The notes under the pieces are model-generated. The model worked only from the letters and a program-made list of their open reading frames with translations. It was not told where the DNA came from and did no database searches. The position numbers and the translations under genes are program-made. From assembly GCA_958296035.1 (NCBI GenBank), contig OY282431.1:2214037-2278036 (forward strand): a stretch of 64,000 nucleotides of DNA, given 5' to 3'. Origin of the DNA: Paracoccaceae bacterium. Lineage in GTDB: Bacteria > Pseudomonadota > Alphaproteobacteria > Rhodobacterales > Rhodobacteraceae. Below, one piece after another: positions 1-64,000 of the stretch (the first letter of the stretch is position 1; each line of letters starts with the position of its first letter).

Positions 1-105
1 GAGTAAATTGTTCGGATAATTCAACTAACCGAACCAGTGAGTTTCTGCAACCCGGAGCAAGCGTGTTCACACTGATCATTCTACCCTGTGGTCAGGCCGA
101 ATGCA

Positions 106-891
106 TCAGATTGTCAGGTTTGTCGCTCCACCATCAAGAAGTATATTCTGCCCAACGATGTAGCCGGCCTGCTGAGAGCAAAGAAACGCACAGGCTGCAC
201 CAAACTCCTCAATTGTTCCGTAACGTCGCGCCGGAATTGTGCCCTGTCTGTTCTTTCTGGCTTGCTCATAGGTTATCCCTGCAGCCTCGGCTGCAGCCCG
301 GTCAAGTGAAACAGCGCGGTTCGTGGCATGGATACCGGGTAGCAGGTTATTGATCGTGACCCCGTAAGGTGCAACTTGCCGAGACGTTCCAGCGACGTAT
401 CCCGTCAAGCCCGCCCTCGCGCTGTTGGACAGTCCGAGAACCGCGATCGGAGACCTCACTGATTGTGACGTTATATTGACAACCCGCCCCCACCGCCGCT
501 CGATCATGCCAGGCAATAGACGCTTCATGAAGTCAACGGGAGCCAGCATGTTGGCATCGATTGCCTTGATAAAGTCCTCTCGGTTCCAATCTGACCACAT
601 TCCGGGCGGAGGGCCGCCGGCATTGGTGACCAAGATATCGGCATCCGGACAAACCGCTACAATTCTGTCCCTACCATCTTCGGTAACGACGTCGGCTGTG
701 ACCTCGATTACGTCAATTGCGTATCTGTCGCGAATTGCTTCAGCGGAAGCAGCAAGCGCCTCCTGTTTCCGGGCCGACATTACCAGGTTGACCCTGGCTT
801 CGGCCAGTGCGGTCGCACAACCTAGCCCCAGGCCCCTGGAGGAGGCGCAAACAATCGCCCATTTCCCGGCAATACCAAGATCCATATCCAA
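106..891 (-). CDS. SDR-family (short-chain dehydrogenase/reductase) oxidoreductase
   Basis: 261-aa ORF with an N-terminal Rossmann glycine motif (IVCASSRGLGLG) and a TNAGG motif. Length is typical of classical SDRs. Confidence 0.85.
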   Translation of the reverse strand: MDMDLGIAGKWAIVCASSRGLGLGCATALAEARVNLVMSARKQEALAASAEAIRDRYAIDVIEVTADVVTEDGRDRIVAVCPDADILVTNAGGPPPGMWSDWNREDFIKAIDANMLAPVDFMKRLLPGMIERRWGRVVNITSQSVRSPIAVLGLSNSARAGLTGYVAGTSRQVAPYGVTINNLLPGIHATNRAVSLDRAAAEAAGITYEQARKNRQGTIPARRYGTIEEFGAACAFLCSQQAGYIVGQNILLDGGATNLTI

Positions 892-1286
892 TCTCCAACT
901 TTCTGCATCGGTTTTGTGCTATAACCGCGTTTGCGCTGGGCACAACATGGCAACGTCGACTTTGGCCTTGCCCATTGGCTAATGTACCAATAGATACAGG
1001 ATCGACCAAAGGCCTGCAGCTTGCCCGTATTCGCCGTGTGCATCGTGCACGGAGCGTATCTGGCTCGCAGAAGCACGCACCGGATGTGAGACCTGGTTGT
1101 GTCGAGAATCCGGAGTTCAGCGTGGTCTAAGGCAGTCACTGCCCTTCTCTGGCACCTGTTGGCGCGCATGAAATACGAGCTGCGCCGCGCTAGACCACCG
1201 ATCAGCCCGCCCAATCAGGAGTAGAATCATCCCAGGATATAGACAGGCCGACAAGGGAATCGGCAAACCACTTCCGGAATTGTCCA

Positions 1287-2591
1287 ATGCAGTTTGAGGA
1301 ACTAGATCTCGATTATCGGCTGGCGGCCACAATCGCCGACTCTGGTTACACCGACATGACCCCGATACAGGAGGCAACACTTGCCAAGGCCCTAGTCGGA
1401 CGAGACATACTTGGCATTGCCCGTACCGGTACAGGCAAGACGGCCGCCTACCTTATCCCGACACTTAACGCCCTGAACTTTGGGACAACAAAGGCACGGA
1501 TGCCAAGGGCACTGATTCTGGTGCCAACACGTGAGCTGGCCATCCAGGTGCAAAAGTACTTTGAGCGATTATCTGCCGGTTCGAACCATACTTCCACGTT
1601 GCTGGTAGGTGGGACGCGCTATCAAGAACAGTCCTCCGACCTGCAGCGAGGGGTTGACGTCCTGATTGCAACACCAGGGAGACTGATAGATCATATTGAA
1701 CGCCAGAATGTAATTCTCCACGGCGTGCAAGTCCTGGTCGTGGACGAGGCCGACAGAATGCTTGAAGAAGGATTCATGCCACAGGTCGAACATATCGTTC
1801 GCCTCACGCCGTTCACTCGCCAGTCAATGCTTTTTTCGGCCACGATGGACCGGGCAATCGAGCGCGTGGGTCGAGAATACTTGCACAATCCGCTGGTTGT
1901 CGAGGTTAGTCCAAGGGCCACGGTTTCGACCCAGATCGATCAGTGCATATACGTCGTCGAGTCAGGACAATCTTCTGAAGAGTTTGATTTCAAGCGGGTC
2001 CTGCTGCGAAAGGTCCTGACCGAGCGAGGAGAAGACATCACGAACGCAATTATCTTCTGTAACCGCAAGGTCCACGTCGACATCGTCCAACAATCACTGT
2101 CGGTTCATAAATTCAACAGTGAGGCAATTCACGGCGACATGCACCAGTCCGTACGAACGGCGGTCATGGATAGATTTCGTAGCGGTGATTTCAAACTTCT
2201 GATTGCATCCGATGTGGCTTCAAGGGGACTGGACATCCCGACCGTTTCGCATGTGATAAACTTCGATGTACCAGTCAATCCCGAAGACTACATACATCGC
2301 ATCGGCAGAACAGGACGCGCTGGCAACACCGGCATGTCGATTACGCTGTGCGGTCAAGGGGAATTGAGATCACTCGGAGCAGTCGAGAAATTGATCGGGC
2401 ATGAGCTGCCCAGACGCAGCTGGAAAGCACCAGCCTCGGAAGTCAAGCGATTGCGCCGTCGCAAGTCGTACGCACGCAAGCGACGACGGCCACAGAGTTT
2501 TCGTTCATCAGCTGGCAAGCCTGCCAGACGGCGCCGAGGACAGCGCCGCCAGCACGGAGCCCCCCAGCCCAACCAGCAATCTACCGGGTAA
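1287..2591 (+). CDS. DEAD-box ATP-dependent RNA helicase (RhlE-like, basic C-terminal tail)
   Basis: Motif I ARTGTGKT, motif II VVDEAD, motif III SAT, motif VI HRIGRTGRAG. Arg/Lys-rich tail (RRRKSYARKRRRP). Confidence 0.92.
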   Translation: MQFEELDLDYRLAATIADSGYTDMTPIQEATLAKALVGRDILGIARTGTGKTAAYLIPTLNALNFGTTKARMPRALILVPTRELAIQVQKYFERLSAGSNHTSTLLVGGTRYQEQSSDLQRGVDVLIATPGRLIDHIERQNVILHGVQVLVVDEADRMLEEGFMPQVEHIVRLTPFTRQSMLFSATMDRAIERVGREYLHNPLVVEVSPRATVSTQIDQCIYVVESGQSSEEFDFKRVLLRKVLTERGEDITNAIIFCNRKVHVDIVQQSLSVHKFNSEAIHGDMHQSVRTAVMDRFRSGDFKLLIASDVASRGLDIPTVSHVINFDVPVNPEDYIHRIGRTGRAGNTGMSITLCGQGELRSLGAVEKLIGHELPRRSWKAPASEVKRLRRRKSYARKRRRPQSFRSSAGKPARRRRGQRRQHGAPQPNQQSTG

Positions 2592-2754
2592 GAATCGCCT
2601 GTCACCAGTCAGGGGCAATACGGCGGCCGGGCGCGGCACGAATGTACGGGACCAGTCAGCCCCTTGGCCAGGAGAGCCCTGGTCGCGGACCTGTGAGAAT
2701 TGCCATTTCGGACAGGCTGCAGCGTTGCACCGTGACTCCCGGCGCAAAGGCGTT

Positions 2755-4413
2755 TCAATCTGGCACAATCACCAAATGTACAACCGGCATCTTGCCAATG
2801 CTGTTCCGACAGTAATCATGAACAAATGTCCTGATCGTTGCCTCAAGATGCTTGCCAGCCCCCTTTCGGCGCATCCGCATTGACCCAGTGGCGGCGCAAC
2901 ATTCGGCTGCCAGTTGCTGGCAAAAGGCAGGTTCATCCTGCAAGGCCAGCCCCGCAGAAGTCACCCTTAGCCTTCGCACCCTGGATTTCTGCTTGTTGAC
3001 CATTGCAACAACACACACCGATCCCTCCCGCGCCATTCTGGCCCTGGCCTTGAGAAACTTCGCTGACCTGGAAAACAGCGTACCGTCCAGATAGAAGCGG
3101 CCGGGAGATATGGATTCGCCCTTGACAATCCTGCCGGCGATTATGTCGACCATCTGTCCATTCGATGCCAGGACAGTATTAAATCCATTTTCCTCGGCCA
3201 GCCGGGCGTGCTCGGCAAGATGGCGGTGCTCGCCATGCAGCGGTATGATGAGCTCTGGTGAAACAAGGTTGTGCATTTCAGTCAGGTCTGGCTGGTTCGG
3301 GTGTCCCGAGACATGGTACACATGTCTGGAATCCGTGATGACCTTGACGCCAAGTCTGGAGAACCCGTTCAGGGTGGACGCAACCCGAGATTCATTGCCC
3401 GGAATGGTACGCGAAGAATAGAGGACAGTATCTCCGGCCCGGGCTGTTATTCCCCGGAATCTGTGGCCGGTTGCAAGTCGGGCCATAGCCGCCCGGGATT
3501 CTCCCTGGCTACCTGTAGCAAGCACGACGAGACCATCACGCGGCAGGTTTCGAGCTTCCGCCAGCGATACCACGTGCGGCAACCCATCCAATATGCTGGC
3601 TGTAGCCACGGCCTCGACAATCTTGTTCATGGCCCGCCCGAGAAGCACAACCTTTCTGCCACACTCCCCCGCGGCAACAGCCATCTGGTACAAACGGGCA
3701 ATGTTGGAAGCAAATGTGGTTGCAAATATTGTGCCCCGACACCTTGAAAACAGGTACAGGAGATTTGGGCCGACCTCACTTTCCGAATGGCCCGTTTCAG
3801 GAATCATTGCATTGGTCGAGTCGCAAGCCAGGGCCAATATCTGTCCTGTGGATGCCTCACGCCACATATGTGCGTCAAACGCTTCGCCGACAACGGGCTC
3901 AACATCCAGCTTGAAATCACCACTGTGAATGATGCGGCCGAGAGGTGTATCAATGACCAGTCCTGAAGACTCCGGAATGGAATGCGAAACCGGTAGAAAC
4001 GAACAATGAAAGGGGCCTGCGGAGCACACACTCGGATATGGTTCGGATGTTCGCATTTCGTCGGTGAAGCTGTCGTTCCGTCTGATGCCGGCAAGGACTA
4101 TTTCGGCAGTGAGCGGACGCACATAAATCGGAACCTGCAGCTCTTCCGCCAGGAATTCCAGTGCTCCGGCGTGATCAAGATGACCGTGGGTAATGAAGAT
4201 CGCTTCGATCTGGTTGCGACGCTGAAGGAGCCATGAAAAGTTCGGCGTGATCAGCTCAACACCAGGGCTCGTTGCATCGTCCGAGAAGGTCACACCGGCA
4301 TCTACGACAATCAGTCGCTCTTGCCCGGGAAGGCCGTAGCCGTAAATGTACATGTTCATGCCGACCTCGCCGGCGCCTCCCAAAGGCATGTAGATCAGCC
4401 GTGATTCAGTCAT
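2755..4413 (-). CDS. rnj: ribonuclease J (beta-CASP metallo-beta-lactamase RNase)
   Basis: HxHxDH motif (THGHLDHAG) and N-terminal MPLGGAGEVGMNMY. Start placed at MTESRLIY (ATG 4413, ATGA overlap with the coaX stop) rather than the ORF-track start at 4446. Confidence 0.85.
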   Translation of the reverse strand: MTESRLIYMPLGGAGEVGMNMYIYGYGLPGQERLIVVDAGVTFSDDATSPGVELITPNFSWLLQRRNQIEAIFITHGHLDHAGALEFLAEELQVPIYVRPLTAEIVLAGIRRNDSFTDEMRTSEPYPSVCSAGPFHCSFLPVSHSIPESSGLVIDTPLGRIIHSGDFKLDVEPVVGEAFDAHMWREASTGQILALACDSTNAMIPETGHSESEVGPNLLYLFSRCRGTIFATTFASNIARLYQMAVAAGECGRKVVLLGRAMNKIVEAVATASILDGLPHVVSLAEARNLPRDGLVVLATGSQGESRAAMARLATGHRFRGITARAGDTVLYSSRTIPGNESRVASTLNGFSRLGVKVITDSRHVYHVSGHPNQPDLTEMHNLVSPELIIPLHGEHRHLAEHARLAEENGFNTVLASNGQMVDIIAGRIVKGESISPGRFYLDGTLFSRSAKFLKARARMAREGSVCVVAMVNKQKSRVRRLRVTSAGLALQDEPAFCQQLAAECCAATGSMRMRRKGAGKHLEATIRTFVHDYCRNSIGKMPVVHLVIVPD

Positions 4414-5186
4414 GTTTCCCTGATAGCGTTGTGCCGATGGATGCATACCAGCCCATGCACCGTGAGGTCGGCGTCGACCTGGTAGAGGTGTTCGTTCTTG
4501 TCGTACAGGAGGGGAGCAAGGCCACCTGTTCCTATTCTTCGCATGGCCGACCCACGCTCTGCCTCAATTCTTCGGCAGATGCCGTCAACAAGGCTGACGT
4601 AACCCCAGTATATCCCGGAGCGCATGCAGTCCCGGGTATTTTGTCCTACCACACTGGACGGCTTTCTGACATCTATTGCCGGCAATGCCGCGGCCGCGTG
4701 GTGAAGAGCCTCGACCGAAAGCTCCACCCCAGGTGCAATGACGCCGCCGGCATAGGCACCGTCGTCGTCCACGACATCAAAAGTTGTAGCCGTTCCAAAA
4801 TCGACAACTATCAGGTTGCCCCCGTAGCGATCATGTGCCGCAACCGTATTGACCAGCCTGTCAGAACCAACGTGCGTGTTCCTGTCGACTCTGACCTCGA
4901 CCGGCAGTCGACATTCAGGACGGCCCACAACGAGGGGCGCAATGTTGAAATACCTGCGACACAACAGATCGAGATTGTAGACCGTCCCCGGCACGACCGA
5001 TGAAACCACAGCCGCTTCGATATCAATATCTGGATGTTCGGCCTTCATCAGCACAGACAACCATGCGAAATACTCCTCGGCGGTTCGCCGGGATCGACTG
5101 TCGCATCGCCAGCGGCACGTGATCCTGCACCCGTCAACTGCCGCAAAAACGGTATTGGTGTTTCCCACATCAATCGCCAGCAACAT
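4410..5186 (-). CDS. coaX: type III pantothenate kinase
   Basis: N-terminal MLLAIDVGNTNT (ASKHA phosphate-binding motif), 258 aa. Its start abuts the birA stop. Confidence 0.85.
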   Translation of the reverse strand: MLLAIDVGNTNTVFAAVDGCRITCRWRCDSRSRRTAEEYFAWLSVLMKAEHPDIDIEAAVVSSVVPGTVYNLDLLCRRYFNIAPLVVGRPECRLPVEVRVDRNTHVGSDRLVNTVAAHDRYGGNLIVVDFGTATTFDVVDDDGAYAGGVIAPGVELSVEALHHAAAALPAIDVRKPSSVVGQNTRDCMRSGIYWGYVSLVDGICRRIEAERGSAMRRIGTGGLAPLLYDKNEHLYQVDADLTVHGLVCIHRHNAIRET

Positions 5187-5945
5187 CTAGGATGCATCCA
5201 CAAGACTCAGGTCGGCGGCCGAGACCAGATGTCGACCTCCGGCACTCATGACCACCGCCTGACCGGAATCATTGATCGTCCTGAAAACACCTTCAATACA
5301 CGCCCTGGCCTGAACGATGTGGACCGGCTTATCGAGCAGATAGGCATGGGCGAGCCAGTCGCGACGAATTCCACCAAAACCTTCGACTGAAAACTGGCGA
5401 TTCCGGGCTCTGAGCGCCGTCGCCAATTGTCGCAGGAACGCCTCCGGCCCGGGACCACAGGCCGTCAGATCGAGCAGGCTGGAAGCCTGGGGCCGGCGCA
5501 AGCTTCTATCTGCAAGTTCGGGCGCAGAAACCAGATTGACCCCGAAGCCGGTCAGCACAAATCTGCACTGGCGATGGGCGATGTTCTCCAGCAGGATTCC
5601 GGCAACTTTCTGTCCCTGAACCAGGACGTCGTTCGGCCACTTCAAGGCAACGTCACAGCCGCCGCCTGCAAGGTTGACAATACAGTCGCGCAGGGCGAGC
5701 GAAGCAACGAATGAACGCAAGGATGACCGAACCGGCGCCTCGAATACCTGATGCGTGTGCGTAGCAAAGAGATTACCAGTTTCTGAAACCCAGCTTCGCC
5801 CGCGACGGCCCCTTCCCTGGCTTTGCCGGCGGGCCATGATCCATTCGACCGCCCTGCCAGCGCCAACCAGGCGAGCTGCTTCAGCATTTGTGCTGTCCAC
5901 CGAATCGAGGATTCGACAGTCTTCGGTCCAGTCGGCTTGCTGCAT
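5187..5945 (-). CDS. birA: biotin--[acetyl-CoA-carboxylase] ligase (no N-terminal HTH)
   Basis: 252 aa with the GRGRxGRxW biotin-binding motif (GRGRRGRSW). Its start abuts the nuoN stop. Confidence 0.85.
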   Translation of the reverse strand: MQQADWTEDCRILDSVDSTNAEAARLVGAGRAVEWIMARRQSQGRGRRGRSWVSETGNLFATHTHQVFEAPVRSSLRSFVASLALRDCIVNLAGGGCDVALKWPNDVLVQGQKVAGILLENIAHRQCRFVLTGFGVNLVSAPELADRSLRRPQASSLLDLTACGPGPEAFLRQLATALRARNRQFSVEGFGGIRRDWLAHAYLLDKPVHIVQARACIEGVFRTINDSGQAVVMSAGGRHLVSAADLSLVDAS

Positions 5946-7415
5946 CTACTGAAACAGCGCTGTGGCTGCGACCGAACTCAGTTGTGAAATGTTGAAAAGG
6001 TTCACGACTCCGAAGACCACGATTATGGCCGAGGTTACGAGGGCTAACAGGCCCGAACGAGGCATGGTTCCGTCGAGTGGTATTCCCGGCGTGCCAAAAT
6101 ACATGACGTAAACAATTCGCAGGTAATAGAAGGCACCAATCACTGATGCTATGCCTCCGCTGACGGCGAGCCAGATCATGCCGGCGTCGATCGCAGCCAG
6201 GAAAACGTACAGTTTTGCGACAAATCCCAGCAACGGAACGATGCCGGCGAGCGAAAACAGAAGCAGCAGCAATGACAGCGCATGGACAGGAGACTGGCGG
6301 GAATACATGCCGAGGGCGTAAATGTCGGTTACCGGTCGATTGCGCCGCCTCATCGAAAGAATGAATGCAAAAGTCCCGACATTCATAACCAGGTAGATCG
6401 CCATATAGAGCAGCATGGCGTCCACACCCCGGGAAGTGCCTGCGGCTGCGCCCATTAACGCAAAGCCCATATGCGCAATCGACGAATAGGCCATCAGCCG
6501 CTTGATATCCGTCTGTCCAATTGCGGTAATTGCTCCGACAAACATCGAAATAACCGAAACCGAGGCGATGATAAGCTGCCAGTCCGCCACAATGTTGCCA
6601 AAACCTGACGTCAGAAGCCGGACCAGGAGTATCAACGCCGCCACTTTCGGGGCGGTGGAAAATAGCGCCGTTACCGGCGTCGGCGAGCCTTCATAGACGT
6701 CCGGTGTCCACATGTGGAACGGAGCAGCCGAAACCTTGAAGGCCAGCGCCACGATCATGAATGCCATGCCGAACAGGAGACCTGTTGTCTTGGTAACATC
6801 ATGGCCTGCGGACAAGGTCGTGGTGTCTGGCACCATCGCAGCTGCGATGCCACTCAACGAGGTGGTGCCGGCAAAGCCATAGACAAGCGAGGCACCGTAA
6901 AGCAGCAAACCTGACGACAGGGCTCCCAGCACGAAATACTTGAGCCCGGCTTCGGTAGAACGCACGCTGTCGCGCTGGAAAGCCGCCAGGACATAAAGCG
7001 ACAGCGACTGCAACTCAAGCCCGAGATACATGACGACGAGGTCATTGGCTGACACCATGATCATCATCCCGAGCACCGCAAAGCCGACAAGAATCGGGAA
7101 TTCGAACTTGGCCAGGCGCTCGCGCCTGAGAAAATCCTGGCTTATGACCAGGACGACTGCCGATGAAAGCAGAACCATTACCTTGGCAAAACGCGATAGG
7201 GAGTCATCGACAAATGAGGCAGTAAATGCGGTCTTTTCACCGGTTGTGGCAAAGGCAATCCATGCGGCCAGCCCGACCAGGACAACGCTGGTCAGCCATA
7301 TGAGTGCAGCACCTGATTGCTGCCCCTTCGAATAGACTGCCCAGATCAGTGCCGACATCGCATATACGGCCAGCACCAGCTCGGGAAGGACTACGGTGAG
7401 ATCATTCAGTGTCAT
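5946..7415 (-). CDS. nuoN: NADH-quinone oxidoreductase subunit N
   Basis: Polytopic antiporter-like protein, last gene of the nuo cluster. Start set to MTLNDL (ATG 7415, 14-nt overlap with the nuoM stop). The 31 extra residues in the ORF track do not look like membrane protein. Confidence 0.9.
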
Positions 7416-8961
7416 GAGCAGCCAGAGAATCGTAATTCTGCACGTCCAGCGCCGAGAACGCATGCAGGTTAACCTGATCAACAAGCTGCTGGACGCTCGT
7501 ACCGACAATGTCGGTAACCAGACTTGGATAAACGCCGAGGAGTAGCGTCATGACCAGCAATGGCGCAAAGACCAGCTTCTCGCGACGACTGAGATCGCCG
7601 ATCTGCTTGATGGCACGCTTGACAAGATCGCCATAAACAACGCGACGGAACAACCAGAGCGCATAGGCGGCCGACAGAATGACACCGGTGGCGGCACCAG
7701 CTGCGACCCAGGAATTGTATTGAAACGCTGCCACCAATGTGAGGAACTCGCCTACAAAACCGCTTGTGCCCGGCAACCCGACATTGGCCAGTGTAAAGAA
7801 CATGAACACCATCGCATAGCGCGGCATGCGCACGACAAGCCCACCGTAAAAGGCAATGTCTCGCCTGTGCACACGGTCGTAAACAACCCCGACAATGAGA
7901 AAGAGCGCCCCCGAGATAAGCCCGTGCGACAGCATCTGGAAAATGGCGCCGTCAATTCCCTGCCTTGTCGCCGTGAAGATGCCAATCGTGACAAATCCCA
8001 TATGGGCAACCGAGGAATAGGCTATCAGCTTCTTCATGTCTTCCTGCATCATTGCCACCAGCGAGGTGTAGATGATGGCAATTACGCTCAACCACATGAC
8101 CAGCGGCGCAAGAATATCCGATCCAATCGGAAACATCGGCAGATTGAAGCGCAGGAAACCGTAGCCACCCATTTTCAGGAGAATGGCGGCAAGAATTACC
8201 GAGCCCCCTGTCGGTGCTTCAACATGGGCATCCGGCAGCCAGGTATGCACCGGCCACATCGGCAACTTGACGGCGAACGAAGCAAAGAAGGCCAACCACA
8301 TGATGGTCTGCAAGCCGCCACGAACCTGCATTCCCAGCACGGAAATAGTCTCCGATGGCACCCTGAATTCCAGCAGCTTCACGATATCCGAAGTTCCTGC
8401 AAGCTGCCAGAGGACGATCATGGCAATCAGCATCAGGATGGAGCCAAGCAAGGTATAAAGGAAAAACTTGAAGGTCGCGTAGAGCCTTCTCTTGCCACCC
8501 CAGATACCGATGATCAGAAACATCGGGATGAGCCCGGCTTCGAAAAAGAAATAGAACAGTACCAGGTCCAGGGAGCAGAACACACCGATCATCAGTGTTT
8601 CAAGCACCAGGAATGCAATCATGAATTCCTTGACCCGGGTCTCCACATTCCAGCAGGCCAGTATGGTAATTGGCATCAGGAAAGTGGTCAGAATCACGAA
8701 CAGAATGCTGATGCCGTCGACGCCCAGCTTGTACTGGAGGCCCGGCAACCAGAAGCGTTGCTCGACAAACTGGAATCCTGCTACCGTCGAGTCGAAACTG
8801 AAGAGCACAAACAGCGAGATCAGGAAGGTCGCCGTAGTGGCAACCAGTGCAAGCAGCTTGACGTTCCTCACCGCTGCCGGATCTTCTCCCCGCAGAAACA
8901 GACCCATGATCGCCGCTGCCAACAGCGGCGTAAAGGTCACGATTGACAGGATGATATCCAT
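7402..8961 (-). CDS. nuoM: NADH-quinone oxidoreductase subunit M
   Basis: 519-aa Mrp-antiporter-like membrane subunit. Position between nuoL and nuoN. 1-nt overlap with the nuoL stop. Confidence 0.93.
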
Positions 8962-10928
8962 CAGGCGCCACCGGCCACGATGGCGATCACGACGAGTACG
9001 CTCGCCACGCCAATAACCATCACGAAAGCATAGTGATAGAGATATCCTGACTGAAACCTGCGCCCCAGTGCAGTCAGTCCTGGCACGGCACGGAAGGCAA
9101 TCCCGTCAATCAGGCCATCGATGACCTTGCCGTCTCCCTTGGTCCACAGGAACCTGCCAAGCCATTTGGCGCTCCTTACGAAAAGAAAGTCGTATGCTTC
9201 GTCAAAATACCACTTGTTGAGAAGGAACAGGTAGAGGGGGCGATGGGTTGCTGCCAGTCGCTCGGGTATCCGGGGATTGGCAATGTAGAAAAGCCATGCG
9301 AAAGCGAGCCCGGTGACCATGGCAATAAACGGAGCCGCCTTGACAAGCCTGGGCACATAATGGGCGTCGTGAAGGACATGGTTACCGCTTGCTACATAGA
9401 CCGAGGTCGTAAAGAACTCCTCCACCCTGCTACCAAAAAACTCATCGTACCAGACCATTCCGGCAAGGCACGAACCGAGCGCCAGTACCGCCAGCGGAAC
9501 AAGCATCGACAGCGGGGATTCATGAGCATGCGCGTGGGTGTCGGCATCACCACGGGGTGAACCGTAGAAGGTCAAGAAGATCAGTCGCCAGGAATAAAAG
9601 CTGGTCATCAATGCCGAAACGACGAGCAACCAGAATATGGTCGAGCCGGACTCGCTGCCGGCTGCAAAGGCAGACTCAATGATGGCATCCTTCGACAGGA
9701 AACCGGCAAATCCAAAATGTGTTAGCGGGATGCCAACACCGGTAATTGCGAGTGTGCCAATGACCATCGCCGCAAATGTCCAGGGGATTTTCTTTCGTAG
9801 CCCCCCATAGTTACGCATGTCCTGATCATGATGCATGGCATGTATGACCGAGCCTGCCCCGAGAAACAGCATGGCCTTGAAAAAGGCATGCGTAAACAGG
9901 TGGAACATGGCGACCTGGTAGACACCGACGCCTGCTGCAGCGAACATGTAGCCCAGCTGCGAGCAGGTCGAATAGGCAATGACCCGCTTGATGTCGTTCT
10001 GAACCAGGCCAATCGTTGCGGCGAAAAAGGCCGTTGCGGCACCCAGGACGGCGACAATGGTAAGAGCCGTCGGCGCAAATTCGAAAAGCGGTGACATGCG
10101 GCAAACCAGAAAGACGCCTGCTGTCACCATTGTGGCAGCGTGGATCAGAGCAGATACCGGAGTCGGCCCCTCCATGGCGTCGGGCAACCAGGTGTGGAGG
10201 AAAAGTTGCGCCGACTTGCCGCAAGCACCCACAAACAGGAGAATGGCGGTCAACTCGGCTGCATTGACTTGCAGCCAGAGAAATTCGAGATCGGTGTTGG
10301 CAAGCCTCGGCGCAGCGGCAAAGATGTCATCAAGAATAACTGAACCGGTAAGGTAAAAGAGAGCAAATATTCCGAGAGCGAGGCCAAAATCGCCGATCCG
10401 ATTGACGATAAAGGCCTTTATGGCAGCTTCGTTGGCAGAATCCTTGCGGTAGTAGAAGCCGATCAGGAGATAGGAAGCAACGCCAACCCCTTCCCAACCA
10501 AAAAACAATTGCAGAAGATTGTCCGAGGTCACCAGTGCCAGCATGGCAAAGGTAAAAAATGACAGATAGGCAAAAAACCGTGGTTTATAGCTTTCGTGCT
10601 CCTTCCAGTTGGGATCGGCATGCATGTAACCAAGACTATACATGTGGACGAGCGACGATATTGTTGTGACAACAACAAGCATGATCGCCGTCAGTCGATC
10701 AAGTCTGATCGACCAGTCTGCAATCAGGTCGCCACTGTCAACGAAGCGGAAAAGCCGGATATATTCTGTCGTGCCATCAAAAGTCAGAAACACGATCCAG
10801 CTTAACAGTGCTGCCAGGAACAGAAGTCCGGTGCTGATCAGAGTCGCCAGACGCTCACCGACAAGACGATGGAAGAAGCCGCTGAGAACAGCACCCGCCA
10901 GCGGCGCGAACAGAATAACCGGTTCCAT
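8961..10928 (-). CDS. nuoL: NADH-quinone oxidoreductase subunit L
   Basis: 655-aa antiporter-like subunit with the long C-terminal extension typical of NuoL. Confidence 0.93.
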
Positions 10929-10935
10929 GCGGCCG

Positions 10936-11241
10936 CTATCCCTTCATCAGGTTGACATCATCCACAGCAATCGAGCTGCGGTTTCGAAAGAAGCAGACCA
11001 GAATGGCAAGCCCGATAGCTGCTTCGGCAGCAGCCACCGTCAACACGAACAGAGCAAACACCTGACCGACGAGATCGGACAGAAAAACCGAAAAGGCTAC
11101 AAGATTGATGTTGACAGCTACCAGCATCAACTCGATCGACATCAGGATGATGATCACGTTCTTGCGATTCAGGAAAATGCCGAAGACCCCAATCACGAAA
11201 ATGGTCGCTGCCACGATCAGATAATGTTCGATACCGATCAT
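10936..11241 (-). CDS. nuoK: NADH-quinone oxidoreductase subunit K
   Basis: 101-aa protein with three TM helices starting [12 protein letters not shown] (ATG 11241). The upstream part of the 194-aa ORF overlaps nuoJ and was rejected. Confidence 0.9.
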
Positions 11242-11855
11242 TTGAGCCCTCTCCCCGGCTCGACGTCCCGCAACTCGAGTGAGGCATCGGGATCGCGATA
11301 AATCTGGGTCAAAATGTCCTGCCGCTTCACACCGCGGCGACGACGATGCGTCAGCACTATAGCGCCGATCATTGCGACGAGCAGTATCAGGCCGGCCGTT
11401 TGAAAGCCAAAAACGTACCTGGTGTAGATGACCCTGCCCAGCGCTACGCTGTTCTGAACTTCCGTGGCATCGGGCGTTTCTGTCTGACGCAATGCACTGG
11501 CATCGGGCGAGGTTTCCCATGCAACGAACTGGGCACCAAGTACCATCAGCAGAACCAGACCGATTAGCAGTCCAAGCGGGATGTATCTGGCCATTCCTGC
11601 CTTGAATTCGGCAAAGTCGACGTCGAGCATCATCACCACAAAAAGGAAAAGCACCGCAACCGCGCCGACATAGACAATGATCAGCAACATGGCGATGAAT
11701 TCGGCACCGAGCAGCACGAACAGCCCGGCTGTGCTGATGAAAGTCAGGATCAGGAACAGAACTGCGTGTACAGGATTGCGTGCGAATACAACTGACAATG
11801 CCGCCAGTATGGCCAGCCCGGAAAAACCGTAGAATGCAAGCTCTACCAGGTTCAT
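11238..11855 (-). CDS. nuoJ: NADH-quinone oxidoreductase subunit J
   Basis: Start set to [13 protein letters not shown] (ATG 11855), 205 aa, hydrophobic. 4-nt overlap with the nuoK start. Confidence 0.88.
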
Positions 11856-11976
11856 TGCGGCATCACTCCCGCAACCGCCGGACAGGCGAGACCGACCTGG
11901 GCCAACGCTGCGCCCACGTCCAGGCTTGGACCCTCCATCAACGAACTCCCAACTCGGCACGCACCGTCAAGGACAA

Positions 11977-12474
11977 CTATCTGTAAGCCGCATCAAGTTC
12001 GATGTTGCGGGCGATCTCCGCTTCCCAGCGGTCGCCGTTGGCGAGAAGCCGTTCCTTGTCATAAAAAAGCTCTTCGCGGGTTTCTGTTGAGAATTCGAAA
12101 TTTGGTCCCTGAACAATCGCGTCCACCGGACATGCTTCCTGGCAATATCCGCAGTAGATGCACTTTGTCATGTCAATGTCGTATCGGGTTGTGCGACGTG
12201 AACCGTCGGCGCGAGGTTCGGCCTCGATTGTGATGGCCTGGGCGGGACAAATCGCCTCGCACAGCTTGCAGGCGATGCATCTCTCCTCTCCATTCGGATA
12301 CCGTCGCAACGCATGTTCGCCGCGAAAGCGCGGCGAAAGCGGTCCCTTTTCATGGGGATAGTTGATGGTAGCCTTGGGCGCCAGGAAGTAACGCATACCC
12401 TTCCTTAGCCCGACCAGGAAGTCTGCCAGCAAAACGTATCTCAGCGCCCGGCGCATGCTTGCCCTTGCAATCAT
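11977..12474 (-). CDS. nuoI: NADH-quinone oxidoreductase subunit I (2x[4Fe-4S])
   Basis: Two ferredoxin motifs, [12 protein letters not shown] and [12 protein letters not shown]. 165 aa. Confidence 0.93.
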
Positions 12475-12477
12475 TGT

Positions 12478-13515
12478 TTATCCTCCGACAGTCCAACGGG
12501 CATAGATTCCGAAAAGCCAGCCATATTGTGCAAATAGCCCGGAAACCGCTACCCAACCCAGAGATACCGGCAGAAACACCTTCCACCCCAGCCGCATGAG
12601 CTGGTCATATCGGTAACGGGGAACAACCGCCTTGACCATTGCGAAAAGGAAGAAGAACACTGCCATTTTTCCGATCATCCACAACGCTCCGTCGGGAAGT
12701 CCAGGGATCGGCGAAAGCCAGCCACCGAAGAACAGCACCGACATGAGTGCGCACATCAACAGAATGGCTGCATATTCTCCCATCATGAACAGGAGAAACG
12801 GTGTTGACGAGTACTCGACCTGATACCCGGCCACGAGTTCGGACTCTGCCTCGGGCAAATCAAATGGCGGCCGGTTTGTTTCGGCAAGAGCTGACACGAA
12901 GAACAGTACGACCATCGGCAGGTGCGGCAGCCAGTACCAGCTGAAGAATCCCGCCGGACCATCCTGCGCGCGCACGATGTCCGAGAGATTGAGTGAACCC
13001 GTTGTCACCAGCACGCCGACGATGATGAAGCCTATCGACACCTCGTAGGAAATCATTTGTGCAGCCGAACGCAGCGATCCGAGGAAGGCATACTTCGAAT
13101 TTGAAGCCCAACCACCCATGATCACGCCATAGACCTCGAGCGAAGAAATAGCGAAGACATAGAGTATGCCGATATTGAGATTCGCCAGCACCCAACCGTC
13201 GGCGAAGGGAATGACCGCCCAGGCGCCAAGAGCCAGTACAAAGGAGATGATCGGCGCAAGAATAAAGACCTGCCGATCTGCACCGGCCGGAATGACGATC
13301 TCCTTGAGCAGATACTTGAGAGCATCTGCGACCGACTGCAGCAGCCCGAATGCACCAACCACGTTGGGGCCACGACGCATCTGCACGGCAGCCCAGATCT
13401 TGCGATCGCCATAGACCAGAAAAACAAGCGTAATAAGAACAAACGCCGTAAGCACCAGGCACTGGGCGAGTATGATTATCAGGATTCCGAGCCCGCTGCC
13501 CCAAAACTCGCTCAT
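12478..13515 (-). CDS. nuoH: NADH-quinone oxidoreductase subunit H
   Basis: Polytopic ND1-like protein. Start set to [10 protein letters not shown] (ATG 13515). Confidence 0.92.
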
Positions 13516-13633
13516 GGTGACGTCAGCCTCGCTCCGCAGCAAGCCTGAATCGTGACATCGGAGCCTGGTCGCCGACCCAACACATTGTGATGGATCTGCC
13601 GGCCGCTGTGTGACGTGTCATTAACCGGGCCCG

Positions 13634-15646
13634 TCACGGCGCTTCCGGAATCTGCTGGTGCCGACCATTCGAAAGTGCGGACATTTCGGCCATTACAGCT
13701 GATGCTCTCGAGATTGGATTGGTGAGATAGAAGTCCCCAGCACTGCTGATTATTGGCGCGTTTCCTCCCGTGTATTGCCGCGGTGATTGCAACGGGTTGG
13801 CAGGAACCATGTCGATGTCCTCGAGATACGGAACCTCTTCGAAGAGCTTGCTGCGCAACTCGGCTTGCGTGTCAAAGAATAGCGGTTGACCAATGGCCGC
13901 GGACAAGGCGCGTATGATGGCCCAGTTTTCCTTGGCCTGGCCGGGCGGGAAACTCGCCCGCTGGGCCAGTTGCGGTCGACCCTCTGTATTGACAAAGATT
14001 GCCGATTCTTCGGTATAGGCAGCCGCTGGCAGGATTATGTCCGCCCTGTGGGCGCCTCTGTCACCATGGCTTCCCTGATAAATCACGAACGGGCCTTCCG
14101 GAATGTCCATCTCGTCGACGCCAAGGCTGTAGATTACTTCTGCATCGGCAAGCGCTTCGTCAATTCCACCGACGCAACTGAAACCGACGTCGAGCGCCCC
14201 GACGCGACCGGCTGCCGCGTGAAGAATCAGAAGCCCGGCTCCCTGCCTTGCCAGTGCCAGAGAAAGTGCCAGGATTTCATTGCCGCCGTCATGGCGCAAT
14301 GCCGCCTGCCCGACAATCACCAGCATGCCTTCGACCGAGTCCTGGAGCGCAATCTCGCAGAATGCGCGCAGGCTGTCGACATCATTCCCCAGCTGCTGCG
14401 CAGGGTAGGTCAGGTCGGTGACGTCACCGAAGTTCTCGACACGGGCGCCATCCAGCCAGGCCAGCCGAATTCGGGCGTTGAGAACCGGTACCTCATTGCG
14501 CGGATTTGTGCCCACCAGGATGATACGTCTGGCCGAATCTATGTCTTCAATGCGCGCCGTACCTGCGTAGCCGGCGCGACTGTTCGTGTCGAGGGCAGCG
14601 CCATCTACCCGACACTCGCATTTGCCATCCACCAGTTCAATCAGTTTGCGCAGCGCAAATGTTGCTTCAACCGGCACCAGATCGCCGGCCAGGGCACTGA
14701 CGCGGCGGCCGCTTGCCAGAACCCCGGCTGCTGCTTTCAAGGCGGTGTCCCAGTCGCAGGGCTCAAGAACGCCCTGATTGCGGACATAGGGTCGATCGAG
14801 GCGCTGGCACTTCAAACCGTCCCAGACAAACCGCGTCTTGTCGCTGATCCACTCCTGGTTGATGCCGTCATGGTTGCGAGGCAGGATGCGCATGACCTGG
14901 CGTCCTCGGGAATCGACCCGAATATTGGACCCCAGCGCGTCCATGACATCTATCGTTTCTGTCTTGGTCAATTCCCATGGCCGGGCTACAAATGCATAGG
15001 GCTTCGAAGTCAGGGCTCCAACCGGACACAGGTCGATGATGTTGCCCTGCAAGTTGGAGTCCAGGCTCGAATTGAGATAGCTCGTGATCTCGACATCCTC
15101 GCCCCGGCCGATTTGCCCCATCTGGGTGATTCCGGCGACTTCGGTCGTGAAGCGAACGCATCTGGTGCAGGAAATGCACCGCGTCATGTGGGTCTCGACA
15201 AGTGGCCCAAGATCGAGATCGTTGACGGCACGTTTGGGTTCGACATAGCGACTGAAGTCAATGCCGTACGCCATGGCCTGATCCTGAAGATCACACTCGC
15301 CCCCCTGGTCGCATATCGGGCAGTCAAGTGGATGGTTGACCAGCAGGAATTCCATAACACCGTGCCGTGCCTTTCTGACCACCGGGCTCGAGGTCAGAAT
15401 CTGGGGCGGTGAACCGTCTCGTCCAGGACGAAGATCCCTGACCTGCATGGCACATGATGCGACCGGCTTGGGAGCGCCGACAACCTCGACCAAACACATG
15501 CGACAGTTGCCGGCGATTGACAGACGCTCGTGGTAGCAGAACCGCGGAATCTCGACACCTGCCAGTTCACAGACCTGAATTAGCGTCAACTCGCCCGGCA
15601 CCGAAGCTTCGTTACCATCTACAACCACCTTGTACTGATCAGGCAC
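13634..15646 (-). CDS. nuoG: NADH-quinone oxidoreductase subunit G
   Basis: N-terminal 2Fe-2S/4Fe-4S cysteine pattern ([29 protein letters not shown]). 670 aa. Confidence 0.92.
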
Positions 15647-15747
15647 GCATTAGATCCCTTGTCAAAGTGTTCAATTCCAGTGTCGGCCGCAGTCCATTTC
15701 GATGGGGCGCAAGTCTCGCACTGTCCTGGGTTGCCATGCGGTCCATC

Positions 15748-17037
15748 CTAGGCTGCAATCCGATCGACATTCCACCGGCCGGTCTTGATGCGATCCTCCA
15801 TCTCATCCCTGAAATGTCGAATGAGCCCCTGAATTGGCCAGGCCGCCGCATCGCCAAGGGCACAAATGGTGTGGCCCTCAACCTGTTTGGAAACATCATA
15901 AAGCATGTCGATTTCGGAAATATCTGCATCACCCTGAACAAGTCGCTCCATGACCCGCATCATCCACCCGGCACCTTCCCGGCATGGTGTGCACTGTCCA
16001 CAGCTTTCATGTTTGTAGAACTTCGACAAACGCCAGATGGCCTTGATGACATCGGTAGACTGATCCATGACGATTACTGCTGCAGTTCCCAGCCCGGAAC
16101 CATTTTCGCTGAGCCAGCCAAATTCCATCAGGGCGTTGTCGCATAGGCGCTTCGGCAACAGCGGCACCGAAGAACCGCCAGGAATAACTGCCTTGAGATT
16201 GTTCCAGCCGCCGCGGACGCCGCCGCAATGCTTGTCAATGAGCTCGCGCAGGGAAATCGCCATTTCCTCCTCGACCACACACGGGCTGTTGACATGGCCG
16301 CTAATGGCAAAGATCTTGGTGCCTGTACTGTTCTTGCTCCCGAGGTCGGCAAACCACGAGGCTCCGCGTCGAAGAATGGTGGGGACAACTGCAATGGATT
16401 CGACATTGTTGACGGTTGTCGGGCAACCCCACAGTCCTATCGCAGCCGGAAAGGGTGGCTTCATGCGCGGCATCCCCTTCTTGCCTTCAAGGCTCTCGAG
16501 CAACGCCGTTTCTTCGCCACAAATGTAGGCGCCAGCTCCATGGTGCAGGTAGAGATCGAAATCCCAGCCCGAACCGGCCGCATTGCGACCCAGCAGTCCG
16601 GAAGCATACGCTTCGTCCATGGCACGCTGCAGGAGCTGTCGCTCACGGATGAACTCGCCGCGGATATAGATGTAGCCGGTTTCGGACCCCATAGCGAAAC
16701 CTGCCAGCAGGCAACCCTCGATCAATGTGTGCGGGTCGTGCCGCATGATTTCGCGGTCCTTGCATGTCCCGGGCTCGGATTCATCTGCGTTGACAACCAG
16801 ATAGTGGGGGCGACCATCCGACTTCCTGGGCATGAAGCTCCACTTCAGGCCGGTTGGAAAGCCGGCTCCGCCTCGACCTCTCAGACCACTCTTCTTGACC
16901 TGATCGATGATCCAGTCGCGGCCCTTGGCCATGAAGTCGGCCGTGCCATCCCAATGTCCCCTGCGACGGGCACCGGCAAGGCTGCATTCGTGCATACCGT
17001 AGAGATTTGTAAATATGCGATCTCGATCAGATAGCAT
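15748..17037 (-). CDS. nuoF: NADH-quinone oxidoreductase subunit F
   Basis: FMN/NADH-site motif [19 protein letters not shown] and C-terminal 4Fe-4S cysteines ([12 protein letters not shown]). Start set to MLSDRDRIF (ATG 17037). Confidence 0.92.
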
Positions 17038-17091
17038 TGCATCTCCTTCGCACCGCACAGAACCACCTTGTCATGCCGTCTGGTCGCGACA

Positions 17092-17757
17092 TCACACCTC
17101 CCGGCGCCTGCTTGCCGACTGGACCGCCAGTGCAACGGCAGGTGCCAATCTCGGTTTCTCGCCGTCTCGTGAAAGGCTGGTCAACCCGCCTGCCGGCTCG
17201 GACGAGTAGCGCCCTCGACGCGATCCTGGTACGGGGCATCCGCCTTCGGCAAACTGGTCGAGAATCTCGGACAGATCGGCTACCGAAAGGTCTTCGTAAT
17301 AGTCGGAACCAATCTGCACCATGGGGGCGTTTGCACAGGCCCCCAGGCATTCGACTTCTTCCCAGCTGAAACGGCCACACTCGGATAGCTGGTGCGGTTG
17401 TCTGGCAATCTTCTGGCGGCATGCCTCGACGAGATCTTCGGCACCGCAGATCATGCAGCATGTGGTGCCACAAACCTGGACATGGGCAACCGAACCGATC
17501 GGCTGCAACTGAAACATGAAGTAAAACGTTGCGACCTCGTAGGCACGGATATGCGGCAATCCCAGCATGTCGGCCACATGTTCGCATGCCGGCCGGGTCA
17601 ACCAGCCCTCCTGTTTCTGGGCACGCCACAGGAGGGGGATAATGGCCGAGGCCTGGCGGCCATCAGGGTACTTCGTCAACTGCCTTTCTGCCCAGGCATA
17701 ATTCTCGGCAGAAAATGCGAATGTGTCGGGTTGCACGGAATGAAATTTTCGCTGCAT
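17092..17757 (-). CDS. nuoE: NADH-quinone oxidoreductase subunit E
   Basis: Thioredoxin-like 2Fe-2S cysteines ([21 protein letters not shown]). 221 aa. Confidence 0.9.
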
Positions 17758-17823
17758 GGCGCTACACCGCGGACCGGGTTGGGCGTATGGAAAGGGAAAC
17801 CAGAGGACCCGGCCGAGGCAGCA

Positions 17824-19029
17824 TCATCGATCAATCTCCCCGAACACGACATCCAGTGACCCGATTACTGCCGACACATCGGCCAGCAGGTGTCCTTTGC
17901 AAAGGTAATCCATCGCTTGCAGATGCGGAAACCCCGGGGCTCGAATTTTGGCCTTGTACGGACGGTTGCTCCCGTCGGACACCAGGTAAACGCCAAACTC
18001 GCCCTTGGGCGCCTCCACGGCTGCATAGACCTCACCCTCCGGAACCCGAAAGCCTTCGGTGTACAATTTGAAATGATGAATCAATGCCTCCATTGACTCC
18101 TTCATGTCCTTGCGCCTGGGCGGCGAAATCTTGCCTCTGGTCAACACATCACCACTTGCTGATGCGAGTTTCTCGATTGCCTGGCGAATGATCTTCCGGC
18201 TTTCTTCCATTTCTGCCATGCGGCAAAGGTAGCGGTCGTAGCAATCCCCGTTGCGACCAACAGGAATCAGGAAGTCGAACTCATTGTAGCACTCATAAGG
18301 CTGGGCTCGTCGCAGGTCCCACTGCAGCCCCGAGCCGCGTATCATGACGCCGGAAAACGACCAGTCCAGTGCTTCCTGTTCGCTGACAACCGCGATATCG
18401 ACATTTCGTTGTTTGAAGATACGGTTCTCGGTCAACAGTTCATGGATATCGTTCACGACGCGAGGAAACGTTTCGGTCCAGGCGTAGATGTCTTCGAGCA
18501 GCTCGGGCGGAAGGTCCCTGTGCACGCCTCCCGGGCGGAAATAGGCAGCATGGAGCCGTGCACCGCAAGCACGCTCGTAAAACACCATGAGTTTCTCGCG
18601 CTCCTCAAAGCCCCACAACGGCGGGGTAAGCGCGCCGACATCCATGGCCTGGGTCGTAACGTTGAGGAGGTGATTGAGAATACGGCCGATTTCCGAATAC
18701 AGCACACGGATCAGGGAGCCACGGCGCGGCACTTCCGTGTTGGTCAGTTTTTCGATTGCCAGGCACCAGGCATGCTCCTGGTTCATGGGTGCTACATAAT
18801 CCAGCCGGTCGAAGTAGGGCAGATTCTGCAAATAGGTGCGGCTCTCCATGAGCTTTTCGGTTCCTCGATGGAGGAGCCCGATATGCGGGTCGCAGCGAGT
18901 CACAACCTCGCCATCCAGTTCGAGAACCAGCCGCAACACACCATGTGCCGCCGGGTGTTGTGGCCCGAAATTTATGTTGAAGTTGCGAATGTTTTCCTCA
19001 TTCGTGACCCGCCGCCGGTCTACGGTCAT
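17824..19029 (-). CDS. nuoD: NADH-quinone oxidoreductase subunit D
   Basis: [15 protein letters not shown] motif. Start set to MTVDRRRV (ATG 19029). An alternative start at 19128, immediately after the nuoC stop, cannot be excluded. Confidence 0.9.
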
Positions 19030-19128
19030 GTCCAACCCCCGAAAACCATGGAACACGGGGACAACTGACATCGAGCCCGGCGCACAACATCCCGTCGATG
19101 AAACAGGGCTACTCGCAATTGGGTGCAC

Positions 19129-19737
19129 CTAGCCCTCATCGGATGCGTCCTTCTGTCCCGACATCGCCGCCATGCCTTCCCATGGGCTCAGGAAATCGAA
19201 CTGACGATACTCCTGTACAAGTTTGACCGGTTCGTAAACGACCTTCTTCTGAACTTCATCATACCGGACCTCCGCATAACCCGTGAGCGGGAAATCCTTC
19301 CTGAGAGGGTGACCCTGAAATCCGTAATCAGTGAGCAAGCGCCGAAGGTCGACATGGCCCGAAAACCGAATGCCGTACATGTCGAAGATTTCCCGCTCGA
19401 ACCAGTTGGCACTAGGAAAAACTTCCATGATCGATGGTACGGATTCCGATTCCAGAATCGGCACCTTGATCCGAATGCGACTGTTGTGCTCCATCGAGAG
19501 CAAGTGGTAAACGACCACGAAACGCCGTTCCCTGTCCGGAAAATCGACCGCGGTAATGTCGACAAGGGTTGTGAATCGACACGCCGGATCAGACCTCAGA
19601 AACTCGAACAGATCGCCCAGGCTGGGAGCAACGGCCTCAACAACCATTTCGTCTCTGCAATAGCCTGCCGAAAGCACGGAATCCGCCTGCAAGGATGCAA
19701 TCCTCTCCAGGAGTAGCCTGCCCTTTTCCCTGTTCAC
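19129..19737 (-). CDS. nuoC: NADH-quinone oxidoreductase subunit C
   Basis: 202 aa. Position between nuoB and nuoD. 30-kDa-subunit-like sequence ([11 protein letters not shown]). Confidence 0.9.
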
Positions 19738-19746
19738 GGCCGACGC

Positions 19747-20651
<905 letters not shown>

Positions 20652-21068
20652 CCTGCCACGGGTCTGGCTCGGTGCTCGGCAAGACCAGAACCTACGGTCC
20701 AGGTCGCGACAAGCCGTCTTCGGGTCGCATTACCTGTCCATTGGTCTTGTCAGGACCGTCGCCTCTTCGGCGGCTGATTACCAGTAATTCGCTGCAACCG
20801 CAACGAAATCGGCTGGCCGCGAACCGAATCCTCCGAGGATACTGACCTGTCGTCCGGAATCTCCACGGTGTCGCCAAAACGGGTTTGTGCTCGCTCTCCG
20901 ATACGCATTCATCCTGTTTGTAATTTGTTGTACGCTGCAACAAGTGATACAGAATCTACAAGGTGCCGACTACATGATTGCTGTAGCCTTCCAAATTGCC
21001 CGGTGCTTAGCCATTCGAAAGAGAGCACATCCCAGATGCACGCTGCATCCCGTGGTTTGGAGAGATGC

Positions 21069-22229
21069 ATGACTGATTCACATCGAATTCTATTCGTGGA
21101 CGACGAACCGGATGTTAAGCCTCTGATTATTCAGAGGATGCGGCGGGAAATCAGAAAGGGCGTCTACAGCTTCGAGTTTGCCGGCAACGGTCTTGAGGCA
21201 ATTGACGTGTTGACCGCCGATTCGACAATCGACCTGGTCGTATCCGACATCAACATGCCAGGCATGGATGGCCTTACCCTCTTGAAGCAGATCCCGGCGA
21301 TCAACCCCAACATCAGGGCAATCATCGTTTCTGCATATGGTGACATGAAGAATATCCGTCGAGCGATGAACCTTGGCGCATTCGACTTCGTTACCAAGCC
21401 GATCGACTTCGTGGATCTTAAACTCACCATCCAGCGAACCATGTCACACCTTATCAAGTGGCGAGAAGCGCTTGCGTCTCGTGACAAGCTGATCTCGTTG
21501 AACAATGAATTGTCGCTGGCCAACAAGATCCAGCAATCGATTTTGCCTACCGTCCTCCCGCGAACAGACAAATTTGAAATCTTCGGTCGCATGGAACCGG
21601 CTCGGGATATCGGTGGCGATTTTTTCGATGTCTTCAGGTTATCCGACACGCAGACCGGACTGGCCATCGCCGATGTATCGGACAAGGGAATACCGGCGGC
21701 TTTGTTCATGATGTCGAGCCGAACACTGCTGAAGGGGTCGGCGATCGGTGATCCCAACCCGGATCGAGTCCTCGGAGAAGTCAACATGCTTCTCAATCAG
21801 GAAAATCCTGCCGGAATGTTTGTTACGGTACTTTATGCCATCTTCGATCACCGAAACAGTACCGTAACCTTCGCCAATGGCGGGCACAACCTTCCATTAC
21901 TCGTAAAGTCAGATGGGAGTTCAAGTTATCTTGGTCTGCCTAGTGGAATCGCTCTGGGCGTGTTTGATGGCTTCGAATACGAGGTCACTGAATGCCAGCT
22001 TACACCTGGCGATCACCTTGTACTTTACACCGATGGCGTAACCGAAGCCATGAATGTGGATGGAGACCTGTTCGGAGAAGACCGATTGCAGGAGATTATA
22101 AAGGAGTCGGTAGACCGCAAAGAAAGGGATTTGACCCGACCAATTGTTGAGGCCGTGCATGTCTTCAGCAGTGGGGTGCCTCAGTCCGATGACATAACCT
22201 GTTTGACGCTGACTATACGGGGGGGTTGA
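21069..22229 (+). CDS. response regulator fused to a PP2C/SpoIIE-type serine phosphatase (RsbU-like)
   Basis: Receiver domain (ILFVDDEPDV, VVSDINMPGMDG, FDFVTKP). PP2C motifs (GGDFFDV, IADVSDKGIPAAL, YTDGVTEA, DDITCL). Start set to MTDSHRILF (ATG 21069). Confidence 0.85.
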   Translation: MTDSHRILFVDDEPDVKPLIIQRMRREIRKGVYSFEFAGNGLEAIDVLTADSTIDLVVSDINMPGMDGLTLLKQIPAINPNIRAIIVSAYGDMKNIRRAMNLGAFDFVTKPIDFVDLKLTIQRTMSHLIKWREALASRDKLISLNNELSLANKIQQSILPTVLPRTDKFEIFGRMEPARDIGGDFFDVFRLSDTQTGLAIADVSDKGIPAALFMMSSRTLLKGSAIGDPNPDRVLGEVNMLLNQENPAGMFVTVLYAIFDHRNSTVTFANGGHNLPLLVKSDGSSSYLGLPSGIALGVFDGFEYEVTECQLTPGDHLVLYTDGVTEAMNVDGDLFGEDRLQEIIKESVDRKERDLTRPIVEAVHVFSSGVPQSDDITCLTLTIRGG

Positions 22230-22657
22230 CCGTGCCTCTTAATCAGTTGAGTTTTCGCATCGATTACGTTGAGAACCAGTGGAAGATGATCGACGACGCT
22301 GTAACCTTGTTGTCATCCATGGAGGCCTGGTCACCGGATGTAGAAAGTAATGTCAGGCTGTTTGTCGAAGAATTGTGCCTGAATCTCCTCTCGCATGGCG
22401 CTGCGTCGACCGAAACGTTCTTTGAAGCAGACCTGATCTGTACAGGCGATGCGGTGACGTTTGTTCTTCGCGATACCGGGCCAAAATTTGACCCACTGAC
22501 TGACGTAGCAGAACCATCTCTAGATGCGTCAATCGAAGATCGTCCACTCGGAGGATTGGGCGTTCATCTTGTACGCTCTCTTGCTGACGACATGACCTAC
22601 GAGCGCAAGGACGGCCAAAACGTTGTTACAGTGGTTGTAAGAAGGAACAACGAATAA
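22226..22657 (+). CDS. anti-sigma regulatory factor / RsbW-like serine kinase (HATPase_c)
   Basis: 143 aa with an N-box-like EELCLNLLSH, a G1-like RDTGPKFDP and a G2-like GGLGVHLV. TTG start overlaps the upstream stop (TTGA). Confidence 0.75.
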   Translation: MTVPLNQLSFRIDYVENQWKMIDDAVTLLSSMEAWSPDVESNVRLFVEELCLNLLSHGAASTETFFEADLICTGDAVTFVLRDTGPKFDPLTDVAEPSLDASIEDRPLGGLGVHLVRSLADDMTYERKDGQNVVTVVVRRNNE

Positions 22658-23338
22658 GAAGCTTGTACAGTGACCGCCGCCAAATCGGGTTTGGTGCCGG
22701 GGCTCTCTACAGTTGAGTCCGGCATTTGAATGTCGTCGATGTTCGAGCCTGGCAAACACAGGGCGAGTAATGTCCGCACATGGCAATTTACCATCGGGTC
22801 CCCTAACCTTCAGCCCCCGAACCGACGAATTGCTCGGAGTGACGCAGGCGTTTCGCGTCAAGGCCTCGCTAAAGTGCGGTTGTGTACAATTGCCGATTGC
22901 CATGGAGCGGACCGGTCACTGCCTATCTTGGGAGTTCGCGGTGGACTAAGGGCCATCATCGAATGTGCACCGGGCGGGCAGCAACAAAAGGGTCACCGAA
23001 CTCCCCTGGAGCGCAGTGTCGGGAACGGCGGTAGCGGGAGATGATGCACTCCCGTAAAGTGAGAAATACCCTGACTGCTGCAGTCCAGGACCTGACTGGA
23101 CCAGGGTCGGCTTGAAGGCACTGTTGAATAGTGGGCTCTTCCGTGGAAATGTGCTGTAATCGGGGTTGTATGGTCGAGCATGCCCGTACACTCGCTTTTG
23201 GTCGATCTCTGGACGACAGGGAATCACTCGCACCGGGAAGTCAGACTTTCAGTGAATTGCGGACGCCACTGAAACCGACGGAATGGAAACTGGGCGGGCT
23301 CCTGCGGCTCTCTGGCCGCAGTATCCCCGGCAAACTGG

Positions 23339-24043
23339 ATGAATGAGATTTTTCAGGGCCTGCTGGAGGCAGTGGGCCTTATACTTTCCTTCGACCGCGA
23401 TCTTGTCGACATTACCTTACGCTCGCTGCAGGTTTCGTTGACAGCGGTGGCAATAGCTACAGCAATCGGCGCACCGGTCGGTTCGTGGCTGGCAGTAACC
23501 CGTTTCAGGGGCCGTCGCCAGACGATTGCCATCGTCAATGCGCTGATGGGGCTGCCACCAGTTGTGGTCGGGTTGTTTGTATATGTCATGCTGAGTCGTT
23601 CCGGACCGCTGGGCGTATTGGGTCTGCTGTTTACACCGACAGCCATGATCATTGCACAGGTCATCATCGCAACGCCACTGATCATCTCGATCAGCCATCA
23701 GGGATTGAGAGAGTTGTGGGCCCAGTATCACGACCTGCTGATATCATTGAATACAACCAGGTGGCAGCGCATGCGCACGCTGATATGGGATGGTCGACGG
23801 GCACTGCTGACTGCCGCACTGGCGGGCTTCGGGCGGGCAGTCGGCGAGGTCGGGGCAATAATGATCGTGGGAGGAAACATCGACCAGGCGACGCGCGTCC
23901 TGACGACGGCAATTGCTCTGGAAACAAGCAAGGGAAACTTCTCGCTTGCCATCGGTCTCGGCCTTGTCCTTATTGCACTGGCTATCGCCGTGAACATGGC
24001 CATTCACAACATGCTGCGTACGGAGCGCGCCAGCCTGTGGTGA
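23339..24043 (+). CDS. tupB: tungstate-type ABC transporter permease
   Basis: 234-aa polytopic permease. The LPPVVVGL, FGRAVGEVGAIMIVGGNI and ALETSKG blocks are typical of TupB-like permeases. Confidence 0.72.
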   Translation: MNEIFQGLLEAVGLILSFDRDLVDITLRSLQVSLTAVAIATAIGAPVGSWLAVTRFRGRRQTIAIVNALMGLPPVVVGLFVYVMLSRSGPLGVLGLLFTPTAMIIAQVIIATPLIISISHQGLRELWAQYHDLLISLNTTRWQRMRTLIWDGRRALLTAALAGFGRAVGEVGAIMIVGGNIDQATRVLTTAIALETSKGNFSLAIGLGLVLIALAIAVNMAIHNMLRTERASLW

Positions 24044-24756
24044 TGAAGTCGATTTTGCCAGGCGTCGTCTCGAATGCCAGCGCCAGGCGACGCGGAGTCA
24101 ACCTCGTCGGACCGGTTGACCTGACCGTTTCCGGACCGGGGACAACGATGATTATCGGCCCGAATGGATCGGGGAAGACGTCGCTGTTGAGAATGATGCA
24201 TGGTCTCGAGCGAGTACGATCGGGCACAGTATCGTGGGCTGTCCCCACGGAGCAGGCCCGGCAACATCAGGCATTTGTCTTTCAGACACCGATATTGATG
24301 CGCCGCAGCGTCGTCGACTGTATTGCATATCCGCTCATTGTCCGCGGCGTGCCGAAGAAGCAGGCAAGGGTGGCGGCGGCAGAGTGGGCACAAAGAGTGA
24401 ACCTGGGAGATACCCTGAAGCAGCCCGCATCATCATTGTCGGGGGGAGAGCGTCAGAAAATGACCCTGGCAAGGGCACTGGTCATCAAACCCGAGCTGCT
24501 GTTTCTGGACGAACCCTGTGCCAGCCTTGATGGCAGATCGACGCGTGAAATCGAGGACCTGCTGGCGCAGGCTCGCGCCGACGGCACGACGATCGTAATG
24601 TCAACGCACGATCTCGGGCAGGCTCGTCGCATGGCCGATGACGTGGTCCTGCTCCTGCACGGGAGAATCCACGAAACCGGCAAGGCACAGGAGTTCTTTC
24701 ACAATCCTTCGACTGACGAGGGCAAGTCTTTCCTGGCTGGAGGAATCGTCGAATGA
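24043..24756 (+). CDS. tupC: ABC transporter ATP-binding protein (tungstate-type)
   Basis: Walker A GPNGSGKT, signature LSGGERQ, Walker B LLFLDEP. Start set to MKSILPG (ATG 24043, TGATG overlap). The 423-aa ORF-track extension overlaps tupB out of frame. Confidence 0.75.
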   Translation: MKSILPGVVSNASARRRGVNLVGPVDLTVSGPGTTMIIGPNGSGKTSLLRMMHGLERVRSGTVSWAVPTEQARQHQAFVFQTPILMRRSVVDCIAYPLIVRGVPKKQARVAAAEWAQRVNLGDTLKQPASSLSGGERQKMTLARALVIKPELLFLDEPCASLDGRSTREIEDLLAQARADGTTIVMSTHDLGQARRMADDVVLLLHGRIHETGKAQEFFHNPSTDEGKSFLAGGIVE

Positions 24757-25565
24757 GAAATCTACTGGCTGGCATCGTGGCACTGAACATGGTCCTGTGC
24801 CCGGCCTCCGCCTCTGACACGATGCGTCTGGCGGTGACAACCTCGTTCCACAATAGCGGCCTGAGCGACGTCCTGCTTCCCGCCATCGCCGAGGAACTGG
24901 CAGTGAAGGTGCATCTGCTTGTTGTCGGAACCGGGCAAGCGCTTCGGCTCGGACGGAATGGCGATGTCGATGCCGTCCTTGTACATGCCAGGGATGCCGA
25001 AGAGCGCTTCGTCGAGGCGGGATATGGCGTGCGTCGATGTGAGATCATGTACAATGACTTTGTGATTCTTGGCCCCCGGTCTGATCCCGCAAAAGTTGCC
25101 TCGACCGACAGCGCCGTCGGCGCATTTCGCGCCGTTGCGGAGGCGCAGGAAAGGTTTGTGAGCCGCGGGGATGAATCCGGAACCCATTTGCGGGAACTGG
25201 CAATCTGGTCGCAAGCTGACCTCGATCCGCAGGATTTTGGATCCTGGTATAGTGAAGTGGGCGCCAGCATGGGTGCATCGCTCAACACCGCGTCGGGGCT
25301 TGACGCCTATATCCTGGCGGACAGGGCCAGTTGGCTCACTTTCGGCAACAAGGGTGATCTCGCCATGCTGTATTCAGGGGACAGTTCGCTTCACAACCAG
25401 TATGCGTATCTGCGCGTCAACCCGGCCCTGCATCCCCACGTCAAGGCAGAACCGGCAAGGCGTCTCGAAAACTGGTTGTCAGGTCCTGGAGGAAAGCGTC
25501 TGATTGACGGATATCGCCTCAACGATCAGCCCCTGTTCACACCCAATGCGTCGTGTACCGGGTAA
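24753..25565 (+). CDS. tupA: tungstate-type periplasmic substrate-binding protein
   Basis: Signal peptide, then TTSFHNSGL, GTGQAL and FVSRGDESGTH blocks as in TupA-family binding proteins. ATGA overlap with tupC. Confidence 0.72.
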   Translation: MRNLLAGIVALNMVLCPASASDTMRLAVTTSFHNSGLSDVLLPAIAEELAVKVHLLVVGTGQALRLGRNGDVDAVLVHARDAEERFVEAGYGVRRCEIMYNDFVILGPRSDPAKVASTDSAVGAFRAVAEAQERFVSRGDESGTHLRELAIWSQADLDPQDFGSWYSEVGASMGASLNTASGLDAYILADRASWLTFGNKGDLAMLYSGDSSLHNQYAYLRVNPALHPHVKAEPARRLENWLSGPGGKRLIDGYRLNDQPLFTPNASCTG

Positions 25566-25657
25566 CCTGGCCGTTCCATATTGGTCCGAAGGCTCCAGCC
25601 CGTCCGCTGTTCAAGCCTCTGTGTCGTTCTCCCGGGTCGAAAACCTCGGTCCGGATA

Positions 25658-26152
25658 TCAGAAATCCGGCTCCAGATGAACCGCAAACAGTTCGATCCCG
25701 GCGGCCTTTGGTTCGATTGTGCGAAACTGTTCGTGGACTCCTTCGGCTACCAGCTCCCGACTGACAGTCAGCAGAGTGCCGGTCGCGTGGTCGCCACAGA
25801 TACCGATCATGTAATCCAGTTCCTGACGGGCAACACCCATCGCCGCTTCGATATGCGGGGCGCCGTAAATATCGACAAAGTGCTGTGCTAGCGAGGGGAC
25901 CAGCCCCTCGATCTCCAACTTCTCGATCCTTGTGACGCCCACGAAAGTTACGCGTCCGAAGGTCTCAAGCCCCAGCCAGCCACTGGAAAAGGCCTGGCGG
26001 GCCTTGCCCTTGAGGTCCGCCTGCGTCCAGTTCGAGAATTCGAAACTGCCGGGAATGCACCATTCGCCGGTTCGGGCGGAGTTGAAATAGGTGTTGCGAT
26101 CGCTCTCGTCGAAATGAACGGCGCTGGCCAGTTTCAATTCACTTCCCGGCAT
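25658..26152 (-). CDS. conserved hypothetical protein (DUF6505-like by recollection)
   Basis: 164-aa ORF with globular composition, last gene of the Mrp operon. 14-nt overlap with the upstream gene. Confidence 0.6.
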   Translation of the reverse strand: MPGSELKLASAVHFDESDRNTYFNSARTGEWCIPGSFEFSNWTQADLKGKARQAFSSGWLGLETFGRVTFVGVTRIEKLEIEGLVPSLAQHFVDIYGAPHIEAAMGVARQELDYMIGICGDHATGTLLTVSRELVAEGVHEQFRTIEPKAAGIELFAVHLEPDF

Positions 26153-26888
26153 TGATCAACAACCCCGACAATGGCAGGAGTCGCGTTTCGCGCTCCTGGC
26201 GCAGCAACATGCCAAATCTCTCGTCTACACCGAGAAATGTTCCCTCCAGCAATTTACCCTGCCAACTGATGGCGATTTCTTCACCCATGTCCCGGACCAG
26301 ACCTTTCCATTCCCGATGAACAGCCATGGCGCCATCCTCAATCCAGCGATTGATCCAGACCAGGGTGTGGCGTGACCAGCTTTCGAGAAGACTGACCGGA
26401 CTGACTTCGACGCACCCCTCCTCATATAGGGATGTCTGCTCGGGATTGACTCCAGGTGCATCCCTATTGACCGGAATGATTTGCAGCATGAACCCGACAA
26501 TCAGCCAGTCCGGACATTGCCCTGGATCGTTGGTGGACGAATTTGTCCGGAATTGTCCGCATGATGCGCCGTTGACATAGATTTCTCCCGTCCATCCGAG
26601 GTGCATTGATACCTCCGGCGGAGCCAGTGCACCCAGCGCATTCTGCAACCCCACACCGCATACGGGAAGCATGGTCATGGCCTCCTCAAGCGGAACTTCG
26701 GGAGCCAGTATCATTGATGCCGACATACGGTCCGCTGCAAGGTTATAGGTTACGGTACCGGCTTCGCATCCAAGTGCAGCCATGGCACTCGCCTTGGCAA
26801 ACGGATCCAGCGAACCGGTAATCCGCAATCCCTGGAACAATGGCGGGAAGTGCGGTTCGGCGGACGCATCCATTATGTTGCCACGCAT
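26139..26888 (-). CDS. biotin/lipoate-protein-ligase-family-like protein (BPL/LPL catalytic-domain-like)
   Basis: 249 aa. Blocks such as ILAPEVPLEEA and GALAPPEV...VNGASCG resemble the BPL_LplA_LipB-like proteins found next to mrp. Assigned from memory of the family, not from a search. An alternative start is at 26873. Confidence 0.55.
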   Translation of the reverse strand: MRGNIMDASAEPHFPPLFQGLRITGSLDPFAKASAMAALGCEAGTVTYNLAADRMSASMILAPEVPLEEAMTMLPVCGVGLQNALGALAPPEVSMHLGWTGEIYVNGASCGQFRTNSSTNDPGQCPDWLIVGFMLQIIPVNRDAPGVNPEQTSLYEEGCVEVSPVSLLESWSRHTLVWINRWIEDGAMAVHREWKGLVRDMGEEIAISWQGKLLEGTFLGVDERFGMLLRQERETRLLPLSGLLINAGK

Positions 26889-27943
26889 TTCCTGACCTGC
26901 CTGGCCAGATTCTGGAAGATCATTGCGGATTGCTTCCCGGGATGCGAGGCAACCACCGGAATACCAGCATCCGCTCCTGTCCTGATCTTGATGTCGAGGG
27001 GAATGTTGGCGAGCAATGGCACACCCAGTTTTTCAGCCTCTGCTGCCACACCCCCCTGCCCGAACAGGTGCTCAACGTGGCCGCAATTGGTACATTCGTG
27101 CGTCGACATGTTCTCGACCATGCCCAGGATCGGAACCTTCATCGTATTGAACATGTCTATACCCTTTCGGGTGTCGAGCAGGGCAATGTCCTGGGGGGTA
27201 CAGACAATGATTGCTCCGTGGACCTGTACTCTCTGGCACAACGTCATCTGCACATCGCCTGTTCCTGGCGGCAAATCGACGAGCATGATGTCAAGTGCTC
27301 CCCACTGGACCTGGGTCAACATCTGGCTCAAGGCTCCCATGAGCATCGGCCCGCGCCAGACGACAGCCTCATCTTCAGCAGTCAGCAGCCCCATCGACAT
27401 CATCGTGACACCGAGGTTTCGCAAGGGAAGAATGGTCTTGCCGTCAGGCGATGACGGTCGGCCCGAGATACTCAGCATGCGCGGTTGAGATGGACCGTAA
27501 ACGTCACCGTCGAGAAGTCCTGTCCTGCATCCGAGTGAGGCCAGCGCGACAGCCAGATTTGCAGCAACGGTGGATTTTCCGACGCCGCCCTTCCCCGAAG
27601 CAATGGCAACAATTTTGTCGACACCGGGGAGCTTGCCGGGGCCGGTGTTGCTGGCGGCACGGGCAGGCTTGAGGTCAGGAGGAGCATCCGGGCTGGACTG
27701 GTGTGCAGTCAGCACGACCGATACGGTATCAATGCCGGGAAGTTGTGCGACCAGCTTCTCGGCTTCTGCCCTGGTTTCGGCCAGGCGCCCGGCATGAGCC
27801 GAGTGGGCCTCGATCACGAATCTGACCGCCGGGCCCTCCACAATCAGGCCCCTCACCATACCGGCAGATACGATGTCCTTCCCGCTTATCGGGTCGATGA
27901 CCGTTCCCAGTGTGTCAAGAACGACTTCTCGAGTTGAACTCAT
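26873..27943 (-). CDS. apbC: Mrp/NBP35-family Fe-S cluster carrier ATPase (ApbC)
   Basis: Deviant Walker A IASGKGGVGKST, CTNCGH cluster-ligand motif, N-terminal DUF59-like domain. Confidence 0.9.
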   Translation of the reverse strand: MSSTREVVLDTLGTVIDPISGKDIVSAGMVRGLIVEGPAVRFVIEAHSAHAGRLAETRAEAEKLVAQLPGIDTVSVVLTAHQSSPDAPPDLKPARAASNTGPGKLPGVDKIVAIASGKGGVGKSTVAANLAVALASLGCRTGLLDGDVYGPSQPRMLSISGRPSSPDGKTILPLRNLGVTMMSMGLLTAEDEAVVWRGPMLMGALSQMLTQVQWGALDIMLVDLPPGTGDVQMTLCQRVQVHGAIIVCTPQDIALLDTRKGIDMFNTMKVPILGMVENMSTHECTNCGHVEHLFGQGGVAAEAEKLGVPLLANIPLDIKIRTGADAGIPVVASHPGKQSAMIFQNLARQVRKCVAT

Positions 27944-28143
27944 TCGCCCCTGCTGGTGATGGTACCCACGACCACATGATTCAGATCAAGCTCGTTGCAG
28001 GTCAACTCGGCCTTGATTTCAAACTTGCGGCCCGCCGGATTCTCCAGCTCGGCGTTGCGGATTGCATCCTCGATTGCACGCTGCGAGGTCACGCCCACCC
28101 GCTTGAGAAACTTGCGCATGCTCATGTTGAATTCGTCGCTCAC
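27940..28143 (-). CDS. small conserved hypothetical protein (DUF6494-like)
   Basis: 67-aa ORF. Its stop overlaps the apbC start (ATGA). First gene of the operon. Confidence 0.6.
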   Translation of the reverse strand: MSDEFNMSMRKFLKRVGVTSQRAIEDAIRNAELENPAGRKFEIKAELTCNELDLNHVVVGTITSRGE

Positions 28144-28759
28144 CTCGTTGTCTCCCGTGCTGTGGTTTCATGGTTTGGTGTCGGCAGAGGCATTGAAGGC
28201 ATTTGGGTATCCGCGTGGCAAAGATCGCTGAGCCAATTTCTGGAAGCCGCAACATGCCAGGAGCAATCCGGCTGCCTTGTCAAAGTCTATTAGTGGGTTT
28301 TACGCAAGCAGGCAAAATATTTGGTGTGTTCCCTCAACTATCACCCATGCTGCGGCACTGTCGCATCGAAGAGGCCGATCCCGCGCAGTTGGGCCATGGC
28401 TAAAACGCGCGGGTCAATGGCAGCAATCCCCGGAACCGTTCGGGTACGACATGCGCAAGCATCATAATGTTGGAATGACGTGGCCTTGCTCGCACCAGCA
28501 ATTTGCATAGTCGCAACAGTTCCTGGCATCCTCCTTCTCGAAAGTCGGCATACGCACCGTCGACCCATCAACAATCCGGCATGTGGAGTAGAGCAACTCA
28601 GCTGAGCCGGCTGCTGCCAGGGGCTGGGTAGTCGCCATCAGTATGATGTCCGACACTGGCCGGTCTGGAATTACTTGCACTGGCCTTGATCCGGTATCAA
28701 GGTCACAAATCCTATTGGCGCTGAAGAGAACCTGGTAACAAGAGACGAGAGCAGTCCAT

Positions 28760-31700
28760 ATGCAGTTTGTAAGAAACGGCCCCGACGTCCCTGAACGCTT
28801 GCTTCAGGCGCATGAAGACTGTCGTGTTGTCTTTTTCTGCGGTTCAGGAATCTCCTTCCCCGCCGGTTTGCCAGGATTTTCTGGCTTGGTAAAACAGCTC
28901 AGTGACCACTTTGGGTACCTTAGTCCAGAGCAAGCCAATGCAATTGAAGCCAAACAGTATGACAGGGCCGTAGGTTTGCTTGAGCGTGACGTTGCAGGCG
29001 GGCGGCAGATTGTAAGGCGGAAAATTGCGGACATTCTTAAACCGGATCTAAACCGACCACGAGCCACAGACACTCATCGGGCACTGCTCGAATTGGCGAG
29101 ACACAATCAGCAACAGGCAAGGTTGATCACAACCAACTTTGACCGGTTGTTCGAGCATGTAATTGTGGAAGATGACCTCACCATTGGGAGTTTTGAGGCT
29201 CCGTTGTTGCCAATTCCAAAACAACGCTGGGACGGTTTGGTGTATCTTCATGGTCTGCTGCCTGAGGATCCTGACGACAGGGGTCTTGACAATCTGGTCG
29301 TCTCAAGTGGCAACTTCGGGCTTGCCTACCTCTTGGAACGCTGGGCTGCGCGCTTTGTCACCGAATTGTTTCAAAATTTCACTGTGTGCTTTGTCGGTTA
29401 CAGCATTGATGACCCGATCTTGCGTTACATGACGGATGCCTTGGCAGCGGATCAACAGCGTGGTGAAGCGCCAACCGAGATGTTTGCATTTGGATGTTAC
29501 TCCAAGGGCAAGGAAGTCTCTTGCTCCAATGAATGGCGTGCCAAGAATGTCACACCTATTCTCTACAAGAGTTACTGGCGTCATGCCTATCTGCATCGAA
29601 CTCTCCGGAAGTGGGCCGATGATCATCGGGACGGTGTATTGGGAAAGGAGAGAATTGTTTTTGATTACGCCGGCAGACACCCTTCCATGTCTACTAACGA
29701 GGACGATTTTGTAAGTCGCATGCTTTGGGCGCTGAGCGATCCAAGTGGGCTTCCTGCCAAGCGTTTCGCTACCTTCGATCCGGCTCCCACCCTCGATTGG
29801 CTTGATTCGCTAAACGACAACAGATTCGGTCATGACCATCTAATCCGTCTATCTCCATGGATGGCCCTAGCCGGTAATGGATTGAACTGCGGACTGGATC
29901 AGGTAACGCGCCACCTGGTGGACTGGCTGACCCGGCATCTCAACAACCCCAAGTTGTTTTTCTGGCTGGCCAAACAGGGAGGGCGGCCGCATCCGGATTT
30001 TCAAAGGAAGTTGTCAAACCGATTGATCCACCTCGCCAAGCTGGAGGACAGCAAGCATACCGAGGAGCTGAACAAGATTCGAGAAAATGCGCCAGATGCA
30101 ATCCCTGATGCCCCGATGCGAGTGCTGTGGGATCTGCTTTTCTCTGGGCTGGTGAAGTCGCATGGCCAGGACCTGTCTTCGGATGACTGGTTGATACGCT
30201 TCAATAATGAGGGATTGACAACCGCCCTGCGTCTGGAACTCCGTGCATTGCTGAGTCCGCGTGTATCCTATAGCGAACCATTCAATTGGCCAGCCCAATT
30301 GGATGATGGTGGAGAGGAGGATACGCATAGTCGGACCCTATCTGACATTATAAGCTGCGAAATCGTACTCTCAAAATACAGTATTCACGACACCCTTTAC
30401 GAGTTAAGGGATAATAGACACTGGACCACCGCGCAGCCAGTGCTGCTCTCCGACTTCACCGGGCTGTTACGTGATGTCCTCGACCTCAAGCGAGAGATGG
30501 GAGGGGCCGACGACTGGAGCGACGAATCATACTTTGACCGACCTTCAATTAGCGAGCACAGTCAGAATCGTGATCGTCACGACTGGACGGTACTGATAGA
30601 CTTAACTCGTGATGCGTGGCTGAAAACCGCAACTCGGTCATGCGAGTGCGCACGGCATGCAGCCGAGAACTGGTCACGAATTCCCTACCCCCTCTTCCGC
30701 CGTCTCGCGTTTTTTGCGGCAGCCAATGGCAATATCATTGCCAGTGACCAAGCGCTTGAGTGGCTGTTGGCCGACGAAGGGTGGTGGCTGTGGTCAAATG
30801 AAACACATTGGGAAGCTATGCGGCTGCTGGCAACCCTGGCTCCGCGCCTGAATTCTGAGGGGTTGGCCAAGCTTGAGCAAGCCATACTTTCCGGACCGCC
30901 GCGCAACATGTTCGTCACTGACTTGCAAGCGGAAAGATGGACGTACATTCAGGAACGTGGCATTTGGCGTCGGTTAGCCAAGATTGACGATGCCGATGTC
31001 CAGTTGGCTCCTTCCGCACGGGATCAGATGAGCAGGCTTTCGGAAAAGTACCCGGACTGGCAGCTTGCCGACGACGAACGCGAGGAATTCCCTACCTGGC
31101 GGCCATCAGGGCTACGAGTTCCAGAACGGTTGCCGCGTGAGCCGGATAAACTTATCAACAGTCTAAGGGAAAATCCCGGCTCTGGCTTCCGGGAGGATGA
31201 TTGGTCAAAGATTTGCCGCGACGAGTTTGAACTTGCATCGTCAGCACTCATTGCACTGGCCAATCAAGGAATTTGGCCCGAAGGTCGCTGGAGAAAAGCA
31301 CTATCCCAATGGACTGAAGATGAGCTTACACAGGATTCATGGTCCAGGATGGCCCCGGTAATTGCCAAAATGCCTGAATCCACGCTGTACCAAATTCGGT
31401 ATGGATTGAGTTGGTGGCTAGAAGAGCTTGCAAAGACCGTTGAGGGACAAGAGGAAACGTTCTACCGGTTGTGTGACCGTCTGCTGAAACTAGCTTATGA
31501 GGTCGCAGATGACTCCAATGACCATGTCAACAAAGCAATAAACCATCCGGTGGGGCATGTTACCGAAGCACTTCTCAACAAGTGGTACAGAAGCGAGCCT
31601 CAAGCCAACCAAGGTCTCGTTGAACCGATACGTGACAGGTTTACCTGCCTTTGCAGTACCTCGGCGCAGAAATACCGACACGGGCGCGTGATGCTTGGCG

Positions 31701-32458
31701 CAAACATGTGGTGGTTATTTTTGGTCGACCCCTTGTGGACCGTCAAGTTCATGCTACCGCACTTCGATTGGGGAAGCAAAGAAACTGAGGCAGGCCCCAT
31801 GTGGGAAGGCTTTCTATGGACATCCAATTTCTATGAGCCCTTGATGGAGCACCTCAAGCCGGCGTTCCTGGAAACAGCAAATCATTTCGACCAGCTAGGT
31901 GGGCACAAACAACGCTTTGCTTCCCTGTTGACATTCGGTGCTCTCGAACCGCGCGATTTCTGCACAAATACTGAAATGAAACATGCCTTAAGCTCATTGC
32001 CGACAGAAGGTCTAGAACAAGTTTCTGCATCGTTGGTTAAATTGATCAACAGTGTCGGTGACAAACGCTCCAATTACTGGGAGAACAGGGTAGCACCGTT
32101 TCTGAGGGACATCTGGCCGAAGTCAGCCGACCGCCTTACGGAACAGGTTTCAGCAAACCTTGCCCGGGCGTGTATAGCCGCAGGAGACGCGTTTCCCGAC
32201 GCCCTCAAAGAGATCGAACCGTGGCTGAAACCGCTGAACCACCCTCACCGAATAGCGTGTGAACTGCACAGTTCAAAGCTTATCGCCCAGTTTCCTGAGC
32301 TGACGCTTGATCTTCTTCGTCGAATCTACCGAGATCAGGCACAGTTGTTTCCCAATGAATTGGCGAAGTGCCTAACTAGAATAAAGTCTGCGAAATCAGA
32401 ACTCAGTGAAGATCATCGTTTCGAGTATCTGGATAAAATCTTGAGTAAGTCCGGTTAA
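28760..32458 (+). CDS. SIR2-domain (SIR2_2-type) protein with a roughly 900-aa uncharacterised C-terminal region; DSR-like NADase defence candidate
   Basis: 1232-aa uninterrupted ORF. Ordered motifs: VFFCGSGISFPAGLPGF, ITTNFD (N126), VYLHG (H164), FVGYSIDDP. No P-loop. Confidence 0.85.
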   Translation: MQFVRNGPDVPERLLQAHEDCRVVFFCGSGISFPAGLPGFSGLVKQLSDHFGYLSPEQANAIEAKQYDRAVGLLERDVAGGRQIVRRKIADILKPDLNRPRATDTHRALLELARHNQQQARLITTNFDRLFEHVIVEDDLTIGSFEAPLLPIPKQRWDGLVYLHGLLPEDPDDRGLDNLVVSSGNFGLAYLLERWAARFVTELFQNFTVCFVGYSIDDPILRYMTDALAADQQRGEAPTEMFAFGCYSKGKEVSCSNEWRAKNVTPILYKSYWRHAYLHRTLRKWADDHRDGVLGKERIVFDYAGRHPSMSTNEDDFVSRMLWALSDPSGLPAKRFATFDPAPTLDWLDSLNDNRFGHDHLIRLSPWMALAGNGLNCGLDQVTRHLVDWLTRHLNNPKLFFWLAKQGGRPHPDFQRKLSNRLIHLAKLEDSKHTEELNKIRENAPDAIPDAPMRVLWDLLFSGLVKSHGQDLSSDDWLIRFNNEGLTTALRLELRALLSPRVSYSEPFNWPAQLDDGGEEDTHSRTLSDIISCEIVLSKYSIHDTLYELRDNRHWTTAQPVLLSDFTGLLRDVLDLKREMGGADDWSDESYFDRPSISEHSQNRDRHDWTVLIDLTRDAWLKTATRSCECARHAAENWSRIPYPLFRRLAFFAAANGNIIASDQALEWLLADEGWWLWSNETHWEAMRLLATLAPRLNSEGLAKLEQAILSGPPRNMFVTDLQAERWTYIQERGIWRRLAKIDDADVQLAPSARDQMSRLSEKYPDWQLADDEREEFPTWRPSGLRVPERLPREPDKLINSLRENPGSGFREDDWSKICRDEFELASSALIALANQGIWPEGRWRKALSQWTEDELTQDSWSRMAPVIAKMPESTLYQIRYGLSWWLEELAKTVEGQEETFYRLCDRLLKLAYEVADDSNDHVNKAINHPVGHVTEALLNKWYRSEPQANQGLVEPIRDRFTCLCSTSAQKYRHGRVMLGANMWWLFLVDPLWTVKFMLPHFDWGSKETEAGPMWEGFLWTSNFYEPLMEHLKPAFLETANHFDQLGGHKQRFASLLTFGALEPRDFCTNTEMKHALSSLPTEGLEQVSASLVKLINSVGDKRSNYWENRVAPFLRDIWPKSADRLTEQVSANLARACIAAGDAFPDALKEIEPWLKPLNHPHRIACELHSSKLIAQFPELTLDLLRRIYRDQAQLFPNELAKCLTRIKSAKSELSEDHRFEYLDKILSKSG

Positions 32459-32661
32459 GAACTGATACGCCTCTCCATGCGGTAAGTATTCAACACTTGC
32501 TAACTGGACTTGCGGGCAACCAATACCCACTAGAGCTTGGCTGTCCACCGATTTGGTTTCGTCTCCTGGTGGTAACATGCAAGGGACCATTGCCCCTTTG
32601 TTCATTCAGCGCTCCTGCCAGCAGTAGAAACAAGACTGCGACGCGCCTATGCGTTTATTAA

Positions 32662-33759
32662 TCATTGGAGCCACATCCCTTCGTTGCTCAGGATGACCTG
32701 TGTGCAGTAGGCCAGTCTACGCCAGGCACTGCGGTCATCGACAATCTGCTCGAAGCACTGGCGGTGGTAGTCGCTTGCGGCAAAGAGTATGCCAGTGCGC
32801 ATTCTGCAAATCTCTCATTGCAATGGTCACAACCAAGGTATGTGAATCACAGTTATCAGGTAATGACACTCCCCCTTACGGTACCTTCTAGATGGGGGCC
32901 GCTAGGTGAGAATAAATTTGTTGCGGTAAAATTGACCAGCCTAGAATTATTCATGGCGTTCCGTTCCCGGAAGAGTAGCCAACACGGAAGAGTCGAAATC
33001 GGCCGACCGTGGTTGGCCGACCCTGTAACACTTCCTCGCACAGGCTATCACTGGGGCTCCTCCACTCAATTCAACCAGCATCGTCTTGGATGTGTGTGCC
33101 TTCTTCTGTGCAGGGTGATGAATTTCATAATGCGGTATTTTGACCTCAATCCGACCTCTATCACCTATTTCTCGCATGCTCTTGGCAACCGAAGACATCC
33201 TGCAGGCAATTTTACGAATTCGCTGGCATCAAGACAGTCCAGCATGGCAGCAAACCCAATTGCATCGCCGACCGCCACTATCCCCTCGGTGGTTCGCCCA
33301 TAGTCATCTACAGACCGAGTCGCTTCACTGCATCTCTACTGGTCTGTGCGGTACCACACATACATGTTCTTCGGGTCGGAAACTCTACCTCATCTGAAAC
33401 CCTCTGAATGCCAACTAGCGAATTTTGCAATTGAGCTTGCTCAGCATTTTTCGCCTTCAAGGAGAGGCAGCACAGTGTAGGACGTCTGGAGTTGGAGTCT
33501 ATCAGCCCAAGCGATAATTGATTGATTGCATTCTTGCAGCAGGTACGCTCCGCCGGCATCCTGTAGATTTGCGAGAGTTCTGCTGTCGCAATGCGATGAT
33601 ATTCTTGTATTACGATACCGTTATGGCTCCCGGTTCGTTTACATTATCCAGGCAGGAATCAATAATTGCCCACTTTCCAGAGCCAATGTGAACAACTATG
33701 CATTCACCATACCCTGGGCCAAATATAGTGACCTCAATCTCGTTCAATTGCGGCTTCAT
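32662..33759 (-). pseudogene. decayed gene; the N-terminus resembles an MBL-fold (ComEC-type beta-lactamase-like) protein
   Basis: ATG at 33759 overlaps the end of the upstream gene. The first 49 codons (MKPQLNEIEVTIFGPGYGECIVVHIGSGKWAIIDSCLD...) end in a stop at 33610. The reading then continues through at least 5 frame changes or stops (fragments 33308-33559, 32947-33198, 32856-33041) and ends ...VILSNEGMWLQ* at 32662. Confidence 0.35.
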
Positions 33760-34387
33760 CTTCCCAAACGATTGCCTCTACAAGAGCCTCGGCCTTTTTG
33801 TATGCTCTCTTGTAATCTCGCTCAGAATGGGCGGGGAGCCTGCGGAAGTACAATTCTGACACATTTCTAACTTGCCCTGTATGCAGGCGCTCACGTCCAA
33901 TGACCCATCGTACGATAGCGCCTTCCTTGAGCAAGTGTTGGTCGTATTCGCAAATGTCCAGCTTGCGAAAGTCAGCGTGATCGACTGGCAAAGGAGAATT
34001 TGAGCGGACATCCACCATTCTCACTGAAAACTTGTCCTCCGTGATGTATTCAACGTATCCTTCAAACTCCGCTATTGGGGTTAAAGTTCGTCTTTTTCTG
34101 GGCTTTGTCATGTGTGGATGCCATCTCGAAACCAGTGGTGCAACCCTTTTGGCACTCATTTGGACAACCGTTTGACTTGACTTGTTGGAATTTGCGTTGG
34201 ATCGATGTGGCGTGGTACTACTTAATTCAGCAGGCCTGTTTGGAGTTTGAGTTTCGGGGGCTAGTGCAACATTGACAATGCTATTTGCCATTCCAACGAA
34301 CTCATCATCCGGCACTTGCCTTACGCTGGAATGAACTTCTCCATCCAGATGGTTGAGAAACTCTGGACTCTGAGCAAAGGTCTTCAT
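33734..34387 (-). CDS. hypothetical protein
   Basis: 217-aa intact ORF starting 2 nt after the upstream stop. Low-complexity Ser/Asn/Thr linker, then a basic KPRKRR stretch and a structured-looking C-terminal half. No family recognised. Confidence 0.6.
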   Translation of the reverse strand: MKTFAQSPEFLNHLDGEVHSSVRQVPDDEFVGMANSIVNVALAPETQTPNRPAELSSTTPHRSNANSNKSSQTVVQMSAKRVAPLVSRWHPHMTKPRKRRTLTPIAEFEGYVEYITEDKFSVRMVDVRSNSPLPVDHADFRKLDICEYDQHLLKEGAIVRWVIGRERLHTGQVRNVSELYFRRLPAHSERDYKRAYKKAEALVEAIVWEDEAAIERD

Positions 34388-34389
34388 TG

Positions 34390-35068
34390 TTATGCGTCCA
34401 ATCTCATTGTAGTCTCAATTATGGTGTCAGCTTCCTCCGTAGCTGGTTCAAATTGTTCCATCAGCAAGGTCATCGCCTGCTCGCTTCCATGGTCAGCAGG
34501 CAAATCGGTCAGCAAATGATGACTGTTGACATGCATGTAAACCCCCGTGTTGTCCTTAATTCTAACAGATGGCTTGATCGTTAAATTAGTCTCCATTTGC
34601 ACTCCCCCCACCAACGACTTCTGTGTCATTGACAAACTCTGTAGTCCGCCCGTCAATTCAACGTCATCCGTGTCCATTTCTTGGCCAAATTGACCCCAAT
34701 GCTCAATCGGTGCCAGATTTCTGCCAAGCCGCACCCGTGAAGATAGGCTTGGCAAGCAGAAATGAACCTGGCAATTTTCACCGACCGCAGTGATTGGAGC
34801 ATTAAACAAATGTCCTCCGAATATCTTGTTAGTGATATCCAGGACAGTCACCCAAGGAGCAGCAGTAGTCTCAATCCGATTGTAGTACGTAGGAGCGGGT
34901 TTCAATTGAAAAGTTTGAAACTTGAGGGAGAGACAACAAGTCGCTGACATGTGAGGTGGCTTCTGGCTCAATCCCCCTAGCTTCTAGCCATGCCGGATGT
35001 AGAATTGCAGGATTGAACTTTCCCAACAAGACGATCAAGCACGCTGATATACCAGGTTGAATAACCAT
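34390..35068 (-). pseudogene. hypothetical protein interrupted by a frameshift
   Basis: Two overlapping ORFs in different frames (34871-35068 and 34390-34971). A single-base change within the 34871-34971 overlap joins them into roughly 225 aa; one candidate site is the T4 run at 34909-34912. Confidence 0.5.
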
Positions 35069-36070
35069 TTGGGGGAATCCTGGGCCCGTTTTCCTTCTTT
35101 CTACTTGGTGGAGCTTGAATGTGCCAGTTCAATCAACCCATAGTTGGGCAACAAAGAGCATGAGTTAGTGGAATCCTGCTGTCGTCCGACGTGTGCGATC
35201 AAGGCCCATGGCAGGCCTTTGATGACCGACCGGTAGCAGATCTACTTGCCAATTCTAGCATCAATCTTGGATGTGCAGTTCATGTCTTGGTGAGAAGGAT
35301 GCCATGTTCCTGCAACGCATGCCTAATCCAAGGCACTGATCGGTGCACCGAAAACAGACCTCAAAGGGCGCAGGGGTACGAGTAAGCGGGAGACAAGCCG
35401 GACTTGCCACCGCATCAAGCGGATCATCCTCACATAGGCTATAGGGAGTCCATAGGCTCGATTCACTACAAGGCAGCTACGAGGCCTCGTAATCGGCTGA
35501 CTGTGGTCAAATATTCCTTTCATCATACAGCGCCGCCTTGCGCCGAAAACCTCTTTGGCCCCTTTGGAAGCCTTGTCCAGAATTGCCTTGAGGTGTCCCT
35601 TTAATCCGATTTCACACAGCTCTTGCCTATCGAAATCTGCCTGCCGGTAGTTTCTTCGACTTCATAGCCAACGGCGCGGGCAACATTGTCCGATTGGCAC
35701 GGCAATTTCGACATTTGATGTCAGATTCTGGCTTTCTGCATCTCTGGAGACTCGCTTTGAATTCGGCGACCTACTCTGTGATGGAACTTGCAGGAAGTCT
35801 TAAACCCTATGAATTCTGAGCCACCAACTGTTTGGTGACCATGGTTGGAGTCAGGCAGCTTAGGCGGTATTTGGTGAATTGAACTCCAGCGGCAGCTATG
35901 AACCGCCGACACGCTGTGGCATTCAGAGTTTCCTGCTACCGAAACGTGACGGTGCTTTTGTATTGCGATACAATGATGACTCTCGGCGCGGGGACCGACA
36001 TTGAAGCCAGAGCACTGAACAAAGCGGGAGGCATGTTGCCATGCCATTTCTTATGGAGGGTGGATATCGC

Positions 36071-36880
36071 ATGGACCGTTTGAATTGGTGGCTGCGATTG
36101 GTGCTTGCTGGAACCCTGCTCATTGGCGTGAATTCAAGTGCCGCATTGGCCCAGCAGAAAACGATTGTCGTGGCAGCCAGTCCAGAGCTTGTTGAGTCCG
36201 GACTTGCAGATTTCTTGTACCCGCGGTTTTCCTTCAAGCACAATGTTCGGATCAGGCCAGTTGAGCTGGGAAGCCTGGAGGCCGTCGAAGCGCACATCTG
36301 GCTAGGTCCTGAAACCACGGTCGAAAGTGGTACTCCTGTCCTCGTTCAGGGAGATACAATCTACAATCTTGAGATTCGTCCCCGGGAAGCAGACGCCGAT
36401 TCAACAAAAAGTGCACAAAAGTTACTGGATTGGCTGATTTCCGACATTGGAAAGACGACTGTACGTGACTTCGAAAACGGTGAAGGGTTGAAATTCCTTC
36501 CCGTCGAGGAGAAGGCCACTGTTCGAATTCAGCCCGTCGTAAGAACCGATGTTTCAGAAGGTCTGGAATTGTCACTTCAAAAGTGTGGCCGGTGCCACGT
36601 TGTAGGTGCAGTCAACCGGATGCAGGGAATTGGATCGACACCCTCATTCCATATGTTGCGAACGCTGCCGGACTGGGAAGACAGATTCTTCGTATTCTAT
36701 GTGCTGAATCCCCATCCGGCTTTTATCCAGATTACCGATGTCACACCGCCATTTCGGGAACGCCAACCTCCACCCATAGAACCGATCGAACTCACACTTG
36801 AACATATCGACGCAATCGTAGCCTACGTATCAACGCTTGAACCGGCTCGGCTAGGACAGCCGCTTGCCAATAATCCGTAA
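36071..36880 (+). CDS. secreted protein: TupA/ModA-like N-terminal lobe fused to a c-type haem (CxxCH) region
   Basis: Signal peptide MDRLNWWLRLVLAGTLLIGVNSSAALA. IVVAASPELVESGLADFLYPRF resembles the TTS..SGL block of tungstate-binding proteins. Single CGRCH motif. Start set to ATG 36071. Confidence 0.65.
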   Translation: MDRLNWWLRLVLAGTLLIGVNSSAALAQQKTIVVAASPELVESGLADFLYPRFSFKHNVRIRPVELGSLEAVEAHIWLGPETTVESGTPVLVQGDTIYNLEIRPREADADSTKSAQKLLDWLISDIGKTTVRDFENGEGLKFLPVEEKATVRIQPVVRTDVSEGLELSLQKCGRCHVVGAVNRMQGIGSTPSFHMLRTLPDWEDRFFVFYVLNPHPAFIQITDVTPPFRERQPPPIEPIELTLEHIDAIVAYVSTLEPARLGQPLANNP

Positions 36881-37060
36881 ATGTCCGGTCGGAATTGCTG
36901 CGACATGGCACCTGGCGGTTCTGCCATGAAATAAGCCGACAGCCCGCGGGGAACGCCTCAAGGCAGCCAAAGCCGACTGCGCTGCACTGCTCTTCAGGAG
37001 TTGGGTCGGAATTCAAATCCTGTGCGAGAAAGACATGAGCGATGCCAGATGTTTGCTCGC

Positions 37061-38995
37061 CTAGTCGTTGGCGGTACGAGGTAGTGGCCTTGCACCTGCC
37101 GCGAATGGACTGTTCTCCGAGTGATACTGTGACAAGATTCGACAGTCGTCGCACATTTTCATCAGGCGGATTGTACTCTCGTTGCTGAACATGGAATGCT
37201 TGTTGGCGAGCTGGCCGGTAATGCGCTCAATCATCGACCGGACGCCGAACGCCTTGCCGCATTCGACACACAGAAATGGTTCTTCCTCGTTTAGAACCGT
37301 GATTTCCATGCTTTCTTTCCCGAGATGAAACCGGGGCTCGAGCGTGATTGCGCTCTCCGGGCAAATCTTGCTGCAGAGTCCACACTGAATGCAACTATCC
37401 TCCTGAAACCTCAACTCGGGACGTTCAGTGTTGTCTCTAATTGCCCCCGTAGGACAATGCGCCGAACAGGCCATGCACAATGTGCAAGCCTCAGTATCGA
37501 CCGTAATTGCGCCATATGGAGAACCCGGAGGCAGCGGTAATGGTGCATCGACGTCTGGATTTAGTGCAAGCGCAGCCATTCGGGCCACTTGCTTTCGAGT
37601 TCCAAGCGGGAGAATCGGTTGCTCCAGCGAGGTCAGATTTCTCTCATACAGTAAATCGCTCAGTTCATCAGGATCACTTACGTCGAGCAGACGAATACGA
37701 TTCCCTGTTCCGATGCACTCGGCCAGGTGCATCTGTGATTTCAGCGTGTCCGTCGGCGTGGCTGGCGATGGCAGCAGCACGACCTCGGCAAAGCCAACGC
37801 CAATTGCCGCCAGCATCTCTGCGTGGCCAAACCCGGAAATCCCTTCCATTGCCATGGGAATGACATCGGCGGGCAGACCTCTTCCATAACGGGCAGCCAG
37901 GCTGATCATCTCACTTCCATATTGGGCTGTGTGAACCAGCAGCCGCGGGTTGTTCCCGCCTGTCTTGCGGAATGTACTGGCGAGAACTTCCATGCGCTTG
38001 AACAGGTGCTCAACCGACGGCCATTCATGTGTTATGGCTGAGGCCGGGCACACTGCAGCGCATTCACCGCATCCGGCACACACCATGGCATCAATCGAAA
38101 CATGATCGCCGGCTGGTGATATTGCTCCGGTCGAACAGGTATCAAGACAGCGCGTGCAACCTATCTGCTTTGATCTGCTATGCGCACATAATGATTCATT
38201 GAGCCTTACATAGAGCGGTTTTTCAAAGCTGCCCACAAGTTGGGAAGCCTCGAGAATTAGCTTGCCCACGGCGGCCGGGCGGCCGGGGTCCGCTCTGAGA
38301 TAACCATCACGTTTTTCCGGCGCCACGAAGAGGCTGATTCCCTTTCTTACGTCGACAATGATGTCGCATTCGCTCGCGGCGCCGTCGCGAGGCGCCGTGA
38401 ACCCGAAGCTGCCACGACCGCCAGGTACAATCTGACGCAGCGCGTCGAGCTTGACTACAAATCCGCCAAAGGCACCAGTAGCCGAACGCAGCTTGCCAAT
38501 CACGACATCAAACATGCGGTCGACAGGAACGTCGTCTGGCTCGGCTTCCAGTAGCACTGTAACGGATAGCAAATTGGCCAGTTGAGTGGCTATGTCCATT
38601 GCGATTTCGGTCTGCCCAAGAACCAGGCAAAGACCTTCCGATTCCACATCAACCAAGCGCGTCTCCGGAGTCGGCAACATCGCCTCTGCCACCAGAGAGG
38701 CTTGTTTGGGACCCGCCTTGTCTGCCTCATCTGACCACCCGGCGCGATCGCGCAAGTCTACTAATCCGGGTGCATCAACCGCCAGAGACGCCGCGATTTC
38801 TTCAAATCTGGCCCTCTCCTGCTGGCAGGCAATGATTACGGAACCACTGGACAGTGACCCTTCGACGAGATTGGCCTGAGTGGTGCAAAGCGATGTGTGC
38901 ACAGACGAGCAGCGGCCGGGGAAAGCCGCAGAGATAGCAGCTGTGTCAAGTTCCTGACTGCCGAGGCAGTCACATAGCATCAGCGTTTCTGTCAT
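37061..38995 (-). CDS. multi-[4Fe-4S] ferredoxin-domain protein (FDH-cluster associated)
   Basis: 644 aa with CTRCLDTCSTGAI, CAGCGECAAVCP, CTLCMACSAHCP and CIQCGLCSKICP motifs plus C-terminal CVECGKAF...CDDC. Confidence 0.85.
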   Translation of the reverse strand: MTETLMLCDCLGSQELDTAAISAAFPGRCSSVHTSLCTTQANLVEGSLSSGSVIIACQQERARFEEIAASLAVDAPGLVDLRDRAGWSDEADKAGPKQASLVAEAMLPTPETRLVDVESEGLCLVLGQTEIAMDIATQLANLLSVTVLLEAEPDDVPVDRMFDVVIGKLRSATGAFGGFVVKLDALRQIVPGGRGSFGFTAPRDGAASECDIIVDVRKGISLFVAPEKRDGYLRADPGRPAAVGKLILEASQLVGSFEKPLYVRLNESLCAHSRSKQIGCTRCLDTCSTGAISPAGDHVSIDAMVCAGCGECAAVCPASAITHEWPSVEHLFKRMEVLASTFRKTGGNNPRLLVHTAQYGSEMISLAARYGRGLPADVIPMAMEGISGFGHAEMLAAIGVGFAEVVLLPSPATPTDTLKSQMHLAECIGTGNRIRLLDVSDPDELSDLLYERNLTSLEQPILPLGTRKQVARMAALALNPDVDAPLPLPPGSPYGAITVDTEACTLCMACSAHCPTGAIRDNTERPELRFQEDSCIQCGLCSKICPESAITLEPRFHLGKESMEITVLNEEEPFLCVECGKAFGVRSMIERITGQLANKHSMFSNESTIRLMKMCDDCRILSQYHSENSPFAAGARPLPRTAND

Positions 38996-39467
38996 GATTT
39001 TCCGTATTTTCTCCTAACCTGCCAGACAGCCAAATTGAACAGGACTGGTCATTCACGCGGTTGAATTTCAGGAATTCTGTCCGCGGTGCCGACGGACTAT
39101 CCCAGAGTGCATCGACAACCCGAAAATGACAAGGCCTGCGACGGAGTGTCCCGCCATATGCAGGCAGCAAGAGCGTAGTGCCGCGTATCACTTGTGCTGA
39201 AGCGACCGCCAGCCAATTTCGGCTGGCACCGAAGCCATTGCGACAAGTCTGTTGGTGGATCGTCAGTTTGAAATCTTCACTCTATTGCCTGGTCGTTCAA
39301 TTGTTATGACGCCCGCAGCTAACTACCGTCGGTTCGGCGTTGAACTGGAACAAGGGAATCGTTACGAACCAATTCCCGGAAGGTCGGTACTCATTTGTCC
39401 ACGAGATTCATCAAATTGGTCTTGTCGGGTGGGGTGCCGCTGTTAGCCTGCCGCGGTAACAGAAGGC

Positions 39468-40058
39468 GTGACCTCAGCAATTCGGAGTATTGGTACATTG
39501 CCGCAGAGCCCTACGACACTGCCTGTCGGCGTCGTCATTCGAAGAACCAGGAGCAAGTCGCGGTGGGTGGACTGGTCATGGGCTGTTGTAGGATTGCTTC
39601 CGGGAGCCGGGCCCTCGAACTGGAAGGAAATCTACAGAAAGGGTGATTCCGTCGAGTATCACGCCTCGACCCTATCGCTTGAATTGTGGCCCTCCGACAC
39701 CGAAGCATACCTGATGGAACTCTCATCACGCGAGCCCTCAGCCTATGTTGTGTTTACGATGGACGACACTTCGAAAAAGGAAGATATCGAGTTCAATCTG
39801 ATCACCGTCTCACCATACGAGGCACAGGACTATCTGGATGGCGGCGAGGCGCGGGTTGAGCGGGTTGCAATGCCCCGGATGCTCAGGGACATTGTGGTTG
39901 ATTTCTGCAGACACCTCCATACCGAAGAGGCGTTTATCAAGCGCAAACGTGACAAGCTTCGCGTTGACCAGAAACAGGACGGTATTGGCGATGCGAGGAT
40001 TCGTCAGCTATCAGATGTGTACCGATCTCCCAAATCGCGGCGAAAGGGATTAACGTGA
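39468..40058 (+). CDS. DUF3305-like protein
   Basis: 196 aa, GTG start. LPVGVVIRR...RWVDWSW pattern. Position upstream of DUF3306 and TorD as in FDH accessory clusters. Confidence 0.65.
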   Translation: MTSAIRSIGTLPQSPTTLPVGVVIRRTRSKSRWVDWSWAVVGLLPGAGPSNWKEIYRKGDSVEYHASTLSLELWPSDTEAYLMELSSREPSAYVVFTMDDTSKKEDIEFNLITVSPYEAQDYLDGGEARVERVAMPRMLRDIVVDFCRHLHTEEAFIKRKRDKLRVDQKQDGIGDARIRQLSDVYRSPKSRRKGLT

Positions 40059-40645
40059 ATCCGCCGACAGATTTCTGGTCAAGGCGCAAGGCCGCGGTTC
40101 GCTCCGAGGCAGAAGCCGAGGAACGGCAGTTCCAGCAATTGAAAGAGCAAGAGGAGCAGAAGGCGCTTGAGGAAAGGCCGGATGAAGATATCCTGGAGGA
40201 ACTTGGACTTCCGGACCCGGACACAATGGGTCAGGGGGATGATTTCTCCCGCTTCATGAAGGCGGCTGTGCCAGAGAGGATTCGGCGACGGGCACTGCGC
40301 AAGCTATGGCTTTCAAATCCGGTTCTGGCAAACCTCGACGGGTTGCTGGAATATGGTGAAGACTACACGGATGCGGCAACCGTCGTCGAAGATTTGTCAA
40401 CGGCCTACGAGATTGGCAAGGGAATGCTTGCACGTTTTGCCACCGAAGGTGAAGTCGATACCGAAGACCCGCAACCCAATAATGACCTGACCGAGACTGT
40501 CACGGTATCCCCCGAAGTACCGGAACCGAAGGCCGCTTCCGGTCAATTGACTGTGGAGCAAGATCCAGCTGAGGATACGGATGACGCCATGGACTTTGCC
40601 CCGGTGACCAAGCGACGAATGCAGTTTCGTTTCGATGATAATTGA
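40055..40645 (+). CDS. DUF3306-like protein
   Basis: 196 aa. N-terminal FWSRRKAAV, then an acidic/coiled region. 4-nt overlap with the upstream gene. Confidence 0.65.
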   Translation: MNPPTDFWSRRKAAVRSEAEAEERQFQQLKEQEEQKALEERPDEDILEELGLPDPDTMGQGDDFSRFMKAAVPERIRRRALRKLWLSNPVLANLDGLLEYGEDYTDAATVVEDLSTAYEIGKGMLARFATEGEVDTEDPQPNNDLTETVTVSPEVPEPKAASGQLTVEQDPAEDTDDAMDFAPVTKRRMQFRFDDN

Positions 40646-40662
40646 CAACAACAAAGAGACGC

Positions 40663-41283
40663 ATGCCGAACGACAAACTTGATATCGAGCCGGAAGACAT
40701 GGATAGAGCTCGGCTCTATGACTTTCTTGGTGCCCTGCTGTCTGAACCTCCTGACCAATTGTTCCTGGATAAGGTTGCCGACCTGCGCGGAGACGATACC
40801 GAAATTGGCCGAACAATCGAAACGCTTCGCAAACTGGCCACCGTGACGACTGCCGAAGCCGTCAGAAGTGAATTCACCGCACTGTTCATTGGCGTTGGCC
40901 GCGGCGAACTGCTGCCTTATTGCAGCTACTACCGCACAGGTTTTCTTAATGAGAAGCCATTGGCCGAGCTGCGCAAGGACCTTGCCAGGCTAAGAATCAA
41001 GAAAGCCGAGAACGTGTTTGAGCCGGAAGACGGCATTGCCAGCCTCATGGAAACAATGGCTGCACTGATTACCGGTCGATTGGGGGTCCAAGCGACGCTA
41101 GCAGCCCAGCGCGAGTTCTTCGACCGCCACATCAAACCCTGGGCCTCTCACTTCTATTCGGATTTGGAAAAGGCCACGAACGCAGTGTTCTATGTGCCTG
41201 TTGGCACACTTGGACGCACGTTTATGGAAATCGAAGCAGAAGCGTATGTGTTGGCCGGCAGTCAGGCCCGTCCGTATCATTGA
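40663..41283 (+). CDS. TorD/DmsD-family redox-enzyme maturation chaperone
   Basis: RARLYDFLGALLSEPPD, LFIGVGRGELLPYCSYY and EPEDGIASLME blocks typical of TorD-like chaperones. ATG 40663 preferred over TTG 40642. Confidence 0.8.
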   Translation: MPNDKLDIEPEDMDRARLYDFLGALLSEPPDQLFLDKVADLRGDDTEIGRTIETLRKLATVTTAEAVRSEFTALFIGVGRGELLPYCSYYRTGFLNEKPLAELRKDLARLRIKKAENVFEPEDGIASLMETMAALITGRLGVQATLAAQREFFDRHIKPWASHFYSDLEKATNAVFYVPVGTLGRTFMEIEAEAYVLAGSQARPYH

Positions 41284-41808
41284 GCGGCGGACCTACCCTT
41301 CACAAGTTCTTATAGACCTGGGCATCTGTCGCTTCACAATGCTGACCAAATAGCCGGGTGTCGCAGATAGCCTCCGCTTACGTGGATTCATGGTTTCCAA
41401 GATTTGGACAAGCGGCGAATTTTCGCCCTTGTAACGGGATTGCCCGGCCTGTCAGCAGGCAAGCAGATCAGAACGCAGGTGAGCACATTGTCGACTGAAT
41501 GGAGCCTCCCGTGCATCGGTTCCATGGTGTTTTTCAGATTTCCACTCATACATTCAATTGTGAACAGCTTGCCGAGCAACCGCCCGCCAACAGCGGCACG
41601 CAAAATCAAACGACCGCGTCGCGTTCGCCAAAGATGCTTTCCCGTCTGCTGGATTGAGCCTCTTGCAAAATGAAGGCACGTTCGGGGATCAAACCAGTAG
41701 TCAGACCGGAAATGCATCTTAGAGACGCTCCACAGCCACTTCAGTGCAGTTTGTCCCGGTTCTTAGCTATTCTTGCCTATTCAGGACACCCCAATACGCC
41801 GGTCCCGA

Positions 41809-41892
41809 ATCAGAACCGGCGGACATAGACGTTGCGGCCACCGAACGCGTCCTTCAGACGGCCATTGACCCGTTCCGCAGTGCTGCGCAATC
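41809..41892 (-). pseudogene. C-terminal fragment of the IS4/IS5-superfamily DDE transposase gene (split by IS66)
   Basis: Reads (R)LRSTAERVNGRLKDAFGGRNVYVRRF*. It continues ...DPASLRYRLR at 44702+ once IS66 and one copy of the 8-bp duplication are removed. Confidence 0.6.
41885..41892. repeat. 8-bp target-site duplication GCGCAATC (left copy) of the IS66 insertion
   Basis: Identical octamer at 44702-44709, immediately outside both inverted repeats. Confidence 0.85.
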
Positions 41893-41915
41893 GTAAGCGG
41901 GCAAACTGGTACGTC
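41893..41915. repeat. IS66 terminal inverted repeat (GTAAGCGGGCAAACTGGTACGTC)
   Basis: Perfect reverse complement of 44679-44701. Confidence 0.9.
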
Positions 41916-42151
41916 ATCGAGTCATTCCTAATCGTGAATACAGTGCTCGTCGACATCTTGCATAACTTTGTTAGAGACACAATAAGGGCTAGTTAACGTC
42001 CATATATTGTGGTTCTAGAGAATATTTCTGCTTGACACCTCTGCCCCTTCGTGCTAGAGAACGTCATGCTCAAGTTCGACAGTACATCACCGTATCCAGC
42101 CCCGTTCGGGCCGCTTTTCCAGCCCCGAAAAGCGCCATCGGGAGGTCGGTC

Positions 42152-43879
42152 ATGACACCGAAACGGGCCCTCGAAAAGGCACTGGCTGAACGGAATGCAG
42201 CACGAAAAGACGTCGCCTCTCTCACACAAGAAATTGCCTCTCTCAGGCGTCAGATAGAGTGGTTCAAGCGCCAGCTCTTCGGCGCCACATCCGAACGGCA
42301 GACGGTCAGGACGCCCGAGCAGGGACGCGACATGTTCGAGGCCGCCGGCGTCGAGTCCGGCGCCGAGACCGCCCCGTCATCCGATGATGACGCGCCGGAT
42401 GACCCGTCGACTTGTGCCGGTCAGGCCGAGGAGAAGAAGAAACGCAAGCGCGGCAAGAAGAAGCGTGGCCCTGCCGTCAATGACAGCGGTCTGCGCTTTG
42501 ATGCCGATGTTCCGGTCCAGGATGTGTATCTTGAACCGGAGGGTCTTGACGGCATTCCCGGGGACGAACTCGAGAAGGTCGGCGAGCATGTGGTCTGCAA
42601 GCTGGTCACCCGTCGCGAGACCTCGCACGTCGCCCGCTTCATCATGCCGATCTACAAGCGCCGCGAGACCAACGCCTTCCTCCCGGTTCCGACGCCCCCG
42701 TCGGTCTTCGAGAGCAGTTGCGTCGATGTCAGTTTCATCGCCCGTATGCTGATCGACAAGTTCATCTGGCATATGCCCCTCAATCGCCAGCACCGGCGTC
42801 TGTCTGCGGACGGCATTGAGGTCAGCCGCTCGAGCCTCAGGGGCTGGGTGCGACGTGCGATTGACCTTCTCTGTCCGCTGGCCGAGGCGCAGTGGCGCTC
42901 TGTCCTGGCGAGCGATGTCATCATGATGGACGAGACATATCTCCGGGCCGGCCGGATATCACGGGGCAAGATGCGCCGCGGCGTGTTGTGGCCGGTGCTG
43001 GGCGACCGGGGCGAGATTGTGTTTCATTACCGGCCCGATCGCCAGCACCATCATGTGGGGGGCATTCTGGGCGACTGGTCCGGGGTTTTGCACAGCGATG
43101 GCTATGGGGCTTATGCGGCCTGGTCGGAGGCGATGTCGGGACGGGTTGCGCATGCGTTGTGCTGGGCGCACACCCGTCGCAAGTTCGAGGGCTGCAAGGA
43201 TCATGAGCCCGAGCATGCGGGGCGTGCTCTGGCGTTGATTGCCAAGATGTACCTGACCGAGCGGGAGGCGCGTGCGGACGGCACATCGGGGGTTGCGTTG
43301 CTGGCTGCCCGTCATAAGCTGCTGGCGCCGGCGATGGCGGCCTTCTGGGAGTGGCATGGGACGATGCTGGCGCGTGACTGGTTGCCGAAGGATCCGTTCT
43401 ACCAGGCTCTGTGTTATGCCGGAGAGCGGCGTGCCGGGCTTGAGGTGTGTCTGGGTCATGCCGGTGTTCGTCTGGATACCAACGAACTGGAGCGCCAGAT
43501 CCGCCCCATAGCGACGGGTCGCAGGAACTGGCTGTTTGCCTGGAGCGAGGCCGGTGCCCGCGACATCGCCACCATCCAGTCCTTGCTTCTGACCTGTCAA
43601 TTGCAGTGTGTTGATGTCTGGACCTGGCTGGTCGATGTCCTGCAGCGTGTGGCCCTGCATCCGGCCCGGCTGGTCGAGGAGTTGACGCCCCGCCGCTGGC
43701 CAGACGTGTTTGGTGCGGCGCCCTTGGGCTCGGTTGTCAGTCAGCGGCCCTTCGGCGGTTCGGCCGGCGTCTATACCCCGGACCCGGAACGGCCCTGTGC
43801 ATCTCCCCGGGCCGGCATGGCGGCGCCGGGACAGCCCATTCCGATGTCACCTCTCAAGCGGTCATGGCGACAATCCTGA
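42152..43879 (+). CDS. tnpC: IS66-family transposase TnpC
   Basis: N-terminal coiled coil plus LFGATSERQ. DDE region (MMDETYL, HSDGYGAY, CWAHTRRKF). GGAGG Shine-Dalgarno sequence 7 nt upstream of ATG 42152. Unusually long C-terminal tail. Confidence 0.85.
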   Translation: MTPKRALEKALAERNAARKDVASLTQEIASLRRQIEWFKRQLFGATSERQTVRTPEQGRDMFEAAGVESGAETAPSSDDDAPDDPSTCAGQAEEKKKRKRGKKKRGPAVNDSGLRFDADVPVQDVYLEPEGLDGIPGDELEKVGEHVVCKLVTRRETSHVARFIMPIYKRRETNAFLPVPTPPSVFESSCVDVSFIARMLIDKFIWHMPLNRQHRRLSADGIEVSRSSLRGWVRRAIDLLCPLAEAQWRSVLASDVIMMDETYLRAGRISRGKMRRGVLWPVLGDRGEIVFHYRPDRQHHHVGGILGDWSGVLHSDGYGAYAAWSEAMSGRVAHALCWAHTRRKFEGCKDHEPEHAGRALALIAKMYLTEREARADGTSGVALLAARHKLLAPAMAAFWEWHGTMLARDWLPKDPFYQALCYAGERRAGLEVCLGHAGVRLDTNELERQIRPIATGRRNWLFAWSEAGARDIATIQSLLLTCQLQCVDVWTWLVDVLQRVALHPARLVEELTPRRWPDVFGAAPLGSVVSQRPFGGSAGVYTPDPERPCASPRAGMAAPGQPIPMSPLKRSWRQS

Positions 43880-43933
43880 CCACACGACACATCCCTGACC
43901 TGGCCTGAGGCGAGGCCGGCCGGCCCGGCGCCG

Positions 43934-44287
43934 TCAGGCGGCCCGGGCGTACCGTTTGCGTTGTCTTGACTTGATGATGTCGATGCCGTCGACCAGCGCC
44001 ATGAGCCCGGTGGCCGAGACCGGCTCGGCCGGATTGCTGGAGATGAGCCGGGTAAAGAGGCCGCTCTCCAGGCGCTTGGACCAGATCCAGTAGCCGCCCC
44101 GGTCGAAGGCGATGACCTTGAGCATGGTGCGGCGTCGATTGAGGAAGACATACCAGTCCCCCGAGATCGGGTTGCGGCCGAGGCGGTTGCGCACCAAGGC
44201 CGAAAGCCCGTCATAGGACAGGCGCATGTCGGCGGGTTCGGTGGCCAGCCAGATGCGGCCCCGGCCGGGAAAGCCGGACCCGATCAT
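43934..44287 (-). CDS. tnpB: IS66 Orf2-like protein TnpB
   Basis: 117 aa from MIGSGFPG (ATG 44287, ATGA overlap with tnpA). Motifs DMRLSYDGL and VFLNRRRTMLKV. Confidence 0.85.
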   Translation of the reverse strand: MIGSGFPGRGRIWLATEPADMRLSYDGLSALVRNRLGRNPISGDWYVFLNRRRTMLKVIAFDRGGYWIWSKRLESGLFTRLISSNPAEPVSATGLMALVDGIDIIKSRQRKRYARAA

Positions 44288-44610
44288 GACCGGCGCATCC
44301 GCAAGACAACATCGGGCCCGAGCGTGAGCTCGATCTCCCAGTGCGGCTGTGCAGCTGGTCCGAGATTGACAAAGGGCGGCGTGACCGGGGCGGCGGCCGT
44401 GTGGCTGCCGGTGTCTTTGCGGAAGCGCTGGCACCATCTCCGGAACGTGCTGTAGCGGAGACCCTGTGTGTCGCAAAAGTCCCGGCGTGTCAGCTCCGAT
44501 GATTGCCAGGTGTCATAGATGTCCCGCCACTGATCACGGCTCCGCACAGGAGCGCGCTGTGGGGTGGGTGGTGATTGTGAAATGCCGTTCTCCATGGGCC
44601 TTGTCTCCAT
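44284..44610 (-). CDS. tnpA: IS66 Orf1-like HTH protein TnpA
   Basis: 108 aa. RRDFCDTQGLRYSTFRRWCQRF HTH-like block. 91 nt inside the right inverted repeat. Confidence 0.8.
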   Translation of the reverse strand: METRPMENGISQSPPTPQRAPVRSRDQWRDIYDTWQSSELTRRDFCDTQGLRYSTFRRWCQRFRKDTGSHTAAAPVTPPFVNLGPAAQPHWEIELTLGPDVVLRMRRS

Positions 44611-44678
44611 CTGTTGTCACGGGATTGACCGAATTCAGATGATCGGAGAACAGATGCTGATCGTCAACAGCTAATCAG

Positions 44679-44701
44679 GACGTACCAGTTTGCCCGCTTA
44701 C
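44679..44701. repeat. IS66 terminal inverted repeat (right)
   Basis: Reverse complement of 41893-41915. Confidence 0.9.
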
Positions 44702-44709
44702 GCGCAATC
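44702..44709. repeat. 8-bp target-site duplication GCGCAATC (right copy)
   Basis: Identical to 41885-41892. Confidence 0.85.
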
Positions 44710-45536
44710 GGTAGCGCAGGCTGGCCGGGTCGATTTGACTGGCGTGCCGCTGCGCCGTCGCCTCACGGGCCAGATCCTCCTTCAGCCGCTTGTTGCGGCG
44801 GGCGCTGGTCCTGATGATCGCCACCTGTCCAGACGCCTCGCAAAACGCCTTGATCGCCTTGGCATCATAGGCACTGTCCATCAACGCATACAGATGCGCC
44901 ACCCGCTCGCCGGTCAGCATCGCCACCTGACTGTCATGCCGCGAGGCCAAAGTCAGGATGCAGCTGAGCGGAACGCCGCCGTCGGCGACGTCAAGGTGCA
45001 ACTTGTCACCGCACCAGGTCATGCAATGTCCCTTCGAACCCTTCTTCCTGCCCACATCGCAGTTGTATGGCAATGCGGCCAGCATCTCCTCCAGGCTTTG
45101 CCGCCCTTGCCGATCAGGCAGGCTCCCGTCCCGCTGCCGCCTCCTGCCGGCGGCCCGGGGCTTCGCCTTCTCCCGACCCTCTGTCGCCGTTGCATCCCGT
45201 GAAACATGCCCCACCAAGTGACCATCATACGCCTGCTTGACCATCGTTTCATGCCCTACCGCGGGCAGACGACTGGCCGCAAACTCCGCAAACGCACGCC
45301 AAGACGTCGCCTCGCTCGGACCCTCGCCGGAAAACACCCGGCCGCACATCCGGCGCCGCGACTTGTCGACCCTCAGCCGGTCAGGAAGGGCGCTCGTTGT
45401 CGGCAGGTTCCATACCGCCCTGGCAGCAAAGGCCCGGGCCATGGCAACACGGTCCTTCGGGGGCCGCCCGATGCCACTGGAGCGCTTGATGCAGGCAAGG
45501 CGCTCGCAGGCGGCCATGTCGATCACCTGCAGGAAC
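44702..45536 (-). pseudogene. central part of the IS4/IS5-superfamily DDE transposase gene
   Basis: GRPPKDRVAMARAFAARAVWNLPTT, HVSRDATATEGREK, KLHLDVADGGVPLSC and MDSAYDAKAI blocks typical of DDE_Tnp_1 transposases. Truncated at both ends by IS66-family insertions. Confidence 0.7.
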
Positions 45537-46298
45537 GTAATAGGGGCAACTTACAGGGTAGCCGAATTGAATTGACTTTGAGATATCACGCTATTCGCCA
45601 TACCGTACTGGCACGGTGGGTATACGCAGTCAGCAGCCTGATGTCATTTTGTGGTTGTGGTGCGCAAGTGCTGCCTGTCAGGGCGGGGCGCCCTGGGCAA
45701 CGAGGTCGGCAAGCTGCCACACCTCCCGCCGACAGGTCACCTCCTCGGCATACAACACAACCTCCCGCACAGTGTGCGGCTGATAGCCCTTAAATACCGC
45801 ACCGGCCGGCACCTTCGCGGCCTTCACCACCTGTGTGCGCTTGCGTAGCCGCTCGTCAGAGAACCGCCGACCGCGACCCCTTGCCCTTGCTCCGCCGACC
45901 ACCGGCGCCCGACCGCGATGAGCCCTTGCCCGACGCCAGGCCGCTCGGCTTCATACGTGGCCGGGGCGGGCGCTTCCTGAGCCGCCTGATCTCGTCCTCC
46001 AGGGCCTCGACCAGCTCCCGGAGCTCGCTGAGCCGGGCCGTAAAGCCGGCAAGCTGCTCATCCCGTGTGGCAAGCTTCCAGTCACGCTCGGCAAGCTCGG
46101 AAACCAAAGCGGCATGGCTATAACCCGAATACTGATAACTGTGCGAATCACCCATGCCCCATAGAATCATTTAATGATTCAAAACGGAATCCCCCGAGGT
46201 AAAAGATCTTCGGTGTCCACAACAAACGGATTGTCTTCCGGTCACTGCAAGCGCAGAACTCAACCGTACCTACAATCCCTGGAAGTTGCCCCTATTAC
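45537..46298. mobile_element. 762-bp internally deleted IS66-family element
   Basis: Ends are GTAATAGGGGCAACTT(a/c)CAGGG inverted repeats (22 nt, 1 mismatch). Flanked by the 8-bp direct repeat GCAGGAAC (45529-45536 and 46299-46306). Carries only N-terminal transposase fragments. Confidence 0.75.
45678..46170 (-). pseudogene. IS66-family transposase N-terminal fragment, frameshifted and truncated
   Basis: The 45856-46170 ORF has a coiled coil (LSELRELVEALEDEIRRLRKRP...KPSG). The 45678-45902 ORF in another frame reads ...VPAGAVFKGYQPHTVREVVL. No DDE domain is present. Confidence 0.6.
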
Positions 46299-46407
46299 GC
46301 AGGAACTTCCTGCAGCGCTCCGTCCCCGGTCCGTCGTCCTTGAGCTCGGGAACGAGAGTGGGTTGAAACAGGCAAGGAAAGCGGCAAATGCAGGCTTCGG
46401 GCGTCAT
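46299..46407 (-). pseudogene. probable N-terminal fragment of the same IS4/IS5-type transposase gene
   Basis: After removing 45537-46306, an ORF from ATG 46407 (MTPEACICRF...LVPELKDDGPGTERCRKFLQ) runs in frame into VIDMAACERL... at 45526. Confidence 0.4.
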
Positions 46408-46462
46408 GGGGCAGGTCAAGCTTATCATTGACTAATGCTCTGCCAGCGCATATGTTACCGTC

Positions 46463-46828
46463 ATGACGGATGAGCCGGACACAAACAAGCTTGCCCGGCG
46501 AATCGCCGTGCTGGAGGAACGCATGGAGACGCAAAAAGCAGAGTTTGCCACGGAATTCGCCAAGATGCGGGAAGACAATGCCAAGTTTTATGCCAAGCTT
46601 GGCAGTGCATTTGCCGAGTCCAGAACCGAGTTTGCCGAGTCCAGAACCGAGTTTGCCGAGTTGAAAACCGAGTTTGCCGAGTTGAAAATCGAGTTTGCCA
46701 AATTTGGAACTGGAATTGCTACGTTTCAAGCCGAGGCTGCCAACCGTGAGACCCGCCTACTGCTTGCTGTGGCCGGCTTGATCACCGCGGGTATTTCAAT
46801 TCTTGGTTTTATTGTTGTCCTGAATTAA
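46463..46828 (+). CDS. small coiled-coil protein with heptad tandem repeats and a C-terminal TM anchor
   Basis: 121 aa. EFAESRT/EFAELKT heptads. C-terminal LLLAVAGLITAGISILGFIVVL helix. Confidence 0.6.
   Translation: MTDEPDTNKLARRIAVLEERMETQKAEFATEFAKMREDNAKFYAKLGSAFAESRTEFAESRTEFAELKTEFAELKIEFAKFGTGIATFQAEAANRETRLLLAVAGLITAGISILGFIVVLN
46607..46711 (+). repeat. 5 x 21-nt in-frame tandem repeat (GAGTTTGCCGAGTCCAGAACC-like)
   Basis: Units at 46607, 46628, 46649, 46670 and 46691. Copies 2-4 differ by at most 5 nt. Confidence 0.9.
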
Positions 46829-47197
46829 CCCTTCCGCGGGCGGTGTAAAGACCGTAACCCTGGCTGCGAATAGCATCATCCGTGCTGTCGTCATTCTTCC
46901 TGGCATCGTTGTTGCCTTTGAGGGGCCGATCGTTGCATCAGCGGTAGCGAAGATTGGCCTTTTTCTACCTTAGTCGAAGGTCGCGTTACGCCGCCCGCTA
47001 GTGGTGCAATCGACCTGCTCGTAGAGGGCTTGTGGCTGTCAATGCACAGCCGAGAGTCCTCAAGAGACGTATAAAGGGGGCCTGCCTCTGGCGCTTCACG
47101 TGCTCCGCGTAACGGGTGAGTTCATCGCCAACATCTGCTTTGTGCTGCATCCACGATCGTGCGCAGACAGGGAGCAAGAGCAAAGGCAATCAGCCTG

Positions 47198-47290
47198 ATG
47201 GATGTCATGAAGATTCACCAACCGAAGCAGCAAGGGTACAGCATCAGCAAGACTGCGCGATTCATCGGACGGGACCGCAGGCATGATGCG
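47198..47290 (+). pseudogene. possible transposase HTH remnant (IS21 IstA-like N-terminus)
   Basis: MDVMKIHQPKQQGYSISKTARFIGRDRR resembles the N-terminal HTH of IstA-type transposases. About 30 aa only, with nothing recognisable downstream. Confidence 0.2.
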
Positions 47291-47769
47291 GAGCCTGGCA
47301 ACCAGATCATGTGGCACAGTCAAAGCCGCCTGAGCAGTGCTTCACTGGGTTACCGGACCGGGCTCAAGGCCGGCCGAAGGTACGCTCAAGCAGAAATCGG
47401 ATAGCCTGTTGCCATGCAGACTTATCATAATACGGCATGCCTAGCCTTCCCTTGAAGGGTATGGCGTAACCATGCCCTTCGCTTCGAGTTGCGAACTGGC
47501 ACCATCCTGGCTGCCCTTGAGGGCCGCACACAAGCGCTGGCTTGCCCTGTAGCTCGCACAAGGCGATTTTAGGGGCTGTTCTTCTCGTTCACATTTCCAA
47601 AACGGCCACGAAAGCGGCTTTACGCAGTGCTGAGAGCGTTTCTGCAAATCGGCCAGGCTGCAGGCTTGCAACTGAAGGCAGTGGCCTGTCCAGGCCGGAC
47701 TTTGCATATATTGCCTCTGCCCCCAAAGTGGACAGCTTGACCCCAAGCGGCGGCCTCGCCCCTATGGGC

Positions 47770-48855
47770 TCAATTGTCGGACTTACGGCGATTACAGGGT
47801 TTGCAGAGCATCTGGCAATTTTCCTCGTTGGTCTTGCCACCCTCGACCCATGGGGTGATGTGGTCCCCTTCCATCCTTGATATGGCGAATGGCTTCATGC
47901 AGTGCTTGCACTTGCCGTCCTGCTTCTCGTACACCTTAAGCTTCATGGCCTTCGTGAAGGCCCGGATGTTGAGATGTTTCGCATCGCGGGTCAAGATATA
48001 GGGGTAGATGCCGGCCTTCTTTGTCACATCGTCATCAAGGATCAGCCTTGCCACCTCGGCTTCAATTGCCTTCGGGTCGAGATCGCGCCTGTTCTTGTGG
48101 TCGTTGTAGAGATCGCCCCACTGCACGCCCTTCATGAATGACCGTTTTTCGGTAAACGTCGTCTCGACCCAGCTGATCACCGACTGGAAGTAGCGCCAGA
48201 GCTCCCCGGCCGTAGGGTCGTGCTGGTGGCTGGACATGTACTCTTCGATCTGATCATTGCTGATCCATCTGAGGGCGGTCTCCAGATACACCTGGCGGAT
48301 CGGCGAACCTTTGAGATAATCCTCGCCGAGGCCATAGGCCGGCCCACCAGGACGGCTGAAATGGCGCCGGGCATCCGCCAGCCAAGGACCGGCATAGACG
48401 GCATTGCGCAGCTCCTGCCGGGTCAGGACCTCCCCGGCAATGTTGATGATCTCATACCACTTCAGTTTTTCGCTGTCTTTCCCGGAGCAGAGATACACCA
48501 TGAGCGTGTAATCAAGGATCCGGTCCCGTTGGTCGCTCTGCAGGTTGTGGAAAGCCAGGCCGTTGATGGAGAATACGCCATCCACATACTGGCCGATCGA
48601 GATGGTCCGCTGCTGGCCATCAATGATCTCGAACGTGCCGTCGCCGCGGTCCGCCCAATACATGACGTTCAGGGGAAACCCTTGCCGAACGGTTTCGATG
48701 ACTGCATCGCGCTGCTTGTCCTTGTAGACAAACTCGCGCTGATAGGGCGGGCGGATGTCAAGCTTGCCACCATAACCGACAACCCCGCCATCGCCGTCAT
48801 CCTTGTAGCCTTCCACCAGCTCGCGGACAGTGATGTCAAGGAGTTCAATTCTCAT
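47770..48855 (-). CDS. DUF262 (ParB/Srx-like, GmrSD N-domain) protein with a C-terminal HNH nuclease
   Basis: PPYQREFVY and IIDGQQR motifs. C-terminal CKHC...DHITPW..GG.T...NCQMLCKPCNRRK (HNH). Start at MRIELL (ATG 48855, ATGA overlap with the methylase stop). Confidence 0.85.
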   Translation of the reverse strand: MRIELLDITVRELVEGYKDDGDGGVVGYGGKLDIRPPYQREFVYKDKQRDAVIETVRQGFPLNVMYWADRGDGTFEIIDGQQRTISIGQYVDGVFSINGLAFHNLQSDQRDRILDYTLMVYLCSGKDSEKLKWYEIINIAGEVLTRQELRNAVYAGPWLADARRHFSRPGGPAYGLGEDYLKGSPIRQVYLETALRWISNDQIEEYMSSHQHDPTAGELWRYFQSVISWVETTFTEKRSFMKGVQWGDLYNDHKNRRDLDPKAIEAEVARLILDDDVTKKAGIYPYILTRDAKHLNIRAFTKAMKLKVYEKQDGKCKHCMKPFAISRMEGDHITPWVEGGKTNEENCQMLCKPCNRRKSDN

Positions 48856-49853
48856 GGCTGTGGTTTCCTGTTGCGGATAATGAGCCGGGAGTATTTCCTT
48901 ATGCCTCTGATATAGCCGCGGTCGATTTTTCCTTGCCATTCAGGAATCAAAAGATGGGGAAGTAACCCGTCCTTTATGTCATAATCCGAACCGATGATCT
49001 CAAACTGGTCCGGGTTGTGCTTGTCCAGGAACGTGATCGGCACCCCCATCACACCACCATAGTCCATCGGGATCTCCTTGGTCTTGTCCACGTTGATCGC
49101 ATCATAGTTGTCGTATTTCGGGTATTCCTCCGGTGAGTACTGCTTGTACAGGATCAAATCCTCATGGCGCTTTGCGTGGTCGAGGTTGGTGAACCAAACC
49201 ACGCCGGAAACCCTGATCATTCCTTCCTTCCGATCAGTAGCCACTGCATGATCCTCGTAATTGCTTATAAAATGACCCGCTCCACCCTTGAAGCCGAAAC
49301 CCAACCACACCCTGTTCTCCTTGATCAGCGGGAAGAAATCCTTGTAGGTGATGGCGTTCTGATGTCCGATGATGATGAACTTCTTGTCGTGCTCAATTAG
49401 CTGGGCAACATATTCCCGAAACAGTGAGAAGGGCGGGTTGGTGACCACGATGTCGGCCCGCTTCAGCAGCTCGACACACTCATCGCTGCGGAAGTCACCG
49501 TCACCCTCGAGGTGCTTGATCCCGATATCCTCGGCCCTGGGCACATGGTCTCCCTCCCGAAAACCGTCATATTCCAGCTTGATGGCCCGCTCGGCATCAT
49601 GCTTTGAAAACAGGTCCCGCTGCTGGTTCTTGTAGCAGGTGGTGACCAGCTTCTTCAGCCCAAGATGTTCGAAGTTGTACGAGAAGTAGTGGAAGAAATT
49701 GCTCACCCGGGGGTCGTCGCAATTGCAGTAGACAGTCTTGCCCCTGAAGTGTGGCTTGTAGTGGCGCAACTCGTTCTCGATGTCCGTGAGCTGCGTGTAG
49801 AAATCGTCGTTCTTCCCTCTTTGTGCCAAGTGCAGGCTTTTATTCAGAGACAT
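48852..49853 (-). CDS. N6-adenine DNA methyltransferase, EcoRI-methylase-like family
   Basis: DDFYTQ...VYCNCDDPRVSNFFHYF N-terminal block and catalytic VVTNPPF motif. Start set to MSLNKSL (ATG 49853). Confidence 0.8.
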   Translation of the reverse strand: MSLNKSLHLAQRGKNDDFYTQLTDIENELRHYKPHFRGKTVYCNCDDPRVSNFFHYFSYNFEHLGLKKLVTTCYKNQQRDLFSKHDAERAIKLEYDGFREGDHVPRAEDIGIKHLEGDGDFRSDECVELLKRADIVVTNPPFSLFREYVAQLIEHDKKFIIIGHQNAITYKDFFPLIKENRVWLGFGFKGGAGHFISNYEDHAVATDRKEGMIRVSGVVWFTNLDHAKRHEDLILYKQYSPEEYPKYDNYDAINVDKTKEIPMDYGGVMGVPITFLDKHNPDQFEIIGSDYDIKDGLLPHLLIPEWQGKIDRGYIRGIRKYSRLIIRNRKPQP

Positions 49854-49935
49854 GAGTTTGCTCCAAATCACTCCGAAAGGATCCACTATTGGTTGTCATG
49901 TAAACTCGACAGCAAGTCAACCTGCGGGCATGCAA

Positions 49936-50070
49936 TCACTTTCCGGAAGGCGCTATCTGGGGCTGTCCATAGGCAGCAAAAAGGCAGTTCAGGGCCTCGC
50001 CGGTCAACGACTGGACCGTCGTATCCTGCTCAACGGCAAGCATCTTTACCTGCTTGGCAACTTCCGGCAA
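49936..50070 (-). pseudogene. possible ribbon-helix-helix (CopG/ParG-like) remnant
   Basis: Sub-threshold ORF (L)PEVAKQVKMLAVEQDTTVQSLTGEALNCLFAAYGQPQIA*, preceded by an in-frame TGA. The pattern resembles RHH antitoxin/partition proteins. Confidence 0.2.
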
Positions 50071-50169
50071 AATATATCAGCCCACAAACGACTTGCCAAC
50101 CCGGGACCGGCTGCGGCAAACACGTCGCCGGCTTGCGGCCATCAAGACCATGTGACACCACATTGCCTC

Positions 50170-50517
50170 TCATATTCGGCATGTCAGGGGGCACCAATTA
50201 CGACTATCAGGATTTAAAATAACAAGGGAAGCAATGCAGAACCGATGCCGAAGCTCCGGCTGTGAAGATTCCAACGCAAAGGCATCAACAAGCGTAGAAA
50301 CTGGTATCACCATCTGTGAGGGCGGATGGCTGGGCAAGCCAATATTGCAGCTGTCGAAATGCACGATACCCAAGGCAAGTCCGGTTCGGCAAAGGATATT
50401 GTAGACAAGCCGGGCAAGTTTGTTGACGACTAACGTTTTGCAGAAAGCATGCTTCCCACCGAGAAGGGCGTCAGCGACAAGTTCGATCATACTGCGAGAA
50501 GCGCTGGAGCTAGTCAC
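50170..50517 (-). pseudogene. possible IS110-family transposase C-terminal remnant
   Basis: LLGGKHAFCKTLVVNKLARLVYNIL resembles the conserved C-terminal GK..K.AlvAvaRKL..i helix of IS110 transposases. No intact upstream catalytic part. Confidence 0.25.
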
Positions 50518-51533
50518 TCCCGTGATTCGCGCTATTATAATCAGGCATTAAGCAGTTTAGTGCCCAACTGTCCCGACACTTGGGGCGCCTTGGAACAGCC
50601 CGCCAGCCTTTCAAAGTCACCTCTCTGGCAGGAACGGGCAATGCGGAACTCGTCGTCGTGCTCCAGACCCTACATTCCGTGATGCAGCAGCAGCACCGTT
50701 TCTCGCGCCGTCAACGCCGGAGTGATAGATACAGTTGAGGATTTCGACTACAGCGTCAATTTGTCCTTTGCATGACCATGTGTTATTTGCGCGGCACGGC
50801 TTCGGCAGTACTTTCTTGGGTCGGGGCATCAATTTGCCACGGAGTTCCAACATTTGACAGACGTGACCTTCGGTGAGTGAATCTGGCATGGTGTCGTTTA
50901 GTACCTGTCATGGTTAAGATACTTTCGAAGACGTCTAGAATCGCCGGGGCCAGGAGGATGCCTCTATCAAAACGGTATTCCCGGCGGTTGGTGCGTTCCT
51001 TCAAACTGAATAAACGAAGAGAATTTCCGAAACCGGAGGAATATCGGGGATTCGGTCGGGTGCTGAACACATTTTCGCAAATTGAGGGCAGTCTCCAGGT
51101 AATCACCGGACATGGAATTGGACGATCGTCAGGAGCAAAGAACGACTTTGTCTCCGTGCAGACTAAGGAATTCATGCTGACCGTCGTTCGTCCGCATCGC
51201 GGACTCTCGAGGGCCTGCAAATAATCGGCAAGCTGCGTCGCCAATAAGAGGCGCCGACAACATTGCAGCAGAGGAGGGAAGTGAGGACAAACGTCAAGAT
51301 ACTTGAGGACTCGGGTAACATTCGTGGCGTGATCGCGGAGGACCGCCACGTGGGGTGCTCTGGAAATGCCCAGCTTCATTGCGAGGATCGGCGGGTGCCG
51401 CCATGGGCCCGACTGTCCCAACGGTTGGCGGTGTGGTTTCCAGTGACTATGCGTATTGCGCCGTGCTTTTCCTGGTCGGTTTGTTCGAACGTTGCGAGAC
51501 TGCGGATTCGAAACTTGAGTTGAGGAGGACAAG

Positions 51534-52661
51534 ATGCCCGACCAAAAGCGACTGATGGCAATCCCGGAAGAGACTGGCCTTGACGCCGTAATTGCCATGA
51601 GCCCCGAGAATTTCGCCTATGTAGCTGGCGCGTTCATTCTCACAGTCGAGTCGATTCGGCCGCGCCAGGCCTTTGCAGTGCTGCCGCGCGGGGGCAAGCC
51701 ATTCGCGGTGATTTGCTCGATTGAGACAGCGACAATGCTCGACGAGAGCTGGATTGAAGACCTCGTCGAGTACACCGAATTCGTGCACCGGCCTGTCGAC
51801 AGGTTAGTCGATGCGCTGAAGGCGCACGGTATTGACGGTGGGAAGATCGGCATTGATCTGAAATACCTTCCAGCCCTTGACTACGCCCGGCTGCAAGAGC
51901 TTCTTCCTGGTGCGCATCTTGTTGACACAACTCAGACAATTGCAGCGGTGCGCGCGATCAAATCGGTAGACGAGATCAATACGCTCGAACGGGCGACGAA
52001 AGGCACCCATATGGCCGTACTTGACGCGATAGGCGCGAGCAAGACTGGCGACACTGAGAAAGACATCGCCACGAAGATCGCCGATGGTATGACGCGAAAC
52101 GGCGCCGACACGGTGATGTTCATGTGCTTCGGTTCGGGGCCCCGCTCAATCATTGCCCACGGCGCCCCGAGCGACCGTGTGACGGAGCCCGGCGACATCA
52201 TTCGGCTTGACACCGGTGGGCGCTATGGTGCCTACTTCAGCGATTTTGCACGTACCTACTCAGCAGGGAACCCGACGACTGAGCAGCGTGAGACCTACCG
52301 CAAATTGGTCGAGGTACACAAGGAGACGATCGGCGCAGTAAAACCAGGAGTGACGGCTGAAGACCTGTTCTTTTTCTGCAAGGACGCTTTCGAGAAGCGC
52401 CGGCTTCCCTTCGTCATGCCACATATCGGACATTCCTTTGGGGTGGAGTTGCACGAGAACCCTATGCTGCGCCCCGGTGACAAGACCCGGATTGAGGAAG
52501 GCATGGTTATCAATATCGAGCCGGTCGTGATCGATCGTGATCGAAATTCTCTTTACCATGTAGAGGATCTCTTTGTCGTGACCGATAACGGGATCCGACT
52601 TCTCACCCTTGGTTTCCCACCGGAGGATCTGCCGGTCCTCGGCGAGCGGCCGACGACCTGA
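51534..52661 (+). CDS. M24-family metallopeptidase (Xaa-Pro peptidase/creatinase-like)
   Basis: 375 aa. N-terminal creatinase-like domain and pita-bread metal ligands (DTGG, HGAP.., HSFG, NIEP). GAGGAGGA Shine-Dalgarno sequence upstream. Confidence 0.85.
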   Translation: MPDQKRLMAIPEETGLDAVIAMSPENFAYVAGAFILTVESIRPRQAFAVLPRGGKPFAVICSIETATMLDESWIEDLVEYTEFVHRPVDRLVDALKAHGIDGGKIGIDLKYLPALDYARLQELLPGAHLVDTTQTIAAVRAIKSVDEINTLERATKGTHMAVLDAIGASKTGDTEKDIATKIADGMTRNGADTVMFMCFGSGPRSIIAHGAPSDRVTEPGDIIRLDTGGRYGAYFSDFARTYSAGNPTTEQRETYRKLVEVHKETIGAVKPGVTAEDLFFFCKDAFEKRRLPFVMPHIGHSFGVELHENPMLRPGDKTRIEEGMVINIEPVVIDRDRNSLYHVEDLFVVTDNGIRLLTLGFPPEDLPVLGERPTT

Positions 52662-52696
52662 TCCGATCAAACTATAACCGAAAAGGAGAATATCCA

Positions 52697-53677
52697 ATGT
52701 ATCGACTAAAGACCCTGGTAGCCGCGGTCGCCGTGGCAACACTTTGCCTGACGGCAGCGGCTGCGGAGACACTTCGCATCGCCCACCACCACACAGTCGG
52801 CGGACAGCTTGACAAGACCGCCAACTTCTTTGCCGAGGAAATAGCGCGCATCACTGACGGGGCACTAGAGATTCAGATATTTCCCGCAGCCCAGCTTGGT
52901 CAGCAGCAGGAAGCCTTTGACCAGCTCGACCTCGGCATTATTGACATGACGCTTTCGCCGGCAAGCCTGATGGACAAGAAGTGGCCCGCCATCCGGCACT
53001 TGGATCTACCCTTCCTCTGGGGGAGCTTCGAACATTTCGAACTCGCCAAGAACGGTGAGTGGGGCGAAGCTCTGATCAAAGGAATGATGGACAACTCCAA
53101 CACACGTATCGTCGGCATATCCGGCTTTGGCTTCCGCGACATGATTTTCCGTGGCGAGGCGGTGACCTCGGTTGAGGGACTCGAAGGCATGAAAATGCGC
53201 GCCCCGGAGGCACGCATGTGGATTCGAATGTTTGAGCTTCTCGGCGCCCGGCCGACGCCAGTGACGTGGGGCGAGGTCTACACGGCCATGCAAACGGGTG
53301 TCGCAGCGGGCCTCGAAAGTCCGGCTGTTGCCGCGCTCGACATGAAGTTTGACGAGGTGACCAAGAGCCTGGTCAGAACCCAGCACATGTTCGGGATCAT
53401 GGTCATCAACATCAATGAACAGCGCTTTGACAGTTTGTCGCCCGAGTACCAGAGCGCGATACTAGAGGCAGGTTGGGCCGCCGGTGATCACTTCGACAGT
53501 ATCACGAAAAAGGAAATCGAGAGTGCCTACGCTCAGATGGAAGAACGCGGCATGACAATCTTCGATCCTGACAATCGCCAGGAATGGGTCGACGCGATGG
53601 CACCTCTGTGGGGAGAGGTGGAAGCTGATCATCCCGACGTTGAAGGATTGATCAAGCTCGTGCTTGCAGCCCGCTAA
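52697..53677 (+). CDS. TRAP transporter substrate-binding protein (DctP family)
   Basis: Signal peptide, 326 aa. Followed by small and large TRAP permeases. Confidence 0.88.
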   Translation: MYRLKTLVAAVAVATLCLTAAAAETLRIAHHHTVGGQLDKTANFFAEEIARITDGALEIQIFPAAQLGQQQEAFDQLDLGIIDMTLSPASLMDKKWPAIRHLDLPFLWGSFEHFELAKNGEWGEALIKGMMDNSNTRIVGISGFGFRDMIFRGEAVTSVEGLEGMKMRAPEARMWIRMFELLGARPTPVTWGEVYTAMQTGVAAGLESPAVAALDMKFDEVTKSLVRTQHMFGIMVININEQRFDSLSPEYQSAILEAGWAAGDHFDSITKKEIESAYAQMEERGMTIFDPDNRQEWVDAMAPLWGEVEADHPDVEGLIKLVLAAR

Positions 53678-54176
53678 GAGCACCTGTTTGGCACTCCACG
53701 AAGAATCCGAGGCTTCCCCGCCGCGCACAACGCGCATTGCGACGCGGGTCGCCTCCCTGTTCCTTGCCTGCGCGGTTTTCCTGATGGCCGCGCAGGTAAT
53801 CCTGCGGTTCGGGTTCAATCGTCCTCAGGCGTGGGCAGAGGAAGTCGACCGCTATTTGTTCATTTGGTCAGTTTATCTCGGTGCGCTCGTCGCGCTCCAA
53901 CGCGGTTCCCACATTCGTGTCACTTTTGTCATTGACAAAATGGGGCCTTCAGGGGCGGCAATCTCGAAATGGCTGACAAGGATCACCGCATTCGGTGCCT
54001 TCGCGTTCACCGCCTGGCATGGGTACGGACTCGTCCTCGTCAATCTCGAATCCGAATTCTACACCATACCAGGCATGCCGCAGGTGTTCTTCTATTTCGC
54101 CGCTCCAGTTGGCCTGACGCTGATGTGTCTTGCGCTGATCGCGGAAAGCATCGAAGATCTCATGACTGGGCGCTGA
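53664..54176 (+). CDS. TRAP transporter small permease (DctQ family)
   Basis: About 170 aa with four TM helices and a WAEEVDRYLFIWSVYLGA block. The TTG start is uncertain. Confidence 0.75.
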   Translation: MQPAKSTCLALHEESEASPPRTTRIATRVASLFLACAVFLMAAQVILRFGFNRPQAWAEEVDRYLFIWSVYLGALVALQRGSHIRVTFVIDKMGPSGAAISKWLTRITAFGAFAFTAWHGYGLVLVNLESEFYTIPGMPQVFFYFAAPVGLTLMCLALIAESIEDLMTGR

Positions 54177-54180
54177 CCAG

Positions 54181-55470
54181 ATGGCGATCGCACTATTGCT
54201 TGGTGTTTTCGCTGTTGCGCTGGTGCTCGGCATTCCGGTCGCAGTTGCAATGCTCTTGGCAAGCATTCTGAACGTACTGTATCTGCAAGCGACGGGATTG
54301 CCGCTCCCATCGGTGATCGTGTCCGAACGAATGCTCTCGTCGATCAATTCCTTCCCGCTTCTTGCAGTACCATTCTTTATCTTCGCGGGCGTGATCATGA
54401 ACCGGGCGGGACTGACCGCCCAGCTCGTCAATGTCTCGCGCGCCTTCGTTGGACATTTTCGTGGCGGCACAGCGCAATGCAACGTGCTCGCCTCAATTTT
54501 TTTCTCGGGTATATCTGGATCGGCGTCGGCGGACGCGGCAGCGATCGGCTCAATGCTGATCCCATCAATGAAGCGCGAGGGGTATCCCCCTGGGTTCGCC
54601 GTTGGCATCACTGCTGCCTCCGCTACCGTCGGGCCAATCATTCCGCCTTCGATCGTAATGATCATTTACGGGACCATGACCAACCTTTCGATTGGCGCGC
54701 TGTTTCTTGCCGGAATCATTCCAGGCTTGCTGATTGGCATCGCCCTTATGGTGACTGTGGCGCTGATGTCCCGCGCGCGCTGCTTTCCTCGCCTCCCGAG
54801 GACACCTTGGCGAGAACGTGCCTGTGTCTGTTGGCGCGCGCTGCCAGCGCTCTTCGCGCCTCTGATCATTCTAGGTGGGATCATCTCGGGTCTATACACG
54901 GCGACCGAGGCAGGCGTGATCGCCTGCGTCTACGGACTTGCTATTGGCCTCCTCGTCTATGGCGAGATGGGGTTTCGCGATATTCCTTCTCTGCTCGCCG
55001 AGGCCGTTGAGACAACCGCCATCCCGGTATTCATCCTCGCCGCCGCATCAATCTTTGGCTGGCTATTGACATTTCATGGTTTCGGACGTCTGGTAGTGGG
55101 CGTGTTCGAGGATTTGTCCCTGCCGCCGACCGGGATGCTTCTTGCACTTGTCGTGATGCTGCTGGTGATCGGACTCTTTCTCGAAGGGCTGGCGGCACTG
55201 ATAATCTTCGTCCCGGTGTTTATGCCACTGATTCCCGCCTTCGGATTCGATCCACTGCATTTCGCGCTAATTATTATTGTGACGATCCTGATCGGCACGG
55301 TTACGCCACCGGTCGGTCTGCAGCTTTATATCGCCTCCGCGATCGGCGGAACCAAGCTGCAGGAAGTCGTGATCTGGCCGTTTGTCTTCTCAATGATAAC
55401 GGTCGTATTTCTGATGGTGTTGTTACCAAGCCTTACGACTTTTCTACCCCGACTTTTCGGGCTTTCCTGA
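54181..55470 (+). CDS. TRAP transporter large permease (DctM family)
   Basis: 429-aa polytopic protein immediately after the DctQ-like gene. Confidence 0.9.
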   Translation: MAIALLLGVFAVALVLGIPVAVAMLLASILNVLYLQATGLPLPSVIVSERMLSSINSFPLLAVPFFIFAGVIMNRAGLTAQLVNVSRAFVGHFRGGTAQCNVLASIFFSGISGSASADAAAIGSMLIPSMKREGYPPGFAVGITAASATVGPIIPPSIVMIIYGTMTNLSIGALFLAGIIPGLLIGIALMVTVALMSRARCFPRLPRTPWRERACVCWRALPALFAPLIILGGIISGLYTATEAGVIACVYGLAIGLLVYGEMGFRDIPSLLAEAVETTAIPVFILAAASIFGWLLTFHGFGRLVVGVFEDLSLPPTGMLLALVVMLLVIGLFLEGLAALIIFVPVFMPLIPAFGFDPLHFALIIIVTILIGTVTPPVGLQLYIASAIGGTKLQEVVIWPFVFSMITVVFLMVLLPSLTTFLPRLFGLS

Positions 55471-56428
55471 GTGCCAGTTCCTGGAGGCCCAGGGACGCAT
55501 GCTGTCGATCAATGTTTCGAATGTGACCCCCTTTTCAGAGGCCTGGTTGCTCTGTCCAGTGTTCCTCTGGCTGCCTTTTGTTATACTGGAGACTAACCTG
55601 GAAAGGAATTATGGCATTAATTCGTTGTTCCGGTAGTCCTTTGTTGCGCGCTGTGTCAGAAGTTGTCAGGTTGCCATGGAGGGGTCTTCAGACAGGCAAT
55701 TGGGGCCTGTCCGGAGGGGCATGTATGCGGTTGTGCTGGTGTGTTTGGCGGTTCGCGGGGCAGCAGCGGCCGGCAGGCCATGCCATTAGGGCAGTGTGAC
55801 GACTACGCCTTGTTGTGGCCTTGCCTGCGGACGTCGTTCCGGTCCTTGCCGGAATCGGGCTTGTCGAACAGTCCACCGGAGCCTTGAGATTATGCCGAGT
55901 TGCCCGGTCGCCGAAGGACAAGTGAGTGGTACTGGCTTGTTGTTCTCAGGATTGTGTCATGAGCAGGAGGCCAGATTTCCCGGTTAACTCCATTACCGAT
56001 CTTAACGGAGGTGCAATCAGGCGTGCCAAAGTGTCGATCGTTCCGACAGGAGAATTGATCCTGTGGCAACATGATCTCCGTGTCCAGACAAGTCGGTAAG
56101 AATTGAACTGTTTCATTCGTTTCACCTGCAGGTTTAGCCTGTTACTTCCTGTCGCTTAACCGGTGAAACGCCTATAGATAATCATGTACGAAGCACCCGA
56201 AGGCGTTTCCACGGGATCGGTCTTGTACCGGAGCTAGTGTTGAAGTCTATATTGCTTCGGTGCCCGTAGCCGAGAACATCAGGAGACAGCAGAAGAGAGC
56301 TATGGTGGATGTGTTCATGGGAGGGATCCTCATTGTGTTCAACAACAACCCATAGAATTCAGACTTTTGGGTGAAAGGGAATCCCACCTACCCAAAATCG
56401 GCCCCTCTAATCCAGAATCGGGGTTACA

Positions 56429-59400
56429 TTGGTCACCGTACAGCGCGACTATCCACTGAAGGTTCACCGAGACGGTTTCCATTGTTGTCTGGCCATTTTC
56501 CTGCTGTTAAGCGCAGTTATCTCCCTGTTTGCGGCTGCACCAGCTTTCGCTGGCCCGTATGTCAACAACTTTGGTCAAAAGCTGGATGGTGCCGCCGGCT
56601 TCGACGGGGCCGTGTACGCTCAGGGATTCACAACGGGAGGAAACACGGACGGATACGCGTTGACAAGCATCCAAGCCAGACTGCAAGTCCGCCGTAGCCT
56701 TACTTCTGATGAGGTAGCAACGATCAGAGCAGAACTGTGGTCATCTGACTCCTTTGGGCGACCAAGTTCGAAAATCGCAAGCTTGAATGTGCCGTCGAGA
56801 TTTGCCGCAACGGGGACCAGCGGGAAAAAGTATGTATTCGCGGCACCTTCGAACACATCGCTCCAAGCAAACACCACATACTTCATAGTCCTCTATACAA
56901 CCGGCGACCTTGAGGTTCTAAGTGCAAAGTTCACACAGACCGGACTTGAGGAAGACGGGGCAGCAGCCGGTTGGTCAATTGCAGACAGTGTTTACTGGTT
57001 CCGGACAAACTTGCCTTCCAGACGGTGGGACACTCGTCATTATGAAATGCAAATTGGCGTCGTCGGTCCGTTGTCTTCCAACAACAATCTGAGTGACCTG
57101 TCAGTGTCGACGAGCACCGCGCGGGACGGGACGTTTTCGCCACTGACACTGACGCCTGCGACCTTCGACAAGGAGACTACCACCTACACGGCAAGTGTGA
57201 TCAACTCGGTAACCCATGCCAAGGTTACACCGACCCTGGAGGAAGCCGACAAGGCAACGGTGCAGGTGGGGAAAGGAACAGATCTGTCCGCGGTACAAAG
57301 CGGCATGGCCAGCAACGCCATTGCGCTGGATGTTGGCAAGAATGCCATCAATGTCGAGGTTGAGGCCGAGGACGGTAGCAAGAAGACCTACACGGTCACG
57401 ATTCTTCGGCATCCCGCGCCACCCGCTGTGACAGTAACGCCTGGAGCGGCCGACGGAAAGCCAACGATCGCTGTTGCCTCTGGGACGATCCCGAATGGCT
57501 ACATCGCAAAGATCCAGATCAAGCTGAAATCAGCGGCTTGGCCCCAGCGCACCACCGCTCATTCGCTGCCGACTGGCGTCGAGGCGGGGATGTCCACAGC
57601 AGGCAAAATTGTATTCACCGGTTTCCAGCAGAAAACAGACTACGACGTACGGCAGCATCTGATTGTAGAAGATACCTCCGAAATCATTGCGGAATCTTCC
57701 GCAGCGAAGTCTACCACTACCTGGACCGTGCCGGGTGCGCCGACCAATGTGAATGCGACACCGGGCAATGCGCAGCTTGTAGTCTCGTGGAATGCTCCAA
57801 GCTTCACCGGTGGGACTGGTGCAACGATAACCGGTTTCAAGGTGCGCTGGCGGGAAAAGGACACAGACGCGAATACAGGAGGTGACCAGCCGGGAACGTG
57901 GAATCACGACGACGGCACGGACGCCTCAAGCACGACCGGCCACACAATTGCCAATCTCGAACTCGGCACGACATACGATGCCGAGGTGCGCGCACTCAAC
58001 GGCATCAATCCCGGCAGCGAATGGGCAGCAGTGGAAGGCACGTCGATGGGTACGGTTAGGCTTTCGGCGACGCCAAACCCGGTAGACGAAGGCGCATCGG
58101 TGACGGTGACGGTGACGCTTTCGGCCGCAACGCCGAGCACTGTTACGATTCCGCTTACGCTTACGGCTGGCTCGGCCGAAGCTGGCGACTACGGAACTCT
58201 GTCGAGCATCACCATCAGTTCGGGTGCAACGACCGGCACCGGAGACATATCCACGAACGAGGACGCTGACACCGAGGACGAAACCTTCACGGTGGCACTG
58301 GCGAGCAATCTGCCGGCAGGTGTAGTTGCCGGCAACCCGAACTCGGTGGAAATCACGGTTATGGACGATGACCTTTCCGTGGCGTTGTCTGCTTCGACGA
58401 CGGCTGTTACAGAAGGCGAGACCGTAACAGTGACGGCAACGCTTTCGGCAGCAACGCCGAGCACTGTTGCGATTCCGCTTACGCTTACTGCTGGTTCTGC
58501 CGAGGCCGGCGACTACGGAGCGCTGGCCAGCATCACCATCAGTTCGGGTTCAACAACCGGCACGGGAACCATTTCAGCGAACGAGGATGTTGATACCGAG
58601 GACGAAACCTTCACGGTGGCGCTGGGGAGCAATCTTCCGGAAGATGTAGTCGCCGGCAACCCGAACTCGGTTGAGATTGCCATCATCGACAACGATACAA
58701 ACATACCGACGGTGCGCCTCTCGGCTACACCCAACCCGGTTCCCGAAGGCGAAACGGTTACGGTTACAGCAACGCTCTCGGCAGCATTGGCAATTGACGT
58801 GACAATTCCGCTCATATTGACAGCGGGCTCGGCCGAGAATGAAGACTACGGCGCTCTGTCGAGCATCACCATCAGTTCGGGTGCAACGACCGGAACCGGA
58901 GACATATCCACGAGTAAGGACGCTGACACCGAGGACGAAACCTTCACAGTGGCACTGGGAATGAATTTGCCGGCCGCTGTAGTTGCCGGCAACCCGACTT
59001 CTGTGGACATCACGGTTAGCGACAACGATCTATCCGTGTCGATAGAAGCTACGCCGACGAGTGTTTCCGAAGGCGAGTGGACAACTGTGACTGCAATGTT
59101 GTCTGAGCAAGCTGCGAAATCCATCAAGATTCCATTGACACAGATTGAGATCACGGCTGAGGTTGGCGACTTCGAAGTGTTGCCGAGCATTACGGTTGGC
59201 TCCGGCACAAGTAGCTCAACTGCCACCATACCTGCGATGCAGGACGACGACACCGACGACGAAACCTTCACGGTGGCACTAGCAAGCACTTTGCCCGACG
59301 GAATAATTGCCGGCAGTCCAAGCTCGGCCACAATCACTATCATTGATGATGATACTGTTGCCTCTGCGGTGCGTCTGTCGGCCTCTCCAAACCCGGTCGA

Positions 59401-60229
59401 TGAGGGAAAGGCCGTGACTGTTACGGCAACGCTCTCGGCCGCATTGGACAGCGCCGTGAAGATCCCCCTGAATCTGACTGCAGGCTCGGCCGAGGAAGGC
59501 GACTACGGGGCACTGGAAAGTATCTCCATCAATGCCGGTGCAACAAGTGGCACCGGCACTATCAAGACCAGCCAGGACGCCGACAGTGAGGACGAAACTT
59601 TTACGGTGGCACTGGGTAACAATCTGCCGACAGCCCTCTCTTTAGGCAACCCGAACTCGGTAGAGATCACGATTGCCGACATTGATGTTGACGTGTCGAT
59701 TTCGGCTGCTCCAAACCCGGTCGATGAGGGTGAGACCGTGACTGTTACAGCCACGCTCTCGGCCGCACTGGACCGTGCTGTGACGATTCCACTGAGACTG
59801 ACTGCCGGCTCGGCCGAGGAAGGCGACTACGGGATGCTGGAAAGCATCTCCATCAATGCCGGTGCAACAAGTGGCGCCGGCATGATCGAAACCAGCCAGG
59901 ATGACGACAGCGATGACGAAACCTTCACGGTGGCACTGGGGAGCAATCTGCCGGCTGGCATTATTGCCGGCAATTCGCAATCGATTGAAGTCATGATCAT
60001 CGACGATGACGAAGACATTCAGCCGCAGGCCTGGCTGGCGCGTTTCGGGCGCACGGTGGCCGGGCAAGCCGTGGACGCGGTGGAATCAAGACTTTCGCAG
60101 CCGCGGGCACCTGGTGGTCGAGCAATGCTGGCCGGTGAAGCACTGCCAAGCTGGCCCCCCCCGAGTCCGATGGAAGTGTGGAAGCTGAATCGGCAGACGC
60201 AGCCGATGACCGGTCGATGGTGGCACTGA
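56429..60229 (+). CDS. passenger part of a giant surface protein (cadherin-like beta-sandwich, FN3, 6 x Calx-beta); frame breaks near the 3' end
   Basis: TTG start plus signal peptide (...LFAAAPAFA). NNNLSDLSVS...KTYTVTI cadherin-like module. FN3-like PGAPTNVNATPGNAQLVVSWNAP. Six roughly 108-aa units with the Calx-beta signature (DYG....I..G.T.G...I....D.D.EDETF.V.L). Confidence 0.8.
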   Translation: MVTVQRDYPLKVHRDGFHCCLAIFLLLSAVISLFAAAPAFAGPYVNNFGQKLDGAAGFDGAVYAQGFTTGGNTDGYALTSIQARLQVRRSLTSDEVATIRAELWSSDSFGRPSSKIASLNVPSRFAATGTSGKKYVFAAPSNTSLQANTTYFIVLYTTGDLEVLSAKFTQTGLEEDGAAAGWSIADSVYWFRTNLPSRRWDTRHYEMQIGVVGPLSSNNNLSDLSVSTSTARDGTFSPLTLTPATFDKETTTYTASVINSVTHAKVTPTLEEADKATVQVGKGTDLSAVQSGMASNAIALDVGKNAINVEVEAEDGSKKTYTVTILRHPAPPAVTVTPGAADGKPTIAVASGTIPNGYIAKIQIKLKSAAWPQRTTAHSLPTGVEAGMSTAGKIVFTGFQQKTDYDVRQHLIVEDTSEIIAESSAAKSTTTWTVPGAPTNVNATPGNAQLVVSWNAPSFTGGTGATITGFKVRWREKDTDANTGGDQPGTWNHDDGTDASSTTGHTIANLELGTTYDAEVRALNGINPGSEWAAVEGTSMGTVRLSATPNPVDEGASVTVTVTLSAATPSTVTIPLTLTAGSAEAGDYGTLSSITISSGATTGTGDISTNEDADTEDETFTVALASNLPAGVVAGNPNSVEITVMDDDLSVALSASTTAVTEGETVTVTATLSAATPSTVAIPLTLTAGSAEAGDYGALASITISSGSTTGTGTISANEDVDTEDETFTVALGSNLPEDVVAGNPNSVEIAIIDNDTNIPTVRLSATPNPVPEGETVTVTATLSAALAIDVTIPLILTAGSAENEDYGALSSITISSGATTGTGDISTSKDADTEDETFTVALGMNLPAAVVAGNPTSVDITVSDNDLSVSIEATPTSVSEGEWTTVTAMLSEQAAKSIKIPLTQIEITAEVGDFEVLPSITVGSGTSSSTATIPAMQDDDTDDETFTVALASTLPDGIIAGSPSSATITIIDDDTVASAVRLSASPNPVDEGKAVTVTATLSAALDSAVKIPLNLTAGSAEEGDYGALESISINAGATSGTGTIKTSQDADSEDETFTVALGNNLPTALSLGNPNSVEITIADIDVDVSISAAPNPVDEGETVTVTATLSAALDRAVTIPLRLTAGSAEEGDYGMLESISINAGATSGAGMIETSQDDDSDDETFTVALGSNLPAGIIAGNSQSIEVMIIDDDEDIQPQAWLARFGRTVAGQAVDAVESRLSQPRAPGGRAMLAGEALPSWPPPSPMEVWKLNRQTQPMTGRWWH
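58055..60013 (+). repeat. six tandem roughly 325-nt coding repeats (Calx-beta units)
   Basis: Long near-identical DNA stretches between units, for example 58120-58200 versus 58440-58520. Confidence 0.85.
60155..60162 (+). other. C8 homopolymer at the frame junction of the autotransporter gene
   Basis: The upstream frame reads ...LPSWPPP. The downstream frame reads PPESDGSVEAES.... An indel of +1 or -2 C fuses the two ORFs. Confidence 0.85.
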
Positions 60230-61506
60230 GGGAGTGGATGTTGCGGGAAGACGGGGAGCCGATGCAATCACGGGCAGTGAGTTCGCACGATTTGCTGTCC
60301 GGGTCGTCGTTTGCGTTGACAGGTTCGACCGATGCGGGCAGATTGGCAACGATTTGGGGCCAGGGATTGCATGGCCGTTTTTCTGGTCGCGAGGGAGCGG
60401 TTACGCTGTATGGCGAGGTGACCACGGGCTTTCTTGGCTTTGACTGGACACCGGCGGCTGGAGAAGATGGCTGGATTGCGGGTCTGGCGATCGGTCGCAC
60501 GACTGGCACCGGCGGCTGGGATGACGGCAACGATGGCCAAACGAAAATCGCGGCGGAATTGACAGGTTTGTACCCATATGGTGGATTGCCCCTGAGCGAG
60601 AACCTGTCGGCCTGGATGATGGCCGGCTACGGCACAGGAACGGTGGCAGCAAAGCCCAATGATGGAGAATCCCGCTCTGCGGATTTGAACTTGGCCATGG
60701 GCGCTGTCGGACTGCGCGGCGAGGTCGTGCGTGATAACTTGAACGGCGGCGATCTGACGCTGGCTCTGACGACAGATGCACGTATGGTGCGTATCGCTTC
60801 ATCAAGGTCACCCGATGGCGGCATGCCGGCGACGGAAGCCACAGTTTGGCAGTTGCGAACAGGAATCGAGGGCAGCCGACGCTTTCTGGTTCGAAACGGT
60901 GACGCTACATTTACGCCGTCGCTGGAAATGGGAATGCACTGGGACGGCGGAGATGCCGAGCAGGGTCTCGGCGTCGAGATGGGCCTCGGCATGGCCTATT
61001 CTGACTTCGCATCGGGCCTGGGGATGGATATTCAAAGTCGGATTTTGCTGGCGCATACTGACCGCGACTATCGGGAATGGGGTGTTTCGGCAGGACTGGC
61101 ATACGACCCCGATCCGACGAGCAACCGTGGAGTGGTAATGTCGCTTCGACAGAGCCTCGGGGTGCATTCCGTCGGTGGAAGCGATGAGTTGCTTGGAGCC
61201 GGGACACTGGCAGGACTGGCAGCAGGCGATGTCGGAACAGGACAGACAGCGGTGGCCAGGCAGATTGAGGGTGAGGTCGGCTATGGGCTGCCTGCATTCG
61301 ACGGCGGCCTTACAGGCACGCCGAACTTCGGGTTTCGGACAGCGGACGGAGGAGAACAGGGGCTGCGGCTTGGTTGGCGGCTGACGCCAGCCGCGCCCGA
61401 CGATATCGGCTTCGAGTTGCAGCTTGATGCTACGCGGCACAAGTCTTTCGGCGGCTTGGAACCCGCCTTGCATGGCGTGATGCTGAGCATATCCTTCAAC
61501 TGGTAG
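60178..61506 (+). CDS. autotransporter beta-barrel (translocator) part, out of frame with the passenger
   Basis: 442 aa with an alternating beta-strand pattern, ending ...GVMLSISFNW*. The linker AWLARFGRTVAGQAVDAV lies at the end of the upstream ORF. Confidence 0.75.
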   Translation: MEAESADAADDRSMVALREWMLREDGEPMQSRAVSSHDLLSGSSFALTGSTDAGRLATIWGQGLHGRFSGREGAVTLYGEVTTGFLGFDWTPAAGEDGWIAGLAIGRTTGTGGWDDGNDGQTKIAAELTGLYPYGGLPLSENLSAWMMAGYGTGTVAAKPNDGESRSADLNLAMGAVGLRGEVVRDNLNGGDLTLALTTDARMVRIASSRSPDGGMPATEATVWQLRTGIEGSRRFLVRNGDATFTPSLEMGMHWDGGDAEQGLGVEMGLGMAYSDFASGLGMDIQSRILLAHTDRDYREWGVSAGLAYDPDPTSNRGVVMSLRQSLGVHSVGGSDELLGAGTLAGLAAGDVGTGQTAVARQIEGEVGYGLPAFDGGLTGTPNFGFRTADGGEQGLRLGWRLTPAAPDDIGFELQLDATRHKSFGGLEPALHGVMLSISFNW

Positions 61507-61906
61507 CGGATGCCACGCAATTCACGGCGTTCCAGAACTGCCAGCCAAGGGGCTCCCATGATCGAGCCTCAAGTTCGGTACAGAATTCGCTTCGCAATTG
61601 GCTTTCAACTGCAGTTTGGGAATCGCCGAAGCTGGACCATGCACGTGCTCAAGCCCGAATTATCAATTCTGGCCCTGTCTTGGACTTTCGGCTCGATTCC
61701 TCCAGAGACGATGGCAAATGGCCGGTTGGCTGGCGGTCGCACGCAGCCGGGTTGTCGAAGGACTGTGAAAACACCGTGGAGTGTTCGCTGGCATTGACAC
61801 AGCTGGTGGCGTGCCGATACCTGGTGCATCGGATTGCCCGCATGCTGCGTATGCTCAAAGAGATCAATGTTCTTGCGCGAGAGTGCGTGAAACAGACCAT
61901 CAGGGA

Positions 61907-62926
61907 TTAGGAGACCATTGACTCGGGCCCCTGGATGGTGTTCGAATTCCTTCGACCCTTCAACAACTGCCCAGGACCTGCCAAAACTTCATTGCCATGT
62001 CGGTGGACAAGCACACCATTGACAAACTCCATTCCAATGCCGTCGCAAGGCCGCTGCGGATGTTCGTATGTCGCACGGTCGACAATTGTTGCCGGGTCAA
62101 ACACCGCCAGGTCGGCTGCGTGTCCAACTCCAGTATCGTCCCGATCACGAAGGCCGAATACTTCGGCTGTCTTGCCGGTCATCCAGTGAATTGCGGTTTC
62201 GATCGAAAACAGTCCGAAATCGCGTGTGTACCTGCCTTTCACTCTCGGAAATGTCCCCCAGAGCCGAGGATGAGGATGAGCATCCTGAGGTACTCCATCC
62301 GAACCGATTATCGAATGATCCGAGGCCATGACCCTGCATACATCGTCTTCATGCACCTGGAAGTAGATCGCGCCCGCCGGCTTCAGCTTCCTCGCTGCCT
62401 CAAGTAACGAAAGACCCTAATCGGAAGTTATATCGGAGAGATCTCTGCCGAGTGCTTCTGGATGAGAATGAGACCGTGTCACCATTATTCGGAACTTGTC
62501 GGTTACAGGTTCTTCCCGCAGAATCGTCGAACCGGCTGCATATGGGTAGACATCAAAGTTGATAGGATGGCTTTCCTTCAGCATTCCTATCAATCCGATT
62601 GTCTCGCACGTGCGTCCCCACTTATCGACATTGGCGCATTTGTGGTGTGAAATCAGCAACGGCAGGCGCTCTGCGCAGGCGGTTCTGCAGGCCTCCCCTA
62701 TGCTTTCCAGCATATTGTCCTCTTCGTCCCGCATATGCGTTGTGTAGATCCCTTGTCGCTCACCTATCGCAGCGCCAACGGCTGCAACCTCCTCCTCGGC
62801 GGTAGCTTCATTCGGCTGGTAGAACAGCCCGATTGAAAATCCGCTTGCGCCTTCCTCCATGCATTTGGCCGCCAGTCCCCGCATACACCGGAATTCTTCA
62901 CCATTGGCGGGACGCGAAACGGTCAT
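61907..62926 (-). pseudogene. D-aminoacylase (N-acyl-D-amino-acid deacylase, amidohydrolase family) remnant
   Basis: Two collinear in-frame ORFs separated by a single TAG (62417-62419). Blocks YTTHMRDEED, ISHHKC, DVYPYAAGST, IIGSDG...HPRLWGTFPR. About 150 N-terminal residues, including the HxH metal site, are absent. Confidence 0.75.
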
Positions 62927-63266
62927 CCATTACGGCGAGGCGCAGCGCTGAATGACCTTCCAGGGCTACCACGTTCACTGCAGGGCGAGCGCAACGCAAG
63001 GCATGCGCGTGGGCTTCCATGCTTTCAACCTGTCCAACGGTCATTCGCAATGCTGGCGGCAACCAATCAAGCTGGTCAGGAACACACGGAACTTCACATG
63101 ACTTGAAGTGCGCGGGTTTGTCGCCCCGTTAATTTCCGGATGGAATGCAGTCGGAGCGCCTGGGAATTACCTGTGGAGTTTCTCTAGGCTTCGTGGCTTG
63201 AATCAACTGGCCGGCTGAAGTCCGGATATCTGGTGAATCTTCATACAGCCGATCGGGCCTCCGGAA

Positions 63267-64000
63267 TCAGGAGGTTCCCTTGGCTACCGCCTCGGGCACG
63301 TCGTCATGCTTGGCTGCCTCCTCGACTTCAGCATACCACAGGGAATGATGTTCCTTGGCCCACTGCTTGTCGACTTTTCCAGTTCCCATGGACGCGAATG
63401 CACCCTCCATGCCCACCGAACCGAGATAAATGTGAGCGATGATCAGGGCTATGAACACGAAGGCAACAATAGCGTGCCAAAGCAGTGACAACTGCATTTC
63501 CTCATACGGCGACAGGACTTCCGGCAACGGGTCCATGCTCAGCAAACCGGGAATGCCCAGAGCATTGATCTTTTCGAATGTGGCCGCGAACATGGGAAAT
63601 TCGAACGGAAACAGCAAAGCCAGGCCAGATACTGAAATCGATGCCCCCAAAATGAGAACCATCCAGTAGATGATTTTCTGGCCAGCGTTGAATTTACGTG
63701 CCGGAGGATGTGTTCCCTTGGTGAACAGCCCTCCGCCCTTGCCCAACCAAACAAGGTCGGCGCGGTTCGGAATGTTATGCCGGATCCAGAGGATAAACAC
63801 CACTACGAGCGACACCATGAACACCCACGCCACGTTGTTGTGGATCCATTTGGAAACCATGGCAATGGGTGAAAATGCATCGCGACCAATGGCTGGTATC
63901 AACACGACCCGACCGAACAATGTGATCAAGCCGGTCAATCCGAGCAAGATGAATGAAACTGCCAGTGCCCAGTGTGCGACCCGCTCGATCAGTGCGAAGC
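63267..64000 (-). CDS. formate dehydrogenase gamma subunit (cytochrome b, FdnI/FdoI-like), 5' end outside the window
   Basis: Four TM helices with the RVAHWALAVSF and LLWHAIVAFVFIALIIAHIY haem-ligand His contexts. The frame stays open to the window edge. Confidence 0.8.
   Translation of the reverse strand, partial: FALIERVAHWALAVSFILLGLTGLITLFGRVVLIPAIGRDAFSPIAMVSKWIHNNVAWVFMVSLVVVFILWIRHNIPNRADLVWLGKGGGLFTKGTHPPARKFNAGQKIIYWMVLILGASISVSGLALLFPFEFPMFAATFEKINALGIPGLLSMDPLPEVLSPYEEMQLSLLWHAIVAFVFIALIIAHIYLGSVGMEGAFASMGTGKVDKQWAKEHHSLWYAEVEEAAKHDDVPEAVAKGTS

Follow-up and report, generated by a model that had tools for sequence, protein, structure and literature searches.

The window, the 64-kb stretch of alphaproteobacterial (Rhodobacterales-like) DNA analysed here, contains a gene for a large protein with an N-terminal SIR2 domain followed by a C-terminal region of several hundred residues. 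The initial annotation read it as a single large DSR-like anti-phage NADase with a C-terminal sensor that was possibly new. The locus thus raises the question of which defence family the protein belongs to and what kind of sensor it carries. We conclude, with a probability of about 85%, that the gene product is a divergent Dsr1 orthologue, a single-gene anti-phage system that was gained horizontally on an 8-kb insert. By analogy with other members of this family, it is most likely a phage-triggered NADase. The analysis supports the family membership, the intact catalytic residues, the domain architecture, the single-gene organisation and the accessory location.

The gene and its SIR2 domain

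The gene, dsr1 (defence-associated sirtuin 1, Dsr1), is located at 28760..32458 on the + strand, is monocistronic, and was defined by its ORF, by Dsr1 HMMs and by alignment with E. coli Dsr1. The ORF, described earlier as an uninterrupted stretch of 3.7 kb, indeed starts with ATG and runs without interruption over 1232 codons. Alignment with relatives showed that its N-terminal sequence MQFVRNGPDVPERLL falls on the conserved N-terminus of the family.

The predicted SIR2 (SIR2_2-type) NADase effector domain comprises approximately residues 1-290 (28760..29629, +), as judged from Pfam, alignment and AF2/Foldseek. All four sequence blocks previously noted for this fold were located in order: VFFCGSGISFPAGLPGF at residues 24-40, ITTNFD at 123-128, VYLHG at 161-165 and FVGYSIDDP at 211-219. 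The Pfam SIR2_2 model (PF13289) matched residues 122-267 with E=2.2e-18 and a score of 67 bits, the cutoff being 24.5. The putative catalytic residues Asn126 (codon 29135-29137, +) and His164 (29249-29251, +) lie in the ITTNFD and VYLHG blocks, respectively, and were invariant in 31/31 aligned Dsr1 sequences. The GxG and GYS..DP blocks are likewise invariant in this 31-sequence alignment.

No other Pfam domain was found in the 1232-aa protein at E<=0.3. In agreement with the initial annotation, which had noted neither a Walker A/P-loop nor a SLOG motif, the protein contains no Walker A motif or P-loop, and no NTPase family emerged from the Pfam or PADLOC search. The classical sirtuin domain PF02146 was not reported by Pfam at E<=1. 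A PDB search with the single sequence gave no match; with a family profile only weak matches were obtained, all to SIR2 N-termini, with SIRT2 and SIRT3 chains appearing only at E ~0.04-0.7 over 45 residues. An AF2 model of residues 1-420 retrieved from the PDB the SIR2 domains of KomC, ThsA and DSR2 (E=1e-5 to 1e-6, target TM ~0.6).

Assignment to the Dsr1 family

The NCBIfam equivalog model for Dsr1, NF041818, gave a score of 1594.9 bits, above its cutoff of 1400, which supports the earlier view of the protein as a single large DSR-like enzyme with SIR2 at the N-terminus and a sensor at the C-terminus. In PADLOC, the Dsr1 model PDLC02183 scored 1344 bits, and PDLC04167 aligned residues 1-1228 of 1232 with model positions 1-1239 of 1248; no Dsr2 profile matched. 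Because the third Dsr1 model, PDLC04166, matched the N-terminus only, the name DSR1 could span more than one sensor type. In BLASTP, two E. coli proteins annotated as Dsr1 (WP_073507471.1 and WP_094058323.1; the experimentally tested EcDsr1 is WP_029488749.1) showed 43-44% identity in a collinear alignment over residues 1-1226 of 1232. Relatives with full coverage and 51-57% identity carry the label 'anti-phage defense-associated sirtuin Dsr1' at NCBI and UniRef. Since the equivalog cutoff was passed and both the PADLOC match to residue 1228 and the E. coli alignment extend from end to end, we assign the C-terminal region as a Dsr1 sensor. The suggestion of a possibly new sensor is thereby withdrawn, on the very ground that the initial annotation had named for calling the protein known.

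Sensor region and linker

The Dsr1-type all-alpha sensor region covers approximately residues 401-1232 (~830 aa; 29960..32455, +), on the basis of the full-length HMMs, AF2 modelling and a sensor-only search. The C-terminus was described earlier as Trp/Leu-rich and helical; beyond residue 300 the protein consists of 4.2% W and 13.1% L, and the AF2 sensor model is all-helical. The description as non-repetitive holds for the sequence but not for the model, which forms a repeat-like alpha-solenoid. Similarly, the region is unassigned in Pfam only, whereas the curated full-length Dsr1 models span it. When the sensor model was compared by Foldseek, the list of the 50 best matches contained only generic HEAT/ARM solenoids (TM 0.15-0.29) and no DSR2. 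A specific PDB match for the sensor was found neither by sequence nor among the fold matches listed.

To find other N-terminal effectors on the same sensor, e.g. that of Avs7, the sensor alone was searched against 1.8 billion representatives. This retrieved 2,737 cluster representatives, of which the best 150 were Dsr1-like. Shorter matches, considered as alternative effectors, were rejected as N-terminally truncated Dsr1 sequences. No Avs7 chain occurred in the PDB searches (family profile; 50 best Foldseek matches listed), and none occurred in the best 150 sensor-only matches.

The linker between the SIR2 domain and the sensor (approximately residues 291-400; 29630..29959, +) has low pLDDT in both AF2 models. 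A conserved segment of 25 aa (FGVPPK..FSLxRRPxPY) is missing after Arg363 (codon 29846-29848), as seen both against 30 aligned relatives and against E. coli Dsr1.

Genomic setting

The gene lies on an inserted accessory segment of ~8 kb (28144..36256), defined by synteny with the relative L081 and by its G+C of 0.51 as compared to 0.56 in the flank. Blastn and tblastn comparison with L081 followed the backbone up to window position 28142, from where it resumes at ~36257; in L081 the flanking genes, which are conserved and of the housekeeping type, are ~0.3 kb apart and dsr1 is missing between them. The left backbone flank (26873..28143, -) consists of apbC (Mrp/NBP35 Fe-S carrier, 26873-27943), assigned from Pfam ParA/FeS_assembly_P and from homologues named ApbC, and a small DUF6494 gene (27940-28143), assigned by synteny and alignment with L081. 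The names of the ApbC homologues are also the basis on which the host is placed as Rhodobacterales-like. The right backbone flank (36257..38995) carries a homologue of a 204-aa ORF of L081 at 36257-36871 (+; tblastn 43% identity over 205 aa) and a polyferredoxin gene at 37061-38995 (-; Pfam Fer4 domains), both syntenic with L081. The accessory nature of this DNA, proposed earlier, is thus borne out by synteny as well as by composition, and the gene is not fixed at this locus in relatives, the closest available syntenic one, L081, being without it.

The insert also contains the decayed remains of an uncharacterised cassette of three genes (33619..35068, -), which was mapped by tblastn from intact homologous cassettes in L087 and L088. 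Gene 1 is frameshifted, gene 2 is intact (33746-34387) and gene 3 is cut off after ~47 codons. No convincing match was found for the cassette in Pfam, PADLOC, NCBIfam or PHROG; gene 2 has one weak, function-less PHROG match (E=4.3e-4). A further ORF downstream of dsr1 (32665-33303, +) had no match in these four collections and is not kept beside Dsr1 elsewhere; we take it as probably spurious or, failing that, unconnected with dsr1.

Repeats, whether direct or inverted, were sought at the insert boundaries and only short two-copy matches of the chance type appeared; counts of promoter and terminator signals were not above those in shuffled controls. There is no tRNA in the 64-kb window and no integrase or type I R-M system adjoining dsr1. 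The only neighbours with a P-loop according to Pfam are ApbC and an ABC transporter ATPase.

In other genomes, no neighbouring gene is conserved across the 81 Dsr1 loci compared, as would be expected of an obligatory partner. Type I R-M genes are found next to Dsr1 most often (HsdM at 13/81 loci, plus HsdS and HsdR); no flanking family occurs at more than 13 of the 81 loci, and none is common to the present window. Dsr1 is scattered over many phyla and also found on plasmids, and relatives occur on 30 IMG/VR viral contigs. In E. coli, where it adjoins a prophage integrase, Dsr1 is present in 75 of 5,426 genomes. Megablast of the gene and its neighbourhood against E. coli genomes, plasmids and phages gave nothing useful.

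Comparison with related systems

Like Dsr1 (NF041818; EcDsr1 WP_029488749.1, Gao et al. 2020, Lee et al. 2026), the protein has a SIR2_2 NADase domain in which the Asn and His are invariant; its sensor, also helical and ~830 aa long, aligns collinearly down to the C-terminus, and the single-gene organisation and the location in mobile or accessory DNA are shared as well. It differs from E. coli Dsr1 in length (1232 aa instead of ~1260-1275 aa, mainly due to the 25-aa linker deletion), in the identity of only 43-44%, in its alphaproteobacterial host and in the lack of an adjoining integrase or type I R-M system. DSR2 from Bacillus subtilis is built on the same plan, an N-terminal SIR2 NADase joined to a large alpha-solenoid at the C-terminus by which a structural protein of the phage is sensed, and the SIR2 domains superpose (Foldseek E ~1e-5), but the sensors have no detectable homology. 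The trigger of DSR2 is the tail tube protein.

The nearest solved folds to the N-terminal domain are those of KomC (Kongming; E=7e-7, target TM ~0.6) and ThsA (Thoeris; E=2e-6), and the N-terminal Rossmann motif of KomC also aligns in the family-profile search. ThsA and KomC belong to multi-gene systems and are switched on by small-molecule signals via SLOG or partner proteins; the present protein, in contrast, has neither a SLOG domain nor a partner gene. A preprint reports homology between the sensor of Dsr1 and the bilobed TPR sensor of Avs7, a STAND NTPase antiviral sensor, and names the phage major capsid protein as the trigger of both (PMC12803255). Unlike Avs7, the protein studied here is without a STAND NTPase module or Walker A motif.

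Alternative explanations

There is hardly any probability left that the protein is a housekeeping sirtuin or a deacylase, or that it belongs to a SIR2 system with several genes (Thoeris, SIR2-HerA, SIR2-pAgo or Avs5). Weak N-terminal PADLOC matches to ThsA, LmuA and generic SIR2 (E=1e-6 to 5e-4) point in this direction, but they are confined to the SIR2 domain; the Thoeris ThsA models matched residues 17-230 only (E=8e-6), with no SLOG/STALD domain past residue 230 and no TIR neighbour. The central STAND NTPase (Walker A/B) of Avs5/SIR2-STAND is not there, as Walker A is missing. In the ORFs called from 20.9 to 48.9 kb, Pfam detected no HerA, pAgo, TIR or ThsB domain, PADLOC matched 0/5 island ORFs, and these ORFs, which would have to include the adjoining HerA ATPase gene of a SIR2-HerA system, matched nothing convincingly in Pfam, PADLOC, NCBIfam or PHROG. 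The lack of a classical sirtuin match in Pfam and the vacant syntenic site in L081 also argue against this explanation. That the protein is DSR-like with a new or DSR2-type sensor is very improbable too. The Pfam record is blank past residue 267, and the PDB holds nothing specific to the sensor among the sequence and listed fold matches; nevertheless, full-length Dsr1 HMMs span the sensor and E. coli Dsr1 can be aligned collinearly as far as residue 1226, which refutes this reading. DSR2 chains match the SIR2 model only and are missing from the 50 best fold matches listed for the sensor.

An inactive or decaying Dsr1 copy, in which the ORF is open but the phage response or NAD+ hydrolysis has been lost under relaxed selection since acquisition, is a further possibility, which we consider unlikely. 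The nearest sequence among 5.8 billion is 57% identical, and the protein forms a singleton cluster found on one contig. It is the most divergent of the 31-sequence set: 28 of the 284 positions that are invariant in the other 30 sequences differ here, two otherwise invariant Trp residues among them, while the others differ at 0-16. Identity to the E. coli outgroup is 44.5%, compared to 46-54% for all relatives, suggesting a mild rate acceleration. The missing linker segment and the frameshifted and shortened cassette in the same insert are also in keeping with decay. On the other hand, all 1232 codons are open, 256/284 invariant positions are kept, including all catalytic and Rossmann-motif residues, and the sensor is modelled with confidence (mean pLDDT 79). 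The 25-aa deletion was initially considered a pseudogenisation lesion; this interpretation was downgraded when similar linker shortening was found in 12/142 full-length Dsr1 sequences (~8%), which suggests tolerated variation.

Proposed mechanism

As an intact Dsr1 orthologue, the protein would function by analogy with the Dsr1 proteins described in the literature, on which our statements about NADase activity, triggering by phage, the identity of the trigger and the outcome (cell death or transient NAD+ loss) are based. The C-terminal all-alpha sensor (~residues 400-1232, ~830 aa) would keep the N-terminal SIR2 domain inactive. Upon infection, the sensor would bind a phage protein, and the analogy with E. 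coli Dsr1 makes the major capsid protein the likeliest one. A conformational or oligomeric change would then activate the NADase of the SIR2 domain, in which Asn126 and His164 would be catalytic, and conversion of NAD+ to ADP-ribose and nicotinamide would starve phage replication.

DSR1 was reported to deplete NAD+ upon infection (10.1101/2021.12.14.472415). With phi29, Garb et al. observed only transient NAD+ loss and no culture collapse; the DSR1 in their NAD+ time-course was cloned into B. subtilis and is likened to the present protein by name, not by sequence (10.1101/2021.12.14.472415). Lee et al. found that co-expression of E. coli Dsr1 with the phage major capsid protein causes cell death (PMC12803255). 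For DSR1, the term 'abortive infection' is not firmly established. Phage pathways that rebuild NAD+, NARP1 and NARP3, defeat DSR1 (10.1101/2024.02.11.579819; PMC13464706).

In a screen of 73 genes, the phage major capsid protein was the unique trigger found for E. coli Dsr1 (preprint, 2026, PMC12803255). The capsid protein may be the trigger here as well. However, since this trigger was described in one preprint and the protein is only 43-44% identical to E. coli Dsr1, the trigger may also differ. A more specific reading, which we put forward tentatively and regard as rather doubtful, is that the protein represents a long-branch Dsr1 lineage of a marine-type Rhodobacterales host in which trigger specificity or activation mode has shifted relative to E. 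coli Dsr1, e.g. towards another phage protein or a roseophage capsid fold. The features that suggest such a shift are the identity of at most 57% to any relative, the shortened linker and the substitutions at otherwise invariant sensor positions.

Significance

Dsr1 is still called poorly characterised (PMC13464706), and the PDB copy searched contained no solved Dsr1 structure. Judged by sequence comparison, the sensor described here is neither DSR2-like nor new, and what is new is one more divergent Dsr1, a known kind of defence. The value of the finding is mostly in annotation: a known NAD+-depleting defence gene is placed in an alphaproteobacterial chromosome, where it was acquired as an 8-kb insert. 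In addition, the recurrent loss of the linker segment in ~8% of Dsr1 sequences provides a small structure-function lead, and the linker-shortened divergent variant could help to locate the stretches of linker and sensor on which autoinhibition and trigger recognition depend.

Reading frame and SIR2 domain

The gene at 28760-32458 (+) is a single open frame of 1232 codons that runs without interruption from an ATG. The start codon is right, since the N-terminus of the protein, MQFVRNGPDVPERLL, matches the conserved N-terminus of the Dsr1 family. The uninterrupted 3.7-kb ORF and the four SIR2 motif blocks described in the initial annotation were borne out, and the blocks were located at residues 24-40, 123-128 (including Asn126), 161-165 (including His164) and 211-219. 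The suggested profile check gave a match of Pfam SIR2_2 (PF13289) over residues 122-267 (E = 2.2e-18), with nothing significant in Pfam beyond it. A Walker A motif was looked for in the protein and is absent, in agreement with the earlier reading that there is no P-loop. An alignment of 31 sequences shows no variation at Asn126 or His164, in the GxG Rossmann motif or in the GYS..DP block.

Assignment to the Dsr1 family

The initial annotation regarded the gene as DSR-like and asked whether the C-terminal ca. 900 residues resemble DSR1 or DSR2 or represent a new sensor. The PADLOC Dsr1 model PDLC02183 matched the protein with 1344 bits, and model PDLC04167 aligned residues 1-1228 with positions 1-1239 of its 1248, while the PADLOC Dsr2 models gave no match. 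The NCBIfam equivalog NF041818 ('anti-phage defense-associated sirtuin Dsr1') scored 1594.9 bits, above its curated cutoff of 1400 bits. A search of 5.8 billion proteins returned one identical singleton, from a 3.64-Mb contig, and hundreds of full-length relatives of ca. 1260 aa with 51-57% identity, several of which carry the Dsr1 name from NCBI or UniRef. Two annotated Dsr1 proteins of E. coli are collinear with the window protein from residue 1 to residue 1226 of 1232 at 43-44% identity. Together, the PADLOC and NF041818 matches, the named relatives and the E. coli alignment identify the sensor of the window protein (ca. residues 401-1232) as the Dsr1 sensor. The window protein is thus a new, divergent representative of Dsr1, a family already known, and NCBI's naming model passes it. 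The DSR-like reading was correct, and the question is answered in favor of DSR1: the sensor is not of the DSR2 type, and the collinear alignment with E. coli Dsr1 makes it known under the novelty test set in the initial annotation. The third Dsr1 model of PADLOC matched the N-terminus and nothing further, which suggests that the 'DSR1' label may cover more than one sensor type.

Predicted structure

An AF2 model of residues 1-420 had a mean pLDDT of 64, and values in its core were in the 80s. The PDB structures it matched best were defence SIR2 NADases: KomC (E = 7e-7), ThsA and DSR2, the last through its SIR2 domain; the target TM was about 0.6. The model of residues 290-1232 (mean pLDDT 79) is all-helical save for one small hairpin and matched generic HEAT/ARM solenoids in the PDB, karyopherins and the PP2A scaffold among them, with TM values of 0.15-0.29. 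Among the 50 best matches listed for this model there were no DSR2 chains or other defence sensors, and a sequence search of the PDB, the family profile included, found no solved structure matching the sensor.

Divergence and the SIR2-sensor linker

The window protein is 52.7-56.8% identical to its relatives, compared to 56-64% among the relatives themselves, and its identity to the E. coli outgroup is slightly lower than that of any relative, 44.5% as against 46-54%. At 284 positions that are invariant in the other 30 sequences it deviates at 28, versus 0-16 for the others. The protein thus forms the long branch of the sequence set.

A 25-aa segment (FGVPPK..FSLxRRPxPY) is missing after Arg363, in the linker between the SIR2 domain and the sensor. 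The relatives carry this segment almost unchanged, and E. coli Dsr1 has it too. Linker spacing was surveyed in 142 full-length Dsr1 sequences in which both anchors, RMLWALSD and RWLxRHL, were found; these bound the linker at window residues ca. 327-389. The canonical spacing of 87 residues occurs in 116 of the 142, and a shortened or lost segment, with a spacing of 37-71, in 12, including the window protein with 61. Since similar shortening recurs in the family, we read the deletion as probably tolerated variation rather than a lesion. The sequences with the loss share just 35-46% identity with the window sensor; more than one origin of the loss is therefore possible. The segment itself is possibly a loop that is dispensable or has a regulatory role.

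Locus and accessory DNA

To the left of the dsr1 region lie apbC, a lipoate/biotin-ligase-family gene and a DUF6505 gene; to the right are a polyferredoxin gene and then DUF3305, DUF3306 and TorD-like genes. Named ApbC homologues, 65-76% identical, place the host in Rhodobacterales. Of the relatives available with synteny here, L081 is the closest (ApbC 70% identical). Its flank genes are contiguous, and the gap between apbC and the polyferredoxin gene holds just two genes, a DUF6494 gene and an ORF of 204 aa. The backbone of L081 maps onto the window up to 28142 and resumes from about 36257, which shows that ca. 8 kb (28144-36256) is an insertion. The G+C content of the insert is 0.51 versus 0.56 for the flank. 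No integrase, tRNA or boundary repeats were found for it.

Beside dsr1 the insert carries the remnant of a three-gene cassette (33619-35068, -): gene 2 alone is still intact, gene 1 having a frameshift and gene 3 breaking off after ca. 47 codons. Intact copies, encoding proteins of 231, ca. 215 and 362 aa without Pfam domains, occur in two other genomes (L087 6001-8409 and L088 6001-8412). Because these lie at unrelated chromosomal sites, the cassette behaves like mobile cargo, and it may be a defence or accessory module. A homologue of gene 1 (34390-34971, -; 35% identity over 122 aa) lies at 1963-2322 in the Candidatus Azophilus locus L031, 8 kb upstream of a Dsr1 gene; the two may have come together by chance as cargo of a defence island.

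A 389-aa protein (47770-48939, -) encoded in another accessory region of the window has DUF262/GmrSD_N and HNH domains and a PADLOC REase_II match of 439 bits. It is probably a restriction nuclease, either modification-dependent or type II-like. An insertion-sequence cluster (42032-45526; G+C 0.64 vs 0.56 for the window) comprises an IS66-family transposase (42032-43879, +), an IS66 Orf2/TnpB-like gene (43934-44476, -) and a DDE_Tnp_1 transposase (44675-45526, -); the opposite strands of the two IS66 genes are unusual for a single element. The genes at 20868-23044 (+), for a response-regulator/SpoIIE (PP2C) phosphatase, a HATPase_c_2 anti-sigma-type kinase and a 104-aa ORF, in that order, look like a partner-switching regulatory module. 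For a 1266-aa protein (56429-60229, +) the sole library match is NCBIfam NF041539 (E = 1.5e-23), a 'choice-of-anchor R' domain that lies close to the N-terminus.

Genomic setting of the Dsr1 family

None of the window's neighbour genes recurs beside Dsr1 in 80 other genomes, and even the most frequent flanking family reaches just 13 of 81 Dsr1 loci, as befits a single-gene system. The commonest neighbours are HsdM (13 of 81), HsdS and HsdR, showing that a considerable minority of genomes have dsr1 embedded in a type I R-M operon, with HsdM and HsdS preceding it on the same strand and HsdR following downstream. Such operons were seen at L005 (7059-13774), L017 and L013. Relatives occur in Proteobacteria, Acidobacteria, Verrucomicrobia, Nitrospirae and other phyla, on plasmids and on 30 viral or prophage contigs. 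In E. coli they are present in 75 of 5,426 complete genomes. Four E. coli loci were examined, and at three of them (L083, L085 and L086) dsr1 is the first gene after a prophage-type tyrosine integrase, in a moron-like position of a prophage-like element inserted beside yjjG.

Proposed mechanism

DSR1 depletes NAD+ during infection, in the case of phi29 transiently and without collapse of the culture (10.1101/2021.12.14.472415). Phage pathways that rebuild NAD+ overcome DSR1 (10.1101/2024.02.11.579819; PMC13464706). For E. coli Dsr1, a 2026 preprint (PMC12803255) identified the phage major capsid protein as the unique trigger in a 73-gene screen and found that effector mutations abolished both toxicity and defence. 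The same preprint reported homology of the sensor to the bilobed TPR sensor of Avs7. In our sensor-only search the top 150 matches were all Dsr1, the shorter ones being truncated Dsr1 sequences, and gave no independent confirmation of the Avs7 link.

Lying beside decayed cargo, this long-branch copy may have lost its function, and its trigger may differ from that in E. coli. Based on the reported NAD+ depletion, the phage counter-pathways and the capsid trigger in E. coli, the most likely mechanism is that the sensor would recognize a structural protein of the phage, with the capsid protein as the probable candidate, and that this recognition would release the SIR2 NADase (Asn126, His164) to cleave NAD+.

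Follow-up and report, generated by a model that had tools for sequence, protein, structure and literature searches.

An intact BanLI-type restriction-modification operon from a family in which methylase cassettes change beside a constant DUF262-HNH nuclease

The stretch of DNA analyzed here, hereafter called the window, covers 64,000 nucleotides of a Paracoccaceae bacterium genome (GCA_958296035.1, contig OY282431.1, positions 2,214,037 to 2,278,036). Its minus strand carries an operon composed of a DNA methylase gene followed by a nuclease gene, and both genes are intact at the positions first assigned to them. The relevant features, in window coordinates, are as follows.

41881 to 44708: complete IS66-family insertion sequence of 2.8 kb flanking the islet (TnpB_IS66 PF05717; genome copies)
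47770 to 48855, minus strand: DUF262 (ParB/Srx-like)-helical-HNH nuclease, 361 aa, R.BanLI homologue (PADLOC, R.BanLI identity, AlphaFold)
47776 to 47910, minus strand: HNH (beta-beta-alpha-metal) nuclease domain with zinc-binding cysteines, residues 316-360 (Pfam PF01844, E 3e-14)
48394 to 48756, minus strand: DUF262/GmrSD_N ParB-like NTP-binding domain, residues 34-154 (Pfam PF03235, E 2e-16)
48852 to 48855, minus strand: ATGA overlap of methylase stop (TGA) and nuclease start (ATG), translational coupling
48852 to 49853, minus strand: EcoRI-family N6-adenine DNA methyltransferase, 333 aa, M.BanLI homologue (PF13651, PADLOC, M.BanLI identity)
48888 to 48998, minus strand: methylase variable cassette B, residues about 286-322, type 'SDYDIKDGLLPHLLIPEWQGKIDRGYIRG' (discrete types in relatives)
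49188 to 49313, minus strand: methylase variable cassette A, residues about 181-222, type 'GFGFKGGAGHF...EGMIRVSGV' (discrete types in relatives)
49428 to 49439, minus strand: catalytic motif IV NPPF, residues 139-142 (read from the sequence; invariant in 27 relatives)
49936 to 50115, minus strand: leader, a broken ribbon-helix-helix (Antitox_RHH) remnant with an in-frame TGA at 50077-50079 (intact homologue)

The methylase matches the Pfam family EcoRI_methylase (PF13651) from end to end (E 1e-135) and the PADLOC model MTase_II (PDLC03297) over its full length (E 1e-122), and its NPPF motif lies within the sequence VVTNPPF, as first noted. Translation starts at the ATG at 49853, ahead of which lies a GGAG sequence. 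A longer reading from the GTG at 49886 is unlikely because the N-terminus MSLNKSLH agrees with that of relatives. Searches of solved structures by sequence returned no match for this protein, and its AlphaFold model (pLDDT 55, falling below 50 over residues 180-281) is too poor to place the cassettes on a DNA-binding face.

The nuclease matches the PADLOC model REase_II (PDLC03418) over its full length (E 3e-132), and its AlphaFold model has a pLDDT of 88. The two Pfam domains agree with the architecture proposed at the outset, including the YQREF and DGQQR motifs (the latter at 48607-48621), both of which are invariant among 38 relatives. In the same set, R35, P36, Q39, R40 and D79-T84 of the DUF262 domain never vary, and neither do C316, C319, D331, H332, N346, C351 and N355 of the HNH domain, among which D331, H332, N346 and N355 are the catalytic residues. 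A Foldseek search matched the N-terminal domain to ParB/Noc CTP-binding domains with probabilities of 0.9-0.98. This fold, together with the conserved motifs, suggests that the domain binds an NTP and plays a regulatory role.

Against solved structures, the nuclease sequence gave generic HNH matches only (PDB 5h0m and 4h9d), and the fold of the HNH domain led to 4h9d and the HNH domain of Cas9. BrxU was a weak structural match in the fold search. In that search, matches were confined to the ParB-like and HNH regions of the model, the helical middle (residues about 155-300) had none, and no separate sequence-reading domain came to light. Pfam gave no DUF1524 match, the C-terminus being a PF01844 HNH domain. 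Assignment to the HNH 'LcaA2P' subfamily (Orlowski and Bujnicki 2008) was considered and rejected, since that subfamily comprises I-HmuI-like homing nucleases.

The ATGA overlap is evident in the sequence, and a 4-nt overlap recurs in 29 of 77 relatives; the intergenic distance falls between -15 and +30 nt in 62 of the 77. A methylase lies directly upstream of the nuclease, on the same strand, in all 77 testable relatives. Furthermore, within 401 sampled genomes of the phylum, the PF13651 methylase and the nuclease occur in the same six genomes and are adjacent every time, such that all six PF13651 methylases in the sample are paired with a DUF262-HNH nuclease. Homologues with only 37-41% identity, from an Enterococcus plasmid and a Flavobacterium phage, keep the pairing as well. 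Thus, the association is strict in both directions and is conserved in other genomes, which was the check proposed with the original prediction. That prediction had called the pair atypical, and here it was mistaken, for PF13651 methylases are usually partnered by a DUF262-HNH protein, PADLOC files the pair as Type II, and the family has a named, partly studied member. Its alternative, that the methylase is a decoy or an epigenetic partner, found no support. The strict pairing supports its view of the DUF262-HNH protein as a restriction component, that is, as a conserved partner of the methylase rather than a solitary type IV enzyme that happens to lie beside a methylase.

The operon, which is horizontally acquired, occupies a strain-specific islet, and only one congener shares the flanks, where they lie on separate contigs. 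The pair had been described as sitting between IS remnants, which holds for the left flank alone. There, the complete IS66-family element is active, with at least 12 genome copies at 99-100% identity, and the region from 44.7 to 47.3 kb is a patchwork of repeated IS fragments. The right flank is instead the broken ribbon-helix-helix gene, which is 90% identical to an intact ribbon-helix-helix gene behind parA (G000:C1:42770-43033). This leader holds a sole sigma-70-like site (50071-50099), whose match is no better than chance expectation. Rfam found no RNA family between 46 and 52 kb.

The named family member is BanLI, a restriction-modification system of Bifidobacterium animalis subsp. lactis (O'Connell Motherway et al. 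2014, PMC3990576), whose locus we located with an exact primer sequence from that report. R.BanLI is 55% identical to the window nuclease (361/372 aa, E 6e-145), and M.BanLI is 49% identical to the window methylase over its full length (E 2e-113). The two loci share the same gene order, in which an EcoRI-family methylase gene comes first and overlaps that of a DUF262-HNH nuclease, and BanLI likewise adjoins mobility genes (an integrase). BanLI lowers phage plating and plasmid uptake, and its restriction of phage P1 in E. coli is weak, at about 10-fold (EOP about 0.1) (PMC3990576). This activity also accords with a restriction role for the window nuclease. M.BanLI places m6A on one strand of the asymmetric sequence RTCAGG, and its authors consider R.BanLI a type II subunit and read the single methylase as a sign of a degenerate type IIS system (PMC3990576).

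BanLI differs from the window operon in carrying an A4-type cassette A and a cassette B of its own, and therefore the motif methylated by the window enzyme is probably not RTCAGG. In addition, the C-terminal CxxC pair is incomplete in R.BanLI, where its second cysteine is missing (CVKDN versus CKPCN in the window), which may bear on the weak activity of that enzyme. A literature search by domain and family yielded no description of a DUF262-HNH plus PF13651 pair under those names, and the idea that the family represents a CviAII or NlaIII (CATG) system had no support in the literature searched. The window pair is an intact copy of a widespread, already catalogued BanLI-type operon. The members of the family number in the thousands (over 8000 clusters at 90% identity and around 475 at 50% identity) and are distributed over bacteria, archaea (Nanoarchaeota MAGs), plasmids and phages. 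One nuclease sequence, P0095, was traced to 10 places to see whether different methylases adjoin it, but all 10 belong to one organism and context and are uninformative on this point.

Comparison of relatives reveals two proteins with very different patterns of variation. The nuclease has a fixed length of 360-363 aa, is evenly conserved, and remains about 65-70% identical across phyla. The methylase, on the other hand, contains two hypervariable cassettes. Cassette A exists as at least six discrete types among 64 relatives, and DNA identity in this region falls sharply to 40-46% between operons that are elsewhere 85-100% identical. Cassette B exists as at least eight discrete types, with indels, that combine freely with those of cassette A. 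The two are swapped independently between otherwise near-identical operons. For example, three Neisseriaceae operons with nucleases 92-95% identical present every combination of two A types and two B types. This swapping beside a constant nuclease is a feature of the family and is not peculiar to the copy in the window. Some relatives also have poly-G or dinucleotide repeat tracts in their methylase genes.

The nuclease does not follow these changes. Nucleases that are 98-99% identical adjoin methylases whose cassettes are only 9-36% identical. In one such pair of loci (L083/L084), the nucleases (99% identical) differ by three conservative residues and the B cassettes are 23% identical; in another (L076/L081), the corresponding values are 98% and 9%. 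Nuclease identity shows Spearman correlations of 0.05 and 0.13 with the identities of cassettes A and B, respectively, and the comparison found no nuclease region that covaries with the cassettes. These patterns suggest that the cassettes determine sequence specificity and that target choice is probably not made by the nuclease. A type II nuclease recognizes its own site. The occurrence of near-identical nucleases beside methylases with different recognition-like cassettes therefore argues against such an enzyme, and against the type II-like character originally ascribed to the pair.

Two further arrangements concern the division of labor between the proteins. At three loci (L017, L039 and L040), a single nuclease follows two or three methylases in tandem whose cassettes differ. 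There are also in-frame fusions (P0125, P0126 and P0162) that join the methylase to the HNH tail and drop DUF262, and one protein (P0276) in which a full methylase-like domain is fused to the nuclease. A concatenated-pair (Rosetta-stone) search recovered one full-length fusion, P0122, which is a frameshift read-through, plus three deletion fusions. Full-length fusions are thus rare, and the deletion fusions could be decay products that surfaced in the search through a chance match of frame, so that its outcome is weak evidence.

Our best explanation, which we advance as a serious candidate without quite calling it probable, is that the choice of target lies with the methylase, in the manner of Type III systems, and that the ParB-like NTP domain gates the HNH nuclease. 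The methylase would methylate adenines (m6A) in a sequence that depends on its two exchangeable loops, cassettes A and B. The nuclease would be a restriction subunit with no sequence specificity of its own, directed to its target by the methylase, most likely within a complex of the two proteins that acts at unmethylated sites. The DUF262 domain of the nuclease might serve as an NTP-dependent switch or clamp that licenses HNH to cut, and the ATGA coupling would keep nuclease synthesis dependent on methylase translation. Points in favor of this methylase-guided reading are the strict pairing, the uniform nuclease, the cassette swaps, the tandem methylases, the fusions, the invariant residues and the one-strand marking of BanLI. 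Marking of one strand is the pattern of Type III and IIL systems, and an independent type IIS nuclease would endanger a host marked in this way. Weighing against it, REBASE and PADLOC both list the family under ordinary Type II, the restriction conferred by BanLI is weak, and the BanLI authors favor a degenerate type IIS system.

An orthodox Type II system (IIP or IIS) would account for these filings. Its nuclease would read a fixed site, each methylase motif would put m6A inside that site, and cassette swaps would alter only which extra sites become methylated. High conservation of the nuclease across phyla is expected if one sequence is cut, the REase_II model of PADLOC covers the whole protein, and BanLI is listed as Type II and was interpreted accordingly (PMC3990576). 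The paper describing PADLOC makes no statement on how its REase_II models were built. However, many unrelated cassette combinations would all have to cover one common nuclease site, and marking by M.BanLI of one strand at an asymmetric site would leave one daughter duplex open to an independent nuclease. Given also that no part of the nuclease varies with the cassettes and that its model has no separate sequence-reading domain, we regard this arrangement as unlikely.

Perhaps the nuclease instead senses the mark itself, in the manner of SspE. It would then be non-specific and would not bind the methylase; DUF262 would sense m6A, and the resulting NTP hydrolysis or unloading would keep HNH off, leaving DNA without the host density of m6A to be nicked or cut. 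There is precedent for this idea among DUF262 nucleases, which are known modification sensors: GmrSD and BrxU respond to modified cytosines and SspE to phosphorothioate from a partner module (PMC12707154, PMC8713573). It would also explain why a constant nuclease stands beside a methylase of freely changing specificity. Yet if any m6A sufficed, other m6A methylase families would be expected as partners, whereas the nuclease is tied to PF13651 even at 37% identity. Phage DNA bearing Dam-type or other m6A would count as self, and fusions of methylase to HNH that drop DUF262 do not fit a DUF262 sensor. For these reasons, we consider mark sensing improbable.

We think it very improbable that the HNH protein is mainly an addiction toxin, or a homing or cassette-mobilizing nuclease for the methylase gene, with no primary role against phages. 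The operon is indeed mobile and patchy (6 of 401 genomes; plasmids and phages; adjoining IS elements and an integrase), and protection by BanLI is weak (PMC3990576). Nevertheless, BanLI does lower phage plating and plasmid uptake, homing nucleases need neither a ParB-like NTP domain nor a strictly coupled methylase, and there is no conserved insertion site among the loci seen. An ordinary type IV, modification-dependent nuclease with an unrelated methylase neighbor, which the GmrSD_N-family N-terminal domain and the weak match to BrxU might suggest, is effectively refuted by a pairing that is strict, ancient and translationally coupled, by the suicidal outcome of placing an m6A-dependent nuclease beside an m6A methylase, and by a C-terminus that is a canonical HNH domain rather than DUF1524.

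Returning to the methylase-guided reading, it is tempting to speculate, although we consider the full proposal somewhat doubtful, that the BanLI family constitutes an undescribed class of restriction-modification system that follows the logic of Type III. All specificity would come from a gamma-class methylase through its two interchangeable reading loops, and a constant subunit combining the ParB-like NTP switch with HNH would be brought to unmethylated sites, where it might slide as a nucleotide-gated clamp that links sites. Recombination of cassettes could then reshuffle specificity, tandem methylases could multiply it and repeat tracts could switch it, all with the nuclease unchanged. For the window itself, our findings have little import, since its operon adds a further intact example of a cassette that is common and already catalogued. 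For the family, which is filed as Type II although its comparative pattern misfits a self-targeting nuclease, the implications could be greater. If the methylase does direct the nuclease, then two proteins would make up a compact system whose specificity can be reprogrammed, the ParB/CTPase fold would have a new use, and motif predictions for the family, together with its 'Type II' database labels, would need revision.

Three groups of known systems resemble the pair in part. Like the window nuclease, GmrSD, BrxU and SspE combine an N-terminal, DGQQR-containing ParB-like DUF262 domain with a helical middle region and a His-Me finger nuclease at the C-terminus, and characterized members are NTP-modulated. 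SspE is additionally the restriction partner of a host modification module. However, these proteins have about 600 aa and a DUF1524 domain, whereas the window nuclease has about 360 aa and the canonical HNH domain PF01844. GmrSD and BrxU act against modified DNA and lack a cognate methylase, in contrast to a nuclease that is obligatorily paired with an m6A methylase. Thus, the window protein shares DUF262 with the GmrSD family but neither its DUF1524 domain nor its stand-alone occurrence.

The Type IIP system EcoRI resembles the pair in its methylase, as M.EcoRI also belongs to PF13651 and has NPPF at the same position. R.EcoRI, however, is a PD-(D/E)XK enzyme with no relation to the window nuclease, and it recognizes GAATTC on its own. 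Both window genes are catalogued as Type II through full-length PADLOC matches (MTase_II and REase_II), but a nuclease specificity that changes with the methylase, as in orthodox Type II systems, is not what the indirect test of cassette and nuclease identities indicates.

The Type III systems EcoP15I and EcoP1I (Mod and Res) differ in their parts. Only DUF262 and HNH were found in the window nuclease, so that a ParB-like NTP-binding domain and an HNH stand where Res has a superfamily-2 helicase/ATPase motor and a PD-(D/E)XK nuclease, and the window methylase is a gamma-class, EcoRI-family enzyme whereas Mod is beta-class. The organization nonetheless has parallels: a variable, putative recognition region in the methylase and a constant nuclease subunit, a Mod-then-Res operon order, one-strand m6A at an asymmetric site (as in BanLI), and repeat tracts in relatives' methylase genes such as those of phase-variable mod genes.

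The gene pair in the window comprises the following features.

48852-49853, minus strand: EcoRI-family methylase gene (333 aa, intact), upstream in the pair
49428-49439, minus strand: NPPF sequence motif of the methylase
47770-48855, minus strand: DUF262-HNH nuclease gene (361 aa, intact), downstream in the pair
48852-48855, minus strand: ATGA overlap of the methylase stop and nuclease start
nuclease residues 34-154: GmrSD_N/DUF262 domain (Pfam)
nuclease residues 316-360: canonical HNH domain (Pfam)

Both genes of the original prediction were confirmed, every motif it named (VVTNPPF, YQREF, DGQQR, and HNH) was found, and the ATGA overlap is present in the sequence; the strand, which is minus, and the description of the flanks needed correction. 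The methylase gives a whole-model match to Pfam EcoRI_methylase (PF13651, E 1e-135) and also matches PADLOC MTase_II, and the nuclease matches the PADLOC 'REase_II' model over its full length (E 3e-132). NTP-pocket, HNH catalytic, and zinc residues are invariant in an alignment of 38 nucleases, as is NPPF among 27 aligned methylases. In a fold search with a model of the nuclease (pLDDT 88), the N terminus resembles ParB/Noc CTP-binding domains and the C terminus resembles HNH nucleases; over the whole chain, BrxU matches weakly. No separate sequence-reading module was found in the nuclease, whose helical middle region has no fold-search match.

A characterized relative is BanLI, a restriction-modification (R-M) system of Bifidobacterium animalis subsp. 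lactis, whose methylase (41.7 kDa) aligns with M.EcoRI and whose 'restriction subunit' has a mass of 43.5 kDa (PMC3990576). M.BanLI alone makes m6A on only one strand of the asymmetric site RTCAGG, methylation by this enzyme raises transformation 1.8-fold, and cloned BanLI restricts P1vir approximately 10-fold in E. coli (PMC3990576). Because that paper gives no domain names for the nuclease, we sought the locus by its published cloning primer and located it in gut metagenome contigs, where an integrase gene is followed by genes for a 370-aa PF13651-type methylase and an overlapping 372-aa DUF262-HNH protein. The C terminus of this methylase, EEAQGK, agrees with the reverse primer. Identities of 55% between R.BanLI and the window nuclease and 49% between the methylases identify the window pair, at the level of sequence, as a BanLI-type R-M system, and we judge that the original reading of a methylation-protected restriction pair was right. 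The published 'RM.BanLI' forward primer corresponds to the start of the upstream integrase gene (MAKRET) rather than to the methylase gene. Also, R.BanLI (L112:4589-5707, its locus among those compared) has CVKDN where most family members show CKxCN. This loss of one zinc-binding cysteine might help explain why the restriction reported for BanLI is weak.

The pairing itself is the rule and is catalogued in PADLOC, so the description 'atypical' is not borne out. We collected 80 loci with 61-76% identical nucleases, and all 77 with enough upstream DNA for testing have their nuclease preceded by a PF13651 methylase in the same orientation; the identical 4-nt overlap recurs in 29 of these 77, and spacing lies between -15 and +30 nt in 62. 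Among 401 genomes sampled evenly across the phylum, six carry the nuclease, and PF13651 is found in those same six, adjacent every time. Even homologues of 37-41% identity, encoded by a plasmid of Enterococcus faecium and by Flavobacterium phage laban6-1, lie directly behind a PF13651 methylase, as do many other plasmid-borne copies. The family is large, with >8000 clusters at 90% identity and ~475 at 50% identity (E <= 1e-30). A large share of the nearest nuclease relatives is found in metagenome-assembled genomes labelled Poribacteria, Poriferihabitaceae, or Spongiisociaceae, which are sponge-associated lineages, and in Arenicellales assemblies.

The pair resides within a stretch of ~44.7-51.5 kb with a GC content of 0.52-0.58 that is common to no congener. 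Of the 13 congeners searched, 5-6 (or 7 with partial matches included) nevertheless carry non-orthologous homologous pairs (68-76% DNA identity), often several per genome, versus 5 of 400 genomes in the phylum sample. This disparity looks like repeated horizontal gain. Two features flank the pair.

41881-44708: complete 2.8-kb IS66-family element, left of the pair
49851-50115: 265-nt stretch upstream of the methylase, reaching its RBS and ATG and recurring elsewhere in the genome

The proposed location between IS remnants holds for the left side, where IS fragments separate the pair from the IS66-family element; upstream of the methylase is instead a broken RHH remnant. At least 12 copies of the element (99-100% identity) in the 3.64-Mb genome indicate recent transposition bursts. 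A 90% identical copy of the 265-nt stretch (positions 1271-1534 of L106, G000:C1:41500-44500 in the same genome) is the 3'-terminal portion of a parA-RHH (Antitox_RHH) module, which is followed there by the gene for an Eco57I-family methylase. Another copy, shorter and 79% identical (1207-1392 of L107, G000:C1:785300-788300) ends short of the RBS and precedes a 499-aa protein that matches nothing in Pfam or PADLOC. These copies may represent a recurrent partition-like module behind which the defence cargo varies. An in-frame TGA (50077-50079), at a codon that reads GGA in the intact copy, interrupts the window's RHH gene. The sole sigma-70-like site (50071-50099, minus strand; TTGGCA-17-TATATT with an upstream TG) spans this TGA and does not rise above chance; by consensus match, the RHH-killing mutations also bring the -10 element closer to consensus. 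The leader upstream of the methylase matches no Rfam family.

The two proteins differ in how they vary. Across 64 aligned pairs, the nuclease has fixed length and even conservation (column conservation 0.5-0.9), whereas the methylase has two hypervariable cassettes, A (residues ~181-222) and B (residues ~286-322). Bounded by well-conserved sequence, each cassette comes in distinct types unrelated to one another, at least 6 of A and at least 8 of B. These types combine freely (A1 + B-b in the window, A6 + B-b in L009, A3 + B-b in L027, and A1 + B-a in L076), and similarity between nucleases is not mirrored in the cassettes (Spearman correlation of nuclease identity with that of cassette A 0.05, of cassette B 0.13, and of the methylase core 0.28). 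The nucleases of L083 and L084 are three conservative substitutions apart with cassettes B only 23% identical, and those of L076 and L081 are 98% identical with cassettes B at 9%. Operons of Kingella, N. lactamica, and N. perflava, whose nucleases are 92-95% identical, carry two A and two B types in all combinations. Along the operons of these comparisons, DNA identity is 85-100% but drops sharply to 33-46% precisely where the cassettes lie. In L017, L039, and L040, a single nuclease is preceded by two or three methylases in tandem whose cassettes differ. The three-methylase locus L017 (MPNP01000127.1, 'Rhodobacteraceae bacterium bin131') is the same as congener locus L002 (G003:C358).

Scrambled fragments of a second copy of the gene pair occur in the window's own genome at ~2589970-2590731 (L008, G000:C1:2588983-2592042). 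One is a piece of 118 nt (93% identical) whose translation is 100% identical to methylase residues 271-309 (cassette B); others derive from the 3' end of the nuclease gene and from downstream DNA, in inverted order. Either decay of a former copy or a silent cassette might explain these fragments.

In many relatives, the methylase gene also holds a tract of G7-G10 where it encodes the GG of D-W/Y-G-G-V-M-G-V-P, a conserved position just before cassette B (L017:1636, 2750, and 3799; L020:3838; L033:3793; L039:2832 and 3812; L062:3801; L087:3776), with (AG)13 instead at L010:3295. L017_b, L039_a, and the protein P0122 are frameshifted exactly at the tract. Judging from these sequences, the tracts look like a means of methylase phase variation, which, through translational coupling, would switch off the nuclease too. 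The window copy has only G5 (within 49037-49055).

The window adds an example to a known, catalogued, but barely studied kind of R-M system. The family-level puzzle of a constant nuclease beside a shuffling methylase is real, and the literature searched gave no treatment of it. Recognition elements of gamma-class enzymes lie after motif IV. The cassettes lie there and are the sole modular, recombining parts, so we take as a premise that they set the methylated sequence. If they do, the unchanging nuclease cannot itself read the same sequence. The simplest solution, which we favor tentatively and rate somewhat short of probable, is that the methylase supplies the target, a relation like that of Mod to Res in Type III systems. 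BanLI makes a one-strand mark at an asymmetric site with a single methylase, and a type IIS nuclease acting on its own would not be safe with such a mark. Moreover, the nuclease is tied exclusively to one methylase family despite deep divergence, the two are translationally coupled, and natural in-frame fusions exist. P0125, P0126, and P0162, three independent in-frame deletions, have lost DUF262 and fuse an entire methylase to the C-terminal portion of the nuclease with its HNH, and P0276 (688 aa) joins a methylase-like domain, its NPPF degenerated to FPSF, to a whole nuclease. P0124 is a methylase-methylase fusion, and such tandem proteins carry different cassettes.

A rival is that the nuclease senses m6A itself, in an SspE-like manner; this accounts for nuclease constancy but leaves the exclusive PF13651 partnership and the DUF262-less fusions unexplained. 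An orthodox Type II arrangement, in which all methylase variants cover one fixed nuclease site, is possible but strained, and the originally proposed 'Type II-like' mechanism is probably wrong given an unchanging nuclease beside shuffling cassettes. An addiction or mobility nuclease is a further rival. With a partner methylase at all 77 testable loci, a type IV nuclease with a chance methylase neighbour is effectively excluded.

The DUF262 domain might act as an NTP-gated switch or clamp, a role we propose because of its ParB/Noc-like fold and because no separate sequence-reading module was found.
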